Assembly: GCA_045862955.1 (NCBI GenBank)
Contig: BTVI01000001.1
Coordinates: 94,740-158,739, forward strand
Direction of reading: 5' to 3'
Origin: Fimbriimonadales bacterium
GTDB lineage: Bacteria > Armatimonadota > Fimbriimonadia > Fimbriimonadales > JABRVX01
DNA length: 64,000 nt
Within the stretch, counting starts at the first letter, position 1; each line of letters begins with the position of its first letter. The position numbers and the translations under genes are program-made. Below, piece by piece: positions 1 to 64,000 of the stretch. The notes under the pieces were generated by a model. It worked only from the letters and a program-made list of their open reading frames with translations. It searched no databases and was not told the DNA's origin.

Positions 1-566
1 GCCACGTGCTCGATCCCCAACGGCGCGAGTAGGCGGACCCATCCGAGCCTCTCTGCCTCGACGCGCAGCACCAGGTCACCCCCGGTACGGACAAGCAACA
101 CCTCGCGGGGTGGGCTGGAAAAACAGATGGCTAGGCACGGTGCATCCGGACTGCCCGACAGCAGCAGCCACGGCTGGTCGGTCGGCGCGGGCACACCTTC
201 GCCAACGCTGCCACCGGGCCAGGTGAGGAAAGCCTTGTCCCACCCGTTTATTCGCAGGTTCATGGTCGTTGCGAAAGCGAGGTCGAGAGCCGGCAGGGCC
301 ACATGCAGCCGGAGCTTTTCGGGCCCGCCTGTAGCACCACCTCCCGCGATGACCTTTTGCAGGCAGCTTGTGCTAGAAAGCACCGCCCCGCGCACGGGAG
401 CGGCGAAGCGGAAGTCCGGCCCAGCAGTCCGGAAGCGGAATCCATCCCGCTCTACGATGAAGCAAGGGAGTGTATACGGGAAGGTACCACTGAGCCTACC
501 GACGGCTACGACCTCTGCATCGGCCCCAGCCCAGAGAAGCCCTAGGAGCGCGAGCACGAAGCTCAT
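1..566 (-). CDS. hypothetical secreted protein, N-terminal part only (gene runs off the left edge); last visible gene of the envelope operon
   Basis: Not in the ORF track because it has no stop in the window. ATG is at 566..564 (minus), 11 nt after the stop of the 578..2515 gene. My translation MSFVLALLGLLWAGADAEVVAVGRLSGTFPY... has a signal-peptide-like N-terminus and stays open to position 1. Confidence 0.55.
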   Translation of the reverse strand, partial: MSFVLALLGLLWAGADAEVVAVGRLSGTFPYTLPCFIVERDGFRFRTAGPDFRFAAPVRGAVLSSTSCLQKVIAGGGATGGPEKLRLHVALPALDLAFATTMNLRINGWDKAFLTWPGGSVGEGVPAPTDQPWLLLSGSPDAPCLAICFSSPPREVLLVRTGGDLVLRVEAERLGWVRLLAPLGIEHV

Positions 567-577
567 CGTTGCACGGC

Positions 578-2515
578 CTAGAACGGTGCAGCCAGCATCT
601 CGATGCCGAAGCGCCGATCAATGCTGGACCAGCGTAGGGCAATCTCGCGGTAGCCGAGGCGGTAGCCGAGCAGGAACGAGTGATCACGGAACGTGGACCC
701 CGGGCCGTCATCCCAGGTATAGCCGAATCCCACGCGCCACAGCTTCGAGAGGCCGATGGACGCATCACCGAATAGGGTGGTCGCATCTTTGTCCAGGCTG
801 CGGATTGCGTACACGCTGGCGGAGAGCGAGCCCGCGTTGGCCACCAACTGGGTGCTGAGCCGGTGCATCCCGAAACTGGAGACGCCGAACTGGTTGCGGT
901 TGTACTCGTAGTTCAGGGAGAGCGAGGCGGTGGGACCGAGCATGTAGGAGGAGCTGACCGTGGCGAGGACAGCCAACCCGTCCCCTGCCCCGCGCCCCCA
1001 TAGCTGGGTGAGCACCAAGCCGGTGCTCAGCGAGCCGCCTGCCACCTGCATGGGCACCGTTCTGGCCCGGTAGCGCAGGCCGTAGCCGCGGCGAGTCGTC
1101 ATCCCCTGACCTGCATCGTATTGCTGATAGGTCGCGGTAAGACCCACACTGTGATAGGCGGTCTTTCCGAAGAACGGGATGGGGGTCGTCTCTAGCGAAA
1201 GGTCCGCCCGCCGGTCGGAGGTCTGGGTCCCGCGCAGGGCCGTCCGACCCGAGGCGGACAACGACGCAGAGAAACCGTCGAACAGTTGGGAGAGCTGTGC
1301 GAAGCCTGCGAGGCTCTCGTGGCGGGGAGAGTCGAGCAGGAAGAAGCCGTCCAGCCGGTCGCCGAATCGTTGGTTGTGCCTAAGCGTAACGCCCCAGCGA
1401 TCAGGCGACAAGTCGCTCAACGTGAAGTCACCCGAGTAGGCCCAACCGTCTGAATACCGGCTCACCCAATCTAGCGTAGTTCCTCGAGAGCTGGTATACG
1501 CCCGCCCTGCGGCGTGCTGCGAGCGCAAGCGCAGCGAGTTGGACTGCCGCGGCCCGAGGCTCAGGTAGTAGGGCAGGTCCAAGACCAGGCCGTTCTGGTT
1601 CACGCCGAACATCTGCTCCGACACCAGCGCTCCGGGGCGCGTAAGATCGAGGGCGTAGTGCGGCATCGTGAGCACTCGATTGCTCCCGACATAGACGCGG
1701 GCGCCGTTGAAAAGCGCTTCCCTGCCCGGATTGACCACCACTCGACGAGCGACAATCACGGGTTGCGGTCCGAACAACTCGGTAAAGCGAAAGTCGTCGT
1801 AGCCGGCAGGGCGGCCCGCTTCACTCGCATCGGTCCCCTGCAACTGCACGAAGACCGCCCGGCCTTCCTTTTCGACTACGGCGACACCCGTGCGAGAGCG
1901 CAGGTTGTACGCGAGCTGCAGTGCCTCCAGCTGGGACGAGCCGACCCGAAGAATGGCGTTGTATGCGATCACGGAAAGGGGATCGAGGTCCAACTGGAGG
2001 TCGTCTGCTTCGATACGGATGGACTGGTACTCCACGTGCGCTCCACGGTCCGGCCCGGTAGCGGCAATCATGCGAAGCTCGACGTGATAGGCGAGATAGG
2101 AGGAGCCAGTCACATCCAGGAACGAAGCGACCTTGCGCAGCTGTGCTGCGTCCGCTACGAACTCCACTTCGATGTCCGCAACGGCGCGGTAGCCGGTGAC
2201 AGAAGCAGTGATCTTCGACCGACCGGGCACGCTGGATGCGACGAGAATACCACGAGCAACACCGCCCGAGGTGGCCACAGCGGGCTCCCGGAACTGTCCA
2301 AGCGACGCGGTGAAGGAAACGAGCGTACCATCGGGCACGTATCGCCCGGCCATATCGCGAACCGTCGCGCTTACGGTTAGGGTGCTCCGCGCGTCCGCAG
2401 GAGCGGCTTCGGGGTAGACCGATAGCTCTACGGCTGCCAGGTCCTGCGCGGCCAATGGCCACAGACAGCAGAGGAGAACGAATGCGACCAGCGTCCGAAG
2501 GGCCTTATGGGCCAT
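578..2515 (-). CDS. outer-membrane beta-barrel protein with N-terminal bacterial Ig-like (Big_1-type) domain
   Basis: Signal peptide MAHKALRTLVAFVLLCCLWPLAAQ. Ig-like segment LSVYPE..STLTVSATVRDMAGRYVPDGTLVSF..KITASV. Long C-terminal region with an alternating beta-strand pattern ending ...FGIEMLAAPF (terminal Phe is an OMP signature). The segment IEADDLQLD..AYNAILRVG..LQLAYN faintly recalls an OstA/LptD jellyroll (weak). Confidence 0.6.
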   Translation of the reverse strand: MAHKALRTLVAFVLLCCLWPLAAQDLAAVELSVYPEAAPADARSTLTVSATVRDMAGRYVPDGTLVSFTASLGQFREPAVATSGGVARGILVASSVPGRSKITASVTGYRAVADIEVEFVADAAQLRKVASFLDVTGSSYLAYHVELRMIAATGPDRGAHVEYQSIRIEADDLQLDLDPLSVIAYNAILRVGSSQLEALQLAYNLRSRTGVAVVEKEGRAVFVQLQGTDASEAGRPAGYDDFRFTELFGPQPVIVARRVVVNPGREALFNGARVYVGSNRVLTMPHYALDLTRPGALVSEQMFGVNQNGLVLDLPYYLSLGPRQSNSLRLRSQHAAGRAYTSSRGTTLDWVSRYSDGWAYSGDFTLSDLSPDRWGVTLRHNQRFGDRLDGFFLLDSPRHESLAGFAQLSQLFDGFSASLSASGRTALRGTQTSDRRADLSLETTPIPFFGKTAYHSVGLTATYQQYDAGQGMTTRRGYGLRYRARTVPMQVAGGSLSTGLVLTQLWGRGAGDGLAVLATVSSSYMLGPTASLSLNYEYNRNQFGVSSFGMHRLSTQLVANAGSLSASVYAIRSLDKDATTLFGDASIGLSKLWRVGFGYTWDDGPGSTFRDHSFLLGYRLGYREIALRWSSIDRRFGIEMLAAPF

Positions 2516-2537
2516 CCCCTGCCCCTAGCACTTCGCC

Positions 2538-3251
2538 TCAGTCTCCGAAGAGCAGCAGCGCCAGCACCACACCCGCGGCGGTTAACAGAAAGGCGGTGCG
2601 TGTGAAGCCGCCGGATATCTGTTTCCTCCGCTCGGGTGAAGACGAATCGAGGACTGCCTTCCCTATTCCAAGCGGCTCCGAGATCTCGGCCATCATTTTC
2701 GTCGCGGCATCGTCGATCGCCGCAGTCATGACGCCGACTTCGTCACTCTGCGAGTCCCCGCTCGCCTTGCCGGTCACCGCGGCGCTGACGACGACGGTGT
2801 TTTCTTCGACGTTGTACACCTCGAGGCTGACGACGATACTGCCGCTCCGTGTTGCCTCATCGTAGTGGTAACTCTCAATGGAACCGGCGAGCGCAAAGGG
2901 CGTGCGGAGGATACGTCCTACCTCGACAGCGCGCCATGTGTCGCCCTCCGGGACGTTGAAGGGTGGTTCGGCCTTCGAGAGCGGCAACCGTCCGTCTTCC
3001 AGCGCAAGCTGAATCGGGGCGGAGCGGCGGCTATAGTAAAGCGGCCGATACTCGCGCGTCGCCTCCAGCTTGGCGAACAGGGAGGAACGAAGCAACTCCG
3101 CGGGGTGGAAGTCCTCGGGAGGCGCCAGGTCGTCCGGTACTCCGAACTCGAACACCGTAATCGGGGTCTTCATATACCCCTTCTGGGCGAACACACCCGA
3201 GGCCGCCAGGATCAGCAGTAGGACTGCCGCCGGCCACATCCGATACCGCAT
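2538..3251 (-). CDS. CsgG/LpoB/PelC-like periplasmic domain protein with C-terminal transmembrane anchor
   Basis: ATG preceded by AAGGAGGA. Signal peptide MRYRMWPAAVLLLILAASGVFAQ. The pattern ITVFEFGVPDD ... GRILRTPFALAGSIESY ... VVSLEVYNVEENTVVVSAAVTG is typical of the CsgG/LpoB/FlgO alpha-beta fold. C-terminal helix TAFLLTAAGVVLALLLFGD. Confidence 0.5.
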   Translation of the reverse strand: MRYRMWPAAVLLLILAASGVFAQKGYMKTPITVFEFGVPDDLAPPEDFHPAELLRSSLFAKLEATREYRPLYYSRRSAPIQLALEDGRLPLSKAEPPFNVPEGDTWRAVEVGRILRTPFALAGSIESYHYDEATRSGSIVVSLEVYNVEENTVVVSAAVTGKASGDSQSDEVGVMTAAIDDAATKMMAEISEPLGIGKAVLDSSSPERRKQISGGFTRTAFLLTAAGVVLALLLFGD

Positions 3252-3273
3252 GTCTTCTCGTCCTCCTTGAAGC

Positions 3274-6063
3274 CTAGCGCGTCAGCACGTGCGGTCGGAC
3301 CACTCGTGCGACCTGTCCGTCCTCAGTGACTGCCGCGACCTCGATCACGTACGTACCCGGGGGCATCGAGACGCCGCTTGTGTCACGCGTGTCCCAGACG
3401 TGCTGCTGCACTCCGCGAGTTTCCGCCCTGCCTGCCGCAAGCGTCCTCACCACCTGGCCCGAAGCGCTGAGGATGCGCACGGTGGTATTAGCTTCTGCGC
3501 TAAGCGAGTACTGCACGTTGACACCGCCCACACCGCGGGTCTGCGTGACGTTTAGGCCGGTGATCATCACCTTAGAAGGCGCGGCCGGCGTCATCTCCAG
3601 CTTGAAGCGCCTCTGGCCCTCCGTCATCTGGAAGGTGTAAGCGGAGACGCTGCGCAGGTTGCGCACCACGCCCGTCTGCAGGTCGGTCAGACGGAACCCC
3701 ACGTCCTTGGGCAACTGCGAGAGGTTGGGCCAGGTGAGCGTCACCTCACCGTCCCGATCGGAAGTCACCGTGAAGTACCAAGTGGCCTCGCGGTCCGAGG
3801 CTGGCCGAATGTCTTGCGCGTATGGGCCCGAGTCTGCCCCCCAATCGTTGTTTTCGATGGCCACCCTCAGCCTGCCGTCCGGTGCGGGCGGCGGCTTGGG
3901 CACATCATAGCGGTCGATCCCCACTGACGCACCTTCGGTTACACCGAAGAAGGTCTTGGTGTCGGCGGAACCGTTCGAGCGCGCGGCAACCTGCAGGCGG
4001 AAGTGGCCGGGGCGCGGTGTCCACGGATCGGGTCCAGCCGCCCGCGGCGAGCCACCGACGCCTACGGTGAAGACCGGCGGCCAGATGACATCTACGGGCC
4101 GAGTTGCCGTGATCCGCACCCAGTAGCCGCGTGCAGGCTCGATCGGTGTGGTGAGGTCTTCGGTGAAGGTGTACTCACCGAGTGCCTTGTCCCACCGATA
4201 CAGCACGCCGCGAATCCAGCCGAGGCCGATGGCCTGCTCCAGGGAACGTGCCTGGCTAGGATCGTCCGCACCAACGAATACGAGCTGCCCGAATGGAATG
4301 GGATACAGCCAGGGATTGCCAATCATCCGCCAGCCGGGCTGCAGATTGATCTTGAAGTCACTGGTAACCTGCCCCGGCGGTGCGCTGGCTCCCTCCAGTG
4401 CGAAGACCGTGTCCTCGCCTGCGTCCAACCAGATCCCTTCGCCCCGAACAGCGTTCGTGACAGGGATGTAGCGGCCGGTGGTCGGGTCAACACCGATCGT
4501 CCGCAACCCCGGAGTGCCGAAGATGGCCTCGAAGCGGGTGTCACTGAATACGAACGGCAGCGTGACCATGTCGTATCCGTCGGTGACCTTCATCTTGTTC
4601 ACCGCAGGGATGTAGATGCGGTTCGTGACACTCTTGGCATTCGCAGGGGGCGGGCTGACGATGACGCGGTACTCGACGATACCGTTCACTGTGCCGTCGG
4701 CGACCACGTTCCACTTGACCGTAGTCGAGCGCCCAGCGGCGATGCGAGGGATGATCTTTTGCAAAGTCTCGCCGGGAGCTACCGAGAGGCCGGGGGGCAG
4801 GGAGAGCAACACGCTGACGTTCGTGAGGTCCACCTCGCGGTCAACGACCGAGTACCCGTTCGCCACGAGGGCAGAGATCGTGAAGGGGCTCGGAGCCAGG
4901 CTGTTCGGGCTGCTGGGATCGAACTGCAAGGCTCGGGGGGCTTCGGTCGTAACGGCCACTGGCACCTCGATGTTACTAGCCGCATTCGCCGAGCTCATGT
5001 ACTGCACGATACGTCTCCCGGGCCGCACCCCGAGGTCGCCGGGCACGTTGACGGGAACGTTGATGGGATTGTGGAACACCGCATAGGACGGGTCGATGAT
5101 CGGGAGGTCCGGTACCGTGAAGCCGTTCCATTGGACTCCCTGCAATAGGCGCCCCACGGACATGAACTCGATTCGATCGGCTGTGGTCAGGTCCGGGTGA
5201 CCGGAGTCGGGTTTGAGCCAGTGCCGGAAGCTAGGATAGGGGTCGCTCTGTCCCCAATACACGTCGAAGTATGGGGGGAACTGCGCAGTGCCGACCGAAG
5301 TTCGGTCTGCGATGTAGTCGGTGCTTCTCGGTCGCAGTCCGGGAATCAGCACGTACAGATTGTCGAGGAACCCGCGTCGGTCGCCATTTACGAACTGCCC
5401 GGGCGCGCGCTTTCGCATTGCGGTCCAGTGGCCGAAGCGCATCCCGATCTGAACGGGGTTTTCCGTGAAGTTATAGAAGTCCCACTGGAAGCGCCACGTG
5501 TCGCCTAACACGTCGATGCGCAGGTCCACCCAGACGTTGGGACCTCCGAAGTCCCACAGCCCCCGAATGTATGCGCCGCTGGCACCGATGTACGGCGCCA
5601 GACGCCAAGAGGTTCCCTCGCCGAACACCTTGTCGGTGGTAGTTTCCCCCTCGATCACGCGGATCGTCGCATAGCACCAATCGCCACCGGCGAAGGGGTA
5701 GCCGAAGGTAACAGCACAGTCGTCATCGGCTGTCGTCTGCTCGGACCCGGTGCCATACCCGAACGCGAACCTACCGCTGCCATCGGCGGAGATCGTCGGG
5801 TCGAAGCAGCCTTCCTCGGAAAAGTTGTAATTCTGCTCCGGGTCCCCCGTGGTGTCGTCGGCATCGTTGCCCCACGTCACCTGTCCGACGCTATTAGTAA
5901 AGATGTTGATGACCCCGTTCGTGAGCCCCAACAGGTTCTCCAAGTAATTTCCGGCGAACGGTGCGTCACCAAGACAGCCACGCCACGTCTGCGCAAGGGC
6001 AAACGTCGGCACGAGCATCATAGCGGCGATTAGGACCTGCGCGACCTTACGTTGGACAGCCAT
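3274..6063 (-). CDS. large secreted protein, unassigned N-terminal region plus conserved C-terminal module ending in a FlgD-Ig-like domain
   Basis: SD GGAAGGAG upstream. Signal peptide MAVQRKVAQVLIAAMMLVPTFALAQ. The last ~431 aa (3274..4569) are homologous to the C-termini of the 6082..8991 and 10853..16546 products. Terminal TVRILSASGQVVRTL..WDTRDTSGVSMPPGTYVIEV..VLTR is FlgD-Ig-like. Confidence 0.7.
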   Translation of the reverse strand: MAVQRKVAQVLIAAMMLVPTFALAQTWRGCLGDAPFAGNYLENLLGLTNGVINIFTNSVGQVTWGNDADDTTGDPEQNYNFSEEGCFDPTISADGSGRFAFGYGTGSEQTTADDDCAVTFGYPFAGGDWCYATIRVIEGETTTDKVFGEGTSWRLAPYIGASGAYIRGLWDFGGPNVWVDLRIDVLGDTWRFQWDFYNFTENPVQIGMRFGHWTAMRKRAPGQFVNGDRRGFLDNLYVLIPGLRPRSTDYIADRTSVGTAQFPPYFDVYWGQSDPYPSFRHWLKPDSGHPDLTTADRIEFMSVGRLLQGVQWNGFTVPDLPIIDPSYAVFHNPINVPVNVPGDLGVRPGRRIVQYMSSANAASNIEVPVAVTTEAPRALQFDPSSPNSLAPSPFTISALVANGYSVVDREVDLTNVSVLLSLPPGLSVAPGETLQKIIPRIAAGRSTTVKWNVVADGTVNGIVEYRVIVSPPPANAKSVTNRIYIPAVNKMKVTDGYDMVTLPFVFSDTRFEAIFGTPGLRTIGVDPTTGRYIPVTNAVRGEGIWLDAGEDTVFALEGASAPPGQVTSDFKINLQPGWRMIGNPWLYPIPFGQLVFVGADDPSQARSLEQAIGLGWIRGVLYRWDKALGEYTFTEDLTTPIEPARGYWVRITATRPVDVIWPPVFTVGVGGSPRAAGPDPWTPRPGHFRLQVAARSNGSADTKTFFGVTEGASVGIDRYDVPKPPPAPDGRLRVAIENNDWGADSGPYAQDIRPASDREATWYFTVTSDRDGEVTLTWPNLSQLPKDVGFRLTDLQTGVVRNLRSVSAYTFQMTEGQRRFKLEMTPAAPSKVMITGLNVTQTRGVGGVNVQYSLSAEANTTVRILSASGQVVRTLAAGRAETRGVQQHVWDTRDTSGVSMPPGTYVIEVAAVTEDGQVARVVRPHVLTR

Positions 6064-6081
6064 ACTCGTCGTAACTCCTTC

Positions 6082-8991
6082 CTAGCGCGTGAGCACCACG
6101 GGGCTCACGACCCTAACCTGTTCGCCGTTCGAGCCGGTGGCAGTGACCTGCGCCAGGTACACACCCGGCGGCATCGAGACGCCTGCCTGGTCTCGGCCAT
6201 TCCACACGGCCTGGTTAGCACCGGCAGCACGAGAGCCGGTGGACAGCATAGCCACTTGCTTCCCGGTCTGGGAGAGGATGCTAACGCTAACATGGGCCTC
6301 GCGGTTCAACGAGTACACCACCGTGTAGCTCACACCTCCTCGACCTTTGGACGACGTAACTCCCAGTCCCGTTACCATTAGCTTAGCGGCAGAGCTCGGG
6401 GTTGCCACGACCTTGAAGAGCCTGGGTGTTCCATCTGCAGCGGGTCGGAAGCTAAAGCTGCTCGTATGGTTCATCGAAATCCTGCGCCCGGATACCGTAT
6501 CCACGAGCGTGTAGGACACTCCCGATGCCGAGCGGACGATCTCCTCCCACTCCAACGTGACTTCACTATCGTTGTTAGGCGCCGTTACCGCTAGGGTCCA
6601 TTCGATGTTGTGCGCGCTAGCGGGCTTGAGAACCTGGGCGAACGGTGTCCGGCCGTCATCGCCGACTATTGTTAGTCTCACCGAGTCGATCGGTGCAGGG
6701 GCTTTCGGCACCGTGTCATAGGACGCATTCGGCTCTGCGGTCACACCGATGTAGTTGCGTGCGTCGCGCATGCCGCCTGCCGTTGCGGCGAGACGCAAGG
6801 CCCATCCATCGCCACGAATCGCGGGGCGGTCATCACCCGGAGCACGGGAGGACGTCGGAAGGGGGTGAATGATCAGCCTGCACTCCTTGCGGCAGTAGAC
6901 CCAAGCACCTTCCCAAGGATAAAGCTGGCCCTGTGGCGCTGCGCGCCAACTATATGCGAGCTCCGTGGGGGACCAGCGATAGATCTGCGGCCGGATGAAC
7001 TCGTCCGCGATGGCCTCTTCCAGGCTCATTCGCTTGTTGACGGACTGCACCTCGACCGAGTTCCAGTCCACCACGAATGGGAACGGGTTGCCGAACATCT
7101 GCCAACCCGGCTTCAGTCCGATGCTATACGAGTTGTCGGTGTCCGGCGGGTTCTGCACCGGGAGGGGCGTTGCCAGCGGGATGGTGAGGAAGTAGCCTAC
7201 TCCGAAGGGTCGGAAGTCGCCGGAGACACCAACCTTCGTGACGTCGGCATCGGGCGGAGCGAAGGATGCCCTTGCGTCGCTGGTATCCGACTGGGTGTAG
7301 CGCGCCCACTCCCCATCGGGCACCGGGTTGCCGTTTCGATCCTGGTAAACGAAGCGCTGAAGGCGGAACGTACCGGCGATCAGTTGCTCGGGTCGAGCGT
7401 TCCCAACACCGTACGGCACTGCGAACATGGCAGTTCCGGCGGGCTGTACCCTGGGTTGCACTCGGAAGGTCCGCGTCGGCACAGGCGAGATGGGGTTACC
7501 GTTGATTGCACTAGTAGCAGTTACCGAGAGTGTGTGGGAGCCGCTGGAGAACGCCCGCGTGAAGTCGATCTCCGAGAAGACACTGTCAATCGGTGTGATG
7601 GTGCCGTGCGGGATCACGGTCGTGCCGTCGCGCACTACCACCGATTCCGGCACTACGTTTCCGAGTCGGATACGCACTCGAATGTTCGTGTATTCGAACA
7701 CCTCGTTGGCTGCCGGAGACAGGAACTGAACCGACCCGCCGAACCGTCGCAGTGCCTCGAACAGGTCGATCTCCCCGTAACCATAGTCGGGGTTCGGAAC
7801 ACTCAAGTTGTGTGTATTAGCGGAGGAGCGGAGCACGTCGAATACGTCTGTTGCAGCGACTCCCTGAGAAAGCAACATCGCGATGGCCCCAGACGCCATA
7901 GGAGCGGCAAACGACGTGCCTACTGCCGTAGTGTAGATGCCACGCATGTCCATGACTGTAGTGGCTTCCGAAGGCCCGTATCCGTCTCCAGCCGGTGCTG
8001 CGAAGTCGACCTTGCGGCTTCGGTCGGTGGAACCCGGATTGGAGTAGCTGGCAATAGAGCCGCCCCGCGCTGTCGCTCCAATCGAGATGACGTTCGTGTA
8101 GCTCGCTGGCCAACCTGCCAATAGGGGTCGGTCATTTCCCGACGACGCGACGATCAGGGTGCCTTGGTTGAATATCTGGTTGATCAGCTCCTCTTCTCGT
8201 GCACTTCGGTTATAGCTACCAAGGCTGAGGTTGAGGACCGCGACTTTAGGTGTGCGCGAGTTGTTGTAGTCAACCACCCACTGGAGTGACTCCTCGTACA
8301 AGGCTGCAGAGAAGAACCAGGGGTTATCTGTTGCGCGGATTGGGAGAATCTTGATACCCTCCCAGCACACGCCGGCCATGCCGATCGCGTTGTTCGTTGC
8401 CGCGGCAATCACACTGGCAACCATCGTTCCATGAGAGTCGGGCCAGTTGGCGTCCGGGCTAGGATCGTTGCTGTCGTCATCGGCGTTGTAGCCGGGAAGC
8501 ATTCGGGACTGCCCGCCTCCGAGTTGGAAGTCGGGGTGCGAAATGTCTACCGACGTGTCCAGCACGCAGACGACGATTCCGTCTTTGCCCTTCTGGAAAT
8601 CCCAAGTCAGATGGACGTTCATCTGCTTAAGATTCCACTGCTGTGGATACAAGGGATCATTCGGGGTCTGCTCGTGGCGGAAGTACTTCCAGTTCGGCTC
8701 CGGGTTTCGGACTCCGGGAAGCTCGGCAAGTTCCTTCGCCTTCTCGATAGCAAGCTGAGAGGCGTTCGGCATCGCTGCCTGCTTAATGCGGAGCAGAAAG
8801 GAGTTTGGCACTCTCATAGCACGCACGAACTCCAGCCCGTTCGCCTCGGCGAAGGCTCTCGCCTGTGCAATGGTAGTACCTGGTGCCAGCGTCACACGGA
8901 TCTCTCCGTTGACGACGTCACCCGCCTCACTCGACTGTGCAGCTCCTGCTGCTGCCAACGCGAGGCCCAGTCCAATCAGCCATAGTCTCAT
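6082..8991 (-). CDS. secreted subtilisin-family (S8) serine protease with I9-like propeptide and the conserved C-terminal module
   Basis: Catalytic motifs VCVLDTSVDISHPDF (Asp), HGTMVASVIAA (His) and GTSFAAPMASGAIAMLLS (Ser). Signal peptide MRLWLIGLGLALAAAGAAQ. Propeptide-like GEIRVTLAPGTTIAQARAFAEANG. The last ~450 aa (6082..7434) are the shared module ending PPGVYLAQV..VVLTR. Confidence 0.85.
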   Translation of the reverse strand: MRLWLIGLGLALAAAGAAQSSEAGDVVNGEIRVTLAPGTTIAQARAFAEANGLEFVRAMRVPNSFLLRIKQAAMPNASQLAIEKAKELAELPGVRNPEPNWKYFRHEQTPNDPLYPQQWNLKQMNVHLTWDFQKGKDGIVVCVLDTSVDISHPDFQLGGGQSRMLPGYNADDDSNDPSPDANWPDSHGTMVASVIAAATNNAIGMAGVCWEGIKILPIRATDNPWFFSAALYEESLQWVVDYNNSRTPKVAVLNLSLGSYNRSAREEELINQIFNQGTLIVASSGNDRPLLAGWPASYTNVISIGATARGGSIASYSNPGSTDRSRKVDFAAPAGDGYGPSEATTVMDMRGIYTTAVGTSFAAPMASGAIAMLLSQGVAATDVFDVLRSSANTHNLSVPNPDYGYGEIDLFEALRRFGGSVQFLSPAANEVFEYTNIRVRIRLGNVVPESVVVRDGTTVIPHGTITPIDSVFSEIDFTRAFSSGSHTLSVTATSAINGNPISPVPTRTFRVQPRVQPAGTAMFAVPYGVGNARPEQLIAGTFRLQRFVYQDRNGNPVPDGEWARYTQSDTSDARASFAPPDADVTKVGVSGDFRPFGVGYFLTIPLATPLPVQNPPDTDNSYSIGLKPGWQMFGNPFPFVVDWNSVEVQSVNKRMSLEEAIADEFIRPQIYRWSPTELAYSWRAAPQGQLYPWEGAWVYCRKECRLIIHPLPTSSRAPGDDRPAIRGDGWALRLAATAGGMRDARNYIGVTAEPNASYDTVPKAPAPIDSVRLTIVGDDGRTPFAQVLKPASAHNIEWTLAVTAPNNDSEVTLEWEEIVRSASGVSYTLVDTVSGRRISMNHTSSFSFRPAADGTPRLFKVVATPSSAAKLMVTGLGVTSSKGRGGVSYTVVYSLNREAHVSVSILSQTGKQVAMLSTGSRAAGANQAVWNGRDQAGVSMPPGVYLAQVTATGSNGEQVRVVSPVVLTR

Positions 8992-9039
8992 CTAGACCAC
9001 CTCGAATGTCCGAGTTCGCACACCGTGTGAGCTGCCAAC

Positions 9040-10800
9040 CTATTTCCCCGGCGAAGGGGGCGGCGGCGGCTCGTCAACCGGAGTGAACTCCCATGGCTCA
9101 GAGAAAACGAACCGATTGCCATTCTTATCCGGCACAGGTCCGGGCGAGTCGTTCAGGTTTCGTGCACCCACCCTCCAGTAGAGCCGCTGGGCTCCAGGGA
9201 ACAATCCGCGAATGTCGAGCGTGTCACTACTCAGTATCCCGCTCTGCTGGGTCGTCGGCAGGAAGAACACGTTGCGCACCGCTGTTCCTCGAGGGAACGT
9301 AAGGTCGCGCGATACCTGCACCACGTAGTAGTTAGCGCCGGGCACCGCTCGCCACGAGAAGCGAACGCTCTTCAAGTTCACGCTTTCCGACCCATTGACC
9401 GGCTGTTCGAGCCCCACCTGTTCTAGGACGGTAGCCGTGCCGCGGGCGTTCACCGGATCGCTCTCGAAGAAGCAGTCCGTCTGCTGGTCTCCTCCACCAC
9501 CGGGAAGGTCAATAGACTTTACGCGGTAGACCAGCGAGAGCGAGTAGTTGTAGGTGCGCCCCGGGACCAGGGCCACTTCCGTCCCTTCCTCAGTGCCAGG
9601 GTCCTCGATGCAGTCGGTACCGGGGCCGATTAGCTCGATCTGGCGCCAGTTGAATGCGAGTGGCGCGGTGTCGTCAATGAAGAAGTTCTCGGTTCCGAGC
9701 ACTACACCGATGGGCGCGTTCGCCACGTCGTTCCGCCAGATATGCCACTCTACACGGGTGTAGTTTGCGATTGCGAAGAGGTTCGGGTTCCAACTAACCT
9801 TCACACCCGACCCCCGAGCGGGGTCGAATATGGCTTCCGTCGTGAGGTCGTTGGTCGCCGTATTGCTCCCGCCTCCTCCCGGACCCGTGATGAGAGCCAG
9901 GACGAGCCCGACCACGAGCGCGGTTACGAAAATATTGCCGAGGTTCCTCTGTTTCGGTGCCCCTCGGATCACCTTGGTTCCGACAATCTTGAGTTCCTCG
10001 ACGGGGAAGATGGCCCTAGCTTTGTCCCCTGGCCGAACACCTTTCGTGCTTTCGACCACGGCGGCTTCGGCATCATCGGCGGAGACTTCGATGACCTTGA
10101 TAGTAGCCACATAGTCACCGTAGCGGAGGACGAGCATCTCCATGCCGGGGCGGATGCCTTCGCGCGCACCCTTATTCATCAAGACTTTCTGGGGGTTCGC
10201 GAACAGGATGGTAGCATCCGGGATTTTCAAGCTAGAGATCGTGGTGACGGCCTCGAGGGCGGCAAGTTGGATGGCCTCTTGCACGAGAGCGTCTTCGCCA
10301 CCGGTCATTCCGACCCGGCCCGTGCTTTCACCGACCACGCCACTGGCGCCACGAATAGCCCTACCCGACGCGGAGTCGTACACGTACACACTCATCACGA
10401 CGCGCGCCCTGAGGGGGTTCTTCGTGATCAGTACTTGGTCCACGGTGCCAGACACGATGGCCTCGCACTGCAACTCCTGCCCGATCTTCAGGTACTTCAG
10501 ACGATCGAGCGGAGGCGCCATGCCCAGGTCTTTGAGCGTCTGGTCCACGGTGTTCTTTGGCAGCACGTCGTATCGCTGGCTCTTGCTCAGCTCGATGCGG
10601 ACGCTGTCGGTTGCCATGGCTGCGGTCGCTGCGCCGCCGTAGTCGGATCGGTTCACGAACTCGACCACTGCCCAGCTGGGTAGCTCGACCTGCGCCTGCG
10701 CTCGTCCGGCGGAGAACCCCTGGTAGCAAGTCAGGAGCATGCTTACCACAAGCACTCGGCTGATAGTGCGCGCCAATGGCGTATTGATGAAACGTCTCAC
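9040..10800 (-). CDS. bitopic membrane protein: N-terminal CsgG/LpoB-like domain, central TM helix, C-terminal FN3-like domains, Pro-rich tail
   Basis: GTG start with GGAGGAG 7 nt upstream. Motifs WAVVEFVNRSDYGG..ATDSVRIELSKSQRYDVLPKNTVDQTLKDLG..IGQELQCEAIVSGTV fit the CsgG/LpoB/FlgO pattern. TM helix NIFVTALVVGLVLALITGPGGGG. After the helix come beta-rich repeats (VKVSWNP..; VRFSWRAVPGANYYVVQVSRD..YWRVGARN). Tail is PPPPPSPGK. Confidence 0.6.
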   Translation of the reverse strand: MRRFINTPLARTISRVLVVSMLLTCYQGFSAGRAQAQVELPSWAVVEFVNRSDYGGAATAAMATDSVRIELSKSQRYDVLPKNTVDQTLKDLGMAPPLDRLKYLKIGQELQCEAIVSGTVDQVLITKNPLRARVVMSVYVYDSASGRAIRGASGVVGESTGRVGMTGGEDALVQEAIQLAALEAVTTISSLKIPDATILFANPQKVLMNKGAREGIRPGMEMLVLRYGDYVATIKVIEVSADDAEAAVVESTKGVRPGDKARAIFPVEELKIVGTKVIRGAPKQRNLGNIFVTALVVGLVLALITGPGGGGSNTATNDLTTEAIFDPARGSGVKVSWNPNLFAIANYTRVEWHIWRNDVANAPIGVVLGTENFFIDDTAPLAFNWRQIELIGPGTDCIEDPGTEEGTEVALVPGRTYNYSLSLVYRVKSIDLPGGGGDQQTDCFFESDPVNARGTATVLEQVGLEQPVNGSESVNLKSVRFSWRAVPGANYYVVQVSRDLTFPRGTAVRNVFFLPTTQQSGILSSDTLDIRGLFPGAQRLYWRVGARNLNDSPGPVPDKNGNRFVFSEPWEFTPVDEPPPPPSPGK

Positions 10801-10852
10801 TTCAGTTTCTCCTCCGTAATCCGGATTCTCATACCGATCCTTGGTGTGCGCC

Positions 10853-13800
10853 TTAGCGCTTCAGCACAACAGGCGTCACGGCGCGAGCGATCTGGCCGTC
10901 TTCGGTCGTGGCTCGCACTTCAATCGTATACATGCCGGGCGGCACGGACACGCCGCGGCCATCTCTCCCATCCCAGGTCACTGACTGCACGCCGGCCGAC
11001 GCTACTAACCGATTGTCGATCACACGCACCGGCTTGCCGGACGGCGCGATCACGGTCACCTGCACGCTCGCCTCGGTCGAAAGAGTGAAGCTGATCGAGG
11101 CGGCACCACTCCGAGTCGCCTGAGCGACGGGGTTGGTGATACGTAGCACTCGATTCGCCGAGATCGACTCGATGCGGAACTTGCGCACTGCACCGTCCGA
11201 AGGCACGAAGCTGTAGGACGAGGTTGACCGCATGAACACACGCTTGCCGGCTTGCTCGTCCACCAGAACGAGGTTCAGATTGCGAGGCAGTTGGCTCATC
11301 GCGGGCCAGCGCAGTGTTGCCTGCGTCCCAGCGCCGCTTGTCTCCACGACGAAATTCCACACTTGTGTTCCGGCGACCGGGCCGCGAACGTCGGAGACAT
11401 ACCTACCCGATCGTGCACCCCAATCCGTGCGAGGTACGTACACACGTACATACTTTTCTTCATCGGAGGGCGGACGCGGGAAGTCGTATCGGCTGTCGAA
11501 GCCGTCCGTCGCGCTGTTCGACACCCCGATGAACGCTGCCGTATCCTGAAGCCCCGTCTCTGTGTAGACGTGGATGGGCAGACGCCACCCATCGCTTAAG
11601 CGTGACCAATCCGACCCGTCGGGTCCGTATGCCCTTCCGTCACCACCTGGTGCAGAGCCACCAGACGGATCCACTAGCAACGTTACGTCCTCATAGGCCA
11701 GGAACCATGCACCCTGATACTGTCCGAGTGTTAGGCTCTCGTCCTTCACCAGGAAGCCAGACTGCATCTTCCAGATGATAGGCACTACCCAACCGGCAGC
11801 CACTGCCTCGTTATATCCGAGCACTCCTCCCGGCCCACTGACGAAGCTGTTACCCAGCCGCACATCGAACTGGAACGGATCGCCGATGAGGTTCCACCCG
11901 GCCTTGATAGCGATTGGATAGATGTTATTCGGGTCGGCCGGCGTGCCTGGCGTCGTGAGCGCCATGTTCGTGTCGTTAGATAGGAAGTAGCCTCGGCCTA
12001 GGCGGAACCGGTCTGCCGGTGCCATTGGGTAGTTGAGGAACAGCTGCCTGTCCACGTCCCAAGCCGTCAGCTTGAAGTTGGGCCCGCCATTGAGCAACTG
12101 CTTCGGGTCTTCGGTCAGGTAGTTGAACGGAACCGAGATCAGGTTAGTAAACCGAGCGAAGTTGGCCAGCGGCGTCAGAATGATGTCGTCAGCGTACTTC
12201 GGCAAGCCGTCCGGCGGGGTATCGCCGTCCGGTACCGTCACGGTGATAGGCGCCGGCGGCCGGAATCCGGTCCCAGTGGTATCCACATGCACCGTGTACG
12301 CATTGATGTTATCACCGAGCTTGCAGCCAGGCGCGGCGAACTCGTAGTTGTAGACGTTGCCGCCCGAGGTGATCGGGGGCGAGAACGTCACCGTGTTGCA
12401 CACCGTCACGTTGTTCAGCTTAACCAGCACGGGCAGACCAGCGGGTGCGGCCTCGTAGCTGCTACCGCTGAGTCTCGTCTTCACGTAGCCGCGGAGTGTG
12501 CGAGGCGCAACTGGCGACAACTGAACGTCCTGTGTGATGGTGAACCCTGACGGCACATTCACCGAGATATCGTTGCGGGTCCGGAATCCGAACGCCGACA
12601 CCACTAGAGTGTAGTTGCCTGCGGGAAGGTCTATGCCGCTCGCCGCGAAGTCGTACTGACCATTCGCGTCGCTCAGCACGGGACCATACGTGACTTGCTG
12701 CCCGAAGCGCGTGATGCGTGCGTTGAGCTGTGCACCAGGGATGACTGGGTTTCCAGCTTCTGTCGAAGTCACGGTCCCTATGAGGTTCCCAGGCGGTCTA
12801 AAAATGATGAACGTGTCGGAGCCGGGTGGGTCCGGGTTGCCGGTATTGATTGTGGTCGTCACCCCGGCATCCACCACTACCGTAGCGGATGGCGGCTGGC
12901 TGGTATCCGAGAATCCAATGGCGGTACCATCTACCGTCACCGTCCAGTTGCCGCGGTTGCAAGTGATCAAGAAGCGACCCTCGCTGTTCGTGAGACCAGA
13001 GACAGGCGGAATGGTCGGGAAGTCCGATGTCAGTGTGACCGTAACGTTGCCCACTGGCGAGCCGTTCTCGTCGACGACGCGGCCGGTAACGGAACCCGGC
13101 GGCTCCTTTGTAATGATCAGGTTGATAGTATTAGCATCTTCCTTGTTGACCTGTCCACCGTGGATGCCCAGGATCACTTCGGGGTGCTGAATGCGGAAGC
13201 CGGGCTTAACCGCATCTACGAAGTAGTGACCCGGCAGCAGGCCGGTGATCACATACTCACCATTGGAGTCTGTTAGGGCCGCTCCCAGAACTTGGCCTAC
13301 CGTCGTCGGATCCTTTCCATTGCCACTGATCCAGCGCACCAGGACGCCGGGCTCGGGCTTCTTCTCCAAAGTATCCGGGTCGATCGCCTCGACCTTGCCA
13401 TACGCGCGGGCCGTTCTCATCCAGCAGAGCATGCCGTGGAGCTGCTCATAGCGCCGACTGTCCGACCAGGCCACGTCCCCATACAGCGGTACCGTAATGA
13501 CGCGGTGCGAGGAGTGCACGCCCTCCAATCCGTAGGACAGGAAGACCGTCTTCGCCCGCGATGCATGGGTAGCAGCTACCGAAGCGAACCCACCCGACGC
13601 ATATCGGTATGGTCGCCACACCGACGGAATCGAGATCGTACCGACTGCGTTGATCGAATCGATCCAGAGCTGATTCCACGCACCGTCAATGGTGACCGAC
13701 CCGGCAACTAACACACCCGGAGTCTGGAGCTGCAGACCGAAGGGGGTCTTCACTAACTGCGCAGGATCGGCCAAGAAGTTCTGCGTGGACCAATCGTCCA

Positions 13801-16546
13801 GCTCGCCATCGGGCCTAGGCCAGTGGTAGTCCCATGGTCCGAGGACAACTGGGTCACCCGGTCCACCTTCCACGACGTCGCCGGAGTCGATCAACCGATG
13901 GCGTGAGGCGTTATAAGTGCCCACTTGGATATCCGGTCCGACGTCGTCCACATACTGCACTTTGAAGTAGTTGGTCAGGAAGGTGCTGGGTATCTGACCA
14001 CCCTGTGTTAGTGCCCAGGCTATATCCTGGCCACTAAGGACGAGACGGCCTCCCGCATCGAGATACTGCTGAACGACCTGTCGCACCTCTTGTATGTGGA
14101 TACCGACGCGCTCGGTCCACAGGTCCCCCGCGTATGGTGCCGCCCACACTACCGCGCGTTCCGCCACCAGCACTTGGCGGGTCTGCAGCGGGTTGTTCGG
14201 ATCCACCTGTTGATCGAGTCGTGGCAGGTACTGCGCAAGGGCGGTCAGCGGGATGGGACCCCGGCACTGAGTTCGCCAGATGTCGGCTTCTTGATAAACG
14301 GCGGTCGGGCCGAGGGTGTCGAGCGTCTCGCCCGTTCTGGGGTACGGCTCACCCCATGGGGCAGGCAGATAGAACTTGTCGCGAACGCCAGCCGTGGTAT
14401 AGAACCATGCGTTCTCTCCATGCGTGGCGGGGTTGCGCAACCAATAGCTTTCTACCGGTGCCCATGTCGTACGTGCGAACAGGCGGCCGAGCAGCGGATC
14501 GAAGTTCAGGTCTTGCGCGAAGAGCTGACCTGCTATGTAGTCCGCAACGAACAGGATCGGGTTTCTAGCAGCGAAGAGCTGCGTAGTAAAACCGGAGATG
14601 TTGTCGTAAACGAGCTGATTGCCTGCGACGTCCTCTACGAGCAGGTCGAGGTAGAAATCGCTCGGCTGCAGGGGTGTCACCCATGTGTTCGTGTACCAGT
14701 TGTCTCCTGCAACCTCACCTTCCGGCTCGTGGCCCCCTTCGCTAACCGGTCCGTCGTCGAAAAGCTGGAGGCCGTCTCTCAGATCGGATTCCCCCACCGT
14801 GCCGACGAACAGTACCCAAGGGAAGGCATAGTTGTAGGTATATGGATTCACTACCTCTTGCCCGATCTCGACGAACAGGTCCATCTTTTGGCCGGTTGCC
14901 GGGAAGGCACGTTGGCCGAACGGATCCGGCAGGTCTCCGCGGAGCTTGAGGTAAAGGCGATGCTCAACGCCTTCGCTGTCCACCTCGGCGCCGTCCGGGT
15001 CCTTGAACTGAGCGTACACGTGCTTGACGCCGGTCTGGAGGTCGGTGACCCACGCTTTGATTTTGATCGGTTGCCCAGGCATGCCCTCGCGTGGTTCGAC
15101 GATGGGCAACACCTCGAGCATGGGCGGCGACGAGTCCACGAAGAGCCCGATCCAAAGGTCATGGAATCCGTCTTTCTGATTCACGGGTGGGTTCGGCCTG
15201 TCCGAAACATAGACTAGCCAGTTGAGGCGGAATGCCTCCGTCGGATCCGTCGCACCCTGCTTACCAGTGGTATCTCCCGCGGGGTCCGCCGTGTAGGCGA
15301 TTGGGGTATTGAGCGCGTTGTCCTCAGGGACCTCGGGGCTGAACTGATAGATATCGTAGCTGTTACCAACGCTGTTAGCCGCCACACGGATGCTCAGCTT
15401 CCCGTCATACCGAGCTTTGCGCGTAGAAGCGAAGAGGATTCGTGCGCCATCGCTCCGCCAGACGGGGTCGCGGTCTTTGGAGGGCGTGCCACCAGACTGG
15501 AAGTTGGTCCAAGGCATCGCACCATCCAACGGCATTCCCAACACGTACATGTACAAGCGCTCACCGGTGGCTGTGCGGCGCGTGAAGATGATGCGCGAGC
15601 CGTCAGGCGACCAGTCGGGGTCCACGTCATCCGCACCCGGGGGTGGCTCGGTTAGCTGCCGGGTGAAGGCCCCGTCCGGATAGGGCGAGCCGTCCGCCCG
15701 AGAGCGATAGAGTTTGTACGGCCCACCGGTTGCAAGCCGGGCCGCAAACACCACCTCGGTCCCTCCGGGGGAGAAGGCAGGGTGGATGCTGTCGCCGAGG
15801 GGGCGCACCGGATCGTAGTTCACTCGGATTGGAGGGACGTTGGTGCTGAGATATCGGACGTAGATATCGAAGTTACCCGACCCGACCGTGCTGCGCCGCG
15901 AGTACACGATAGCATTCGAGGCCAAGTTGCTGTCTGGATAGCGCTGCTCGCCGAAGCGTTCCTCCGGTAGGTTCGGATCATTGCCCGTAATCTGCTGCGC
16001 GTTCAGCCCCTCCATATCACATCGCCAGATATGGTACGCCTGGTTTACACCGTCCCACACGAGACGCCCGGTCGAATCGACGCCGCTCGCATTCGAGGAG
16101 AACCAAAGACGTGTATCGCCCTGGGCAAACTTGGGCTCTAGAACGTCGGCGGCAGTCAGCGTGATGTCTCGGTCTTGAGGCGGGCCGCCTCGGGTAGTGC
16201 CTTGCCACCGTGCGGCGAGGCTCTCCTTCGAGAATGGCAGATGCCTGGCGATCTCGAACGGGGTCTGTATTACCGGGAAGGTGACCACGTTCTTCTCCGG
16301 CACCCCCGGAATACGCTCCACCGACTGCGCTGGAGGAAGTTCCTTCCGATACTGTTTCGTTCGGACGAGACCGCTCCGGTCGGCGAGCTTCGCTGCGTCC
16401 CCGGGCGGGGGAGGGGTCTGCGAGAAAGATGAACCAGGAGAAGCGAATAAGAGCGCGGCGCTGAGAATAACGCCAACCACCGTAGCGCCTTTAGGTTTCA
16501 CTGGGCACTCGACCTCCTCAATCACCGTCGCCGGTAACGCCTCCAT
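10853..16546 (-). CDS. giant (1897 aa) secreted multidomain protein: TolB-like PD40 beta-propeller, unassigned central region, CarboxypepD_reg-like repeats, conserved C-terminal module
   Basis: PD40 motifs FSPGGTEVVFAA, DWSPDGSRIIFT and PVWRSDGARILFAS. CarboxypepD_reg-like repeats such as VTGRVVDENGSPVGNVTVTLTS..SEGRFLI. The last ~437 aa (10853..12166) are the shared module ending PPGMYTIEV..VVLKR. Alternative start GTG at 16501 lies 11 nt after GAGGAGG and directly before the hydrophobic signal segment. Confidence 0.8.
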   Translation of the reverse strand: MEALPATVIEEVECPVKPKGATVVGVILSAALLFASPGSSFSQTPPPPGDAAKLADRSGLVRTKQYRKELPPAQSVERIPGVPEKNVVTFPVIQTPFEIARHLPFSKESLAARWQGTTRGGPPQDRDITLTAADVLEPKFAQGDTRLWFSSNASGVDSTGRLVWDGVNQAYHIWRCDMEGLNAQQITGNDPNLPEERFGEQRYPDSNLASNAIVYSRRSTVGSGNFDIYVRYLSTNVPPIRVNYDPVRPLGDSIHPAFSPGGTEVVFAARLATGGPYKLYRSRADGSPYPDGAFTRQLTEPPPGADDVDPDWSPDGSRIIFTRRTATGERLYMYVLGMPLDGAMPWTNFQSGGTPSKDRDPVWRSDGARILFASTRKARYDGKLSIRVAANSVGNSYDIYQFSPEVPEDNALNTPIAYTADPAGDTTGKQGATDPTEAFRLNWLVYVSDRPNPPVNQKDGFHDLWIGLFVDSSPPMLEVLPIVEPREGMPGQPIKIKAWVTDLQTGVKHVYAQFKDPDGAEVDSEGVEHRLYLKLRGDLPDPFGQRAFPATGQKMDLFVEIGQEVVNPYTYNYAFPWVLFVGTVGESDLRDGLQLFDDGPVSEGGHEPEGEVAGDNWYTNTWVTPLQPSDFYLDLLVEDVAGNQLVYDNISGFTTQLFAARNPILFVADYIAGQLFAQDLNFDPLLGRLFARTTWAPVESYWLRNPATHGENAWFYTTAGVRDKFYLPAPWGEPYPRTGETLDTLGPTAVYQEADIWRTQCRGPIPLTALAQYLPRLDQQVDPNNPLQTRQVLVAERAVVWAAPYAGDLWTERVGIHIQEVRQVVQQYLDAGGRLVLSGQDIAWALTQGGQIPSTFLTNYFKVQYVDDVGPDIQVGTYNASRHRLIDSGDVVEGGPGDPVVLGPWDYHWPRPDGELDDWSTQNFLADPAQLVKTPFGLQLQTPGVLVAGSVTIDGAWNQLWIDSINAVGTISIPSVWRPYRYASGGFASVAATHASRAKTVFLSYGLEGVHSSHRVITVPLYGDVAWSDSRRYEQLHGMLCWMRTARAYGKVEAIDPDTLEKKPEPGVLVRWISGNGKDPTTVGQVLGAALTDSNGEYVITGLLPGHYFVDAVKPGFRIQHPEVILGIHGGQVNKEDANTINLIITKEPPGSVTGRVVDENGSPVGNVTVTLTSDFPTIPPVSGLTNSEGRFLITCNRGNWTVTVDGTAIGFSDTSQPPSATVVVDAGVTTTINTGNPDPPGSDTFIIFRPPGNLIGTVTSTEAGNPVIPGAQLNARITRFGQQVTYGPVLSDANGQYDFAASGIDLPAGNYTLVVSAFGFRTRNDISVNVPSGFTITQDVQLSPVAPRTLRGYVKTRLSGSSYEAAPAGLPVLVKLNNVTVCNTVTFSPPITSGGNVYNYEFAAPGCKLGDNINAYTVHVDTTGTGFRPPAPITVTVPDGDTPPDGLPKYADDIILTPLANFARFTNLISVPFNYLTEDPKQLLNGGPNFKLTAWDVDRQLFLNYPMAPADRFRLGRGYFLSNDTNMALTTPGTPADPNNIYPIAIKAGWNLIGDPFQFDVRLGNSFVSGPGGVLGYNEAVAAGWVVPIIWKMQSGFLVKDESLTLGQYQGAWFLAYEDVTLLVDPSGGSAPGGDGRAYGPDGSDWSRLSDGWRLPIHVYTETGLQDTAAFIGVSNSATDGFDSRYDFPRPPSDEEKYVRVYVPRTDWGARSGRYVSDVRGPVAGTQVWNFVVETSGAGTQATLRWPAMSQLPRNLNLVLVDEQAGKRVFMRSTSSYSFVPSDGAVRKFRIESISANRVLRITNPVAQATRSGAASISFTLSTEASVQVTVIAPSGKPVRVIDNRLVASAGVQSVTWDGRDGRGVSVPPGMYTIEVRATTEDGQIARAVTPVVLKR

Positions 16547-16558
16547 GCGTAACGCGGG

Positions 16559-16587
16559 ATTATAGCATAACCCCTTCTGCGTTGCAC
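16559..16587 (-). promoter_or_regulatory. candidate sigma70-type promoter of the envelope operon (GTGCAA-N17-TATAAT with extended TG)
   Basis: The minus strand reads GTGCAAcgcagaaggggttaTGcTATAAT. The -10 ends 12 nt before ATG 16546. Confidence 0.45.
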
Positions 16588-16606
16588 TTTCGAGGCGGGC
16601 GGCATC

Positions 16607-17320
16607 CTAAACATGGACGCGCGACGTTCTTCGCAGGTTCGCCAGAATCGCCTCCACGCGCTTTCGAACCTTTTCCGGTGGGCGATTCGTCGTCACCACG
16701 AAATCAGCATACGGCCTTCTCTCCGCGTCAGAGAGTTGCGCCGATAGTATTCGACGGGCCAGAACCGCATCTCCTTCCCAGCGTTCCACCAGTCTCCTCA
16801 TCTGCTCGTCTCGTCCGCAACGACACAAGATCACGCGGTCGAACTCACCTTGGACGCCGGCTTCGACGAGCAGTGGGATTTCGAAGCAGTGGACGCCGCC
16901 AGCAGACTGCGCAGACAGCTCTTCGAGCCGAGCCAAGATAGGCCCGTGTAGCAGCGATTCGAGCGTGTGCCGAAGCGCATCGTCCTCGAAGATGCGTCGG
17001 GCGATGAACCGTCGGTCGAGTTCGCCATTCGGCAGCGAAGACCCAGGTCCCACGGCTCTAGCGACTGCCTTTGCCAGCGGACTACCTGCTCGGGTTAGCT
17101 CGCGAGCCACGTCGTCGGCGCTGAATGTGGGCACGCCGAGCTCTGCGAAATAGCCGAGGACAGTGGACTTCCCGGTACAGGCGCCCCCGGTGATCGCCAC
17201 GCGGATCGGAACGCGAGGTTCGGAAGTCTTAGTGCCGCTTAGCGAACGCGAAGCGGCACCAGAGTTCGGTCTTTGCAGCACCCGGCCGGCCGTCCTAGCC
17301 TCGCTAGGAGGGCGTCTCAT
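16607..17320 (-). CDS. coaE: dephospho-CoA kinase
   Basis: P-loop VAITGGACTGKSTV followed by FAELGVPTFSADDVAREL, a CoaE-like layout. The N-terminal ~40 aa are Arg/Ser-rich and overlap the rpsA 3' end by 17 nt, so the true start may be further downstream. Confidence 0.8.
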   Translation of the reverse strand: MRRPPSEARTAGRVLQRPNSGAASRSLSGTKTSEPRVPIRVAITGGACTGKSTVLGYFAELGVPTFSADDVARELTRAGSPLAKAVARAVGPGSSLPNGELDRRFIARRIFEDDALRHTLESLLHGPILARLEELSAQSAGGVHCFEIPLLVEAGVQGEFDRVILCRCGRDEQMRRLVERWEGDAVLARRILSAQLSDAERRPYADFVVTTNRPPEKVRKRVEAILANLRRTSRVHV

Positions 17321-18824
17321 CCGAAGCGGTGCCTACGGCTGGAGCCTCAGTGGTCGCGTCCACGGACTCCGCTTCGCCAACGGGCTCTGCTGCCACAGGA
17401 GCTTCGGGAGCCGAAGGATTTTCGACTGCGGGCTCCACTGTGCTCTCTGCCTCCGCAGCGGCTTCGGGAGCGGACGGCACCTCGGCGACCTGCTCAACTT
17501 CTGCCGCAGCATTCTCCTCCGATTCCCGGGTGAGAACATCCCTCAGAGACCCAAGGCGCTCGCCGATCGTCGCACCACCCCTGTGGCTGGTACGACCGTG
17601 TCGTTCGACTTCTTCACGCTCCGCGCGGCGCTCCAGCGCCTTCAGGCTGACCACCATGCGTCGCTCTGGCGCCCGAATTTCTATCACCTGGCACTGGATG
17701 GTCTCGCCCTCTGTGACCAGTTCCGACGGGCGGGCGCCCCGTCTGTGGGTCATCTCGCTAATCGGTAGCCAGGCCTCCACACCCTCGTTGAGCTTTACGA
17801 ACGCTCCGGACTGCACGAGGCGCGACACTGGAACTTCGATGATCTGGCCAACCTTGTATTTGTCCGCGACGATGCTCCACGGATCGGGCTGAACCTGACG
17901 ATAGCCCAGGGAAATCTTGCCGATCTCCGGGTCGAGGCGGAGGACCTTGACCTTGATTTCATCGCCTTCCTTCAGAACCTCGGACGGGTGGTTTATGCGT
18001 GTCCAGGACATCTCGCTCACGTGCAGCAGGCCGTCCACGCCGCCGATATCGACGAAGGCACCGTAGTCCACGATCCTGCGCACCTTGCCGTCCACCACCT
18101 CGCCGACGCGAAGGGAGCTGAAGATGCGCTGCTTCGCCTCTTCGCGTCGCTCCTCTTCTGCCAGCCGGTTAGACAGAACCACCTTACGCCGCTCTCGGTC
18201 GATTTCGAGAATGCGAAGCGGAAGGCTCTGTCCGACGAAGCGCTCGATGTTCCGGAGTTTGCCATTGCCCACGTGGGTCGCCGGGACAAATCCACGGACT
18301 CCAATGTCCACGACGAGGCCACCCTTGACCCGCTCTGTGACCAGTGCGGTAATGATTTCCTGACGCTCGTAGCAGCGCTCGATCTTGATCCACCAGTCCT
18401 CGAAATCCGCCCTCTTCTTCGACAAGACCGGGTTGCCATCGGAACCCTCGGTGTTCAGAACGACCACAGAGATCTCATCGCCCGGTTTCACGACACCCTC
18501 AGCAGTCGGGATGGGCTCGGCGCTCAGCTCGGCAAGCGGGATAATGCCCTCCGTCTTTCCTCCCATGTCCACGAAGACGCGTTCGGGTTCGACATGGACG
18601 ACGATGCCGCGAACCAACTGCCCTTTAGAGAGGCGACGGAAGGACTGGTCGTACTCCTGCCTCAACGTGTCGTCTTGGAGAGCCTCTTCCATAGAGGCAG
18701 GCTCTTCCTCGCCTCTGGAGACGGCCGTACTCGGCTCAGGCTGGGAGGCCCCGGCTGCGGTCGGGATGTCGTCGCCTGGTGTGTCGGTCGGAATACCAGG
18801 CTCAAGTTCCTCGTCAATCATCAC
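17304..18824 (-). CDS. rpsA: 30S ribosomal protein S1 (multiple S1 domains) with acidic/Ala-Pro-rich N- and C-terminal extensions
   Basis: Repeated S1 motifs: GQLVRGIVVHVEPERVFVDMGGKTEGIIPLAELS, GEVVDGKVRRIVDYGAFVDIGGVDGLLHVSEMS and GQIIEVPVSRLVQSGAFVKL. Start is GTG 18824 or ATG 18821. Confidence 0.9.
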   Translation of the reverse strand: MMIDEELEPGIPTDTPGDDIPTAAGASQPEPSTAVSRGEEEPASMEEALQDDTLRQEYDQSFRRLSKGQLVRGIVVHVEPERVFVDMGGKTEGIIPLAELSAEPIPTAEGVVKPGDEISVVVLNTEGSDGNPVLSKKRADFEDWWIKIERCYERQEIITALVTERVKGGLVVDIGVRGFVPATHVGNGKLRNIERFVGQSLPLRILEIDRERRKVVLSNRLAEEERREEAKQRIFSSLRVGEVVDGKVRRIVDYGAFVDIGGVDGLLHVSEMSWTRINHPSEVLKEGDEIKVKVLRLDPEIGKISLGYRQVQPDPWSIVADKYKVGQIIEVPVSRLVQSGAFVKLNEGVEAWLPISEMTHRRGARPSELVTEGETIQCQVIEIRAPERRMVVSLKALERRAEREEVERHGRTSHRGGATIGERLGSLRDVLTRESEENAAAEVEQVAEVPSAPEAAAEAESTVEPAVENPSAPEAPVAAEPVGEAESVDATTEAPAVGTASDETPS

Positions 18825-18896
18825 TGGTCACGCTCCAAAATCGTGCAAAGGACTCGCCAAAACGGGCCCCGCGCACCTCGTCGCACACGGTACGGC

Positions 18897-18925
18897 ATTA
18901 TTGCACATTTGCAGTCTTCCTGCAC
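18897..18925 (-). promoter_or_regulatory. candidate rpsA promoter (GTGCAG-N17-AATAAT with TG)
   Basis: The minus strand reads GTGCAGgaagactgcaaatgTGcAATAAT, about 75 nt upstream of the rpsA start. The -35 resembles that of the operon promoter at 16582..16587. Confidence 0.3.
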
Positions 18926-18981
18926 CCTCGAACCCCGCCAACCACCGAGCAATTCGCGTTTCGGCTTTAGCGATGGCACGG

Positions 18982-18990
18982 TGATACACT
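18982..18990 (+). promoter_or_regulatory. extended -10 box TGaTACACT, 9 nt upstream of ATG 19000 (leaderless-type arrangement)
   Basis: Sequence gTGATACACTttgtccatcATG. No Shine-Dalgarno sequence between the box and the ATG. Confidence 0.4.
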
Positions 18991-18999
18991 TTGTCCATC

Positions 19000-20316
19000 A
19001 TGCGGGTCCAAGACATTATTGTCAAGAAGCGCGACGGCAAGGCAAACACACCCGAAGAACTCGAGGAGCTGGTCGGTGGCTACGTTGCCGGCCGCGTTGC
19101 CGATTACCAGGTCAGCGCGTGGCTGATGGCATCCTATCTCCAGGGGCTTTCTAACCAAGAAACCCTGGCCCTCACTCATATCATGGCCGATAGCGGAGAG
19201 CAACTCGATCTGGCGACGCTCCCCGAGCCACATGTAGACAAGCACTCCACTGGCGGCGTAGGCGACAAAACTTCACTGGTGGTCGTGCCCCTGTTGGCGG
19301 CATGTGGGTGCACGGTTGTAAAGATGTCGGGCCGTGGGCTCGGCATCACCGGAGGCACGGTGGACAAGCTGGAGAGCATCCCCGGCTTTCGCACAGCGCT
19401 GCAGCCGGAGGAGATGCTGCACGTGGCGGGCGCGTGCGGCTGTTGCCTCGCAGGCCAAACGGAGCGCCTAACCCCCGCGGACCGCCTGCTGTACGCGCTG
19501 CGAGACGCCACGGCCACGGTGGGCAGCATCCCGCTGATCACTGCGAGCATCATGTCGAAGAAGCTTGCCGCGGGGGCGGATGTACTGCTCCTAGACGTCA
19601 AGTGCGGCAGCGGCGGCTTCATGCAGACCTTGGACGAAGCGCGAAAGCTGGCCATCTCGCTTCTGGAAGTGGGCAGAGCGGCGGGCAAGCGAGTGGTAGC
19701 GTGCATCACCGATATGGAAGCGCCGCTCGGCCACGCCGTGGGGAATGCGCTCGAGGTGATCGAGGCTATAAATACGCTGCGGGGCGAGGGGCCGCCGCGA
19801 TTTCGGGACTTCTGCCTCGCGCTGACGGCGGAGGCGCTGGTTGCCGCGGGCCGGGCCGAGGATGTGCCGAGTGCGCACGGTCTGGCAAAGCAGCGGCTTT
19901 CCGACGGGTCCGCCCTCGACCGATTCCGCGCCCTCGTGGAGTTGCAGGGAGGCGACCCCAGCATCTGCGACGAGCCCGAAAGCCTGATGGGGAGTCTGCA
20001 CGTCGAGACGGTGCCTGCCCAGGCCGACGGGTACGTCTCGGCCATTCACGCCGGCTCGGTCGGTAGGGCCGTGGTCGAACTCGGCGCGGGGAGGCAGCGG
20101 AGGGAGGACCCGATCGACCCGCAGGTCGGGGTCGTGATGGCGGTCGAAGTCGGGGACCGTGTCGAACGGGACATGCCTCTTGCGAGGGTGTACGCCCGCG
20201 ACCGCCAGGCCGCGGAACGGGCCGTAGCGACCGTGTCGCAGGCCATACGGCTGAGCGCGGAGCCAGTAGCGGCAAGACCCGTTATCTTGGAGAAATTGTC
20301 GCAGCCGGTGGGATAG
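19000..20316 (+). CDS. deoA: pyrimidine-nucleoside / thymidine phosphorylase
   Basis: MRVQDIIVKKRDGK..., the YQVSAWLMA motif, and HVDKHSTGGVGDKTSLVVVPLLAACG (phosphate-binding signature). The ORF-track start at 18991 is TTG; ATG 19000 gives the canonical N-terminus. Confidence 0.88.
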   Translation: MRVQDIIVKKRDGKANTPEELEELVGGYVAGRVADYQVSAWLMASYLQGLSNQETLALTHIMADSGEQLDLATLPEPHVDKHSTGGVGDKTSLVVVPLLAACGCTVVKMSGRGLGITGGTVDKLESIPGFRTALQPEEMLHVAGACGCCLAGQTERLTPADRLLYALRDATATVGSIPLITASIMSKKLAAGADVLLLDVKCGSGGFMQTLDEARKLAISLLEVGRAAGKRVVACITDMEAPLGHAVGNALEVIEAINTLRGEGPPRFRDFCLALTAEALVAAGRAEDVPSAHGLAKQRLSDGSALDRFRALVELQGGDPSICDEPESLMGSLHVETVPAQADGYVSAIHAGSVGRAVVELGAGRQRREDPIDPQVGVVMAVEVGDRVERDMPLARVYARDRQAAERAVATVSQAIRLSAEPVAARPVILEKLSQPVG

Positions 20317-20376
20317 CAGCGCGGCCCAGGTGTCGCAGAACGCGACGTGAAAGCAGCCCGGCACGATCGCGCCAGT

Positions 20377-20751
20377 TCAGACCTCCTCGTCGTCCGCCCT
20401 CCAACCGGGGTCAACGATACACAGGAACTCGAGGGGGCACCCGCCCTCGTTGACGAGCCACTGGGTCGCACCGGGCGGCACCAGGACGGTGTCTCCTGCC
20501 GTCACCGAGGCCTCTTCGCTGCCGACGTGCATCCGACCCTGCCCATGCAGGAAGTAGTAAACCTCTGACGATTCCTTCAGCCGATGCGGCAGGCTCCTCG
20601 CTCCGACGGGAAGGCTTGCCCAAGCTAAGCTGTAGCGAAGGGGCATGCCCTCGTTGGGACCGTGTAGGAGCTCCCGTAGGTGTGTGTGGTCGCCCGCCAG
20701 GATCTCCTGTCGCTGGGACAAGCGTCTTATGTCCAAGCGTCTCACCTCCAT
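20377..20751 (-). CDS. cupin-domain protein
   Basis: Cupin motifs HRLKESSEVYYFLHGQGRMHV and AGDTVLVPPGATQWLVNEG. I use the internal ATG 20751 (MEVRRLD...) because the upstream part of the 230-aa ORF overlaps the opposite-strand ferredoxin gene. TACACT lies 5 nt upstream. Confidence 0.7.
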   Translation of the reverse strand: MEVRRLDIRRLSQRQEILAGDHTHLRELLHGPNEGMPLRYSLAWASLPVGARSLPHRLKESSEVYYFLHGQGRMHVGSEEASVTAGDTVLVPPGATQWLVNEGGCPLEFLCIVDPGWRADDEEV

Positions 20752-20756
20752 GACCC

Positions 20757-20762
20757 AGTGTA
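20757..20762 (-). promoter_or_regulatory. -10-like TACACT, 5 nt upstream of the cupin ATG (leaderless-type)
   Basis: The minus strand reads ggcTACACTgggtcATG. Confidence 0.35.
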
Positions 20763-20818
20763 GCCGCACGAGCCGGTCCTTCGATGGTACGATGCGCGCA
20801 CGAAGGAGGTCACATCGG

Positions 20819-21136
20819 GTGCCAAAGCTGCGAATCGAGAGTTTCGGTGAGTTCGAGGTCGAGTCGGGAAAGAAGCTGGTGCTGGCTATCGAGGACTCGG
20901 GTGTGGACATCTCGCATCGCTGTGGCGGGAAGGCGAAATGCACCACATGCCGAGTGCGCTTCCACAGCCCGGAGCCGCCGATGGGAGAGGTGGAGCGCCA
21001 GTGTCTCGAAGAGGACGGGGTGCTCGGCGAGTTTCGCCTGTCGTGCCAGAACCGAGTCACGGACGACATGCACGTAGAGGTGTTGATGCGCGCCAGCGAG
21101 CAGGGATGGGAACCCGGCCCGCGGCCGGAAGACTAG
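20819..21136 (+). CDS. 2Fe-2S ferredoxin-like protein
   Basis: Cys pattern ISHRCGGKAKCTTCRV ... FRLSCQ. GTG at 20819 is preceded by AAGGAGG (20803..20809) at 9-nt spacing and gives MPKLRIESFGEF.... The in-frame alternative ATG at 20792 lacks an SD. Confidence 0.7.
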   Translation: MPKLRIESFGEFEVESGKKLVLAIEDSGVDISHRCGGKAKCTTCRVRFHSPEPPMGEVERQCLEEDGVLGEFRLSCQNRVTDDMHVEVLMRASEQGWEPGPRPED

Positions 21137-21149
21137 CGGTCGCTAGGCT

Positions 21150-21926
21150 CTAGTCCTGCTGCGTGGGAGGCTGGGTGCTGAGTCTCTGCTCTAGCTCGGC
21201 CAGCTCTGCCTCGACATCCTGCTGAACGGACGAGGGGATCTGCTGCGTCGTTGGCGCGGGACCTGCCAGACCCATCCGCTGCTCGAGTTCCTGCAGTTCC
21301 TTCTCCGCTGCTGCGTCCATCGTCTGGTCTTCGAGCTCGAGCATCTTGCCTTGCAGACTGGAAGCCATCATCTCTTGTCGTGCGGCAGCTTCCGATTCTG
21401 CATGGCGAATTTTCTCTGCCGCGACGCTCCAGTCTTGCTCGGTGGTCTCGAAGGTCAGGCTCTCCATGGCCTTGTTGATCTCTTTGGTAATCTGTGCCTG
21501 CTTCCATCGAGCCTTCAGTGCCAGCATCTCGGCATACTTGGCCTTGACCTGCTCCTCCTGACGCCGCATCGCCACCTTGATGGCTTCCACGGTCTCGGTC
21601 GCTTGGGCAAGTGAGGCCTTCAGACCCTCGAGTGTCTGCTCGAGATGCGCCTTCTCACGAAGGAGCTGGCGCGCGAGGTCGCGGTTTCCCTGCCGCAGCG
21701 CCTGTTCGGCGTTGGCCTGCAGAGCGGCGATGCGTCGGGTGTGGTCATCCACCAGATGCTGCAGGTTGTTCTTCTGCGTGATAGCCTGGATGGCTCGCTC
21801 TCGGTTCGAGGCGAGGTTCTCACGCATTTCGCGGCGGGCCTGGTCGAGCAGGATCTCGGGATCCTCCAGCCGGTCCATGGTTCGGTTGAATAGCGCCTTT
21901 ATGTAGTTCCAGAGACGACGAAACAT
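21150..21926 (-). CDS. pspA: PspA/IM30 (phage shock protein A / Vipp1) family protein
   Basis: MFRRLWNYIKALFNRTMDRLEDPEILLDQARREMRENL... followed by a long coiled-coil, characteristic of the family. GGAGG SD upstream. Confidence 0.85.
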   Translation of the reverse strand: MFRRLWNYIKALFNRTMDRLEDPEILLDQARREMRENLASNRERAIQAITQKNNLQHLVDDHTRRIAALQANAEQALRQGNRDLARQLLREKAHLEQTLEGLKASLAQATETVEAIKVAMRRQEEQVKAKYAEMLALKARWKQAQITKEINKAMESLTFETTEQDWSVAAEKIRHAESEAAARQEMMASSLQGKMLELEDQTMDAAAEKELQELEQRMGLAGPAPTTQQIPSSVQQDVEAELAELEQRLSTQPPTQQD

Positions 21927-22060
21927 TCGCTAGCCTCCACACCCGAAGCACCTCCGGGCGGCGTCGGGCAGGTTTCGACGGCAAGTTTGGCACATATTGC
22001 CCGACGACGGGGAGGTAAGTAGGCGATCCACCGCGAAACGTACTCGGGCGGGCGTTTCGG

Positions 22061-22066
22061 TACAAT
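22061..22066 (+). promoter_or_regulatory. -10 box TACAAT, 8 nt upstream of ATG 22075 (leaderless-type)
   Basis: Sequence cggTACAATccgtccgcATG, with no SD. Confidence 0.4.
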
Positions 22067-22074
22067 CCGTCCGC

Positions 22075-22824
22075 ATGTCCACCCACGCTTCGTTTACGCG
22101 AATAGCCCCCCATTACGACACTCTGATGCGGGGGGTGCCCTATCGCATGTGGGTCAGCTACTTCGAGCTGCTCTGCGAGATGGTGGGTCACAAGCCGAAG
22201 AGGGTGCTCGATGCATGCTGCGGCACGGGCACCGTCTGCCGCCTGCTCGCCGCAAAGGGGTTGAGCGTCACGGGAGTCGACAAATCCTCCGCGATGATCC
22301 TGGCTGCGAAGGAGAAGGCTGAGACGACCGGGCTGGACATCACCTTCTACGCCCAGGATCTCGCCGAGATGAACCTACCAGAGACCTTCGATACGGCGCT
22401 CAGCTTCTTCGACAGTCTGAACTACATTACCGAGCCCGAGAGGCTCCGTGCCGCGCTTCAGCGCATCGCAGCGCACTTGGAGCCGGACGGCCTGCTCGTG
22501 TTCGACCTGAACACCGAATACGCGTTCGTAAGCAAGCTGTTCGACCAAGAGGTGCTGACAAAGGGGGCACCCGTACGATACAAGTGGCGCAGCAGCTATG
22601 ACGAGGCAACGAAGTTGTGTACCGTACGGATGGAGTTCTGGACCGAAGACCCGCCCGAGAGCTTCACAGAGGTCCACGTACAACGCGCGCACTCATCGGA
22701 AGAGATTCGGTCCTGGCTGAAAGAAGCCGGATTCGGGGACATTCGGGCCTACCACAGCTACTCGCTGGAGCGTCCCAGACCTACCAGTGATCGGGTCCAC
22801 TATATGGCTAGGCGTATGCGCTGA
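22075..22824 (+). CDS. class I SAM-dependent methyltransferase
   Basis: Motif I VLDACCGTGTVCRLLAAKGLSVTGVDKSSAMI. Start set at ATG 22075 (MSTHASFTRIAPHYDTLM), rather than the ORF-track start at 21997. Confidence 0.8.
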   Translation: MSTHASFTRIAPHYDTLMRGVPYRMWVSYFELLCEMVGHKPKRVLDACCGTGTVCRLLAAKGLSVTGVDKSSAMILAAKEKAETTGLDITFYAQDLAEMNLPETFDTALSFFDSLNYITEPERLRAALQRIAAHLEPDGLLVFDLNTEYAFVSKLFDQEVLTKGAPVRYKWRSSYDEATKLCTVRMEFWTEDPPESFTEVHVQRAHSSEEIRSWLKEAGFGDIRAYHSYSLERPRPTSDRVHYMARRMR

Positions 22825-23221
22825 GAACCTGTCTCATGGCCGACGCGAGTGCCCCGTCGGCAATCGGCTCCGGCTCTCCCTGCGCCAGCGAGCGCACTGC
22901 GTCCGCCCCCGAAATCTCGCCGCGGGCCAGCCTCCCAAGTATGTCGTGAGCCTCTTGCCTGCTAGCCACCAGGGTTAGCCCGTTGACTTTGAGAAGGCAC
23001 AAGGTCGCAACGAGTGCCGTGATCTCATTGCCTTCGTCGAACGGCTGCCGGCGAAGCAGCCCCTCGAAGAAGCGTCCTGCATCCCGGTAGACCTCTGGCT
23101 CTCGCTTGTAGGCGTACTGATAGCCGACGCACTCCTCGAGGTCCATTACCCGAAACCCGACGACTCGCTTCAGCAGCTGGGAGTTGATCCAGAGAAGGTC
23201 CTGATTGGTTAGATATTTCAC
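22808..23221 (-). CDS. Doc/Fic-family protein with degenerate active-site motif, no adjacent antitoxin
   Basis: Alignable by eye with P1 Doc: FFEGLLRRQPFDEGNEITALVATLCLLKVNGLTLV versus Doc ...ARGHIFNDANKRTALNSALLFLRRNGVQV, and LARGEISGADAVRSL versus AATGEISVSSVADTL. GTG start. The 3' end overlaps the methyltransferase gene convergently by 17 nt. Confidence 0.6.
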   Translation of the reverse strand: MKYLTNQDLLWINSQLLKRVVGFRVMDLEECVGYQYAYKREPEVYRDAGRFFEGLLRRQPFDEGNEITALVATLCLLKVNGLTLVASRQEAHDILGRLARGEISGADAVRSLAQGEPEPIADGALASAMRQVLSAYA

Positions 23222-23359
23222 GCGTCCCTACCTGCAGCCTCGTCCATGACACCTGCAAAGTACCCGTGAGGGCCACTAGCTCGCAAGTTCCCGGCAGGAC
23301 GGGCGGCGACTAGGACGAATCGGACTACCGCTCGCGCGATGCGGGCAGGAGGACCGAAC

Positions 23360-25042
23360 ATGGCCAAGCTGCGCTTCGACCGTTACTATCGCTACGCCGA
23401 CATCACCCGCTTCCTCAAGCAGTTCTCTCAACAGCGGCCGGACATCTTCCGGTACGAGTCGATCGGCAAGAGCTACGAAGGCCGCGATATCTGGCTGTGC
23501 ACGATTACGCGCTTCAAGACTGGGCCGGACACGGAGAAGCCCGCGATGTGGGTGGACGGAAACATTCACGCCTCCGAGGTATCGGCGTCGTCGGCCTGCC
23601 TTTACCTCATTCACAAGCTGCTCACCGAAGACCCGAAGAACGAGTCGATTCGGTCGTTGCTGGACAACCGAGTCTTCTATGTTTGTCCCCGGTTGAACCC
23701 GGACGGAGCAGAGTGGGCACTAGCCGACAAGCCGAAGATCATCCGTTCTAGCACCCGCCCATGGCCCTACGACGAGGACCCCATCGAAGGTCTGATCCGA
23801 GAGGATATGGACGGCGACGGGCGCATGCTTCAGATGCGAATCCCCGACCCGAACGGTTCGTGGAAGCCGCATCCCGATTACCCGAAATTGCTGGTGCCCC
23901 GTGCGCCGGACGAGACGGGTGGCACCTACTACCGTCTTCTCCCAGAAGGCAGAATCGAGAACTACGACGGATTCCTGATCCCCATGGCTCGGACCAAAGA
24001 GGGGCTAGACCTCAATCGCAACTACCCCGTCGGGTGGCGGTTGGAAGGCGAGCAGCACGGCGCGGGGCCGTTCCCCACTTCGGAGCCGGAGATTCGAGCA
24101 CAGGTGGACTTCATCTGCAAACATCCTAACATCACGGGCGCCGTCTGCTTTCACACCTTCAGCGGGGTGCTGCTGCGACCCCCGAGTAGGTTTGCGGAGG
24201 ACGAGCTGCCCGCTGAAGACGTATGGAACTATAAGACCATCGGCGCGAAGGGTACGGAGATCACGGGCTATCCGGCGATATCCGTATACCACGAGTTCCG
24301 CTACCACCCCAAGGAGATTATCACCGGTGTGTTCGATGATTGGATGTACGAGCACCGCGGCGTACATGCATGGACCGTGGAGATATGGAGCCCTCAGCGA
24401 CAGGCAGGGATAAGCGAGTACAAGTATATAGACTGGTACCGGGAGCACCCCGTGGAAGACGACATCAAGATGCTGGAATGGTCGGAGAAGGTGCTGAAGG
24501 GCAAGGGCTACATCGAGTGGTACCCATTCGAACACCCGCAGTTAGGGAAGGTGGAGCTAGGTGGCTGGGATGTCGCTTACTGCTGGCGTAACCCACCCCC
24601 TCATCTGTTGGAAAAAGAGATCGCGCCTTTCGCCGACTGGCTGATGTTCCACTTGCGGATTGCGCCCAAGCTGGAGATCATCTCCAGCAGCGCGAAGGCG
24701 ATTGGCCAAGGTGCGTATCGCGTCGAGCTAGTGCTGCAGAACACGGGCTGGCTGCCCACCTACGTCACCAAGAAAGCGCTGAATAACAAGCTGGTGCGAC
24801 CGATAGTCACCGAGATCGAGCTGCCACGTGGAGCCACACTCGAAACCGGCAAAGTGCGCGAGGAGCATGCGCAACTCGAGGGAAGGTGCTATCGTGGTGC
24901 TGCTGGCGTGTGGTCTGCAGACAGCACCGACGATAGGCTGCGACTCCTGTGGACGATTCGTGCCCCGCGTGGTGGTACCGTAAAGATCACCGCACGCCAC
25001 GAACGCGCCGGCACCGTGCGCTCAACCTTGCGACTGCAGTAG
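23360..25042 (+). CDS. M14-family zinc metallocarboxypeptidase
   Basis: [20 protein letters not shown] (HxxE zinc ligands), [16 protein letters not shown] (third ligand) and AWTVEIW (catalytic Glu). AGGAGG lies 7 nt before ATG 23360. Confidence 0.8.
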
Positions 25043-27703
25043 CGAACGAACTACGAACTGCAAGATGCCTCCGTGGCGGTAGTACTCGAGCTCGCGGGGA
25101 GTGTCGATTCGCGCCTCGACATCGAATCGCTGCCACCGGGTACCCTCCTGGGCGGATACCTGCAACCGACGCCCGCCAGCAAACCCGGAGGCGACAGCGT
25201 TAGACAGTCCGAGCACGTCGAAGTGCTCGCTACCCGTCAGGCCCAGGCTCTCTGCACTCTCGCCTGGCAGGAACTGAAGTGGCAAGATCCCCATGCCGAT
25301 CAGATTCGAGCGATGGATGCGCTCGAAGCTCTCCGCTATGACCGCTCTGACACCTTGCAGATACGGCCCCTTTGCCGCCCAATCGCGGCTCGATCCGGAA
25401 CCGTACTCCTTGCCCGCTAGTACTATGAGGGGTGTTCCATCCTGTTGGTAGCGGACGGACGCATCGTAGATGCTCATCACCTCGCCGGTCGGCAGATAGG
25501 TGGTTACACCCCCCTCCACGCCAGGGACTAGCTTGTTCCTTATCCGCACATTCGCGAATGTTCCGCGTACCATCACCTCGTGATTGCCGCGCCGCGAGCC
25601 GTAGGAGTTGAAGTCTTGCCACTGCACCCCGTGCTCGAGCAGGTAACGTCCCGCAGGCGAGTCTTTCTTGATGCTCCCTGCCGGGGATATGTGATCGGTC
25701 GTGATGCTGTCACCCAGATACGCGAGAACGCGAGCGCCTCGGATGTCGGAAGCCGCATCAGGCGGATCGGCGGGCATCCCGTCGAAGTACGGCGGCCTGC
25801 GCACGTAGGTGGATTCTGGCTGCCACTGAAAACGTTCCGAGCGCGCTACGCTAATCAACTCCCAGTTCTCATCGCCGCGAAAGACGTCCTTGTAGTTGCT
25901 CTCGAACATCTCGGACCGAATGCACTGCTCGACTGCAGAGGCGACCTCGGCGTTGGTAGGCCACAGGTCTTTCAGGTACACGGGCACTCCCGATGCGTCC
26001 AGCGTGAGCGGCTCGGACGTGAGATCGAGATCGATTCGTCCGGCGATGGCATACGCTACAACGAGTGGCGGTGACATGAGATAGTTCGCCCTCACTTCCG
26101 AATGCACACGCCCCTCGAAGTTGCGATTGCCGGAAAGCACGGAGCACACGACGAGGCTACCTTCCTCGATTTCCCGTGACACCTCTTCGGGCAGCGGGCC
26201 CGAGTTACCGATGCATGTCGTACATCCGTAGCCTACCGTGTGGAAGCCGAGCTGCTCCAAGTAGGGGGTGAGACCAGCCCGATCGAGGTAGCTGGTAACC
26301 ACCCGCGAGCCGGGCGCAAGAGAGGTCTTGACCCATGGCTTGCGTGTCAAGCCGCGCTGCACGGCTTTCTTTGCCAGCAAGCCCGCTGCCAGCATGACGG
26401 CGGGATTCGACGTATTCGTGCAGCTCGTAATCGCCGCGATCACCACGTTCCCGTGTGTCAGTGTCCCTGCGCCAGCGGGCTCTTTGCCGTTGGGTCCGCG
26501 CAGGTCCGGCAAGGCCTCTGAGAACGATTGGCCGACGCGGCCGAGTGGCACGCGATCCTGCGGCCTTCGAGGGCCTGCCACGCTGCTCTCTACCCGAGAG
26601 AGGTCCAGCTCCAGCACCGCGGTGCACTCGGGATCAGGGGTGCTTCGGTCTCGGAAGAGGCCCTGCTCCTTGGCGTACGCCTCGATCCTTTCGACGAGCT
26701 CGGGGGGACGTCCCGTCTGTCTCAGGTATCGTAAGGTTTCGTCATCCAGGGGGAACATCGCACATGTGGCGCCATATTCGGGACACATGTTGCTGATGGT
26801 AGCTCTATCCGCTACGGGCAGGCCGTCCAACCCGGGGCCGAAGAACTCCACGAACTTCCCTACCACCCCGTGGGCGCGCAGCATCTGGGTGACTGTCAGA
26901 ACGAGATCGGTGGCGGTGACACCTTCCGAGAGCGCCCCGGTGACACGCACCCCCACGACTTGGGGTACCAAGATGGATACCGGCTGCCCGAGCATCGCTG
27001 CTTCCGCCTCGATCCCTCCTACACCCCAACCCAACACTCCCAGGCCGTTGATCATGGTAGTGTGCGAGTCGGTTCCTACCAGCGTATCCGGGTACGCCAG
27101 GCGCTCACCGTCAGCATCTTCCACGAACACCACCCGCGCGAGATACTCGAGGTTCACTTGATGCACGATGCCCGTGTTCGGTGGTACGACACGAAAGTTG
27201 CGGAACGCACTCTGCCCCCACTTCAGAAAAGCGTATCGCTCACGATTCCTCTCGAACTCCTTCGCGACATTCAAGCGGTTCGCCTCGGGGGTGCCGAACA
27301 CGTCCACTTGCACGGAATGGTCGATAACCAGTTCCACCGGCTGCTGGGGGTTCACTCGGGAAGCATCCCCACCCATCTCGGCAACCGCGTCACGCATCGC
27401 CGCCAGGTCTACGAGGCACGGTACTCCGGTGAAGTCCTGCAACACGACACGGGCCGGCACGAAGGCGATCTCTTGCGTCGGCTCCGAGGCGGGGTCCCAG
27501 TTGGCCAGGGCAAGCACGTGCTCGGGAGTGACGGTCACGCCGTCCTCACGCCGCAGCAGGTTTTCGAGCAGCACGCGCAGCGAGAACGGCAACCTAGATA
27601 GCCGAATGCCCTGCCGCTCGAGTGCGTCGAGGCGGTAGATGGTGTAGGAATCGTCACCGAGCCGCACCGATGCTCGGGCGCCGAAGCTGTTATTCATGAA
27701 CAT
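25022..27703 (-). CDS. acnA: aconitate hydratase A
   Basis: 893 aa. N-terminus ...[31 protein letters not shown]. Also [35 protein letters not shown] and CTTCIGNSG (Fe-S cluster Cys motifs). Confidence 0.93.
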
Positions 27704-27789
27704 CCCCCGATGAGCCGTGGTACGACCCTAGTCTACCTTCAGGCGCGGGGGCAACAGGAGGAGGCTGGCTCACGGGGAACCTAGAGACC

Positions 27790-29169
27790 ATGCGCACGGT
27801 TATCGAACCCTTTCGCATAAAGAGCGTGGAGCCGATCCGCTTTACGACTCGAGAGGAACGTGAGATACTTCTGCGACAGGCACACTACAACCCCTTCCTA
27901 CTTCACGCAGACGACGTAATGTTCGACCTGCTGACGGACAGCGGCACTGCCGCCATGTCTTCGGCACAGTGGGCTGCGATCATGCAGGGCGACGAGAGCT
28001 ACGCCGGCAGCCGGAGCTTCTACCGCTTCGAGGAAGTGGTGAAGGATATCACCGGACTGAAGCACGTGATCCCGACGCATCAAGGCCGAGCAGCGGAGAG
28101 GATCCTTTTCTCGCTGGTGGCGGGTGAGGGCCTGGTAATCCCCAGCAACAACCACTTCGACACTACACGCGCGAACATCGAACACACCGGGGCGGAAGCA
28201 CTGGATCTCGTGATTCCCGAGGGCAAAGACCCGTCCTCGATGCACCCCTTCAAGGGGAATGTGGACTTGAACAGGTTGGAGGACTTGATCAAGGAGCTTG
28301 GCAGGGACGGCATCCCGCTAGGCATGGTCACAGTCACCAACAACGCGGGCGGGGGCCAGCCGGTCTCGATGGAGAACATTCGCGAGGTGTCTCGCTTGCT
28401 CCACGAGAACGGGATTCCCTTTTTCCTCGATGCGTGCCGTTTCGCTGAGAACGCGTACTTTATCAAGATGCGCGAGCCGGGCTACGAGGACAAGAGCCCG
28501 AAGGAGATCGCGCGCGAAATGTTCTCGTACTGCGACGGCGCCACGATGAGCTGCAAGAAAGACGGCTTGTGCAATATCGGCGGCTTCCTGGCACTCAACA
28601 GTGACGGTCTGGCGCAGCGGGCGAGGGCCAACCTCATCCTGACCGAAGGCTTTCCGACCTACGGGGGGCTCGCCGGGCGCGACCTCGAGGCGATGGCGGT
28701 CGGCCTGACCGAGGTGCTGGACCCCCACTACCTCGAGTACCGCATGGCAAGCACGCGCTATTTCACGCGGAAACTGAACGAGGAAGGCGTCGCGACCGTA
28801 CAGCCGCCAGGTGGTCATGCAGCCTACATCGATGCGAGAGCGTTCTTGCCTCACGTGCCCATCGAGCAGTACCCCGGCCAGGCCCTGGTCTGTGCTCTCT
28901 ATTTGGTAGGGGGTATCCGTGGAGTGGAGATCGGAAGCGTGATGTTCGGAAAGCACACGGCTTCGGGAGAGACCTTCGCCGACATGGACCTGGTGCGCCT
29001 CGCCGTGCCGAGACGGGTGTACACGCAAAGTCATGTGGATTACATGGCGGAGGTGATTCTCGAGGCATTCGAGCAGCGAGAGTCGGTGCACGGGTACCGA
29101 ATCACGCAGCAGGCGCCGACCCTGCGACACTTCACGGCACATTTCGAGCCGCTAAGTAATGCAGGATAG
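27790..29169 (+). CDS. tnaA: tryptophanase / tyrosine phenol-lyase family beta-eliminating lyase (PLP-dependent), closer by eye to tryptophanase
   Basis: EPFRIKSVEPI, DLLTDSGT, IPTHQGRAAE, TNNAGGQPVS, MSCKKDGLCNIGGFL (PLP Lys), GFPTYGGLAGRD and LRHFTAHF. Confidence 0.75.
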   Translation: MRTVIEPFRIKSVEPIRFTTREEREILLRQAHYNPFLLHADDVMFDLLTDSGTAAMSSAQWAAIMQGDESYAGSRSFYRFEEVVKDITGLKHVIPTHQGRAAERILFSLVAGEGLVIPSNNHFDTTRANIEHTGAEALDLVIPEGKDPSSMHPFKGNVDLNRLEDLIKELGRDGIPLGMVTVTNNAGGGQPVSMENIREVSRLLHENGIPFFLDACRFAENAYFIKMREPGYEDKSPKEIAREMFSYCDGATMSCKKDGLCNIGGFLALNSDGLAQRARANLILTEGFPTYGGLAGRDLEAMAVGLTEVLDPHYLEYRMASTRYFTRKLNEEGVATVQPPGGHAAYIDARAFLPHVPIEQYPGQALVCALYLVGGIRGVEIGSVMFGKHTASGETFADMDLVRLAVPRRVYTQSHVDYMAEVILEAFEQRESVHGYRITQQAPTLRHFTAHFEPLSNAG

Positions 29170-29224
29170 ATAGTGCAGTTTTCCACGAAATAGCGTCCGA
29201 CGCGTCCCATTTCGGCGCAAATCC

Positions 29225-29233
29225 TGCTAGAAT
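29225..29233 (+). promoter_or_regulatory. extended -10-like TGCTAGAAT in the tnaA-downstream intergenic region
   Basis: Sequence tccTGCTAGAATgcacg. It would give a ~320-nt leader for the 29561 gene. Confidence 0.25.
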
Positions 29234-29352
29234 GCACGAAAGAAGCAACGGGCGAATCAGCGTTCGTCGGAATGCGCTTTCCTGACTGCACAACGTGAAC
29301 CTTACGACAGTTGCGGCGCGGCTCGCCCCCCCAAGACCGCGTCAGCGACTGG

Positions 29353-29394
29353 AATAGCGGCCGCAACCTCCCCCCGGTTGCGGCCCGCTCTATT
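29353..29394. other. GC-rich hairpin (AATAGCGGCCGCAACC / loop TCCCCCC / GGTTGCGGCCCGCTCTATT), no U-tract
   Basis: Inverted repeat read directly from the sequence. It lies 185 nt after the tnaA stop and 167 nt before ATG 29561. Confidence 0.4.
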
Positions 29395-29560
29395 CGTGCC
29401 GCAGGGCTAAGGAACCTCGCCAGCGCGAGTCATGTTTAATACGACTGTCTGCACAGGCCCCGTCACCGTGGAATGGCTCGATGGCGCCTCGGGGCTTCCC
29501 GGCCAAGCCGAGATGCGAAACCGGCCGGGTGCGGATTGTGAGGAATCTAGGAGGTACTGC

Positions 29561-32443
29561 ATGTTCTTTCGTCTCTCGCGCTTGGCGCTTCCCTCCTTAG
29601 TGCTGATTCCGGCGATGATGTTGGCGGTGTCGGCGCTGGGGCAGTCGGAATTCGATGGCCGAGACCCTGTGGCCACAGTTACGGTAACTCCGCCCTCCGT
29701 CGTGGAGGACGAGATGGACGTGTACAACCGGATGATGCTCCGGCCGTTCGAGCTGACTTGGTCATGGCGACCGATGAAGCAGGACAACACCGAGCCACCT
29801 AAGATCAAGCCTGGGAAGGTGTGGAACTTCGACATCATTCAGCGGGGCGGAAGCGAGGTCGGCTTGGCGGATATCGGCTGGGATAGCGTGTCGTCGGGGT
29901 CGGTCTGGCCGCCCGACCCGATTCTAGCCGTAGGGCCCAATCACGTTCTGGTCGCGACGAACGCAGGCTTTCGCATCTACAACAAGTCCGGAAGTCAGAC
30001 TTACTCTTCTTCGTTCGGGACCTTCTTCAGCGGGCTTGCGGGGTTCACGTTCACGTCGGACCCGCGTGTGATTTACGATCATGATAGCGGTCGGTGGTTC
30101 CTGCTGATTTTAGGGCTCAACAACAGCTACTACTCGTGGTACCTGCTCGCAGTCTCCGACGACAGCGATCCGAACGGCACTTGGAAGAAGTACGCTATCG
30201 ACTCCACTCTGAACGGGGGGACGAGCACTAACAACATGTCGGACTACCCCGGCATGGGTGTCAGCCAGGATGCGCTGTATATCACGGCAAACATGTTCAA
30301 CCGGAGCACATGGAGCTTTCAGTACGTCAAGCTGCGCGTGATCCCCAAGCAGCAGTTGCTGGACTTCGCTAGCAGCATCACCTACAGCGACCTGTGGAGC
30401 ATCACGAACGCAGACGGCAGCACGGCCTTCACTATCCAGCCGGCTCAGCACTGGGGCACGCCACAGGCACCGTTTCTCGCGGATGTTCAGGGCAGTAACA
30501 AGGTGAACGTCTTCGGTGTGAACAATCCGCTCGGCACCCCGTCGCTTACGAAGCGGAGCGCTACAGTAACATCGTTCTCCGCTCCGCCGTCCGCAGTTCA
30601 GCAGGGCGGATCGGTCCGACTCGACACCATCGACACTCGAACGTACAACTCCGTGTGGCGCAATAACTCGATCTACTTCGCGCACACCATCGGGCAAAGC
30701 AGCGTAGCTGCATGTCGCTGGTACCAGCTCAACACGTCCAACTGGCCGACTTCGGTGAGCGTCACCACGAGCGGCACCGTAATCACGAGCGGCGTGTACC
30801 AGTGGTTCCCGTCGGTAGCAGTCAACCAAGATAACACGTTGTTCATGGGATTCTGCCGTGCCAGTAGCAACGAGTATGCGTCCATCTACTATGCCTACCG
30901 ACTGGCATCGGATCCGCCCGGCCAGATGACGGTACCGACGGTCATCAAGGCAGGCACCCGATACTACACCGGTGAGGGCGGCAGCCCGGTACGGTGGGGC
31001 GACTACACCGGCACCGTCGTAGACCCTCAGGACGACAGGACCTTCTGGCATTTCAACGAGTATCCGCACGCCACTTCGAGTAGCACCTGGCGGACATGGG
31101 TTCAACAAGTTACGTTGACCCCACCCGGCGATCCGACGACACTCACTGTAGCCAACGTGGCTGGCCAGATCGGCGCAACCGTCACTCTGAGTGCCACACT
31201 AACGCGCGACTCGGACGGAGCTCCCGTTTCGGGTAAGTCCATCAGTTTCAAGGTGGCATCGAACAGCGTCGGGTCCGGCACCACGAACGGTAGCGGAGTA
31301 GCAACGGTCAACTACACGATTCCGCCTAGCCTCGGCACCGGCATCAAGTCCATCCAGGCCGACTTTGCCGGGGACGGCACCTACGCAGCCTCCACGGGTA
31401 GCGGAAACCTCAACGTGTCAAAGGCCAATTCCGTGGTCGAGGCCTACGACGCATCCGGACACCTCGGCGAGAGCGTTAGTCTGAGTGCGAAACTCACCCG
31501 CGCGACAGATGGGGCGCCGCTCCAGGGGCAGAGCTTGAGGTTCAAAGTCCAGGGCTCAATCGTTGGAAGCGGAGACACTGGTACGAACGGCATTGCCACC
31601 ATCAACTACACTCCTCAAGAGGGCGATGGCATCGGGGTCAAGACGCTAACGGTCGAGTTCGATGGCGATACGCTGCACAACGCATCCAGCGGCACCGCAA
31701 CCATGACCGTCCTAGCAGCGAACACCTCGGTGACACCAAACAATGCGAGCGGGACGAGCGGGCAGCCGGTGACGCTGACTGCGACGCTTCGACGTACCAC
31801 GGATAACTTGCCCCTAGTCGGACGAACGGTGGCCTTCGACGTCGGTGGCTTCTCGGCGGGCTCCGCGGTCACGGGAGTCGGTGGAGTCGCCACGGTTAAC
31901 TGGGTCATCCCGCCTGCCTTGGGTACTGGGCCTAAGACGATTACCGCGTCGTTTGCCGGCGACAGCCTTTACAACGCCTCGAGCGGCACAGCCACACTCG
32001 ATGTGGCCCCCGGCGGCTCGACGGTGAGCGGCGTCGTGACGCTCGAGCAGTACCTAGGCGGTCCTGGCCAGAGCGCAACGATCGAGTTCCGCGAGATCCC
32101 GTCGGGCACAGTGCTGCACAGTGCGACGATCGTGCTGGACGGCGCGGGGAACTACTCGACGCCCGATGTGCCGAATGGCACCTACGACGTGGCGGTCAAG
32201 TTCGTCAACTGGCTCCGGCAGGTGGTGCCCGGCGTCACGGTCTCCGGCCCGACCACGGTCAACTTCTCCTTGTTCAACGGCGATGTGGACAACTCGAATG
32301 GTGTGGACCTCGTCGACCTGAACGCCATCCTGGCAACATTCGGGAATCCGGGGGGCTACGGTGACCTCAACTGGGACGCCGTCGTCAACCTGGTGGATCT
32401 GAACATCGTTCTCGCAAACTTCGGAATGACCGGAGCACCGTAA
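29561..32443 (+). CDS. large secreted protein: unassigned N-terminal (propeller-like?) domain, three tandem Ig-like repeats, beta-sandwich plus dockerin-like C-terminus
   Basis: TAGGAGGT lies 6 nt before ATG 29561. Signal peptide MFFRLSRLALPSLVLIPAMMLAVSALGQ. Three ~95-aa repeats (about 31135..32012), e.g. GATVTLSATLTRDSDGAPVSGKSISFKV..GVATVNYTIPPSLGTG.K.I.A.FAGD. C-terminus GDVDNSNGVDLVDLNAILATFG..GDLNWDAVVNLVDLNIVLANFG is a duplicated dockerin-type Ca-binding repeat. Confidence 0.75.
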   Translation: MFFRLSRLALPSLVLIPAMMLAVSALGQSEFDGRDPVATVTVTPPSVVEDEMDVYNRMMLRPFELTWSWRPMKQDNTEPPKIKPGKVWNFDIIQRGGSEVGLADIGWDSVSSGSVWPPDPILAVGPNHVLVATNAGFRIYNKSGSQTYSSSFGTFFSGLAGFTFTSDPRVIYDHDSGRWFLLILGLNNSYYSWYLLAVSDDSDPNGTWKKYAIDSTLNGGTSTNNMSDYPGMGVSQDALYITANMFNRSTWSFQYVKLRVIPKQQLLDFASSITYSDLWSITNADGSTAFTIQPAQHWGTPQAPFLADVQGSNKVNVFGVNNPLGTPSLTKRSATVTSFSAPPSAVQQGGSVRLDTIDTRTYNSVWRNNSIYFAHTIGQSSVAACRWYQLNTSNWPTSVSVTTSGTVITSGVYQWFPSVAVNQDNTLFMGFCRASSNEYASIYYAYRLASDPPGQMTVPTVIKAGTRYYTGEGGSPVRWGDYTGTVVDPQDDRTFWHFNEYPHATSSSTWRTWVQQVTLTPPGDPTTLTVANVAGQIGATVTLSATLTRDSDGAPVSGKSISFKVASNSVGSGTTNGSGVATVNYTIPPSLGTGIKSIQADFAGDGTYAASTGSGNLNVSKANSVVEAYDASGHLGESVSLSAKLTRATDGAPLQGQSLRFKVQGSIVGSGDTGTNGIATINYTPQEGDGIGVKTLTVEFDGDTLHNASSGTATMTVLAANTSVTPNNASGTSGQPVTLTATLRRTTDNLPLVGRTVAFDVGGFSAGSAVTGVGGVATVNWVIPPALGTGPKTITASFAGDSLYNASSGTATLDVAPGGSTVSGVVTLEQYLGGPGQSATIEFREIPSGTVLHSATIVLDGAGNYSTPDVPNGTYDVAVKFVNWLRQVVPGVTVSGPTTVNFSLFNGDVDNSNGVDLVDLNAILATFGNPGGYGDLNWDAVVNLVDLNIVLANFGMTGAP

Positions 32444-32470
32444 GCGGCCCGCTCTGAACATTCGACCTCG

Positions 32471-32502
32471 GAAGGGGCGCCTTTTCGGCGCCCCTTCTTT
32501 CT
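32471..32502 (+). terminator. rho-independent terminator
   Basis: GAAGGGGCGCC-ttttc-GGCGCCCCTTC followed by TTTCT, 28 nt after the stop at 32443. Confidence 0.8.
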
Positions 32503-32721
32503 AGATCAGGGTTAGGCGGCAAAGCGGGGAACCGCTTCGGCACGCTATGTGTTGACTCCTAACGCAGAGGTTCCGATTCGGAATGTGCTGGCCTTACCCG
32601 CGTTTTCGGGTGATCTGCGGGGGACCGCGGATTCCGAATCGACTTTTGCTCATCCGCGCACTGAGCCCAGGCTAATCGCGAGGGCCGCGGTGCATACATC
32701 TAGGAGTTTGGAGGCGAACCT

Positions 32722-35664
32722 GTGCTTAGGTTGGCATTAGCCGCAATGGCCGTGGTTCTGGCGCTGGCCGCCGGAGCGGCAGAGAGCAAGCAGGCCGCAC
32801 TGCAGCGGCTGGAGCGCGATTATCCCGCCGTTCGGTTTTTTACATCGGAGGGCAAGCTTAGCCGTGTTTACGGCACCAAGATGTCCGCGTTCGGGACCCC
32901 GGAGCGGTCGGCCGATGCGTTCTTGAGGTCCTATAGCGCCGCGTTCGGCGTTCCCGCCAGCAACCTCGTGTTCGAGGCCCAGCACGAACTGATGCGGGGC
33001 AAGTTCACGGTGTTGCACTACCGACAGTTCTGCAACGGTCTAGAAGTGGACCGAGCCTGGCTCACCGTGCTGGTGAAGAACGAACCCGGCTACCCGGTAG
33101 TGTTGGCGTCCGCCAACGTGTACGACATCAACAACGTGGCCTTGACACCCATTCGGATCGGTGCCCAGGATGCAATAGCCCGCTGGGCACGCTGGTATCC
33201 CGACTTCACCTTCGGGCAGCCGGAGTTCATCGTGTATGCGCAGGACGGTATGGCTACCTACGCCTACCGGTTCACGGGCAGCAACGGCAACCCGGATGAC
33301 CCCGAAGCCTACGAGTTCATCGTTGACGCGTCGAAGGCCGATGCGCCACTGCTGCGGATGGAAGACCGCATCCTTTACGTGGATGTCACCGGTCAAGTGC
33401 TGGGCTACGCGACGCCCGGCGTGAAGCCAGACCGCGCGGACAACCCGCCCACAATCCAACCCATCCGGGACATCTGGGTCAGGCTGACAGGCGGCAACGC
33501 AGCCTACACGGACGCGAGCGGCAACTACGTGATCCCGCACGGTGGCAGTTCGGACGTTACGCTGAGCACTTCCGTCGGCGGATCGGGCTCGACGCAGGCT
33601 GGTCGGTGGGTCAGGATTACCACTGCGGCAGGCTCTATTCTGTCTATGTCGCAGACGGTGACGCCCCCGGGACCCGGCAACTTCCTGTACAATCCGACCC
33701 CGTCGGAGTACCTAACGGCGCAGATGAACGGCTTCATCTGGACGACGAACATTCACAACTTCGTCAAGCAGCACGTGCCCACATACCCGGGTGTGGACGT
33801 TCAGCTTCCGTGCAACGTGAACCTGAACAACACCTGCAACGCCTACTACGACTATAGCTCGATCAACTTCTACCGATCGGGCGGTGGCTGTCCGAACACG
33901 GCATACTCCTCGGTCATCGCTCACGAGTATGGTCACCACATCGTGTACAGCGGCCATACGAGTGCAACTGGGGACTACCACGAGGGTATGGCCGACGTGT
34001 CGTCAGCGCTCCTCCTACAGGACCCGTGCCTCGGCTATGGCTTCCTGGGAGGCAACGCGTGTCTACGCAACTGCTATAACTCGGTGAACTACCCCTGCTC
34101 CGGCGAGGCGCATCTATGCGGGCAAGTCCTCTCTGGCGCCTTCTGGCTCACTCGAGATCAGTTGATGATCACCGAGCCCGTGGAGTACCACAACATCATC
34201 AGCGAGCTGTGGCTCAACTCGATTCTCCTGCGCCCGCCGTCGGTCAGCCCCGGCATCACCATCGACGTGCTAACGCTCGACGACGACAACGGTGACATCG
34301 CCGATGGCACACCACACTACAACGAGATCGCGACGGGCTTCGGGGCGAAGAACCTCACAGCCCCTCCGCTCTCGCTGCTGAAGTTCACCTTCCCGGACGG
34401 GCAGCCCGAGACCGTGAGCCCGGCAGGCGGCACTACGATGCGGGTCGTAGTGAGTGCTCTGTCCAAGCAGCCGCAGCCCGGCACCGGCAAGCTGCACTAC
34501 AGCACCGGCGGTGGTTACACCGAGATACCGATGAACGAGGTTTCGCCGAACGTCTACGATGCGGTGTTCCCAGCCGTACCGTGTGGCACGACGATCAACT
34601 ACTACGTGTCCGCAAGGACCACGGAAAACACCCTGGTCACCTCGCCATCCAACGCTCCTACGAGCACCTATAAGACCATCAGCGCAAGCAGCCTGGTCAC
34701 CGTGTTCAGCGACAACTTCAACACGAACCAAGGTTGGACTGTGCAGAATAGCTCTGGGCTCACCGCGGGAGCTTGGCAGCGCGCCATCCCGAACGGTGGT
34801 GGAACCCGAGGCGACCCGCCTAGCGACTACGACGGGTCCGGCTACTGCTACGTTACGCAGAACGGAGCCGGTGACACCGATGTGGACGGCGGAACTACCT
34901 ACCTGATCTCGCCGACGTTCGACCTAAGCGGCGGTGATGCCATCATCAGCTACGCACGCTGGTACTCCAACAACTTCGGAAACGACCCGTACAACGACGT
35001 GTTCATCGTGTCCGTCTCCAACAACAACGGCGCCTCGTGGGTCACTGCCGAGGTGGTCGGGCCCACTGGGCCACAGGTCGAGGGCGGCTGGTACACCAGC
35101 TCGTTCAAGGTCGGTGACTACGTGACGCCCAACGCGACCGTCAAAGTGCGCTTCGAGGCGGGCGACCTGAACGCCGGGTCGGTTATCGAGGCCGGCGTGG
35201 ATGCCTTCAAGGTAACGCAGATCGGATGCGAGATCCCGGCATCGCTGTCGGGCACCGTCACGCTGAACGGTCTGATCCCGTCGCCAGCGGGCATCAACCT
35301 CACCATCGAGTTCCGCAACCCCGGGACGCAGACCGTCGTGGCCTCCTATCCGGTCACGCTGAACGGCTCGGGCGGCTACTCGGTGCCCAGCGTTCTATCC
35401 GGCACGTTCGACATCGCCGTCAAGCACGCGAACTGGCTTCGCCAAGTGCTCGCATCGCAGAACGTGAGCGGCGCAACGGTAGCCAACTTCTCGCTGCTCA
35501 ACGGCGACGCCAACTACGACAACTCGGTAGACCTGGTAGACCTGAATGCCGTTCTCGCCGCATTCGGGTCGACTGGACAATCCGACCTCAACTGGGACGG
35601 CACGGTGGACTTGCTCGACCTGAACATCGTGCTCAATAACTTCGGGTTCGTCGGCGCGCCGTAG
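32722..35664 (+). CDS. secreted zinc metalloprotease (FTP-type propeptide, HExxH, thermolysin/fungalysin-like) with MAM/lectin-like domain and beta-sandwich plus dockerin-like C-terminus
   Basis: GTG start after GGAGG. Signal peptide MLRLALAAMAVVLALAAGAAE. Propeptide-like ADAFLRSYSAAFGV..FTVLHYRQFCNGLEV. Zinc motif VIAHEYGHHIV with downstream HEGMADV. FSDNFNTNQGWTV..GSGYCYVTQNG..TYLISPTFDL resembles a MAM/ConA-like domain. The last 140 aa are homologous to the end of the 29561..32443 product. Confidence 0.75.
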   Translation: MLRLALAAMAVVLALAAGAAESKQAALQRLERDYPAVRFFTSEGKLSRVYGTKMSAFGTPERSADAFLRSYSAAFGVPASNLVFEAQHELMRGKFTVLHYRQFCNGLEVDRAWLTVLVKNEPGYPVVLASANVYDINNVALTPIRIGAQDAIARWARWYPDFTFGQPEFIVYAQDGMATYAYRFTGSNGNPDDPEAYEFIVDASKADAPLLRMEDRILYVDVTGQVLGYATPGVKPDRADNPPTIQPIRDIWVRLTGGNAAYTDASGNYVIPHGGSSDVTLSTSVGGSGSTQAGRWVRITTAAGSILSMSQTVTPPGPGNFLYNPTPSEYLTAQMNGFIWTTNIHNFVKQHVPTYPGVDVQLPCNVNLNNTCNAYYDYSSINFYRSGGGCPNTAYSSVIAHEYGHHIVYSGHTSATGDYHEGMADVSSALLLQDPCLGYGFLGGNACLRNCYNSVNYPCSGEAHLCGQVLSGAFWLTRDQLMITEPVEYHNIISELWLNSILLRPPSVSPGITIDVLTLDDDNGDIADGTPHYNEIATGFGAKNLTAPPLSLLKFTFPDGQPETVSPAGGTTMRVVVSALSKQPQPGTGKLHYSTGGGYTEIPMNEVSPNVYDAVFPAVPCGTTINYYVSARTTENTLVTSPSNAPTSTYKTISASSLVTVFSDNFNTNQGWTVQNSSGLTAGAWQRAIPNGGGTRGDPPSDYDGSGYCYVTQNGAGDTDVDGGTTYLISPTFDLSGGDAIISYARWYSNNFGNDPYNDVFIVSVSNNNGASWVTAEVVGPTGPQVEGGWYTSSFKVGDYVTPNATVKVRFEAGDLNAGSVIEAGVDAFKVTQIGCEIPASLSGTVTLNGLIPSPAGINLTIEFRNPGTQTVVASYPVTLNGSGGYSVPSVLSGTFDIAVKHANWLRQVLASQNVSGATVANFSLLNGDANYDNSVDLVDLNAVLAAFGSTGQSDLNWDGTVDLLDLNIVLNNFGFVGAP

Positions 35665-35689
35665 ACTGCGCTGTACCGACGGACGGATC

Positions 35690-35727
35690 CCGAGCCCGAG
35701 GGCTGGTGCCCTCGGGCTCGGCGTTTG
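35690..35727 (+). terminator. terminator-like hairpin
   Basis: CCGAGCCCGAGGGC-tggt-GCCCTCGGGCTCGG followed by cgTTTgcg, 26 nt after the stop at 35664. Confidence 0.6.
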
Positions 35728-35772
35728 CGTGGGACCAGCGCAAACCTCCTCGGCCCCGCATGCGTTAGCTAG

Positions 35773-35778
35773 TACAAT
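35773..35778 (+). promoter_or_regulatory. -10 box TACAAT upstream of the SOD gene
   Basis: Sequence gctagTACAATgaccgaacttcgaGAGGAGGAgactgactATG. A short leader with a strong SD. Confidence 0.35.
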
Positions 35779-35807
35779 GACCGAACTTCGAGAGGAGGAG
35801 ACTGACT

Positions 35808-36425
35808 ATGCACTTCATTGAGATTGCGGCAAAGCCGCTGCCGGAGAAGATCTACAACACCGAGGCGAACGGCATCTCTCGCCGAACGCACGACGAGCAC
35901 TACAAGCTGTATCAAGGGTATGTGAACAAGACCAACGAGGTCCGAAAGGCGCTCGCCGCGCTCACGGACGAGGACTTCGCCGCGGGGAACCAAGTGTATT
36001 CAAAGATTCGGTCGCTGAAGACCGACCTGACGTTCGCACTGGGCGGCGTGTACAACCACGAGGTCTACTTCGACATCCTCGGCGGCAAGGGTGGGCCGCC
36101 CACGGGTCGAGTGGCCGAGCTGATTCAGCGCGACTTCGGTTCCTACGAGAATTGGGCACGGGACCTGAAGGCCACCGGCATGGCCGCGCGTGGCTGGGCC
36201 TGGACCGCTGTGAACCACGCGACCGGTGAGCTATTCAACTATCTGGGTGATGCGCAGAACACCTTCCCGGTTTGGGGCGCGACGCCGATTCTTGCGCTGG
36301 ACACCTACGAGCACGCGTACTATCTGGACTACGGCGTAGCGCGCGCGGGTTACATCGACGCGTTCCTGAAGTCTATTGACTGGGACGCCGTGAACGCCCG
36401 CCTGGCTGCTGCCCCTGGGCAATAG
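35808..36425 (+). CDS. Fe/Mn superoxide dismutase family protein (variant N-terminal motif)
   Basis: GGVYNHEVYF (His ligand) and LALDTYEHAYYLDY (Asp/His ligands). The N-terminal helix reads THDEHYKLYQGYV instead of the canonical HHxKHHxxYV. Confidence 0.75.
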   Translation: MHFIEIAAKPLPEKIYNTEANGISRRTHDEHYKLYQGYVNKTNEVRKALAALTDEDFAAGNQVYSKIRSLKTDLTFALGGVYNHEVYFDILGGKGGPPTGRVAELIQRDFGSYENWARDLKATGMAARGWAWTAVNHATGELFNYLGDAQNTFPVWGATPILALDTYEHAYYLDYGVARAGYIDAFLKSIDWDAVNARLAAAPGQ

Positions 36426-36693
36426 AACCGCTCTTCCCGGCTCATCGTCATCGGTAGGCAAGCGTAGGCCGCGGCACCTCCCGGTCCGCGGCCCGACGTC
36501 CCTAGGGAGGACCGGGCCTCGATGCCCTGGCCCGCGCCCGCCGAATGGCGTCCACACATCGCACAGCGCGAACTCGAGGACCGCGCCGGGGCATCCCTAG
36601 AAAGTGCCGAGAGTGCCGGCGATGCCTGCCTCTCTCAGCGGGCATACTGGGCTCCTGTGGGGAGCCGGCGGCCACGGTTCGCTGTGGTTCTAG

Positions 36694-38124
36694 CTAGCGT
36701 GCCGGTGGTGGCTGGGCGGCGGCTTCCTTCGCCTTCTGGGCTTCCACGAAGGGCTTGATGTAGGCTTGGGCCTTCTCCTTGGTGCTGATGTCCGGGAGCT
36801 GCAGCGGCGCGGTCGCACCCAGCTTTGCCCGCACGAGCGTCGTTGCCAACCGGCTCTGCTGCGCCAAGTCGAGCGCCTTGGCCAGAACTCGCGCACACTC
36901 CTGCGGCGCATGGAAGCCCATGCCGTTGTTCGCGGCAACATAGTCCCAGTACATCTGCGCTTTCGAGATCAGCTTGCGCGGGGTCTCCAGTTCGGCATCG
37001 GTCGCACCGAGCCTGATCGCATCACCGATCTCCAGATGGCCCGCTGTGATCGCCTCCTCCGCACGGGTCAGCATCTCGCGGTTTTTGTCTTGAATGGCGG
37101 TAACCCGGCTGCGTACTTCCTGTTCGGACCACTTGTGGCATACCTGGCAGGAGTTGGCAATGTTGTACAGCGGGCTGCGCACTTGGTGATCGGTGAACTT
37201 CACGCCGCCTTCGGTCTTGTACGGCATGTGGCAGTCGGCACACGATACGCCACGGAATGCGTGGATGCCCTGCATATACACTTCCCAATCGGGGTGCTGC
37301 ATCTTGATCATCTTCGCTCCACTGATGGCATGCACCCAATCGGTGTGTTGCACTTCGTCGTAGAACTTCTCCATTGCCTCTGCGGTCAGGCCGTACTTCC
37401 AAGGAAAGACCAGGTAGTTCTCCTTCTTGCCGCGGAAGTAGTACTCGACGTGGCACTGGGCGCACACGAGGGAGCGCATCTCCTGATGGGTAACCTTCGT
37501 GATGTCCTTGCCCATCGCCTGAAAGGCCTCGCGCAACGCCGGACGGGATATGCGCAGGGCCATCGTCTTATTGTCGTGGCAGTCCGCACAGCCGATAGGG
37601 TTCTTGACCTCTCCCCGCATCGCGAGGAAGTTGCCGGAGTAGAACTTGGCAGGCCCCATCTCGGCCATCAGCCTCGGGACGTCGGGGCTCTTGCAGGTGT
37701 AGCAGGTGCCGGGGGACTTGTCGGTGATGCGTTTGGTCTTCAGCACGTCGTTCAAGCTATGGTAGTGCCCACGAGCCTGAGCATAGTCTTTCGCGAAGGC
37801 GTATCCCGCCCACATGATCACCAGCCTGGGATTGTCAGCGAGGTAATCGCGGAAGCCCGAGCCGCCGTACTTGGTGTTCTCGTCGGTCTTCTTGGTCAGC
37901 TCCCACGAGTTGTACTCGCGAGGGAAGTTGACACCCCACTTGGAGTTGTCGGACTCCCACTCAGCGATGGGCTGGATCATTTGCAACGCTAGGTATCGGG
38001 TCTCGGCGCGCCGCTCGGTGATCGAGGTGGCGAGCAGGCCGAGAATCACGACCCCCAAGACGCTGCCGAGAAAAACGAACCATCCGAGCCAAGTGCTCCC
38101 CTTCCTCTTTGGTGTGACTTCCAT
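36694..38124 (-). CDS. nrfA: pentahaem cytochrome c nitrite reductase (ammonia-forming), membrane-anchored N-terminus
   Basis: Five haem motifs in the expected order: CYTCK (the CXXCK active-site haem), CADCH, CAQCH, CADCH and CQVCH. ATG 38124 (MEVTPKRKGSTWLGWFVFLG...) is preceded by GGAGG. The upstream 132 codons of the track ORF overlap nrfH and are rejected. Confidence 0.88.
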   Translation of the reverse strand: MEVTPKRKGSTWLGWFVFLGSVLGVVILGLLATSITERRAETRYLALQMIQPIAEWESDNSKWGVNFPREYNSWELTKKTDENTKYGGSGFRDYLADNPRLVIMWAGYAFAKDYAQARGHYHSLNDVLKTKRITDKSPGTCYTCKSPDVPRLMAEMGPAKFYSGNFLAMRGEVKNPIGCADCHDNKTMALRISRPALREAFQAMGKDITKVTHQEMRSLVCAQCHVEYYFRGKKENYLVFPWKYGLTAEAMEKFYDEVQHTDWVHAISGAKMIKMQHPDWEVYMQGIHAFRGVSCADCHMPYKTEGGVKFTDHQVRSPLYNIANSCQVCHKWSEQEVRSRVTAIQDKNREMLTRAEEAITAGHLEIGDAIRLGATDAELETPRKLISKAQMYWDYVAANNGMGFHAPQECARVLAKALDLAQQSRLATTLVRAKLGATAPLQLPDISTKEKAQAYIKPFVEAQKAKEAAAQPPPAR

Positions 38125-38126
38125 GG

Positions 38127-38711
38127 CTATCTCGAACCTCCGGTCTTTTGGTCTCCTCGTACCCACGGCGGCATGATGGGGCCGGGACTGGGAACGCTTG
38201 CATTCGGCGTGGACGAGAGGCTGTGCTCCCGACCGTGGGGGACTTCTCGGTGACAATCCGTGCACTGGCGCGTGAAGTCGCTGTGGATCGGGGCGCCGAC
38301 AGCATCGAGCGTGCGGGCGTGACACCGGATGCAGTTCTGCTGGATGACGGCCTTCGACTCGGGAATCGCCTGAATCACCTGCCGCTCCTTCCTTAGAGTA
38401 AACAGTAGGCTGTGGCGGAACCCGTCCTTCATCTTGAAGTAGTACTTGGCGAGCACGCTGGTGTGCGGGACGTGGCAATCGTTGCAGTTGGTTACGCGGG
38501 CGTGGCTCGAGTGTCGCCAAGTCGTGTACTGCGGGTTCATGATGTGGCAGTTGACGCAGGCCCGAGGGTCGTCGGATAGGTAGGATGCTGCCTCCGAGAT
38601 GCGACCAACGTAGATGGCCATGCCGATGAGCACGACGACTGCGCCGAGGCTGAGCAGCCTCAGCGGTCTCGGTAGACCCGCAGCCAGAACCTCGTCGAAT
38701 AGCTTGAGCAT
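38127..38711 (-). CDS. nrfH: NapC/NirT-type tetrahaem cytochrome c, NrfH quinol dehydrogenase subunit
   Basis: N-terminal TM helix LRLLSLGAVVVLIGMAIYV. Four CXXCH motifs (CVNCH, CNDCH, CIRCH, CTDCH). The stop lies 2 nt before the nrfA ATG. Start set at ATG 38711 (MLKLFDEV...). Confidence 0.85.
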   Translation of the reverse strand: MLKLFDEVLAAGLPRPLRLLSLGAVVVLIGMAIYVGRISEAASYLSDDPRACVNCHIMNPQYTTWRHSSHARVTNCNDCHVPHTSVLAKYYFKMKDGFRHSLLFTLRKERQVIQAIPESKAVIQQNCIRCHARTLDAVGAPIHSDFTRQCTDCHREVPHGREHSLSSTPNASVPSPGPIMPPWVRGDQKTGGSR

Positions 38712-38753
38712 CGTGTGGTCGCTCCCGTCCGTCGCCTGGGCACCCTGGACACC

Positions 38754-38759
38754 ATTATC
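38754..38759 (-). promoter_or_regulatory. candidate -10 (GATAAT) of nrfHA
   Basis: The minus strand reads cacaatcgGATAATggtgtcc, 43 nt upstream of the nrfH ATG. Confidence 0.3.
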
Positions 38760-38761
38760 CG

Positions 38762-38798
38762 ATTGTGCGGAAACGCGCAATATGACCACGATCATATT
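38762..38798. promoter_or_regulatory. two adjacent inverted repeats overlapping the nrfHA core promoter (candidate operator sites)
   Basis: ATTGTGCG-N4-CGCGCAAT (38762..38781, 7 of 8 arm matches) and AATATGA-N6-TCATATT (38779..38798, perfect 7-bp arms). Confidence 0.3.
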
Positions 38799-39105
38799 CG
38801 CTGCAAGGCTCCGGTGCCTTTGCCACTCAGAGGGCGAGCATCGGGTGGGCTCGCCCGTGTCGCTCCGGAACGGGCTCCGCGGGTTGAGTGACACGGGTGA
38901 GCCGCCGAAGGCGCAGAGGCGCACTCGTTGGTATACCTTCGGAAACTGGATGGATTCCGAGATTCCCGGGTCAGACAGTTGCCATTTTTGTTTGGGTGCG
39001 CTAAACTATTTCCATCTGGTCACTTCGCCTCGAGAAGAGGCGAAAGTGGCATGTTTTCTGCGCTTGGATGGCAAGTCCTGACGAAAGGTAAAGGAGTTGC
39101 ACAAG

Positions 39106-39810
39106 ATGCGCATCATCATGGTGCTGTCCGCGCTGGCAGTCTGCGGTGCGGCTTTCTCTCAGAACTACGCTCCCGTATCCGGCGAGCTGCAGAGGTGGCG
39201 GATCGGCAACGGGGCTCCGACGCCCGGACCGGTGACCCTGTACGACAACACGGTTAACTACTTAGGCTACTATTTCCCGGGTAACTGGTGGGGTCCGGAC
39301 TTCTGGGGCATTTGTGACGACGTACACATGACCGGTGGGGGCCTGATCAACGGCTTCGAGTTCGTATATTACGATCCGGCCGGCAACACCGCGTTGACGC
39401 AGGTCGAGTGGGCCGCGTTCGACATGACCACCTACGACTCCGGTCCGGTCGGCAGTTACCTAGGCGGGGGCGTTCTCACTGGCCTTCCTGGCGATGGTTT
39501 CTGGCTGGTGCAGGTGGACCTCACAGGAAGCGGCGAGTTCTTCGCCCCCGGAGGAGACATATGGTTCTGCCTTGCTTTTGGGGGCTACTACTCCGACAGC
39601 CCTGAAGCAGGCTGGGTCATCTACGATCCGCCGGTAGTCGGAAGCAGCCACGATCTGTTCCTGAACTTTCAGGATCAGGGCATCTACAACTTCGGCGGGT
39701 TTCCGGCTGCCAGCTTCGGCCTCCGCGTCTATGCGGTCCCTGAGCCGGGCACAATCGCCGCTCTCGGGGTCGGCCTCGCAGGTCTGCTGGGGCTGCGCCG
39801 CAGGAAGTAA
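39106..39810 (+). CDS. PEP-CTERM sorting-domain secreted protein
   Basis: AAGGAG lies 9 nt before ATG 39106. Signal peptide MRIIMVLSALAVCGAAFSQ. C-terminus VPEPGTIAALGVGLAGLLGLRRRK has the PEP motif, a TM helix and a basic tail. Confidence 0.85.
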   Translation: MRIIMVLSALAVCGAAFSQNYAPVSGELQRWRIGNGAPTPGPVTLYDNTVNYLGYYFPGNWWGPDFWGICDDVHMTGGGLINGFEFVYYDPAGNTALTQVEWAAFDMTTYDSGPVGSYLGGGVLTGLPGDGFWLVQVDLTGSGEFFAPGGDIWFCLAFGGYYSDSPEAGWVIYDPPVVGSSHDLFLNFQDQGIYNFGGFPAASFGLRVYAVPEPGTIAALGVGLAGLLGLRRRK

Positions 39811-39838
39811 CCAACGGCTCTCTGTGCCGTAAGTTGGA

Positions 39839-39872
39839 CGGCTCCCCGCTCTGCGGGGAGCCGTTTCCCTTT
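39839..39872 (+). terminator. rho-independent terminator
   Basis: CGGCTCCCCGC-tct-GCGGGGAGCCG followed by TTTCCCTTT, 29 nt after the stop at 39810. Confidence 0.75.
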
Positions 39873-39879
39873 GCACCCT

Positions 39880-39888
39880 TGGTACACT
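39880..39888 (+). promoter_or_regulatory. extended -10 TGgTACACT, 7 nt upstream of ATG 39896 (leaderless-type)
   Basis: Sequence ccctTGGTACACTggccccgATG, with no SD. Confidence 0.4.
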
Positions 39889-39895
39889 GGCCCCG

Positions 39896-42043
39896 ATGGA
39901 CGAGCACACACTGCTCTTCGGAGCCGACGAGACGCAGCGCGTCGTTGCGGTAGACACCGCGGGCAGCCAGGCAAAGCTGTTCATCCGCACGCAACAGGGG
40001 GTACGCAGCGAGCTGCGCGAGTGGTCGCCGTGGATGTTCGCGGACGAGCGGTACACCCTGAAAGGGGCCCACTGGTCGGAGCTTGCCGCGCCGGAGCAGG
40101 GTGTTTGGCTACGAAATCTGGCACGGTTCGACAGCTGGGATGACCTGCGCGCGGCGCGCGAGGCGATGCAGGAAAGGGGTGCGCCGTTCCTCGCACCTGG
40201 CTCACGTGCGCGACAGTTCCTCACCGTAACGGGCATCACTTTGTTCAAGGGAATGGGCTATGCCGACCTGCACCGCCTGCAGCTCGACATCGAGACCACC
40301 TCGCTCGACCCGAGGGAGCAGGGTGCGAAGCTGCTGATGGTTGCGCTGTGCGACAACCGTGGCTACGAAAACGTCATAGCGGGCGATGAGCGCGCGATTA
40401 TTCGCCGCTTGAGCGAGGAAGTCCAGCGACTAGACCCAGACGCGATCGAGGGCCACAACCTGCTGGCATTCGACCTCCCGTATTTGCACGAGCGGGCGCA
40501 GGCAGTCGAGGAGCCGCTGTTGCTCGGGCGAGAGGAGCGCGAATTGACGAAACTCGGATACGCGCGGTCACGCTCGTGGCGGTGGAGCCAGTGGGAGGTG
40601 TACGGTAGGCATCTCGTGGACACCATGCACGCCATCCAGCGGTTCGACGTGGGGCGTGGCGAGCTGGAAAGCTATGGGCTGAAGCAAGCCGCAGTGGCAC
40701 TGGGTGTTGCTGAAGAGAACCGTATCATCCTAGATCGCACGGAGATGCAGCGGTTGGCGGAGCAGGACCCCGAGAGGGTCCGCGAGTACGCACTGCAGGA
40801 CGTGCGCGAGACCCGGTCGCTGGCCGATCTGGTGTGCGCGACCGACTTCTACCAGGCACAGATGGTGCCCGAGTCGTATCAGGCGGTCGCCGAGATGGGC
40901 ATGGGCGAGAAGATCAACGCGCTGATGCACCGCGCGTACCTCGCCGCAGGCCACGGCATCCCGCTGCCGAAGCCCCCGGGGGAGGTCCCCGGCGGCTATA
41001 CCGAGGTAAGGCGAACGGGCGTGCTGCGGCCCGTGGTCAAGGCCGATGTTCAGAGCCTGTATCCCAGCATCATGGACCGCTTCGAAATCGCTCCGAGCAG
41101 CGATGTGCTAGGGGTGTTCCTGCCGATGCTGCGCGGGCTGACGCGAAGGCGCCTCGAAGCCAAGACCCGCATGCGTGAGACGGAGGGGCAAGAACGGACT
41201 TATTGGGACGGCCTGCAGAGCTCGTTCAAGGTGCTGATCAACTCCTTCTATGGTTACCTGGGGACCAACGTGCACTTCAACGACCCGCAGGCAGCGGCAA
41301 AGGTGACAACCCAGGGCCAGGCCATCGTGCGGCGAGCCGCAGAGCAGATCGAGCGCTTGGGTGGACAGGTGATCGAGGTAGACACGGATGGCATCTACTT
41401 CGTGCCCCCTGAGGGGGTTGCGGGGTCGGAGGACGCGGAGGAGGCGTTCGTCGCTCGGGTGGGTGAGGCGCTGCCCGAGGGCATTCACTTGGTGCACGAC
41501 GGAAGCTTCCGCGCGATGCTCTCGCTGAAGGTGAAGAACTACGCGCTGCAGAGGGAGGACGGCCGACTCGTTTTTCATGGAGCGTCGCTGCGCAGCCGGG
41601 CGGACGAGCCCTTCGGCCGTGACTTCCTCAGCCGGGCGGTGGCGATGCTGTTCGAAGGAGACCGTGCGGGGCTTACCGCTCTGTACAAGGAGACCGCACG
41701 GGCCATTCTGCAGGGGGAGCTGCCTATCGAGGCGCTGGCCCGGCGTGAGCGGGTGACGGAAAAGACGTTCCGCAGCAGCTCCAAGCGGCGGGCAAAGGAG
41801 GCCGCCGAGGGGATTCAGGCCAAAGTGGGCGACTACGTGCGCGTGTACGAGGCGCAGGGCGGAGTGCTCAAGCCGCTCTCTGCCTACTCGAACGACGAGA
41901 ACCGCGATTACTACGTGGACAAGCTGCACAAGTTCGCTTGTCGGCTGGAGCCTGCGCTCGGCGAGGACCTCTCCTCCGTGTTCCCGCCTCCGTCGGTGCT
42001 GAAGGCATCCTTCGGCGAGCAGCCATCGCTATTCGAGTTCTGA
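39896..42043 (+). CDS. polB: family B DNA polymerase (Pol II-like) with 3'-5' exonuclease domain
   Basis: Exo I LQLDIETTS, Exo II GHNLLAFDLPYL and Exo III YALQDVRET. Polymerase motif A DVQSLYPSIM, motif B KVLINSFYGYLG and motif C IEVDTDGIYF. Confidence 0.88.
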   Translation: MDEHTLLFGADETQRVVAVDTAGSQAKLFIRTQQGVRSELREWSPWMFADERYTLKGAHWSELAAPEQGVWLRNLARFDSWDDLRAAREAMQERGAPFLAPGSRARQFLTVTGITLFKGMGYADLHRLQLDIETTSLDPREQGAKLLMVALCDNRGYENVIAGDERAIIRRLSEEVQRLDPDAIEGHNLLAFDLPYLHERAQAVEEPLLLGREERELTKLGYARSRSWRWSQWEVYGRHLVDTMHAIQRFDVGRGELESYGLKQAAVALGVAEENRIILDRTEMQRLAEQDPERVREYALQDVRETRSLADLVCATDFYQAQMVPESYQAVAEMGMGEKINALMHRAYLAAGHGIPLPKPPGEVPGGYTEVRRTGVLRPVVKADVQSLYPSIMDRFEIAPSSDVLGVFLPMLRGLTRRRLEAKTRMRETEGQERTYWDGLQSSFKVLINSFYGYLGTNVHFNDPQAAAKVTTQGQAIVRRAAEQIERLGGQVIEVDTDGIYFVPPEGVAGSEDAEEAFVARVGEALPEGIHLVHDGSFRAMLSLKVKNYALQREDGRLVFHGASLRSRADEPFGRDFLSRAVAMLFEGDRAGLTALYKETARAILQGELPIEALARRERVTEKTFRSSSKRRAKEAAEGIQAKVGDYVRVYEAQGGVLKPLSAYSNDENRDYYVDKLHKFACRLEPALGEDLSSVFPPPSVLKASFGEQPSLFEF

Positions 42044-42613
42044 ATCCTCAGGCAGCCGACCTGGGCTACCCATACTCGGCGAGCGAGACGTAATCCCGTC
42101 ATCCCGGCGGTCCTTATCTGGCTCCCGAATGCCGCGATGCGGCATGTGCGCGCCAAGCTCCAGGGCGGTGTTTACCACGTTGTGCGGTGCCTCCCACAGC
42201 GCGTGCGTGGGGCCACCGGGATTTCAATCTACTACGGCCACGCCGTGCTCGCTTCCACAGCCCGTGCGCGGGGCCACCAGCACCGGAAGTCCTGCATAAC
42301 GACCTCCTCGACCGGCCGCCCATCCCGTGTTGTCACGGTAGCGGATGGTGTCCGGGCAAACCTGCCGGGGCTGAGCTTTGTCGGGCAGTTGTGCCGGGTC
42401 CTTGGCATGCTGGCTGACGCGGGTGTGCGACGATAGGGCGAAGCCGGCCACGCCACGGGACTCGCATGCAGAGTGCCGCAGGATGAGCCTCGCTCCTCGT
42501 CCCTGCGTCACACCCCCATCCACCACACCCCTACCCGTCATGCCCCTACCCACCACACCCCTGCCCGTCACTCCGCCTCCCCGCCACACCCCCTACCCAC
42601 CACACCCCTACCC

Positions 42614-42718
42614 GTCATGCTGAGCCTGTCGAAGCATGCAACCGCAAGCCGCAAGCGTTGCATCGGAAGCCGCAACCATGCGGACGACGAGGTCATGCTT
42701 CGACAAGCTCAGCATGAC
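42614..42718. repeat. 105-bp palindromic element, copy 1
   Basis: GTCATGCTGAGCCTGTCGAAGCATG ... CATGCTTCGACAAGCTCAGCATGAC: 25-bp terminal inverted arms matching at 24 of 25 positions. Internal small hairpins TGCAAC..GTTGCA and CCGCA..TGCGG. Confidence 0.85.
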
Positions 42719-42907
42719 GAGGTTGAGCGCGACCAGGGCCAGCATGCACAAGCTCAGCGTGACAAAGCCCAGCTCCAACCTAGACCGACAAGCTATAACC
42801 TCGGACTCCTTAGGGGCGTCATACCCCTGCCCACCACACCCCCTACCCGCCATACCCCTACCGCCTCACCCCTGCCTCTCACACATCTCCCGATCACACT
42901 CCTACCC

Positions 42908-43012
42908 GTCATGCTGAGCCTGTCGAAGCATGCAACCGCAAACCGCAAGCGTTGCATCGGAAGCCGCCACCATGCGGACGGCGAGGTCATGCTTCGACAA
43001 GCTCAGCATGAC
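42908..43012. repeat. 105-bp palindromic element, copy 2
   Basis: Same length and arms as copy 1; three internal substitutions (four including the 2nd internal-stem change). Confidence 0.85.
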
Positions 43013-43231
43013 GAGTTCAGCGTGAACAGGCTTCGAATGACAAGGTTCAACAGGACGAGGTTCGGCATGACCAAGCCCAGCATAACGGCAATCGATGCGG
43101 CTGCTGGAAAGCGTCCGCCGACAGTGTTCGAGCCCGACACCTCGCAACGCCAACACCAACACCCCGTCCTCTCACACCCCCTACCCACAGAACCCCTACG
43201 CGCTATACCCCCGTCCACCACACCCCTACCC

Positions 43232-43336
43232 GTCATGCTGAGCCTGTCGAAGCATGCAACCGCAAGCCGCAAGCGTTACATCGGAAGCCGCCACCATGCG
43301 GACGGCGAGGTCATGCTTCGACAAGCTCAGCATGAC
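43232..43336. repeat. 105-bp palindromic element, copy 3
   Basis: Same length and arms as copy 1; three internal substitutions. Confidence 0.85.
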
Positions 43337-43601
43337 GAGGTTGAGCGCGACCAGGGCCAGCATGAACAAGCTCCGAATGACCAAGCTCAGCATGACGAGT
43401 TCAGCGTGAACAGGCTCTGAATGACAAGGTTCAACAGGACGAGCTTCAACATGACCAAGCTCAGCATGACGAGGTTCAGCACGAGCTGGTCCCAGAGCCG
43501 AGCACAGCAGTCGCTCTGTTGTGTGGCGCCGCACTGTTGGCCATGCCAAAGCGGCGGAGAGGATAGGTGTCAGGCGTCGCAGTATAGGGGCATCTCGACG
43601 C

Positions 43602-44657
43602 CTATTGCGGTGGGGACCCCGTGCGGGTCTCGGGTGGGCCGGGGGGAAGGCCCTCGGTAGGGCGGTCCGGAGGGCCGGTCGGATCGGGGATCGGAGGCGG
43701 CGTCTCCGGCGGCACCGTCTGTGGAGGCGCGGTCGGCTGGAGGGACGAGTGCCACCATGGTCGCTCCAGTACCGCGAGGACATCGGCCTCGGCAGCGTTC
43801 TGCGGGAGTTGCAATGCAGCACGTCGGACGTCCGCAGTCAACAGCGTTTCCGTCTGCCCATCCACCGGTCCGAGAACGATGACTCGAACGGAGACCGTGT
43901 CTGCGTCCGACCGAAAAACCGCCGCGGCTGCCTGTACGGCTAATGCGGCGACCGAGGCCCGCGTGAGGGGTGGTGCCGCGAGAAGGGTGAGAGTGGTCTC
44001 CGACGTGCGCGGGTCGAAGCTGAGGCCGGCCACTTGCGCAGCGATGGTGGCGTCGGCGGCCCCGATGCGCCGCAACACCTCCGCCTCCCGAGCCGTCTGC
44101 TGTGCAGCGGGCGGGCCGTGGTACTCGAGGCGACGCTGCACGAAATCGGGGTCGGGTTCGGGGGGTGCCTCCGCCATTCGTCTGCCTGCGAGGAAGCCGG
44201 CTGCCGCGACCGTTGCGGCAACTAGCAGGAACAGCCCCCAGACCCACGGTCCCAGGCGGTCACCAGCTCGAGACGGCGCGCTCTCATTTGCTGAGTTCGG
44301 GCGTTGCGCTAGGTGCTCGAGCCGCGCCTTGGCTTGCGTGTTGGCGGGATCGATCTCCAGGGTCGAGAGGAACCATTGTCGGGCATCCTCTTCCTTGCCT
44401 TGGTCGAGCAGGATGTCTCCCATGAGAGCATTTGCGGTCGCGTGGTTCGGGTAGCGTCGAAGGATCTCCAGGCAGACCTTCTCCGCCTGCTGCACTTCTC
44501 CCCGCATTCTCAGCAGGTTGGCGCGCGCGAGTGACGGATACACTTCCCTATCCGCGCCTTCCACGGCTTCGAAGCTGTCGTCGAGCGGCGCGCCACACTC
44601 GGGGCAGTGCTTCCTATCGGGGCCGACCTCGGCCATGCATTTGTCGCAAATCCTCAT
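43602..44657 (-). CDS. zinc-ribbon / TPR membrane protein with Pro-rich C-terminal tail
   Basis: [25 protein letters not shown] is a CxxC..CxxC zinc ribbon. TPR-like [44 protein letters not shown] helix [21 protein letters not shown]. The ATG overlaps the dut stop (ATGA). Confidence 0.65.
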
Positions 44658-45115
44658 AGTGCCTCTTTTCCGGTATGACCGAAGCCGCCGCTCCCGCGTT
44701 CCGTCTCGGGGAGATCGGTTACCACTCTGAGCTCAGCCCGGCTCACCGGCGCGATTACCATCTGCGCGATGCGCTCTCCCGGCTGTATGGTGTACGGCTC
44801 TGCGCCCCAGTTGATGAGGATTACCTCGATGACACCGCGATAGTCGGCGTCCACCGTACCCGGCGAGTTGACGAGACCGATTCCGTGCTTGTCGGCGAGA
44901 CCGCTCCGCGGCCGGACCTGAGCCTCGTATCCGTCTGGCAGGGCGATGCGGACCCCGGTAGAAATGCGTGCTCGCTCGCCGGGTACTAGCTCTACGGGCT
45001 CGTCGCAGTAGGCATGCAGGTCCATCCCGGCACATCCGCTCGTTGCATACGCAGGCGGTCGCGCTCCGGGCTCGAGGCTCACTTGGACAGGTACGAATGC
45101 CGGTTCGTCGCTCAC
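44654..45115 (-). CDS. dut: dUTP diphosphatase
   Basis: [40 protein letters not shown] and the C-terminal [11 protein letters not shown] motifs. GTG start. Confidence 0.9.
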
Positions 45116-45234
45116 AACCCCGCATTGTGTCGCATTCGCCCTGGCTACGGCAGTCCGCGGCGAAAACCTTGGTTCCCGGGCCCCGACAATGGAAGAACGG
45201 AATTAGCGGAAGTATTGCGATGAGGAGACGCTCA

Positions 45235-46812
45235 ATGAGCTTATGTGTTCGACGACTGTGCCTCGGGATAGGCGCTTCGGCCGCGGTGACCCTGTTCTCC
45301 GGCTGCGGAGCGGGCGGCGGGCTGACCAGTGGAGAAGACTGGGTCCAGGACTTCGAGAACGGCTTCTCAGGTCGCGGTCGGGGCGTGCAGGTCTTCCCCA
45401 TTCCCTCCACGGGCCCGGCGGTTTTCATCTCCGCGGCGGGAGGCGATGTAACCTCGCTTGCATTCACTCCCACGCCGACCCTGTTCCGCAACTCGAAGAT
45501 CGCTTATGCCTCGAGCCGGGCGGGCAACTACGATATCTACGTCATGGACTATGACGGCACGAACGTAAGACAACTCACTACTCATCCGGGGGCAGACCGC
45601 AACCCCAGCATCACCGCCGACGGCACCAAGGTGTTCTTCGAATCGGATCGCACGGGCACGCCACAGATTTGGGTTATCAATACCGACGGCACCGGCGAGC
45701 GTCAGCTCACGTTTACCTCCGCTTCGGAGACGCAGCCGCACGTGTCGAGGGACGGTAGCATGGTCGCGTTCGTGAGCAACCGCTTCGGCAACAGCGAAGT
45801 GCTGATGATGGGCCCGGACGGGCTGAACCAGCGCAGGCTGACCGAGCACTCCGCTGTGGACGAGCAGCCCCAGATCTCGCCGACCGGTACGCACCTGTGC
45901 TGGGTGAGCACACGCGCTGACGGGCGCCGCCACGTCTTTCGCATGGACCTCTCCACCGGCACCATCAACCAAGTGACGAGTGGTGGGGGCTCGGAAGTGG
46001 ATCCGCGCTGGTCTCCGGACGGTCAGGTGATCGCGTTCGTAAGTGCATCCGGCTGGATCTACACCATCAAGCCGGATGGCACCGGGGTAACACCCGTTCT
46101 GACTGGACTGCCCGTACGCTCTCAGCCCGACTTCTCGCCAGACGGCCAGAAGATCGTCTACACCGCCGACCTGGGAAACAACTTAGACCTGTACGTTGCC
46201 AACCGCGATGGCACGGGCACCCCGGTGCGACTGACGAACGAGCCGACGTTCGAGATGGCGCCGTCCGTATCCGGGTCGGCGTTGCCCCGCCGCGTTTTCG
46301 TGGGAGCGGCCGGAAGCGATATGGGGCGGGACCCCGTGTTCGGGAGTTCCATCGGCGGCTTCATCTGCAGCCTCGCAGGCTCAGTCGTTGGAGACGTGAT
46401 CTCGATTGACGGCAGCCAGCGTTCGGCCCTCTTGATAGACCCCTTGTATCTCGGCAACGACGCGGGGCTGGTGGGAGCGCAAGTCACCGGAACGACCATC
46501 ACCAGCATGTTGCAGGACAACGGAAGGCTGATGTCGCCCACTCGAATCATCGGAACGGGTGGTATCTTTCCGGCCACCTCGGACGCCCTTCAGTTGTTCT
46601 TCAATCCGACGACGGGAAGGCTAATGAGCGTCGTGCCGATCGGTCGCGGCCGGGCCGAAGAGCCGGGTGGCGGATTCGAGAACGGTCGGCTGGTCATCCG
46701 AGGAGCGGTTCGAGCGGCAATCGATATGGAGCGCAAGGTCAACATCGCACCGGACGGTGCGACGGAAGTCTCGATCGACCCTGCCACCGGCCGCATCATG
46801 TCCGTGCAGTAG
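45235..46812 (+). CDS. TolB-like PD40 beta-propeller lipoprotein
   Basis: GAGGAG lies 7 nt before ATG 45235. Lipobox AVTLFSGC followed by a Gly-rich linker. Repeated PD40 motifs: YDIYVMDYDGTNVRQLT, PSITADGTKVFFESDR, PHVSRDGSMVAFVSNR, PRWSPDGQVIAFVS and PDFSPDGQKIVYTAD. Confidence 0.8.
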   Translation: MSLCVRRLCLGIGASAAVTLFSGCGAGGGLTSGEDWVQDFENGFSGRGRGVQVFPIPSTGPAVFISAAGGDVTSLAFTPTPTLFRNSKIAYASSRAGNYDIYVMDYDGTNVRQLTTHPGADRNPSITADGTKVFFESDRTGTPQIWVINTDGTGERQLTFTSASETQPHVSRDGSMVAFVSNRFGNSEVLMMGPDGLNQRRLTEHSAVDEQPQISPTGTHLCWVSTRADGRRHVFRMDLSTGTINQVTSGGGSEVDPRWSPDGQVIAFVSASGWIYTIKPDGTGVTPVLTGLPVRSQPDFSPDGQKIVYTADLGNNLDLYVANRDGTGTPVRLTNEPTFEMAPSVSGSALPRRVFVGAAGSDMGRDPVFGSSIGGFICSLAGSVVGDVISIDGSQRSALLIDPLYLGNDAGLVGAQVTGTTITSMLQDNGRLMSPTRIIGTGGIFPATSDALQLFFNPTTGRLMSVVPIGRGRAEEPGGGFENGRLVIRGAVRAAIDMERKVNIAPDGATEVSIDPATGRIMSVQ

Positions 46813-46901
46813 TCCTCCTAATCCGCTCACGCGAACCGCGGCCCGTCCGCCTCGGACGGGCCGCCCCCGTTTGCCGGGCTGGGGCAGCCACGGCCTGCGG
46901 G

Positions 46902-46907
46902 TAGAAT
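46902..46907 (+). promoter_or_regulatory. -10 box TAGAAT, 9 nt upstream of ATG 46917 (leaderless-type)
   Basis: Sequence gcgggTAGAATcgcgtgaccATG, with no SD. Confidence 0.35.
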
Positions 46908-46916
46908 CGCGTGACC

Positions 46917-48194
46917 ATGCTGCAGCTCCTCCTGGCCCTCTCGCTGCTTCCGACTACCATCCAGTCCCCAGCGCCGAAAGCCGTTGTCACCAAGCTGCCG
47001 TCGGGTGTCACGCTCGTAGTGGAGCGGAACGCCTCGACACCTACCGTGGCCATCGAAGTGATGGTGCGCGCGGGCTCGGCGAGGGAAACGGCCGCCCAAG
47101 CAGGCTGTGCGCACTTGCTGGAACACCTCGCCTTCGCGGGGACGCCGAACCATCCCGGCGACGCCATCGATAGGCGCGCGGCGGAGCTGGGCTACAGCCT
47201 GGAGGCCAACACGCAGTCGGAGATTGTCCGCTACTTCACCTCCTGTCTGAAAGCGGACTGGATCGAGGTGTTGGGGTTGCTCGCTGATGCGGTGGTGAAC
47301 CTGGCACCCACGGAGGAGGCGTTTCGAAGGCACCAGCGTGTGGTGTTGCAGGAGCTGATTGCGCGGCGCGACAACCCGCTGCTGTTCCTGTCTGAGCATG
47401 TGCATGCACTCGCTTACCCGTCATCGGGGTATGGGGGCAGCGCGGCGGGCAGACTGGAAGATGTGCGGCGGCGCACTTTGCAAGACGTGCTGGAGTTCCA
47501 CAAGCGATGGTACACGACCGGCAACACGGTTGTCGCTGTCGTCGGTGACGTGGACCCGGCTGAGGCTGCCAAGCAGGTGGAGACCTGGTTCGGTGGGCTG
47601 CGAAGAGCACAAGGAGAGCCATTCGAAGCCCCTCCGCCCCCGGGGGCCAAAGTGGTGGACGAGGCGGGCCCCTACACCAAGGCCGCAACGGCTCTCGCCT
47701 ACCCTGCGATCCCTGCATCGCGTATCGAAGACTCGGCTGCGCTCGACGTGCTCGTCGCGCTGTTGGAAGAGCGTGCCGCGACGGGCCCGCTAAGAGACTA
47801 CGCACTCGCCTTCCAGGCGCAGTACCAGACGCTTTCGCACCCGGGATTGGTGGTCGCCGCGCTGTTCTGCGACGAGGAACGCGCCAAGGACGCTACAGCC
47901 AAGCTCGTCGAAGAGATAGGACGACTTCGATCGGGGGACTTCTCTGAGGCTGAGTTTGTGTTCGCACGAAACCGGGTGCGAGCGCAGGAGCTATATGCGA
48001 CCGAGACCAACGCGGGTCGGGCGCACGCCCTGGGATACTGGCTGATCGTCGGTGGCGAAGGCATCGCCGAGCGCTACCTTGCCGCCCTGAACAGCCTCTC
48101 GGTCGGAGATGCTCGTCGTGTGGGCGCCGAGGTTTTCGATCCAGCGAAAGAGATCCGTGTCCAGTGGCATCCCCCAAAGGGTGGCGGGCGATGA
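46917..48194 (+). CDS. M16 (pitrilysin/insulinase) family zinc peptidase, active-type subunit
   Basis: HxxEH motif in GCAHLLEHLAFAGT. Signal peptide MLQLLLALSLLPTTIQSPAP. The ORF-track start is GTG 46911, 6 nt upstream. Confidence 0.8.
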   Translation: MLQLLLALSLLPTTIQSPAPKAVVTKLPSGVTLVVERNASTPTVAIEVMVRAGSARETAAQAGCAHLLEHLAFAGTPNHPGDAIDRRAAELGYSLEANTQSEIVRYFTSCLKADWIEVLGLLADAVVNLAPTEEAFRRHQRVVLQELIARRDNPLLFLSEHVHALAYPSSGYGGSAAGRLEDVRRRTLQDVLEFHKRWYTTGNTVVAVVGDVDPAEAAKQVETWFGGLRRAQGEPFEAPPPPGAKVVDEAGPYTKAATALAYPAIPASRIEDSAALDVLVALLEERAATGPLRDYALAFQAQYQTLSHPGLVVAALFCDEERAKDATAKLVEEIGRLRSGDFSEAEFVFARNRVRAQELYATETNAGRAHALGYWLIVGGEGIAERYLAALNSLSVGDARRVGAEVFDPAKEIRVQWHPPKGGGR

Positions 48195-49534
48195 GGAGGT
48201 TGGTGACGCTGGCTATCTTCGCAACCGCGGTTGTCATCGCGGTCGCGCAGCCCGTACGCACCGTGCTGCCGAACGGAGCAACGATTGTCACGTCACCCGA
48301 ACCCGGCGCACCGTGGGTGATCGCGATGGCCTTTCTGAAGGCGGGCGAGGACACCGATCTGGACAAACCGGGAACGAGGTGGGTCACCGCGCAGGCAGCC
48401 TATCGCCGCCACGCGCTGCTGTCGCCGTCGGAACTGCAGCATATCGCAGCCGCGGTGGGTGGTGGCGTGAAGCTGTTCATAGAGCGAGACCACCTGCGGT
48501 ACGAGGTGTACACCACCGGGAAGTGGCTGGAGAACGCCCTGTTCCTGCTGGGCGGTGCGGCCAAGCACGGAGAGCTGACCGCAGACGAAGTGGAGGCTGC
48601 CAAGAGCGAGGTCAAGGCCAGCATGACTGCAACGGCCGGCCCAGCAGCCGATGCGGTGAACATGCTGCTGCCTAGGGCCTTCGGAGGGCATCCTTTCGGC
48701 AGACGACCGACGCCGGAGCAAGTGGATGCAGTGACGCTTCAGGACTGCCGCGATTACTACGCCAGGTTCTTTCGACCCAAGCTGCTCACGTTGGTGATCG
48801 CCGGCGACATCACGGGGGACGAGGCGCTGAAGATCGCCCGGCAGACGTTGGGCAGCTGGACAGCATCCGGCCCAGAGCCTTCGCCGCCTGCGGAGATCCT
48901 GCCTCCGGACGAACCATTCGAGCTGGTGCGCACCGCAAGCACGGCTTCGGCCTATCTGGCAGCAGGCTTCGTGGGTCCTGCGCCGGCGTCCAAAGACTTC
49001 CCTGCGTTCACCCTTGCCTCCGCGGTGCTCGGCAAGGGAGAGACCTCGGTGCTGGCGCGAACGATGAGAGGAAGCGGGGCGGCGTACCAGGTCGGAACGG
49101 GTATCGTTGCCACCGCTTCGGGCAGTCTGTTGTTTGCCACCGTGCAGTTCTCGCCGGTCGAGGTCGATCCGAGCACACACAGGCCAGAGGTGGTCCTAAC
49201 CAAGACACGTGATCTGGCCAAGGACGCGCTCACTTCCTTGGCCAAAGAGGGACTGGGCGCAGACGAGCTCGCATCGGCGAAGCGACGGCTAATCGTAGAC
49301 TATCTGCTCGCCGACCCGCCCAGAGCCATGCCGGCTCCGTTCGTGCAGGGCCACCAGCGTCTGCGCGATCGGGCCTTCTGGCTGGGATGGTGGGAGATGG
49401 TAGGATGCGGATACGAGATGGACGCCGGGTTCCCTCAGGCGGTCGAGCGTGTTACCGCGGAGGAGCTGCTCTCTGTGGCGCGCAAGTATTGCTCGCAGCC
49501 CAGCTCGGTGCTGGTGGTACCGCTCGAGCCGTAG
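48191..49534 (+). CDS. M16-family peptidase-like protein lacking HxxEH (probable non-catalytic partner)
   Basis: ATG 48191 overlaps the upstream stop (ATGA). Signal peptide MRRLVTLAIFATAVVIAVAQP. M16-like length and layout, but no HxxEH motif in the N-terminal domain. Confidence 0.65.
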   Translation: MRRLVTLAIFATAVVIAVAQPVRTVLPNGATIVTSPEPGAPWVIAMAFLKAGEDTDLDKPGTRWVTAQAAYRRHALLSPSELQHIAAAVGGGVKLFIERDHLRYEVYTTGKWLENALFLLGGAAKHGELTADEVEAAKSEVKASMTATAGPAADAVNMLLPRAFGGHPFGRRPTPEQVDAVTLQDCRDYYARFFRPKLLTLVIAGDITGDEALKIARQTLGSWTASGPEPSPPAEILPPDEPFELVRTASTASAYLAAGFVGPAPASKDFPAFTLASAVLGKGETSVLARTMRGSGAAYQVGTGIVATASGSLLFATVQFSPVEVDPSTHRPEVVLTKTRDLAKDALTSLAKEGLGADELASAKRRLIVDYLLADPPRAMPAPFVQGHQRLRDRAFWLGWWEMVGCGYEMDAGFPQAVERVTAEELLSVARKYCSQPSSVLVVPLEP

Positions 49535-49580
49535 CGGAAGCATGGGCTAGACGTCCGATGTGCAGGTACGGAAAGGAAGG

Positions 49581-50561
49581 ATGCCGGTGAAGTTTATTCG
49601 ATGCGTGGCATTGGCCTTCTGCCTTGCGGCCGTCCTCTTCGCTGCGGGATGCGGTGGGGGCGGAGGAGGAGGCACGGGGCCGACGGTCACCCAACTGGTA
49701 CTGAGCCTTCGGGGTCCGCTTAGCGTGGCCACGGGCTCTCGCCTCGCCATCGTGGCGGATGCGGTCTACAGCAACGGCGCGGTAGTGCGCGTTAGTCCGA
49801 CCTGGTCGAGTGCCGGGGGCGTGGGTGAAGTCGACTCACAGGGGGTGTTCACGGCATCGGATCAGGCGGCATTCGGTACCCTCGTGGCCAGCTTCCAGAC
49901 TGCTACCGCGAGCTTAGTGGTGAAGGTGGTGGCTCCGGGAGTGCTGTCGGATGCCAGGGTGGAGGCGCCGGAGGGAGTGGTAGCTGGTGCGATCGCGCTC
50001 GGCGCCGAGGTGCCGTTCTATGTCACTGCAGAGAGTAGTGACGACGGACGCATCTATGTAGGAGCCGACTCGGGATCGTGGTCGGTAAGCGGGGGCGTAG
50101 GCACCATTAACGCCAATACGGGGCTGTTTGCGGCGGGGGCGCCAGGTGTCGGCACTGTTAGTGCATCGGTGGGTGGTAGCCCGGCAACCCCACTGCAGGT
50201 CCGCGTGGTACAGACCGTTCGAGTAACCGGCAGCGTTCGCAACGCGAGGACGCTCGCAGGGATACCGAATGTGACGGTTGCTTTCTTGTACGCGGACCGC
50301 ACCGAGTCGGCACGCTTAATCACGGGTGCCGATGGCACGTTCCAGGGCCAAGTCCCGACGAGCTCGAGCATGCTGTACGTGCCGACCGTGTCGGCTGCGT
50401 TCTTCGACATCTTTCGGTACCAGGGGGTGAACTACTGGGTGGGCAAGCCTGCAACCTGTGCGGCTCCCATCGCGACACCCACCGAGGGACGCAACTACGG
50501 TTTCGTGTACCTGTTCTCGACGAACGACCCACCGCCGCCACCCCCCGGCTGTGACTACTAA
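49581..50561 (+). CDS. lipoprotein with Big_2-like Ig domains, CarboxypepD_reg-like domain and poly-Pro/Cys C-terminus (paralogue 1)
   Basis: AAAGGAAGG lies before ATG 49581. Lipobox LFAAGC followed by GGGGGGG. Big_2-like LAIVADAVYSNGAVVRVSPTWSSAGGVGEVDSQGVFTA. VRVTGSVRNARTLAGIPNVTVAF. Ends DPPPPPPGCDY. Confidence 0.7.
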   Translation: MPVKFIRCVALAFCLAAVLFAAGCGGGGGGGTGPTVTQLVLSLRGPLSVATGSRLAIVADAVYSNGAVVRVSPTWSSAGGVGEVDSQGVFTASDQAAFGTLVASFQTATASLVVKVVAPGVLSDARVEAPEGVVAGAIALGAEVPFYVTAESSDDGRIYVGADSGSWSVSGGVGTINANTGLFAAGAPGVGTVSASVGGSPATPLQVRVVQTVRVTGSVRNARTLAGIPNVTVAFLYADRTESARLITGADGTFQGQVPTSSSMLYVPTVSAAFFDIFRYQGVNYWVGKPATCAAPIATPTEGRNYGFVYLFSTNDPPPPPPGCDY

Positions 50562-50571
50562 AGGAGAGATA

Positions 50572-51552
50572 ATGTTCAGAGACCTGCCTCGAACGCGGTG
50601 CGTCCTCCTTGCCGGTGCATGGGTTGCGCTGGCCCTTTCGGCCGGCTGCGGGGGAGGAGGTGGAGGCGGTGGAACCTCCATACGGGAGATTGTTGTCAGC
50701 ATCCCGTCTGGCTCGCGACTGCAGGCCGACACGCGGTTCGTGCTGGGCGCGGTAGCCGTCTACTCGAACGGAGCGCGCGTAGAGATCAGCCCGACGTGGG
50801 AGGCTTCGGGAGGGATCGGCACCATCGGCATCGATGGGGCGATGCAGACCTCGGACACTCCCGCCGACGGTACGATCGTCGCGACTTACGGCACCCAGAG
50901 CGCGGTAGTTGCAGTGTCGGTCGTGGCGCCCGGCCCACTTTCGGACCTGCGAGTGCAAGCTGGCGAGGGCGCGGACACTGCGGCGATCTCCCTGAGCGCT
51001 AGGCCGCGGTTCTACCTGACGGCATCCGACGGCTCTTCCCGAGTGTACGTCGCGCCGGACCCTGGTAGCTGGAGATGCACGCCTAGCGCGATGGGCACGC
51101 TGGACGGCGACGGGGTGCTTACACCTGCGAGCGATGGCCAGGCTAGCATCTCGGCGAAGCACGGCGGTGTGGACGCCGTCCCCACATCCGTCAGGATCAT
51201 CGCACCAAAGGTCAGCGTGCGAGGCACGTGTCGCTCAGCCGACGTAGGTGCCCCAGTGCCAGGTGTGGTAGTGGTGTTCTGGAATGCCGCCGGAGTGGAG
51301 GTGGGGCGCGCCACGAGCGGGCCGGACGGAAGGTGGAGCGCAGTGATCTCGACCACGGCCACACACATGTTTCTCGAGTCGGTGCCGAGCGGTTACTATC
51401 GCAACTGGCGGTACGGCTCTGGCGTGTACGACATAAACTTCGGTCCGGACGCCTGCAAGGCGCCAGTCGACGCGCCAACGCAGGGCAAGGACTACGGCAC
51501 CATCTACGTGTACCCTACTTCCGGTGGTCCGCCACCGCCGCCGACGTGTTAG
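50572..51552 (+). CDS. lipoprotein paralogue 2 (same architecture)
   Basis: AAGGAG lies 5 nt before ATG 50572. Lipobox ALSAGC followed by GGGGGGGG. FVLGAVAVYSNGARVEISPTWEASGGIGTIGIDGAMQT. Ends GGPPPPPTC. Confidence 0.7.
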   Translation: MFRDLPRTRCVLLAGAWVALALSAGCGGGGGGGGTSIREIVVSIPSGSRLQADTRFVLGAVAVYSNGARVEISPTWEASGGIGTIGIDGAMQTSDTPADGTIVATYGTQSAVVAVSVVAPGPLSDLRVQAGEGADTAAISLSARPRFYLTASDGSSRVYVAPDPGSWRCTPSAMGTLDGDGVLTPASDGQASISAKHGGVDAVPTSVRIIAPKVSVRGTCRSADVGAPVPGVVVVFWNAAGVEVGRATSGPDGRWSAVISTTATHMFLESVPSGYYRNWRYGSGVYDINFGPDACKAPVDAPTQGKDYGTIYVYPTSGGPPPPPTC

Positions 51553-51556
51553 CATT

Positions 51557-54145
51557 CTAGCTTCTGGCGTGCAGTAGAAGAACCGGACCTAACAGGCCCG
51601 ACGGCAGGCGCTCGCTCGCCTCGTGCAACATGCCGGCCCGGCGAAGCCCCTCCCACTCTTCGGGCAAGAGGCCGGGCAGCGGTCGGGCCGAACCGAGCGA
51701 CTGACGCCATGCTTGCACCGAGTTGAACGCGAGGTTGGTGACCCGGACCGCGAGGCGGTTGGTACCCACCCGCAGATGCGGGTCGAGGCGGAAGCGGTGG
51801 GGTCGGCACAGAGTGACACCGATCGGCACGTCGTTCAGCGACAGCTCTGCCATGATCTCCACTTCGCCGAGGTCCAGGAGAATCGGTGGCGGAGGAAGCA
51901 AGTCGAGCTGAAGATCGAGCCCGTACTCCAGAGTGCCCGAAAAGTCGGCGAGACCGGGGATGGTAGTCCAATCTTCGAGTGCATCCATTCGTCGAGTGGT
52001 GCCATCGGGAAGCGTGAGGAGGAAGGGGCCGGAGAGGCGCTGCGACACGAGCAGTGGGTAGGGATCATCGGAATCCACTGCTCGTTGGGATAGCAGCAGA
52101 ATGATAGGCTCCGCGGCTGACAGGCGGAGGCGGACGACCAGGCTACCGTCTTCCACTTGGGGGTTCACTCGCTCGAAGCGGCCGGACCACGCGGCGATGT
52201 GGGTTACGTGTGGCATGGAGGAGTCCGACCCCCTCCCCAACCCTCCCCCTTCCGCGAGGCTCCATGGGCAGGGGGTGGCGGACACGCCTGTATGCTGGGG
52301 GAACTGGACTACGACCTCTTGCTCATCTGGGAGAGAACAGACGAGGCGATAGGGCATCGGGTAGGTGCATCCTCGAACGCGCGGGCCGATGAAGAAGACG
52401 TCACCGCCTTCGAAACGCCGATGTTGGTACGTGGCTGGACCGGGAGATACGCGGGCGGCAGGTGCTAGGTGTAGCCGTTCGATAGGCGAGACGAAAGGGT
52501 GTAGGACCTCGGGAATAGGTGCCTCCGCGTAGACCGGCACACCGGCAGCACCTAATCGGCGCAAGGCATCGGCCGTCGCAGGTGGGACGTACTCGAGCTT
52601 AGGCAGTACGAGGGCCGGGTACTCGAGCTCTCCCAGGCGAGCCGATCCATCGGACGCTGTCATGTTGCAGATTGCGTCGTCGTTCACCCAGTCGTAGCAG
52701 TATCCTGCGAGGGAGGACGGCTCGAACAGCACACTTCGCTTATCATCCCACGAGAACAGCTCTTCTACGGATGACCCTGGTTTCCGTCGCCACACATCGT
52801 GGACGGGCAGGTACACCGCCAGATCGGGCACCGCGACTCCCAATCGCATCAGGCAAGACACTCTTGTTAGGTACTTGTTGAACTCACGCAGCCCGCGTGA
52901 CCACGTCAGTGTGTGGTTGAGATGAGTGGTAGCATAGAAATTTCGGCCCGGCCCATCATAGGAGTTAGGCGAAGATGCAAAGCCGTGGCATATTACCTGC
53001 TGCACGCCGTACGCGAACTGCTGATCGGCTGTCAGCTTCAGGTCGTCGGGGCGCTCGGCGAACATGCGTACGTCGGGCCAGCCATAGGGGCAGGTGAAGG
53101 TCTCGCTGGTAACCGGGTTGCGTCCGTGAAGGCGGCCTGCGGATGCCGCCAGCCGCGAGTTAGCGAAGGGTAACAGCATGGTCTCGGTTTCTGGGATATC
53201 CATCGCACCGTAAGACTCCAGCGGATCGGTGGGAGAGCCGTGCGTCTGCACTCGCGCGAGAAAGCCATGTGCCCTACACCAGGCCGCGAAGGGCCGGTAG
53301 AAGTTCTCCATCGCCAGCTCGTGTAGCGTCTGCCGGTAGTCGTGTAACGCCTGTGCGATGGCGTCTGCCGATGGCGCCTGCCAGAAGCCGAGGATGAAGG
53401 GCATGAGCGGGACCACGTCGTACCCCCTCCGCCTTTCGAACTCCTGTGGGAAGGCGGAAGTCCAATATGGCCCCTCCACCTCCCAGCTATCGCAGAACAG
53501 CGCGCGTATGGGGCCGGCCCGCGCCACTTCGATCAGTGGCGGGCCCCACGCTGCCAGATGCGCCTCCAGCGCGGCTTTGCGAAAGTGGTCCAGAACCGGC
53601 CCCTGCTGACCCGGCGCCGCACGCTTGACCTGCTGACCCGAAGGGCGCTCGATGACTCGCGCGACAGCGTAGCCGGACGGCGGATCACCCTCCGCGCGCT
53701 CGGCGCCTGCTGGGTCCGCAGTCGGAGGCGAACCGTGCCTAACAAGAGGTGCTACAACCGCGGCAACCCTGTGCTCCTGCGGGCCGACCGCCTCTTCACG
53801 ATGAGCGATCCGCACGGTCCGCGCGGTCAGTCCCGCCGGAATGTGTGGACCGCCGAACGGCCAGCCACTGCCACATGTGATGTCTAATCCGAGGCCCAAC
53901 CGTTGTGCCGTCCGCGCTGCATCTTTCAGCAGTTCGGTCCACTCGCGAGAGAGCGGCTCCGGGCCGGGGTCCGCGCCGGGCCAGGCGTATACGAACGCTA
54001 ACTCGACGCCACCATAGCCGTGGTCCGCCATGAAGCCCATCTCGCGCTCGATCTGCGCGGGTGTGATGTCCGCGCCGAACCACCACCAGCGGGTCCAGGG
54101 ACGGCAGTCCGCGGGTGGGTCGGCCAGGAGATTCGGAAGGTCCAC
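51557..54145 (-). CDS. glycoside-hydrolase-like protein (GH106 / rhamnosidase-like family pattern) with C-terminal sugar-binding-type beta-sandwich
   Basis: N-terminal CRPWTRWWWFGADITPAQIEREM..GYGGVELAF and ITCGSGWPFGGPHI match my recollection of the GH106-like glycosyl hydrolase family. GTG start lies 3 nt after the etfA-like stop. Confidence 0.5.
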   Translation of the reverse strand: MDLPNLLADPPADCRPWTRWWWFGADITPAQIEREMGFMADHGYGGVELAFVYAWPGADPGPEPLSREWTELLKDAARTAQRLGLGLDITCGSGWPFGGPHIPAGLTARTVRIAHREEAVGPQEHRVAAVVAPLVRHGSPPTADPAGAERAEGDPPSGYAVARVIERPSGQQVKRAAPGQQGPVLDHFRKAALEAHLAAWGPPLIEVARAGPIRALFCDSWEVEGPYWTSAFPQEFERRRGYDVVPLMPFILGFWQAPSADAIAQALHDYRQTLHELAMENFYRPFAAWCRAHGFLARVQTHGSPTDPLESYGAMDIPETETMLLPFANSRLAASAGRLHGRNPVTSETFTCPYGWPDVRMFAERPDDLKLTADQQFAYGVQQVICHGFASSPNSYDGPGRNFYATTHLNHTLTWSRGLREFNKYLTRVSCLMRLGVAVPDLAVYLPVHDVWRRKPGSSVEELFSWDDKRSVLFEPSSLAGYCYDWVNDDAICNMTASDGSARLGELEYPALVLPKLEYVPPATADALRRLGAAGVPVYAEAPIPEVLHPFVSPIERLHLAPAARVSPGPATYQHRRFEGGDVFFIGPRVRGCTYPMPYRLVCSLPDEQEVVVQFPQHTGVSATPCPWSLAEGGGLGRGSDSSMPHVTHIAAWSGRFERVNPQVEDGSLVVRLRLSAAEPIILLLSQRAVDSDDPYPLLVSQRLSGPFLLTLPDGTTRRMDALEDWTTIPGLADFSGTLEYGLDLQLDLLPPPPILLDLGEVEIMAELSLNDVPIGVTLCRPHRFRLDPHLRVGTNRLAVRVTNLAFNSVQAWRQSLGSARPLPGLLPEEWEGLRRAGMLHEASERLPSGLLGPVLLLHARS
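52225..52280. repeat. GC-rich ~56-bp repeat, intragenic copy (inside the 51557..54145 CDS)
   Basis: CCGACCCCCTCCCCAACCCTCCCCCTTCCGCGAGGCTCCATGGGCAGGGGGTGGCG is close to 85% identical by eye to 57937..57993. It encodes ..PCPWSLAEGGGLGRGS.. in frame. Confidence 0.7.
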
Positions 54146-54148
54146 TGG

Positions 54149-55177
54149 CTAGCGGCTCGCGAGCAGCTCGTTCAGCTTGCGCATCACCTCGAAGGCGTCT
54201 GCGACGTACAGCACATCGGCTTTGCCCTGCGCCCAGCCGCAGTTCGGATCGAGGTTGACGGCTCGCCGTTCTGTAATGAAGCGCCAGCCCACCACGTGCG
54301 GCTCCTCGCCATGGCAGCATGTAGCGAGACCTTTCGGGTGCCGCGGAGACGAGCCGGTCTGGCCCACCTGGTTGAGGTGCGTGAGCAACGAAAGCACTTG
54401 ACCCCCCTCGCCCGTCTGCTCCACCAGCGATTTGCTGCTGCCTAGCGATGCACCGCTTCTCTGCAGAAAGGTCCTAATCAGCTCCTCGGCTTCCGAGGCA
54501 TGGACTCGACCGTCGGCCTGCTTCTTGGTCCAGCCGGCGCCCGCGACGAAAAGCAGGTCGGCATCGGGGCGGATCGTCTGCTCGCCGACGCTCGCGGCTT
54601 CGGTGCCCTGCACCTGCGTACGGTCCCATGCGGGTTGGGCAGGCACTTCCACTCGCTCCAGCTGCACGTTGGCAGGCGAGCCTGCCCACGCGGGTGCGAT
54701 GCCGGCTTCGAGCTGCAGAATCCAGGGCCGGTCGCTTCGCGTGAACTCGGCGACGATTCGCTGACGGTAGAACCATCGCTGCGCCATTGGTCGGCCATCG
54801 GCCACGGTCAGGCCCGTGATGCGGGTGTCCACACGTCCGCCGATGCGGACAGCGGCTCCGGGCAGCGCCCTGGCCCATCGCGAGGAGGCATGAGCAAGGA
54901 CGATCTGGGCACCGGACTCGCGAATGAGGGCTTCGGCAGCGGCTGCGTCGGAGGCGTAGCGCGGCTGCGCAACCGCGGGGCCTTCCACGGAGAGGAAGCG
55001 GACGGCGCCGCAGCCGCCAATCTGCTGGGCGGCGTCTTCCGTCTGCCCGCCGAGCAGCCCAACGGTGAGAGGCGAGCCGGCCTCGGCAGACAGCGCGAGC
55101 GCCGTGCTCAGCCCTTCTCGCGCGCTCTTCGGCGTAGAGCCGTCTTCTCCGGTGTGCAGCAAGTAAAGGATTGCCAT
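54149..55177 (-). CDS. electron transfer flavoprotein alpha-subunit-like protein (divergent C-terminal FAD-motif region)
   Basis: Overall ETF-alpha layout. NQVGQTGSSPRHPKGLATCCHGEEPHVVGW..VNLDPN..GKADVLYVADAFEVM aligns with canonical QVGQTGK.V.P.LYIA.GISGAIQH.AGM..IVAIN.D..AD.G.VGD. Confidence 0.65.
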   Translation of the reverse strand: MAILYLLHTGEDGSTPKSAREGLSTALALSAEAGSPLTVGLLGGQTEDAAQQIGGCGAVRFLSVEGPAVAQPRYASDAAAAEALIRESGAQIVLAHASSRWARALPGAAVRIGGRVDTRITGLTVADGRPMAQRWFYRQRIVAEFTRSDRPWILQLEAGIAPAWAGSPANVQLERVEVPAQPAWDRTQVQGTEAASVGEQTIRPDADLLFVAGAGWTKKQADGRVHASEAEELIRTFLQRSGASLGSSKSLVEQTGEGGQVLSLLTHLNQVGQTGSSPRHPKGLATCCHGEEPHVVGWRFITERRAVNLDPNCGWAQGKADVLYVADAFEVMRKLNELLASR

Positions 55178-55223
55178 GCGTACTTCCTATCGTCCTTTCT
55201 ACACTACTCGTTAGGCCCGGGCG

Positions 55224-56036
55224 TCACGACCCGCGGAGCCATTCCGCCAGCTCCCGCGCGATCTCGTCGGCAGGAATATCTTTCACGATTCGAGTGTCAC
55301 GGCGTTGCTTAGGCGTTTCGACCCGACCGAACGCCGCGTCTCTGCCGCTAACGCCGACGGCCTTCGCCTTCTGCAGAGCCGGCATGATGGCGCGCATGTT
55401 AGTCATCCCCACCTGCGGGTTGTTGGGAGGTTCGGGGAGGTTGCCGGTCGCCCAGGCCAGCACTGCCGGCGGGCCGGCACAGTGCGACACTTGGTACCGG
55501 CCGCCTTCGATTCGTTCCTTCACCCTGAACGACCCGTCGGGCATCGGGGCCAGCTCGTCGACTCCCGCGAACTGGTCGAGGATGCCGAGGTGCTCACCTA
55601 CCATGTGCAGGGTGACGCCGGCATCGCGTGAAGCCGAGGACCAACCGCCGAAGAGGAGCAGGCGCGACCGCTCTAACCCTTCGATCTGCTGGATGGCGTC
55701 TGCAAGAGCGATGGCTGTTTCGTGCGCATCGGTGAAACCGCCTGCGGGCCCATCGAGCGCAACCAACTCGAACGGTGCCTTCTGCGCTACGGTCATCATC
55801 AGCTGCTGGAGCTTGGCCTTCGGTCCGAGGCTCACCAGCCACACTCGGCTCTCGGGCGTTTTGGCGGCGAGGTATGCGGCCTCGTAGAGCGCGTGCGCTG
55901 CCCACGGATCCAGCACCGAGGGCAGCATGGCTTCGTTCTTCAGGCCCGGACCGCTCGGGGTCTCGACCGGCTCTAGGGTCTGAAGCGGGTCGGGCACCAA
56001 GCCTCCGCACACTACGATATGAAAACCAACGCCCAT
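55224..56036 (-). CDS. electron transfer flavoprotein beta-subunit-like protein
   Basis: N-terminal FHIVVCGGLVPDPLQ, ~270 aa, positioned immediately upstream of the alpha-like gene. AGGAG SD. Confidence 0.6.
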   Translation of the reverse strand: MGVGFHIVVCGGLVPDPLQTLEPVETPSGPGLKNEAMLPSVLDPWAAHALYEAAYLAAKTPESRVWLVSLGPKAKLQQLMMTVAQKAPFELVALDGPAGGFTDAHETAIALADAIQQIEGLERSRLLLFGGWSSASRDAGVTLHMVGEHLGILDQFAGVDELAPMPDGSFRVKERIEGGRYQVSHCAGPPAVLAWATGNLPEPPNNPQVGMTNMRAIMPALQKAKAVGVSGRDAAFGRVETPKQRRDTRIVKDIPADEIARELAEWLRGS

Positions 56037-56070
56037 GGAGAGCTCCTATGCAAATGGCTTATACAGATTT

Positions 56071-57906
56071 CTAGTTCTCTGCGGAGTGCAGGCCTCCTGC
56101 CGCCGCGCGCAGCCGGACGTTGCCCCGGGTGCCGTCAGGTAGCTCCTGCGGACAGCTCCACACGCAGGCCCCGCAGTGCACGCACTTCTCGCGGTCGAAG
56201 GCAGGCACACCATCCTCTCCTGGGGTGAGCGCCTGACCCGAGCAGATCTCCACGCATAGCTGCACACCGCACTGCGTGCACAGCTCGGGGTACACGAACG
56301 CGATGTGGTCGGCGTAACCCGGCGCGCCCTGCACCTTGCCGCCGAGCAACAACGCGTCCTGATGCGACACGAGCAATCGGCCGTCGTACTCGATGTCCGG
56401 CCACCCGGCTCTTCGCATCAGCGCATCGTGAAGGGCGTTGCCTGCGGCTGCCGACTCCCGCTTGGCCTCCTCGATCTCGCTATGCGAAAGGCGACCCTCG
56501 TAATACTGCTCGAGCGTGGTGCGAGGCTTTCGCTTACCGGGCCAAGCAAGCCGGCCGCCCGTGTATGCCGCCAACCCCATGCCGATAAGGCCGCGGAGGA
56601 AGCCCCGAGTGAACCCGTGTCGCGCGCGTCTCGCCACTCGGCCCTCTCGCTCCAGCCAGCTGCTCCGCCTTCGGGCTAGGTAGGTGGCTTCGAGGTTTTC
56701 GCGCGTGAAGGGCTTGCCCTGGCGCAGCAGGTCTAACACCGCTTCGGCGAGTTGAGCCCCGGTGGTCCAGGCCTCGTCGACACCCGAGCCCGTGAGCGCA
56801 TTAGTGCTCCCCGAGCCTTCGCCAATCCGCGCAAAGCCGTCACCGACGACCGCCGGCTGCGCGGCGAGTCCGCTCTCGTTCAACGACTTCGCCCCCCACG
56901 AGCGGAGCTTCGCTCCCTGCAAGTGGCGCCACAGATAGGGGTGCTGCATCCAGTGCTGCAGATAGCGGTAGGCGGCACGAACGGGGCTATCAAGGAAGGA
57001 GGGCACGAAGATGCCTAGCGACGCGATCTTGTCCGGGTGAACATACAGAAAGCCGAAGATCTCGGGCTCGGGGTAACCGAAGGTGTGCAGAACGGTGCCG
57101 GGCTCGAGCGCGGTGCCCTCGGGCAGGTCCACCACGAACTTCATTCCCACGGCCCAGTGTTCTGCCTTATCGTCACTCTCGTTGGGGAAATCGTGAGCCA
57201 GCTGCCGCCCGACCGCACCGACGGGTCCGTCACCTACGACCGTTAGATTGGCCCGCACCTCCATGCCGGGAAGGAAGGACGGCGTTGGTGAGCCATCCGG
57301 CTCCAGCCCCTGGTCGGCTAAGCGGATGCCGATGACGCGCCCGTCTTCGCGCAGAGCTTCGGCCACCGGGCTCGCCGGCCAGAGTTGGACGGTGCCGGTA
57401 GCCATCACACGAGACGCGACCCACTGGTTGAACTGGCCGATGGTCAGGACGAGGCCGCCGTGCTTCTGCAGGAAGGGAGGGATATAGGGCAGCTCCACCG
57501 CCCAGTGCTTCGTCAGCGGCCGGCTAAGCGCATCCAGCAGCTTGGCACCGAGAGATCGGCGGCTGGCGCCGAAGGGATCGTGAAGGTACACCAGCCTCTC
57601 TTCCGTGACCGGATGCGCCATCGGGATGTCGGCGGGATCGAGGTCGGGCATTACCTCGCGGATGCCGCGTGCCCGGGTCACGACGCCCGAGACGCCAAAG
57701 GCCAGATCGCCCGCCCGTTCGAAGCAGAGCACCTGTGGCGGCAGTCCAGGCATTACCGCACTCTGAAGCGTTGGGTCTTCGGCAAGGGCACGACTAAGGA
57801 CGGTGAGGAACCCGCCCATAGCTGGACCGAAGCCCACGCAGGCGATGTCCGCCTCGATGGTCTGCCGCGGGACGTCCGGGATCGAATCGAGGGTTCCGTC
57901 AGTCAC
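56071..57906 (-). CDS. ETF:quinone oxidoreductase / FixC-like flavoprotein fused to a FixX-like 4Fe-4S ferredoxin domain
   Basis: N-terminal FAD fold ADIACVGFGPAMGG. C-terminal CTQCGVQLCVEICSGQ..DREKCVHCGACVWSCPQ. GTG start. Confidence 0.65.
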   Translation of the reverse strand: MTDGTLDSIPDVPRQTIEADIACVGFGPAMGGFLTVLSRALAEDPTLQSAVMPGLPPQVLCFERAGDLAFGVSGVVTRARGIREVMPDLDPADIPMAHPVTEERLVYLHDPFGASRRSLGAKLLDALSRPLTKHWAVELPYIPPFLQKHGGLVLTIGQFNQWVASRVMATGTVQLWPASPVAEALREDGRVIGIRLADQGLEPDGSPTPSFLPGMEVRANLTVVGDGPVGAVGRQLAHDFPNESDDKAEHWAVGMKFVVDLPEGTALEPGTVLHTFGYPEPEIFGFLYVHPDKIASLGIFVPSFLDSPVRAAYRYLQHWMQHPYLWRHLQGAKLRSWGAKSLNESGLAAQPAVVGDGFARIGEGSGSTNALTGSGVDEAWTTGAQLAEAVLDLLRQGKPFTRENLEATYLARRRSSWLEREGRVARRARHGFTRGFLRGLIGMGLAAYTGGRLAWPGKRKPRTTLEQYYEGRLSHSEIEEAKRESAAAGNALHDALMRRAGWPDIEYDGRLLVSHQDALLLGGKVQGAPGYADHIAFVYPELCTQCGVQLCVEICSGQALTPGEDGVPAFDREKCVHCGACVWSCPQELPDGTRGNVRLRAAAGGLHSAEN

Positions 57907-57936
57907 AGCGTCACCAGATTAGGTCCCCCGTTGCCC

Positions 57937-57993
57937 CCGACCCCCTCCCAGACCCTCCCCCTTCCGCTTCGCTCCAAGGGGAGGGGGGTGCCG
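57937..57993. repeat. GC-rich ~57-bp hairpin repeat, intergenic copy (between the ACAD and ETF-QO genes)
   Basis: CCGACCCCCTCCCAGACCCTCCCCCTTCCGCTTCGCTCCAAGGGGAGGGGGGTGCCG. The arms CCCTCCCCCTT / AAGGGGAGGGG can pair with a 1-nt bulge. Confidence 0.7.
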
Positions 57994-58099
57994 AAGCGTC
58001 GGTCTTGCTCTGAAAGTGCACTGTGTTGGTAGGGCCTATCCGATGCCTCCATCGCAAGCAGCGGCATGAGGAGCCTTGGCAGCGATGTGCGCTTGGGAA

Positions 58100-60337
58100 T
58101 CACTGCGGGTAGTCCAGTGCTTCGGGGATCATCACGTGGGTGAGAGCCTCGGCGGCACGGTCCTTGGCCAGTCGCGCGCCCGTCAAGCAGCCGTCCAGAC
58201 GCGCCCGCAGCCGAGCGAAGCTCTCGTAGCCGCTGAACCCGACGCACGGGCCGGCCTTGTCCGCGTGCAGACCGGATTCGTCGATCGTGTCGCCCTCCAC
58301 CAAGGCACTCGCCCCCATGCCGGGTATCAGGCTCTCCAGCGCGATAACGTCCGGGGCCGAATAGCAGGCATCGGGCTGGCCGTCCCAGGCCGGGTGCCGA
58401 TTGTAGCCGTAGATCAGCTCGGAGCAGATGCGGCCCACTTCTCCGGCTGCGCGCGCGGCCTGTACGTGCGCCAGGTCTGTGAAGAACTGCACGTATGCAT
58501 CCAGGGCATCGCGAGGCATTGCGGATTCCCCGTTCTCTTCCAGCGCCAGCACATCCGAGATGAGGCACTTGGCTGCGAGCAGCCAGCAAAGGGCGTCCGC
58601 CATCGGAAAGGCCACCCCTTGCCTGCGGCTGTGGAACAGCGCTTCGCCGTTGGCGTCCTTCGCCTCGCGCAGGTGCCGCAGCGTGAAGAGCCACAAGTCG
58701 AAGGCAGAGGCAAGCGTGCAGGCTCCGGTGCCTGGTCGTTTTCCGGCGACAGCTCTCAGCTCTCTGATCCACAGTCGGACCTGCTCGAGGAAAACTTCGT
58801 TCACCATGGTGACCGAAAGCTGGCGGCGCTGTACCGCCTCTGGGCCTTCATAGGTCGCTTCGAGCTGGGCATCCATCCACTTGTGCCCGAGGAAGCCAGG
58901 GCAGTCTTCGGTGATGCCGTAACCGCCCATCAGGCTCACGGCCTCGCGCATCATGCTTGCGCCATGCCCGGTGTTCCACAGCTTGCATGCGGGGCAGAGC
59001 ACTTGTGACAGGGAGTCCAGAACGACGTACTGAACCAACGGATCAGCCTTCAGTTCGGCATGTCTGGCACCGCGCCGCGCGGGCGGGAGGGCATCCATGC
59101 GCAAGAAGTCGATCGCGTCTGGCGTGAGCCTCTGGAACTCGCGCAGTTGCGCGCGCCCCCCTTTGATGCCCTTCTCTTGGAAGATGCGATCCTTCTCCTT
59201 CTCCAGTGGGTCGAACTCGTCGAAGAGGCGTGCCGCAGCGAATCCGAGCGACGCGCTGGCCTCGCCTGTAGCCCACACGTCCACCAGGCGGTGTAGGGCG
59301 TCTTCGTTTTGCTGCAGACCCTGCTCGTAGCGTGGCGTTCCAGGTGTGGCGGCGGTTCCACCACGGAACCGACTGCGCTGGTATCGGATCACCGGCTCGA
59401 TGGCTGAGAGGAGTTTCGCCGCGGTCATTAGTCCGACCGTGACTCGGGTGCGGCGGAACACCGCCTCAATGATCGCGGAGTGGTTGTAGTTGGGGACGAT
59501 GACCCCGTCCTGCACCGTGTAGCCGCCGACGATACGCGAGGCAGGAACGCGAAGGCTAAGCACGGGATCGCGTGTAGACGAGAGCTGGTGCACCAGCTTG
59601 CGGGTAGGGACGCCTCGGTCGAACGTTCCTGGGTCGTCCTCGTGCAGGATGACGACGAAGCTGCCTTTGATCCGCTCGTCGGTGGAGGTGACGGCCGCCG
59701 TCACGAAGTTGGCAAATGCCATGTTCGTGATGAAGCGACCGCGCTTGTCGATCTGCAGGATAGGCTCGCCGTCCTCCGGCCACTCGGCGATGCGCGCTGC
59801 CCCGGAAAGCACGTTGGTGTCCACACCGACGTAGGGGAGCGGCTCGGTCAAGGCGAACGCGCCGCGCCACTGCTCCCTATTCTCGCCGGGCTGTGGCGGG
59901 ACGCAATGCGAGAGGTACAGTGCGCGCTGTTCGGGGGTGCCGCGCTCGTGAATGGGTGAGAGCGCTAGATTGCCCGCGAGGCTGCACGTCGCCGCGCCGG
60001 CATCCACCCATGCCAGCTCGAAAGCGATGAGGGCGAGAGCGAGGTTCTTCGGACCTTCGATATAGCCGCCTTGCTCCGGGTCCATGAAGGCCGTAGTGAT
60101 GCCTGCAGCATCGAATTCAGCGAGCAGAGAGTGCTTGGTGTCCGTCCATTCGTGGGTGTTGCGACCACCTTCGGCAACGACTCGTGCGACGGGTCCTCGG
60201 GCCACCCCTCGCGCGGACTGCACGAGCATCTGCAGGTCGTACCGATCCGCGAAACGCCACATGACCTGCCGGACTTCGTCGCCGGGAAGCGCGGGCAGCT
60301 TCGTCACTGCGTTAGGGGCTTGGGCGTGAGTTTCCAT
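58100..60337 (-). CDS. large (745 aa) acyl-CoA dehydrogenase family protein
   Basis: ACAD-like GAFALTEP.., KRGRFITNMAFANF.., and a long C-terminal helical extension. Start set at ATG 60337 (METHAQAPNAV...); the upstream 96 codons of the track ORF are Ser/Arg/Pro-rich and run into the divergent promoter region. Confidence 0.7.
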   Translation of the reverse strand: METHAQAPNAVTKLPALPGDEVRQVMWRFADRYDLQMLVQSARGVARGPVARVVAEGGRNTHEWTDTKHSLLAEFDAAGITTAFMDPEQGGYIEGPKNLALALIAFELAWVDAGAATCSLAGNLALSPIHERGTPEQRALYLSHCVPPQPGENREQWRGAFALTEPLPYVGVDTNVLSGAARIAEWPEDGEPILQIDKRGRFITNMAFANFVTAAVTSTDERIKGSFVVILHEDDPGTFDRGVPTRKLVHQLSSTRDPVLSLRVPASRIVGGYTVQDGVIVPNYNHSAIIEAVFRRTRVTVGLMTAAKLLSAIEPVIRYQRSRFRGGTAATPGTPRYEQGLQQNEDALHRLVDVWATGEASASLGFAAARLFDEFDPLEKEKDRIFQEKGIKGGRAQLREFQRLTPDAIDFLRMDALPPARRGARHAELKADPLVQYVVLDSLSQVLCPACKLWNTGHGASMMREAVSLMGGYGITEDCPGFLGHKWMDAQLEATYEGPEAVQRRQLSVTMVNEVFLEQVRLWIRELRAVAGKRPGTGACTLASAFDLWLFTLRHLREAKDANGEALFHSRRQGVAFPMADALCWLLAAKCLISDVLALEENGESAMPRDALDAYVQFFTDLAHVQAARAAGEVGRICSELIYGYNRHPAWDGQPDACYSAPDVIALESLIPGMGASALVEGDTIDESGLHADKAGPCVGFSGYESFARLRARLDGCLTGARLAKDRAAEALTHVMIPEALDYPQ

Positions 60338-60527
60338 CTGAGACAGGTCCTTTCGCACGCACAATTCGCCGCGAGGCCCGTCGGCTCCTTTCGCCGATGG
60401 GTCCTTCGCAACGGGGTACGAGCCACATCGTACTCCCCTTAGGACCGACCTTGGGAGGTCCGACGGAGCGAGCGTGGAACTCCGATGATGGAGTGCGGGA
60501 GACGATAGGCAGAGGGAGGTCCTTGCC

Positions 60528-62420
60528 TTGAGATCGTTCGAGGCGCGAAGCGACAAGCCGGGGCGGTGGTGCCGCGCAACGTGTGCGGTGCTGCTGCTCG
60601 GCGCGTCGGCACTCGCGCTCGCCAAGTCCTACGACCACCCGCTGATCGAGCAGACGTTCCACCTGCTGCCGAACGGGGACGCCGAGGTCACCGATATCCG
60701 CACTTACCGTTTCAGTGGCTCCTTCTCGTGGGCAGACTTGCGGCTGCAGACCACGGGGCAGTACGGCTCTTACGGCATCGAGTACCAGGGCGCGAAGGAC
60801 GCCGACACGGGGGAGGTGCTGCCCTCGGAGCAGTTCTCGGAAGGTGAAGAGCAGGTCCTTAAGTGGAGCTACAGGGCTCAGGACGAGACCAAGCGCTTCG
60901 AACTTCGCTACCGAATCACGGGGGCCGTCCAGCGGTACCACGATGCCGCTCACTTCTACTGGAAGGCCATCGAGGACAAGCACGCGCCCATCGAGACGGT
61001 GCGCATTCGGATCGTCCCGCCCAAGCCGAGCCCAACTCTGTTCAAGGTGTTCGTACACAGCCTCGCGGACCCTGGGAAGCTCACGATTGCCGACGACTTC
61101 AGCCAGGCGGACGTGGAGCAGTCGCGTATACCCGAGAGCAGCTTCGTTGAGCTGCGAGTGTTTCTCGATCCGGCCATCTTTCCGAACGCCGGAGTGCTAT
61201 CCGGCCAGACCTACGAATCGCTCTTGGAGGACGAGCGGCAGAACTTCGAGCGCGTGAGCGCCGATTATGCTGCGCTGCGGCTCAGGCAGAAGCTGGATAA
61301 AGGTCTCTGGGCGCTTGCCGGCCTGCTGTTCGTGGCTCAGATGGGAGCGCTCATATGGGCGTATCGCGAGCATGGGCGCGAGCCGCGGATCGCCTACGAC
61401 GCCGTCTACGAGCGAGAGCCTCCTAGAGAGATACCTCCCGCCGTGGTGCCCGCCATTCTGCCTCAGGTAGGTTACGACAGATCGGCCATGGGCAACGCCT
61501 TTGCAGCCACGCTCCTGGAGGCGGCGAGGCTGGGTTACCTGGAAATCAGGGAGGTCGAGGATTCGGGCCTTCTCGGCCTCGGGCTTTTCAAGGGTACGGA
61601 CCTGGTGTACTCGCTGACCGACAAGGGCAGAGCTTTGCTTGCGGGCCGCCCTGTGGACCTGAAGCGTAAGGAGCGGCCGCTGCAACCCTTCGAAGTGGAT
61701 GTTCTTCGTGTCGCATTCGTCGAGGCGGGCTCGGGCGATACCGTAACCAGCGACATGATCGAGAAGTGGGGCAAGGAGATGGTGGGGCAGAAGAGCCGGT
61801 TCCTAATCTTCATCGAGAGTTGGGGGCCGGAGCTTCGGACGTGGTTCGAACGAACTTACTTTCCGTTGGACGATCAGGTGAGTGCGCGATGGAAGACCAT
61901 GCTCACGGTGACGAGCTTCTTGATACCACTACCCCTGCTCTTCACCACTCCGCCCGTGGGATGGGTGGTCGGCTTCCTCGCAGCCGGGATGTGTGTGCTC
62001 ATCGCGCAGGCATCGCTCGGCAGGCGCACCCCGGAGGCCGCACTGGAGTATCACCGGTGGCAGGCGTTCAAGCGGATGATGACCGACTTCACCGCGCTGA
62101 AGAGCGCCGGTCCGGAGTACCTGCCACTCTGGGAGCTGTACCTGGTATATGCAACGGCCCTCGGGGTCGCGGACAAGCTGCTCGACAACCTGAAGATGGT
62201 AGCGAAGGAGTTCCAGCAGGACCTACCGGCCGCCGTGTGGTTCCACAGCCGAAGCGGGGTGCCGGGTCAGATGAACCTCGCGTCGCTCAATGCGCTGTCA
62301 TCCTCTATGTCGAACTTCAACAGCATGGCGAAAGCCCTCTCGAGTAGTACGTCGTCGGGAGGTGGATTCAGCGGCGGCGGAGGTGGTGGAGGAGGCGGGG
62401 GAAGTAGCAGTGCGGGTTAG
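60528..62420 (+). CDS. DUF2207-family membrane protein (Gly-rich C-terminus)
   Basis: TTG start 8 nt after GGGAGG. N-terminal signal/anchor, extracytoplasmic beta-rich domain (VTDIRTYRFSGSFSWADL), several TM helices and a tail SGGGFSGGGGGGGGGGSSSAG typical of DUF2207. Confidence 0.7.
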   Translation: MRSFEARSDKPGRWCRATCAVLLLGASALALAKSYDHPLIEQTFHLLPNGDAEVTDIRTYRFSGSFSWADLRLQTTGQYGSYGIEYQGAKDADTGEVLPSEQFSEGEEQVLKWSYRAQDETKRFELRYRITGAVQRYHDAAHFYWKAIEDKHAPIETVRIRIVPPKPSPTLFKVFVHSLADPGKLTIADDFSQADVEQSRIPESSFVELRVFLDPAIFPNAGVLSGQTYESLLEDERQNFERVSADYAALRLRQKLDKGLWALAGLLFVAQMGALIWAYREHGREPRIAYDAVYEREPPREIPPAVVPAILPQVGYDRSAMGNAFAATLLEAARLGYLEIREVEDSGLLGLGLFKGTDLVYSLTDKGRALLAGRPVDLKRKERPLQPFEVDVLRVAFVEAGSGDTVTSDMIEKWGKEMVGQKSRFLIFIESWGPELRTWFERTYFPLDDQVSARWKTMLTVTSFLIPLPLLFTTPPVGWVVGFLAAGMCVLIAQASLGRRTPEAALEYHRWQAFKRMMTDFTALKSAGPEYLPLWELYLVYATALGVADKLLDNLKMVAKEFQQDLPAAVWFHSRSGVPGQMNLASLNALSSSMSNFNSMAKALSSSTSSGGGFSGGGGGGGGGGSSSAG

Positions 62421-62465
62421 TGCCACTGGTCGGGTTTCGGAGAGAAGGAAGGAGATAGTCGGAAT

Positions 62466-63026
62466 ATGGTCTGGGTGTTAGCAATAATCATTCTGGCAGT
62501 CCTGATTGTGGCTGCCTGGCTCGTGGGCTCGTACAACCGCCTCGTTACGCAGCGAAACCGCTGCCACAACGCGATGGCGCAGATCGACGTGCAGTTGAAG
62601 CGACGACACGACCTGATCCCCAACCTAGTGGAGACGGTTAAGGGCTACGCCACGCACGAGAAGGAGGCCTTCGAGAAAGTGAGCGAGTATCGCGCGAAGG
62701 CCATGTCGGCGGGCACGGTGGGGGAGAAGTCGCAGACGGAGAACATGCTGACGCAGGCTCTTCGCTCGGTGTTCGCCATCGCCGAAGCCTATCCAGAGCT
62801 GAAGGCGAACCAGAATTTTCTGCAGTTGCAGGACGAGCTGAGCGATACAGAGAGCAAGATCGGCTATGCACGGCAGATCTACAACGACAGCGTGATGCTG
62901 TATGAGAACGCGCGCCAAACGTTCCCGACCGTGTTGCTCGCACAGATGTTCGGCTTCGGCAAGGAGGAGTATTTCGAGCTGGATGCCACACCGGAGCAGC
63001 GCGAGGCACCGCAGGTGAGGTTCTGA
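62466..63026 (+). CDS. lemA: LemA family protein
   Basis: N-terminal TM helix, then YNRLVTQRNRCHNAMAQIDVQLKRRHDLIPNLVETVKGYATHEKE and AYPELKANQNFLQLQDEL. Confidence 0.88.
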   Translation: MVWVLAIIILAVLIVAAWLVGSYNRLVTQRNRCHNAMAQIDVQLKRRHDLIPNLVETVKGYATHEKEAFEKVSEYRAKAMSAGTVGEKSQTENMLTQALRSVFAIAEAYPELKANQNFLQLQDELSDTESKIGYARQIYNDSVMLYENARQTFPTVLLAQMFGFGKEEYFELDATPEQREAPQVRF

Positions 63027-63096
63027 AGGGCACACTCGAGTGCCTAGGTGGTAGTGTTGTTGGGTGAGATATCGGAGCTAGACAGGTCCCGGTCCG

Positions 63097-63279
63097 TCAG
63101 GCTGAGCGCGTCGAAGTATGACCGTGCCTACCGCGCGTGGACGCCTTCCGATACCACGCTGGCCCCATGCGCCGTCATGCTGAGCGCGTCGAAGTATGAC
63201 CGTGCCTACCGCGCGTGGACGCCTTCCGATACCACGCTGGCCCCATGCGCCGTCATGCTGAGCGCGTCGAAGTATGACA
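63097..63279. repeat. 78-bp tandem repeat, 2.3 copies
   Basis: The unit GTCA(G/T)GCTGAGCGCGTCGAAGTATGAC + 51 bp starts at 63097, 63175 and 63253 (last copy is 27 bp only). Copies are identical except for one base. The 27-mer is related to the arms of the 42.6-kb palindromic elements. Confidence 0.85.
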
Positions 63280-63301
63280 GACCGAGAAGGAGTAGAAGAA
63301 C

Positions 63302-64000
63302 ATGAGGGATGTAGTAGCACTGATAGCTACGCTGATGATGATCATCAGCGGTGTGGCGCAAGTGATGTCGCCGAGGCCATCGGACAGCAATAAACCCCCG
63401 GAGGTGATCAAGGTGCAGACCTGGGAAGTGGATCCGTTGGTCAAGCTTTTCCCCGACAGCAAACCCGAGGGGCACTCACCCATTGTGTGCGAGGCTGCCA
63501 AGGGTGAGACCGCCACATGGCAGATCGCGCTGCGGTGTGACCGGCCGGTAACCGACCTCGAGGCTGCCGTCAGCGCGTTCGCGATACGCGGAGGCGACGC
63601 ACATCTTTCGGGAGCGCGAGTGCGCTACGTGGGATACGTACCGGTGGATCGCGGGCTGCCGGCGCCGCCGGCAGATAGACTCCGCGTTCCTCCATGCCTC
63701 TACCCCGACCCTCTCCTCGAGCGAGCACCCGAGATCGAGGCAGGTACCACACACGCTGTGTGGATCAGCCTTGCAGTCCCGATGGATGCGAAGGCCGGTG
63801 AGTACGCCGCCACGTTGACACTGTCAGGGCATGCCGAGGGCAAAGCCGTGGTGGGAAAGCACGAGCTGCGCCTACGCGTCTATGACGTGACAGTGGGCAA
63901 GTCGCGCCTATGGGTGACGAACTGGTTCTGGAACAACGCCCGCCACATGGAACTGAAAGTCGAAGTGGATACGCCGGCCTACTGGGCCCTGCTTGCCAGA
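63302..64000 (+). CDS. secreted protein, N-terminal part only (runs off the right edge); possibly DUF4091/GH123-like
   Basis: Not in the ORF track. GAAGGAG lies 10 nt before ATG 63302. My translation MRDVVALIATLMMIISGVAQV... stays open for 233 codons to the window end. The HAVWISLAVPMDAKAGEYAATLTL pattern recalls DUF4091-type hydrolases (weak). Confidence 0.5.
   Translation, partial: MRDVVALIATLMMIISGVAQVMSPRPSDSNKPPEVIKVQTWEVDPLVKLFPDSKPEGHSPIVCEAAKGETATWQIALRCDRPVTDLEAAVSAFAIRGGDAHLSGARVRYVGYVPVDRGLPAPPADRLRVPPCLYPDPLLERAPEIEAGTTHAVWISLAVPMDAKAGEYAATLTLSGHAEGKAVVGKHELRLRVYDVTVGKSRLWVTNWFWNNARHMELKVEVDTPAYWALLAR

Follow-up and report, generated by a model that had tools for sequence, protein, structure and literature searches.

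A three-domain C-terminal cassette common to three large proteins in a conserved gene string of Armatimonadota

Three large proteins (P1, P2, and P3) encoded on the minus strand of the window, by which we mean the whole stretch of 64,000 nucleotides that was analyzed, were found to end in a common cassette of about 440 aa composed of three separable all-beta domains, termed A, B, and C. Their genes belong to a string whose order is conserved in Armatimonadota and which also encodes a candidate outer-membrane barrel. It is proposed, with a probability of roughly 0.4, that P1, P2, and P3 share domain C as a handle by which they would dock on the outer-membrane complex encoded in the operon, with A and B as stalk or attachment domains. 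The three proteins are as follows.

P1, 3274..6063, minus strand, 929 aa: signal peptide, a domain of ~370 aa without an assigned family, an NPCBM_assoc/CARDB-like Ig domain, and the A-B-C module.
P2, 6082..8991, minus strand, 969 aa: signal peptide, Peptidase_S8 (residues 137-406), and the A-B-C module in 6082..7461.
P3, 10853..16546, minus strand, 1897 aa: signal peptide, PD40 propeller, a long region without an assigned family, three CarboxypepD_reg domains, and the A-B-C module in 10853..12193.

The relationship was established by pairwise BLASTP of the full proteins, which gave one strong alignment per pair over 372 to 472 residues of the C termini. P1 563-929 aligned with P2 615-969 (35% identity, E 1.6e-50), P1 470-929 with P3 1443-1897 (31%, E 2.8e-54), and P2 593-969 with P3 1514-1897 (30%, E 4.2e-38). 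All other segments gave E ≥ 0.35, and the N-terminal parts are therefore unrelated by this test. The sequence-only reading had claimed a module of ~430 to 450 aa common to the three ORFs and differing N-terminal parts, and both claims were borne out (E 4e-38 to 3e-54 for the module, E ≥ 0.35 outside it). Since related sequence begins well before the last 80 aa in these alignments, the idea that only the terminal ~80 aa are related fails. A module profile searched against the six-frame translation detected exactly three copies in the 64-kb window, and the starts deduced from the alignments (~4596, ~7461, and ~12193) lie slightly upstream of those given earlier (4569, 7434, and 12166).

Pfam agreed with the earlier assignments of a PD40 propeller, an S8 protease, one N terminus without assignment, and a terminal FlgD-Ig-like domain: Peptidase_S8 was matched in P2, PD40 and CarboxypepD_reg in P3, and FlgD_ig at the extreme C terminus of all three. 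For the N-terminal domain of P1 there was no PDB match, and Pfam gave the NPCBM_assoc-like Ig domain only. P2 also showed a sub-threshold match to the dentilisin PrtP (NF033595, E 2.2e-26). Metatranscriptome contigs span parts of the P1, P2, and P3 genes, which weakly shows that the three are transcribed. Two other giant secreted proteins in the window carry a different, dockerin-like tail.

The internal organization of the cassette is given here for P1.

Domain A of P1, 4081..4596, minus strand, module residues 1-172: beta-sandwich with GWRMIGNPW ... RGYWV.
Domain B of P1, 3577..4005, minus strand, module residues 198-340: beta-sandwich with FRLQV..FFGV..A..G.D.YDVPKPP...TLTWPNLSQLP.
Domain C of P1, 3274..3564, minus strand, module residues 345-440 plus the stop codon: FlgD_ig beta-sandwich ending HVLTR-COOH.

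In general, domain A comprises ~170 aa with the motif GWN[LM]IGNPF...GYWV, domain B ~140 aa with W.L...GV..A.DG.D..D.PKPP...TL.WP, and domain C ~95 aa of FlgD_ig with the terminus ...PLVLTR-COOH. The three beta domains were resolved in an AF2 model built from a 29-sequence alignment (pLDDT 92.1, pTM 0.76), which placed domain C at module residues 345-438 and was of lower confidence in the 25-residue A-B linker; it superseded a model from the three window sequences alone, which was unusable (pLDDT 56). The four motif blocks proposed earlier are all present, with small deviations in P1 and P2. P1 has GWRMIGNPW in block 1 and FRLQV instead of W.L in block 3, while P2 has EGAWV in block 2 and lacks WP..SQLP in block 3, where it has LEWEEIVRSA. 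Across 170 aligned modules, the most conserved residues of domain A (P1 module numbering) were P14, Y43, G52, G88, W89, N90, G93, P95, and W159, and the terminal residue was Arg in 163. No conserved stretch of 7 to 10 residues was present in the diverse module alignment. An origin of A, B, and C as internal duplicates was rejected (hhalign probability ≤ 0.4%).

Domain C was assigned to FlgD_ig (PF13860) from scores of 46.4, 41.3, and 47.2 bits in P1, P2, and P3, respectively, over the last ~75 residues, all above the Pfam gathering threshold of 27, and the same family matched 29 of 29 related modules. By Foldseek, domain C also aligned with the structure of FlgD (3osv, TMt 0.53). Unlike in FlgD, there is no flagellar context here and no FlgD N-terminal or Tudor-like part, and domain C ends large exported enzymes. 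For domains A and B, by contrast with C, no family was found over module residues 1-340 in Pfam or NCBIfam at E ≤ 1, using the three window proteins, 29 modules, and 44 full-length relatives, and a profile of A and B gave no match to PDB sequences at E ≤ 10. They are thus two domain families without a model in Pfam, NCBIfam, or the PDB entries searched, and previously described architecture covers only the last ~80 aa of the module in these searches. Foldseek of the whole module against PDB gave generic multi-sandwich matches only (TMq ≤ 0.23), the top one being the S8 peptidase Vpr in its fibril form (8jmw, E 2.4e-7, TMq 0.20). The module is much longer than the ~80-aa CTD of T9SS, as had been stated, at three domains and ~440 aa. 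The notion of a single module was only partly upheld: the cassette is a genuine common unit, but it consists of three independent domains that also occur in other combinations.

These other combinations were deduced from an exhaustive HMM search of metagenomic data, in which a profile of A and B matched 15,458 clusters among 1.84 billion representatives. Word-indexed homologue searches with the module returned 5 to 6 matches only, perhaps because proteins sharing FlgD_ig filled the scored candidates. Among the best 155 matches of the 15,458 clusters, a median of 94 aa separates the end of the A and B match from the C terminus. Other passengers on the cassette include clostripain C11, LVIVD, FG-GAP, and further S8 proteases, and single module proteins are found outside the operon (L061 and L001). 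Proteins of the form A-B-A' exist without FlgD_ig, and no comparable operon was seen around their genes. As copies of A and B are also present in proteins that lack C and are encoded elsewhere than in this operon, A-B is deduced to have some operon-independent role. The earlier view of a cassette on otherwise unrelated proteins holds insofar as other passengers exist; it is, however, mainly the common 3' end of three paralogues in one operon, a statement that covers the loci retrieved and the best-scoring library matches with typed passengers.

The remaining genes of the string and the two genes upstream of it are listed below.

645-aa protein, 578..2515, minus strand: signal peptide, a Big_1/Invasin_D3 Ig domain, and ~520 aa of beta-rich sequence, ending ...LAAPF-COOH.
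237-aa partner, 2538..3251, minus strand: signal peptide, a predicted PelC/CsgG/LpoB-fold domain, and a C-terminal hydrophobic helix.
586-aa partner, 9040..10800, minus strand: signal peptide, a predicted CsgG/LpoB/TolB_N-fold domain, an FlgT_C/MreC-like beta domain, a hydrophobic helix, a pair of FN3-like domains, and a poly-Pro tail.
coaE, 16607..17320, minus strand: directly upstream of the string together with rpsA, an adjacency that is conserved.
rpsA, 17304..18824, minus strand: upstream of the string, next to coaE.

The gene string thus reads rpsA, coaE, PD40 giant (P3), CsgG/LpoB-like (586), S8 protease (P2), P1, PelC-like (237), and Big_1 plus candidate beta-barrel. The order P3, 586, P2, P1, 237, barrel is kept in loci of Fimbriimonadales, Chthonomonadales, Zipacnadia, and 'WS1', and at least 12 loci have rpsA-coaE upstream of the string. 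In the window, the sole promoter-like site on the minus strand is upstream of rpsA. Homologues of the 586-aa protein were found in 63 of 76 loci and of the 645-aa protein in 37 of 76, many of these loci being incomplete. Co-occurrence of the module with the neighboring barrel and CsgG-like genes, which had been suggested as a check, was found in 70+ related loci.

The folds of the two smaller partners were assigned mostly through their families. The 237-aa family profile matched PelC in PDB (5t10/5t11, E 4.4e-5) and a PqiC-like protein (2iqi, E 0.018), and Pfam CsgG was matched in 6 of 14 orthologues (best E 0.0025). For the 586-aa family, CsgG was matched in 7 of 14 orthologues (best E 3.3e-10) and LpoB in 5 of 14, with TolB_N matches among the orthologues as well, while the PDB matches to LpoB and TsaP were weak. 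The window's own 586-aa and 237-aa proteins gave no Pfam match at E ≤ 0.01; the matches come from the orthologues. Neither has a conventional lipobox by eye, the 586-aa protein having a non-standard L-T-C only. The identities of the PDB entries matched by the 237-aa family were taken from PMC13631591, according to which PqiC-like proteins assemble into octameric rings at the outer membrane and belong to one structural family with PelC, LptE, and CsgG. Characterized members of this PelC/CsgG/LpoB/PqiC fold family form rings under outer-membrane channels. The predicted folds of the two neighbors are typical of ring partners of such channels. The comparison with PelC (with PelB), CsgG, PqiC, and LptE (with LptD) also takes in the location of both genes next to the candidate barrel gene. 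It concerns the neighbors of the module, however, and not the module itself, and it differs in that the 586-aa protein adds FN3-like domains and both proteins carry one hydrophobic helix.

The 645-aa protein is a candidate outer-membrane barrel, as suggested by its sequence pattern and terminal Phe. Its family has Big_1/Invasin_D3 in 14 of 14 orthologues and matches the intimin Ig domain (E 3.9e-7). An identity as LptD was rejected, as the hints were insignificant (PDB LptD 7omm, E 0.41; Pfam LptD_N and LptC in 1 of 14 orthologues each, E 0.01 to 0.14), and a TamB hint was likewise insignificant.

The divergence of the modules is informative as to their age. They group by orthogroup, with identities of 0.40 to 0.47 within and 0.29 to 0.33 between orthogroups, even inside one genome. 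Because of this clustering across genomes, the idea that the tails were recently duplicated or underwent gene conversion was rejected, and the 3' ends of the P1, P2, and P3 genes are, by these comparisons, paralogous since ancient times. Orthogroup specificity is greatest for domain A (0.44 within versus 0.26 between) and smallest for domain C (0.46 versus 0.375). Among P1, P2, and P3 themselves, identity was 19 to 29% for A, 27 to 39% for B, and 37 to 51% for C.

In the docking explanation, P1, P2, and P3 would be exported by Sec, and domain C, the most alike among the three, would be the handle recognized by the operon-encoded outer-membrane complex, which is the presumed binding partner. 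A and B would form the stalk or attachment part, with A specialized for each protein, and C may be cleaved. The outcome would be an assembly that includes the protease and is retained at the outer membrane or the cell surface. This explanation is favored by the C-terminal position with its nearly invariant Arg, the recurrent sub-threshold likeness of C to T9SS CTDs, the conserved gene order, the predicted ring-partner folds of the neighbors, the pattern of module divergence, and the re-use of the cassette on other passengers. Against it stand the score of C below the T9SS type A cut-off with no T9SS gene seen in the window or the loci, the generic Foldseek matches in PDB, the equally good fit of the rpsA-coaE synteny to a periplasmic housekeeping complex, and the presence of A and B in proteins lacking C and encoded outside the operon.

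Domain C was also compared with the type A CTD of T9SS (TIGR04183/PF18962), likewise an Ig-like C-terminal sandwich of ~90 aa on Sec-exported proteases and adhesins. Domain C has the same format, being an Ig-like beta-sandwich of ~80 to 100 aa at the extreme C terminus of a signal-peptide protein, as judged from the AF2 model and the sequence. T9SS type A domains show G.Y close to their end and finish with a basic residue, and so does domain C. In T9SS itself, PorU cleaves off the CTD and the cargo becomes linked to anionic LPS. TIGR04183 was matched in 18 of 29 modules at E ≤ 1 (best E 5.4e-4), the PorU C terminus in 24 (best E 2.7e-5), T9SS-dependent M6i in 16, and PorZ in 9, all sub-threshold, and Por_Secre_tail (PF18962) in one (E 0.25). 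Foldseek/BFVD matches include proteins named T9SS sorting domain, the best match extending over 483 alignment columns of a 587-aa target (E 5e-15, TMq 0.49). Furthermore, A/B copies lie inside one T9SS cargo protein of Candidatus Hatepunaea (NCBI name, T9SS type A sorting domain protein), so that in one FCB-type protein they precede a true T9SS CTD. The differences are that domain C scores below the curated cut-off, that the conserved unit here is three domains (~440 aa) and not one, and that the genes accompany those of another, candidate barrel and of predicted PelC/CsgG-fold proteins.

The recurrent weak matches to the TIGR04183 profile and the C termini of PorU and PorZ, together with the Hatepunaea protein, could be taken to mean that domain C is the CTD of a canonical T9SS encoded elsewhere in the genome. 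This is highly improbable, as domain C of P1 reaches only 15.6 bits against the TIGR04183 cut-off of 23, no T9SS core gene (SprA/Sov, PorV, PorU, or PorK-N) was found among the ORFs searched in the 64-kb window or in the regions flanking 70+ loci, and full-text co-occurrences of Armatimonadota or Armatimonadetes with T9SS were incidental only. To our knowledge, Armatimonadota lie outside the groups known to carry T9SS. Rather unlikely, but less so, is a delivery or anchoring pathway of the Armatimonadota's own, in which a T9SS-like C signal with its terminal Arg would be served by an unrelated translocon (the Big_1 plus beta-barrel and the PelC/CsgG-fold proteins), and A and B would be novel modules for attachment to the surface, employed as well by FCB-type bacteria in front of true T9SS CTDs. 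A passive role as an Ig- or lectin-like spacer or glycan-binding tail, with export by another route such as type II secretion and functionally unrelated neighbors, would agree with the generic Ig, Fn3, and carbohydrate-binding-like sandwiches that were all Foldseek yielded and with the quite different contexts of A-B in other lineages. Type II secretion genes, but not T9SS, are also mentioned in the genome paper on Fimbriimonas ginsengisoli (PMC4072686). We consider such a role improbable, since the position is strictly C-terminal, the terminal Arg is near-invariant, and a phylum-wide fixed synteny with envelope genes is hard to explain without functional coupling.

Co-assembly is the rival to which we give the most weight, though it is still doubtful. 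The three tails would bind mutually or stack head to tail into a hetero-oligomeric protease complex or fiber, and the barrel and rings would merely be its exporter or anchor. This is suggested by the retention of exactly three orthogroups together, in fixed order, across the phylum, and by the strong orthogroup specificity of domain A, as expected of distinct, non-interchangeable subunits. The Vpr fibril as top PDB match and the sub-threshold match of P2 to PrtP point the same way, and a fibril of Vpr has been described (PMC10657474). The Vpr match is weak, however (TMq 0.20, over generic sandwiches), and single module proteins exist outside the operon. Dentilisin (PrtP-PrcA-PrcB) and other surface S8 complexes likewise have an S8 protease and accessory proteins in one operon, but no homology to PrcA or PrcB was found, and we know of no common three-domain tail in them or in Vpr fibrils. 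Co-assembly is compatible with the docking explanation and not exclusive of it. The string could instead encode a periplasmic, envelope-stabilizing complex, a Tol-Pal- or PorE-like tether or remodeling machine whose module would remain in the periplasm, bound to peptidoglycan or to the outer membrane from the inside. Its parts would be the TolB-like propeller of P3, the TolB_N-fold domains of the 586-aa and 237-aa proteins, and the protease. P3 joins a PD40 propeller to CarboxypepD_reg, as PorE does (PMC12204202), the 586-aa orthologues match TolB_N and LpoB, and conservation beside the housekeeping genes rpsA-coaE would fit such a complex equally well. This reading is nevertheless distinctly improbable: no domain that binds peptidoglycan (OmpA_C, LysM, or SLH) was detected in the six operon proteins, the passengers elsewhere are typical extracellular enzymes or adhesins, and domain C is more like export signals than tethers.

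Armatimonadota are a diderm phylum of Terrabacteria, and their cell envelope appears to be little characterized. Full-text searches turned up nothing on this operon or on T9SS in Armatimonadota, and those on Armatimonadota or Chthonomonas with FlgD or secretion, and on PF13860, gave nothing relevant to the operon. Models of A and B would improve the annotation of many proteins now named 'hypothetical' or 'FlgD Ig-like domain containing'. The gene string, kept in order in loci from four Armatimonadota lineages, connects a candidate outer-membrane channel with three large exported proteins that have a tail in common, and is a concrete, testable candidate for protein display or export in Armatimonadota, with a species-level relative, Chthonomonas calidirosea, in culture.

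The module studied here lies at the C-termini of three giant exported proteins (P1 to P3), whose genes and those of their operon partners are placed as follows.

3274..6063, minus strand: P1, ORF of 929 aa with a signal-peptide-like N-terminus
6082..8991, minus strand: P2, ORF of 969 aa with a signal-peptide-like N-terminus
10853..16546, minus strand: P3, ORF of 1897 aa with a signal-peptide-like N-terminus
9040..10800, minus strand: 586-aa partner
2538..3251, minus strand: 237-aa partner
578..2515, minus strand: 645-aa partner, barrel candidate

When the three giants were compared pairwise by BLASTP at full length, their C-termini aligned with 35% identity over 372 columns (P1/P2; E 1.6e-50), 31% over 472 columns (P1/P3; E 2.8e-54) and 30% over 401 columns (P2/P3; E 4.2e-38), and no segment outside these alignments fell below E 0.35. 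The common region was therefore deduced to span ~440 aa rather than just the last 80, with unrelated N-terminal parts, which confirms both claims of the sequence-only reading (a shared module of ~430-450 aa on otherwise different proteins). Pfam assigned Peptidase_S8 to P2, PD40 and CarboxypepD_reg to P3, no domain to the N-terminal part of P1, and FlgD_ig to the last ~75 residues of all three. The proposed motif blocks were present with small deviations from their patterns, and the C-terminal ends stood, with the start shifted ~10 residues upstream. Across all six reading frames of the window, a module profile found three copies only, those of P1, P2 and P3. The interpretation given in the sequence-only reading (a possible sorting, anchoring or self-assembly cassette) was supported in part and is refined below: the module has three domains, its three copies go back to an ancient triplication, and the genes belong to a conserved operon.

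Structure prediction with AlphaFold2 gave a pLDDT of 56 on the three window sequences and, on 29 diverse relatives, a pLDDT of 92.1 (pTM 0.76) with the following modelled parts.

Module residues 1-172: domain A, beta-sandwich
Linker of 25 residues between A and B: lower confidence
Module residues 198-337: domain B, beta-sandwich
Module residues 345-438: domain C, FlgD_ig domain

No relationship among A, B and C was detected by profile-profile comparison. Across 170 aligned modules, the most conserved positions were P14, Y43, G52, G88-W89-N90, G93, P95 and W159 in A; W199, G218 and P235-P236 in B; and W401, G414, Y416, G427 and the last residue in C. The C-terminal consensus was G-Q/E-x-A-R-x-V-x-P-L-V-L-T-R-COOH, the last residue being Arg in 163/170.

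An exhaustive HMM search of 1.84 billion representative proteins with an A+B profile, from which FlgD_ig had been removed, returned 15,458 matches at E <= 1e-3, 8,120 at E <= 1e-10 and 1,570 at E <= 1e-30. Among the best 155 of the 15,458, the match ended a median of 94 aa from the C-terminus, and 113 carried a terminal Arg. The domains are separable in nature, as other combinations exist: in 13 of the 155, A-B was followed by a second A copy in place of FlgD_ig (P0061, P0078, P0079, P0086, P0088, P0094-96, P0102, P0119, P0136, P0141 and P0147; loci L077-L079), and interior A and B copies occur in a Candidatus Hatepunaea protein named by NCBI as a T9SS type A sorting domain protein. The A-B-A genes come from MAGs labelled only as unclassified 'bacterium', and their surroundings bear no relation to the operon: one adjoins a chemotaxis cluster and another glycosyltransferases. 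Passengers typed in 44 full-length relatives were Peptidase_S8 (25), PD40 or CarboxypepD_reg (4-5), Peptidase_C11 (2) and LVIVD, FG-GAP, Peptidase_C39-like and others (1 each).

Scanning one genome from each GTDB species turned up 264 relatives. For the best 74 loci, every record title naming a phylum or order indicated Armatimonadota (Fimbriimonadales, Chthonomonadales including a Chthonomonas calidirosea MAG, Abditibacteriales, Zipacnadia and 'WS1'), several titles giving only 'bacterium' or 'uncultured bacterium'. The closest relative among the matches listed was from a Fimbriimonadia MAG (61% identity), and the window sequence itself was present in bioreactor and sludge metagenomes. Public names were 'hypothetical' or 'FlgD immunoglobulin-like domain containing protein'.

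Modules of one orthogroup from different genomes were 0.40-0.47 identical, and those of different orthogroups 0.29-0.33, even when a single genome encoded both. Since the modules group by orthogroup, the triplication is older than the divergence of the sampled lineages, and these identities gave no sign of recent conversion among the tails. Domain A was the most orthogroup-specific (0.44 within, 0.26 between) and domain C the least (0.46 within, 0.375 between), a sequence pattern that fits a role of C shared by all three proteins and a role of A specific to each.

The genes form a tight co-directional string (rpsA, coaE, P3, 586-aa, P2, P1, 237-aa, 645-aa), whose order was identical wherever readable, from Fimbriimonadales to Zipacnadia and 'WS1', with rpsA-coaE directly upstream in at least 12 loci. 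Over 76 loci, many of them incomplete, the module co-occurred with homologues of the CsgG-like 586-aa protein in 63 and of the 645-aa barrel candidate in 37; the corresponding counts were 55 for the S8 part of P2, 48 and 42 for the N-terminal parts of P1 and P3, and 29 for the 237-aa protein. The only promoter-like site on the operon strand lies upstream of rpsA, and the only terminator-like site below rpsA (16475..16456, within the P3 coding region) is probably a chance match. Metatranscriptome contigs over parts of the P1, P2, P3 and 586-aa genes hint that these are transcribed. Some lineages carry a fourth module-bearing giant of 2029 aa within the operon (L011 and L043 11318..17404), and others, as at L048 (6039..14636), encode an S8 protein of 2866 aa that matches A+B only weakly (E 3e-20), with no adjoining FlgD_ig match. 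In 'WS1'/Zipacnadia-type loci (L062, L067, L070, L075, L076), a further gene separates the 586-aa homologue from the next module gene, its copy at L062 3848..5056 matching Peptidase_C11 (clostripain family), and the P2-position protein is not recognisably S8.

Elsewhere in the window, the following genes were observed.

29432..32443 and 32722..35664, plus strand: two ~1000-aa secreted proteins with a different common C-terminal cassette, made of a CarboxypepD_reg-like sandwich and, after it, a dockerin-like double repeat (…DVDNSNGVDLVDLNAILATFG…DLNWD..VNLVDLNIVLANFG..GAP-COOH)
36694..38520, minus strand: ORF strongly matching Pfam Cytochrom_C552 (E 4e-157; NrfA nitrite-reductase family), which points to nitrite ammonification
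39896..42043, plus strand: 715-aa ORF with modest family-B DNA polymerase (E 1e-11) and exonuclease domain (E 5e-8) matches
44968..46812, plus strand: second PD40/DPPIV_N protein, without the module
46911..49534, plus strand: M16 peptidase gene pair following it

The dockerin-like cassette implies at least two kinds of tail on the giant proteins of this organism. The PD40/DPPIV_N and M16 genes are further envelope or proteolysis genes unlinked to the module.

Among the partners, the 645-aa protein carries a Big_1/Invasin_D3 Ig domain, after which come ~520 beta-rich residues with a terminal Phe; hints that it is LptD-like were not significant. The 237-aa family matched PelC (5t10/5t11; E 4.4e-5) and the PqiC-like ring lipoprotein 2iqi, entries identified from PMC13631591, in which PelC, PqiC, LptE, CsgG and FlgT form one structural family whose PqiC-like members are octameric rings at the outer membrane. 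Matches to Pfam CsgG and LpoB came from orthologues of the 237-aa protein and likewise of the 586-aa protein. The 237-aa protein has a C-terminal hydrophobic helix with basic residues before rather than after it, and no conventional lipobox was seen by eye. In the 586-aa protein, the signal peptide and CsgG/LpoB-like domain are followed by one hydrophobic helix (about residues 290-312), then by FN3-like domains and finally by a poly-Pro tail. Should this helix cross the inner membrane, the FN3 domains would lie in the cytoplasm, an odd location; the helix is conceivably of the Wza type, spanning the outer membrane.

A described architecture with known function was sought for the whole module: domains A and B matched no Pfam or NCBIfam family even at E <= 1 (3 window proteins, 29 modules, 44 full-length relatives), and the A+B profile had no match among PDB sequences at E <= 10. 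They are thus two domain families without a model in these libraries, and literature searches found nothing on the operon. For the whole module, Foldseek against the PDB returned generic multi-sandwich proteins only (TMq <= 0.23), led by the Vpr S8-peptidase fibril and including WxLIP, GbpA, GH2 Ig domains and C5a peptidase, with FlgD aligning to domain C. A passive spacer or glycan-binding tail would suit such generic folds; we consider it improbable. Among predicted viral-collection structures, a 'putative hemin binding protein' of 587 aa matched best (E 5e-15, TMq 0.49, aligned over 483 columns), and several other matches were named T9SS or gliding C-terminal sorting domains. Domain C recurrently resembles T9SS C-terminal domains, yet every match was below threshold: TIGR04183 (18/29 members; P1 at 15.6 bits, cut-off 23), the PorU C-terminal domain (24/29), PorZ (9/29) and a T9SS-dependent M6-like protein (16/29). 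In the genome paper on Fimbriimonas ginsengisoli (PMC4072686), genes for type II and type IV secretion, Tat and LPS biosynthesis are listed, and T9SS goes unmentioned. An ordinary T9SS signal served by machinery encoded elsewhere is the least probable explanation.

The tails might co-assemble P1, P2 and P3 into one protease complex or fibre; this reading, less likely than docking at the outer membrane, is compatible with it and does not exclude it. A periplasmic Tol-Pal/PorE-like complex is given scarcely more weight than the T9SS signal. From architecture, conservation and synteny, we infer localisation and interaction tentatively, in the reading with the most support (probability about 0.4): the cassette would bring the three exported proteins to an outer-membrane complex, made of the operon's barrel and two PelC/CsgG-fold proteins, and hold them there. 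Domain C would be the recognised handle, acting like a T9SS C-terminal domain without belonging to that family, and A and B may be stalk or attachment domains.
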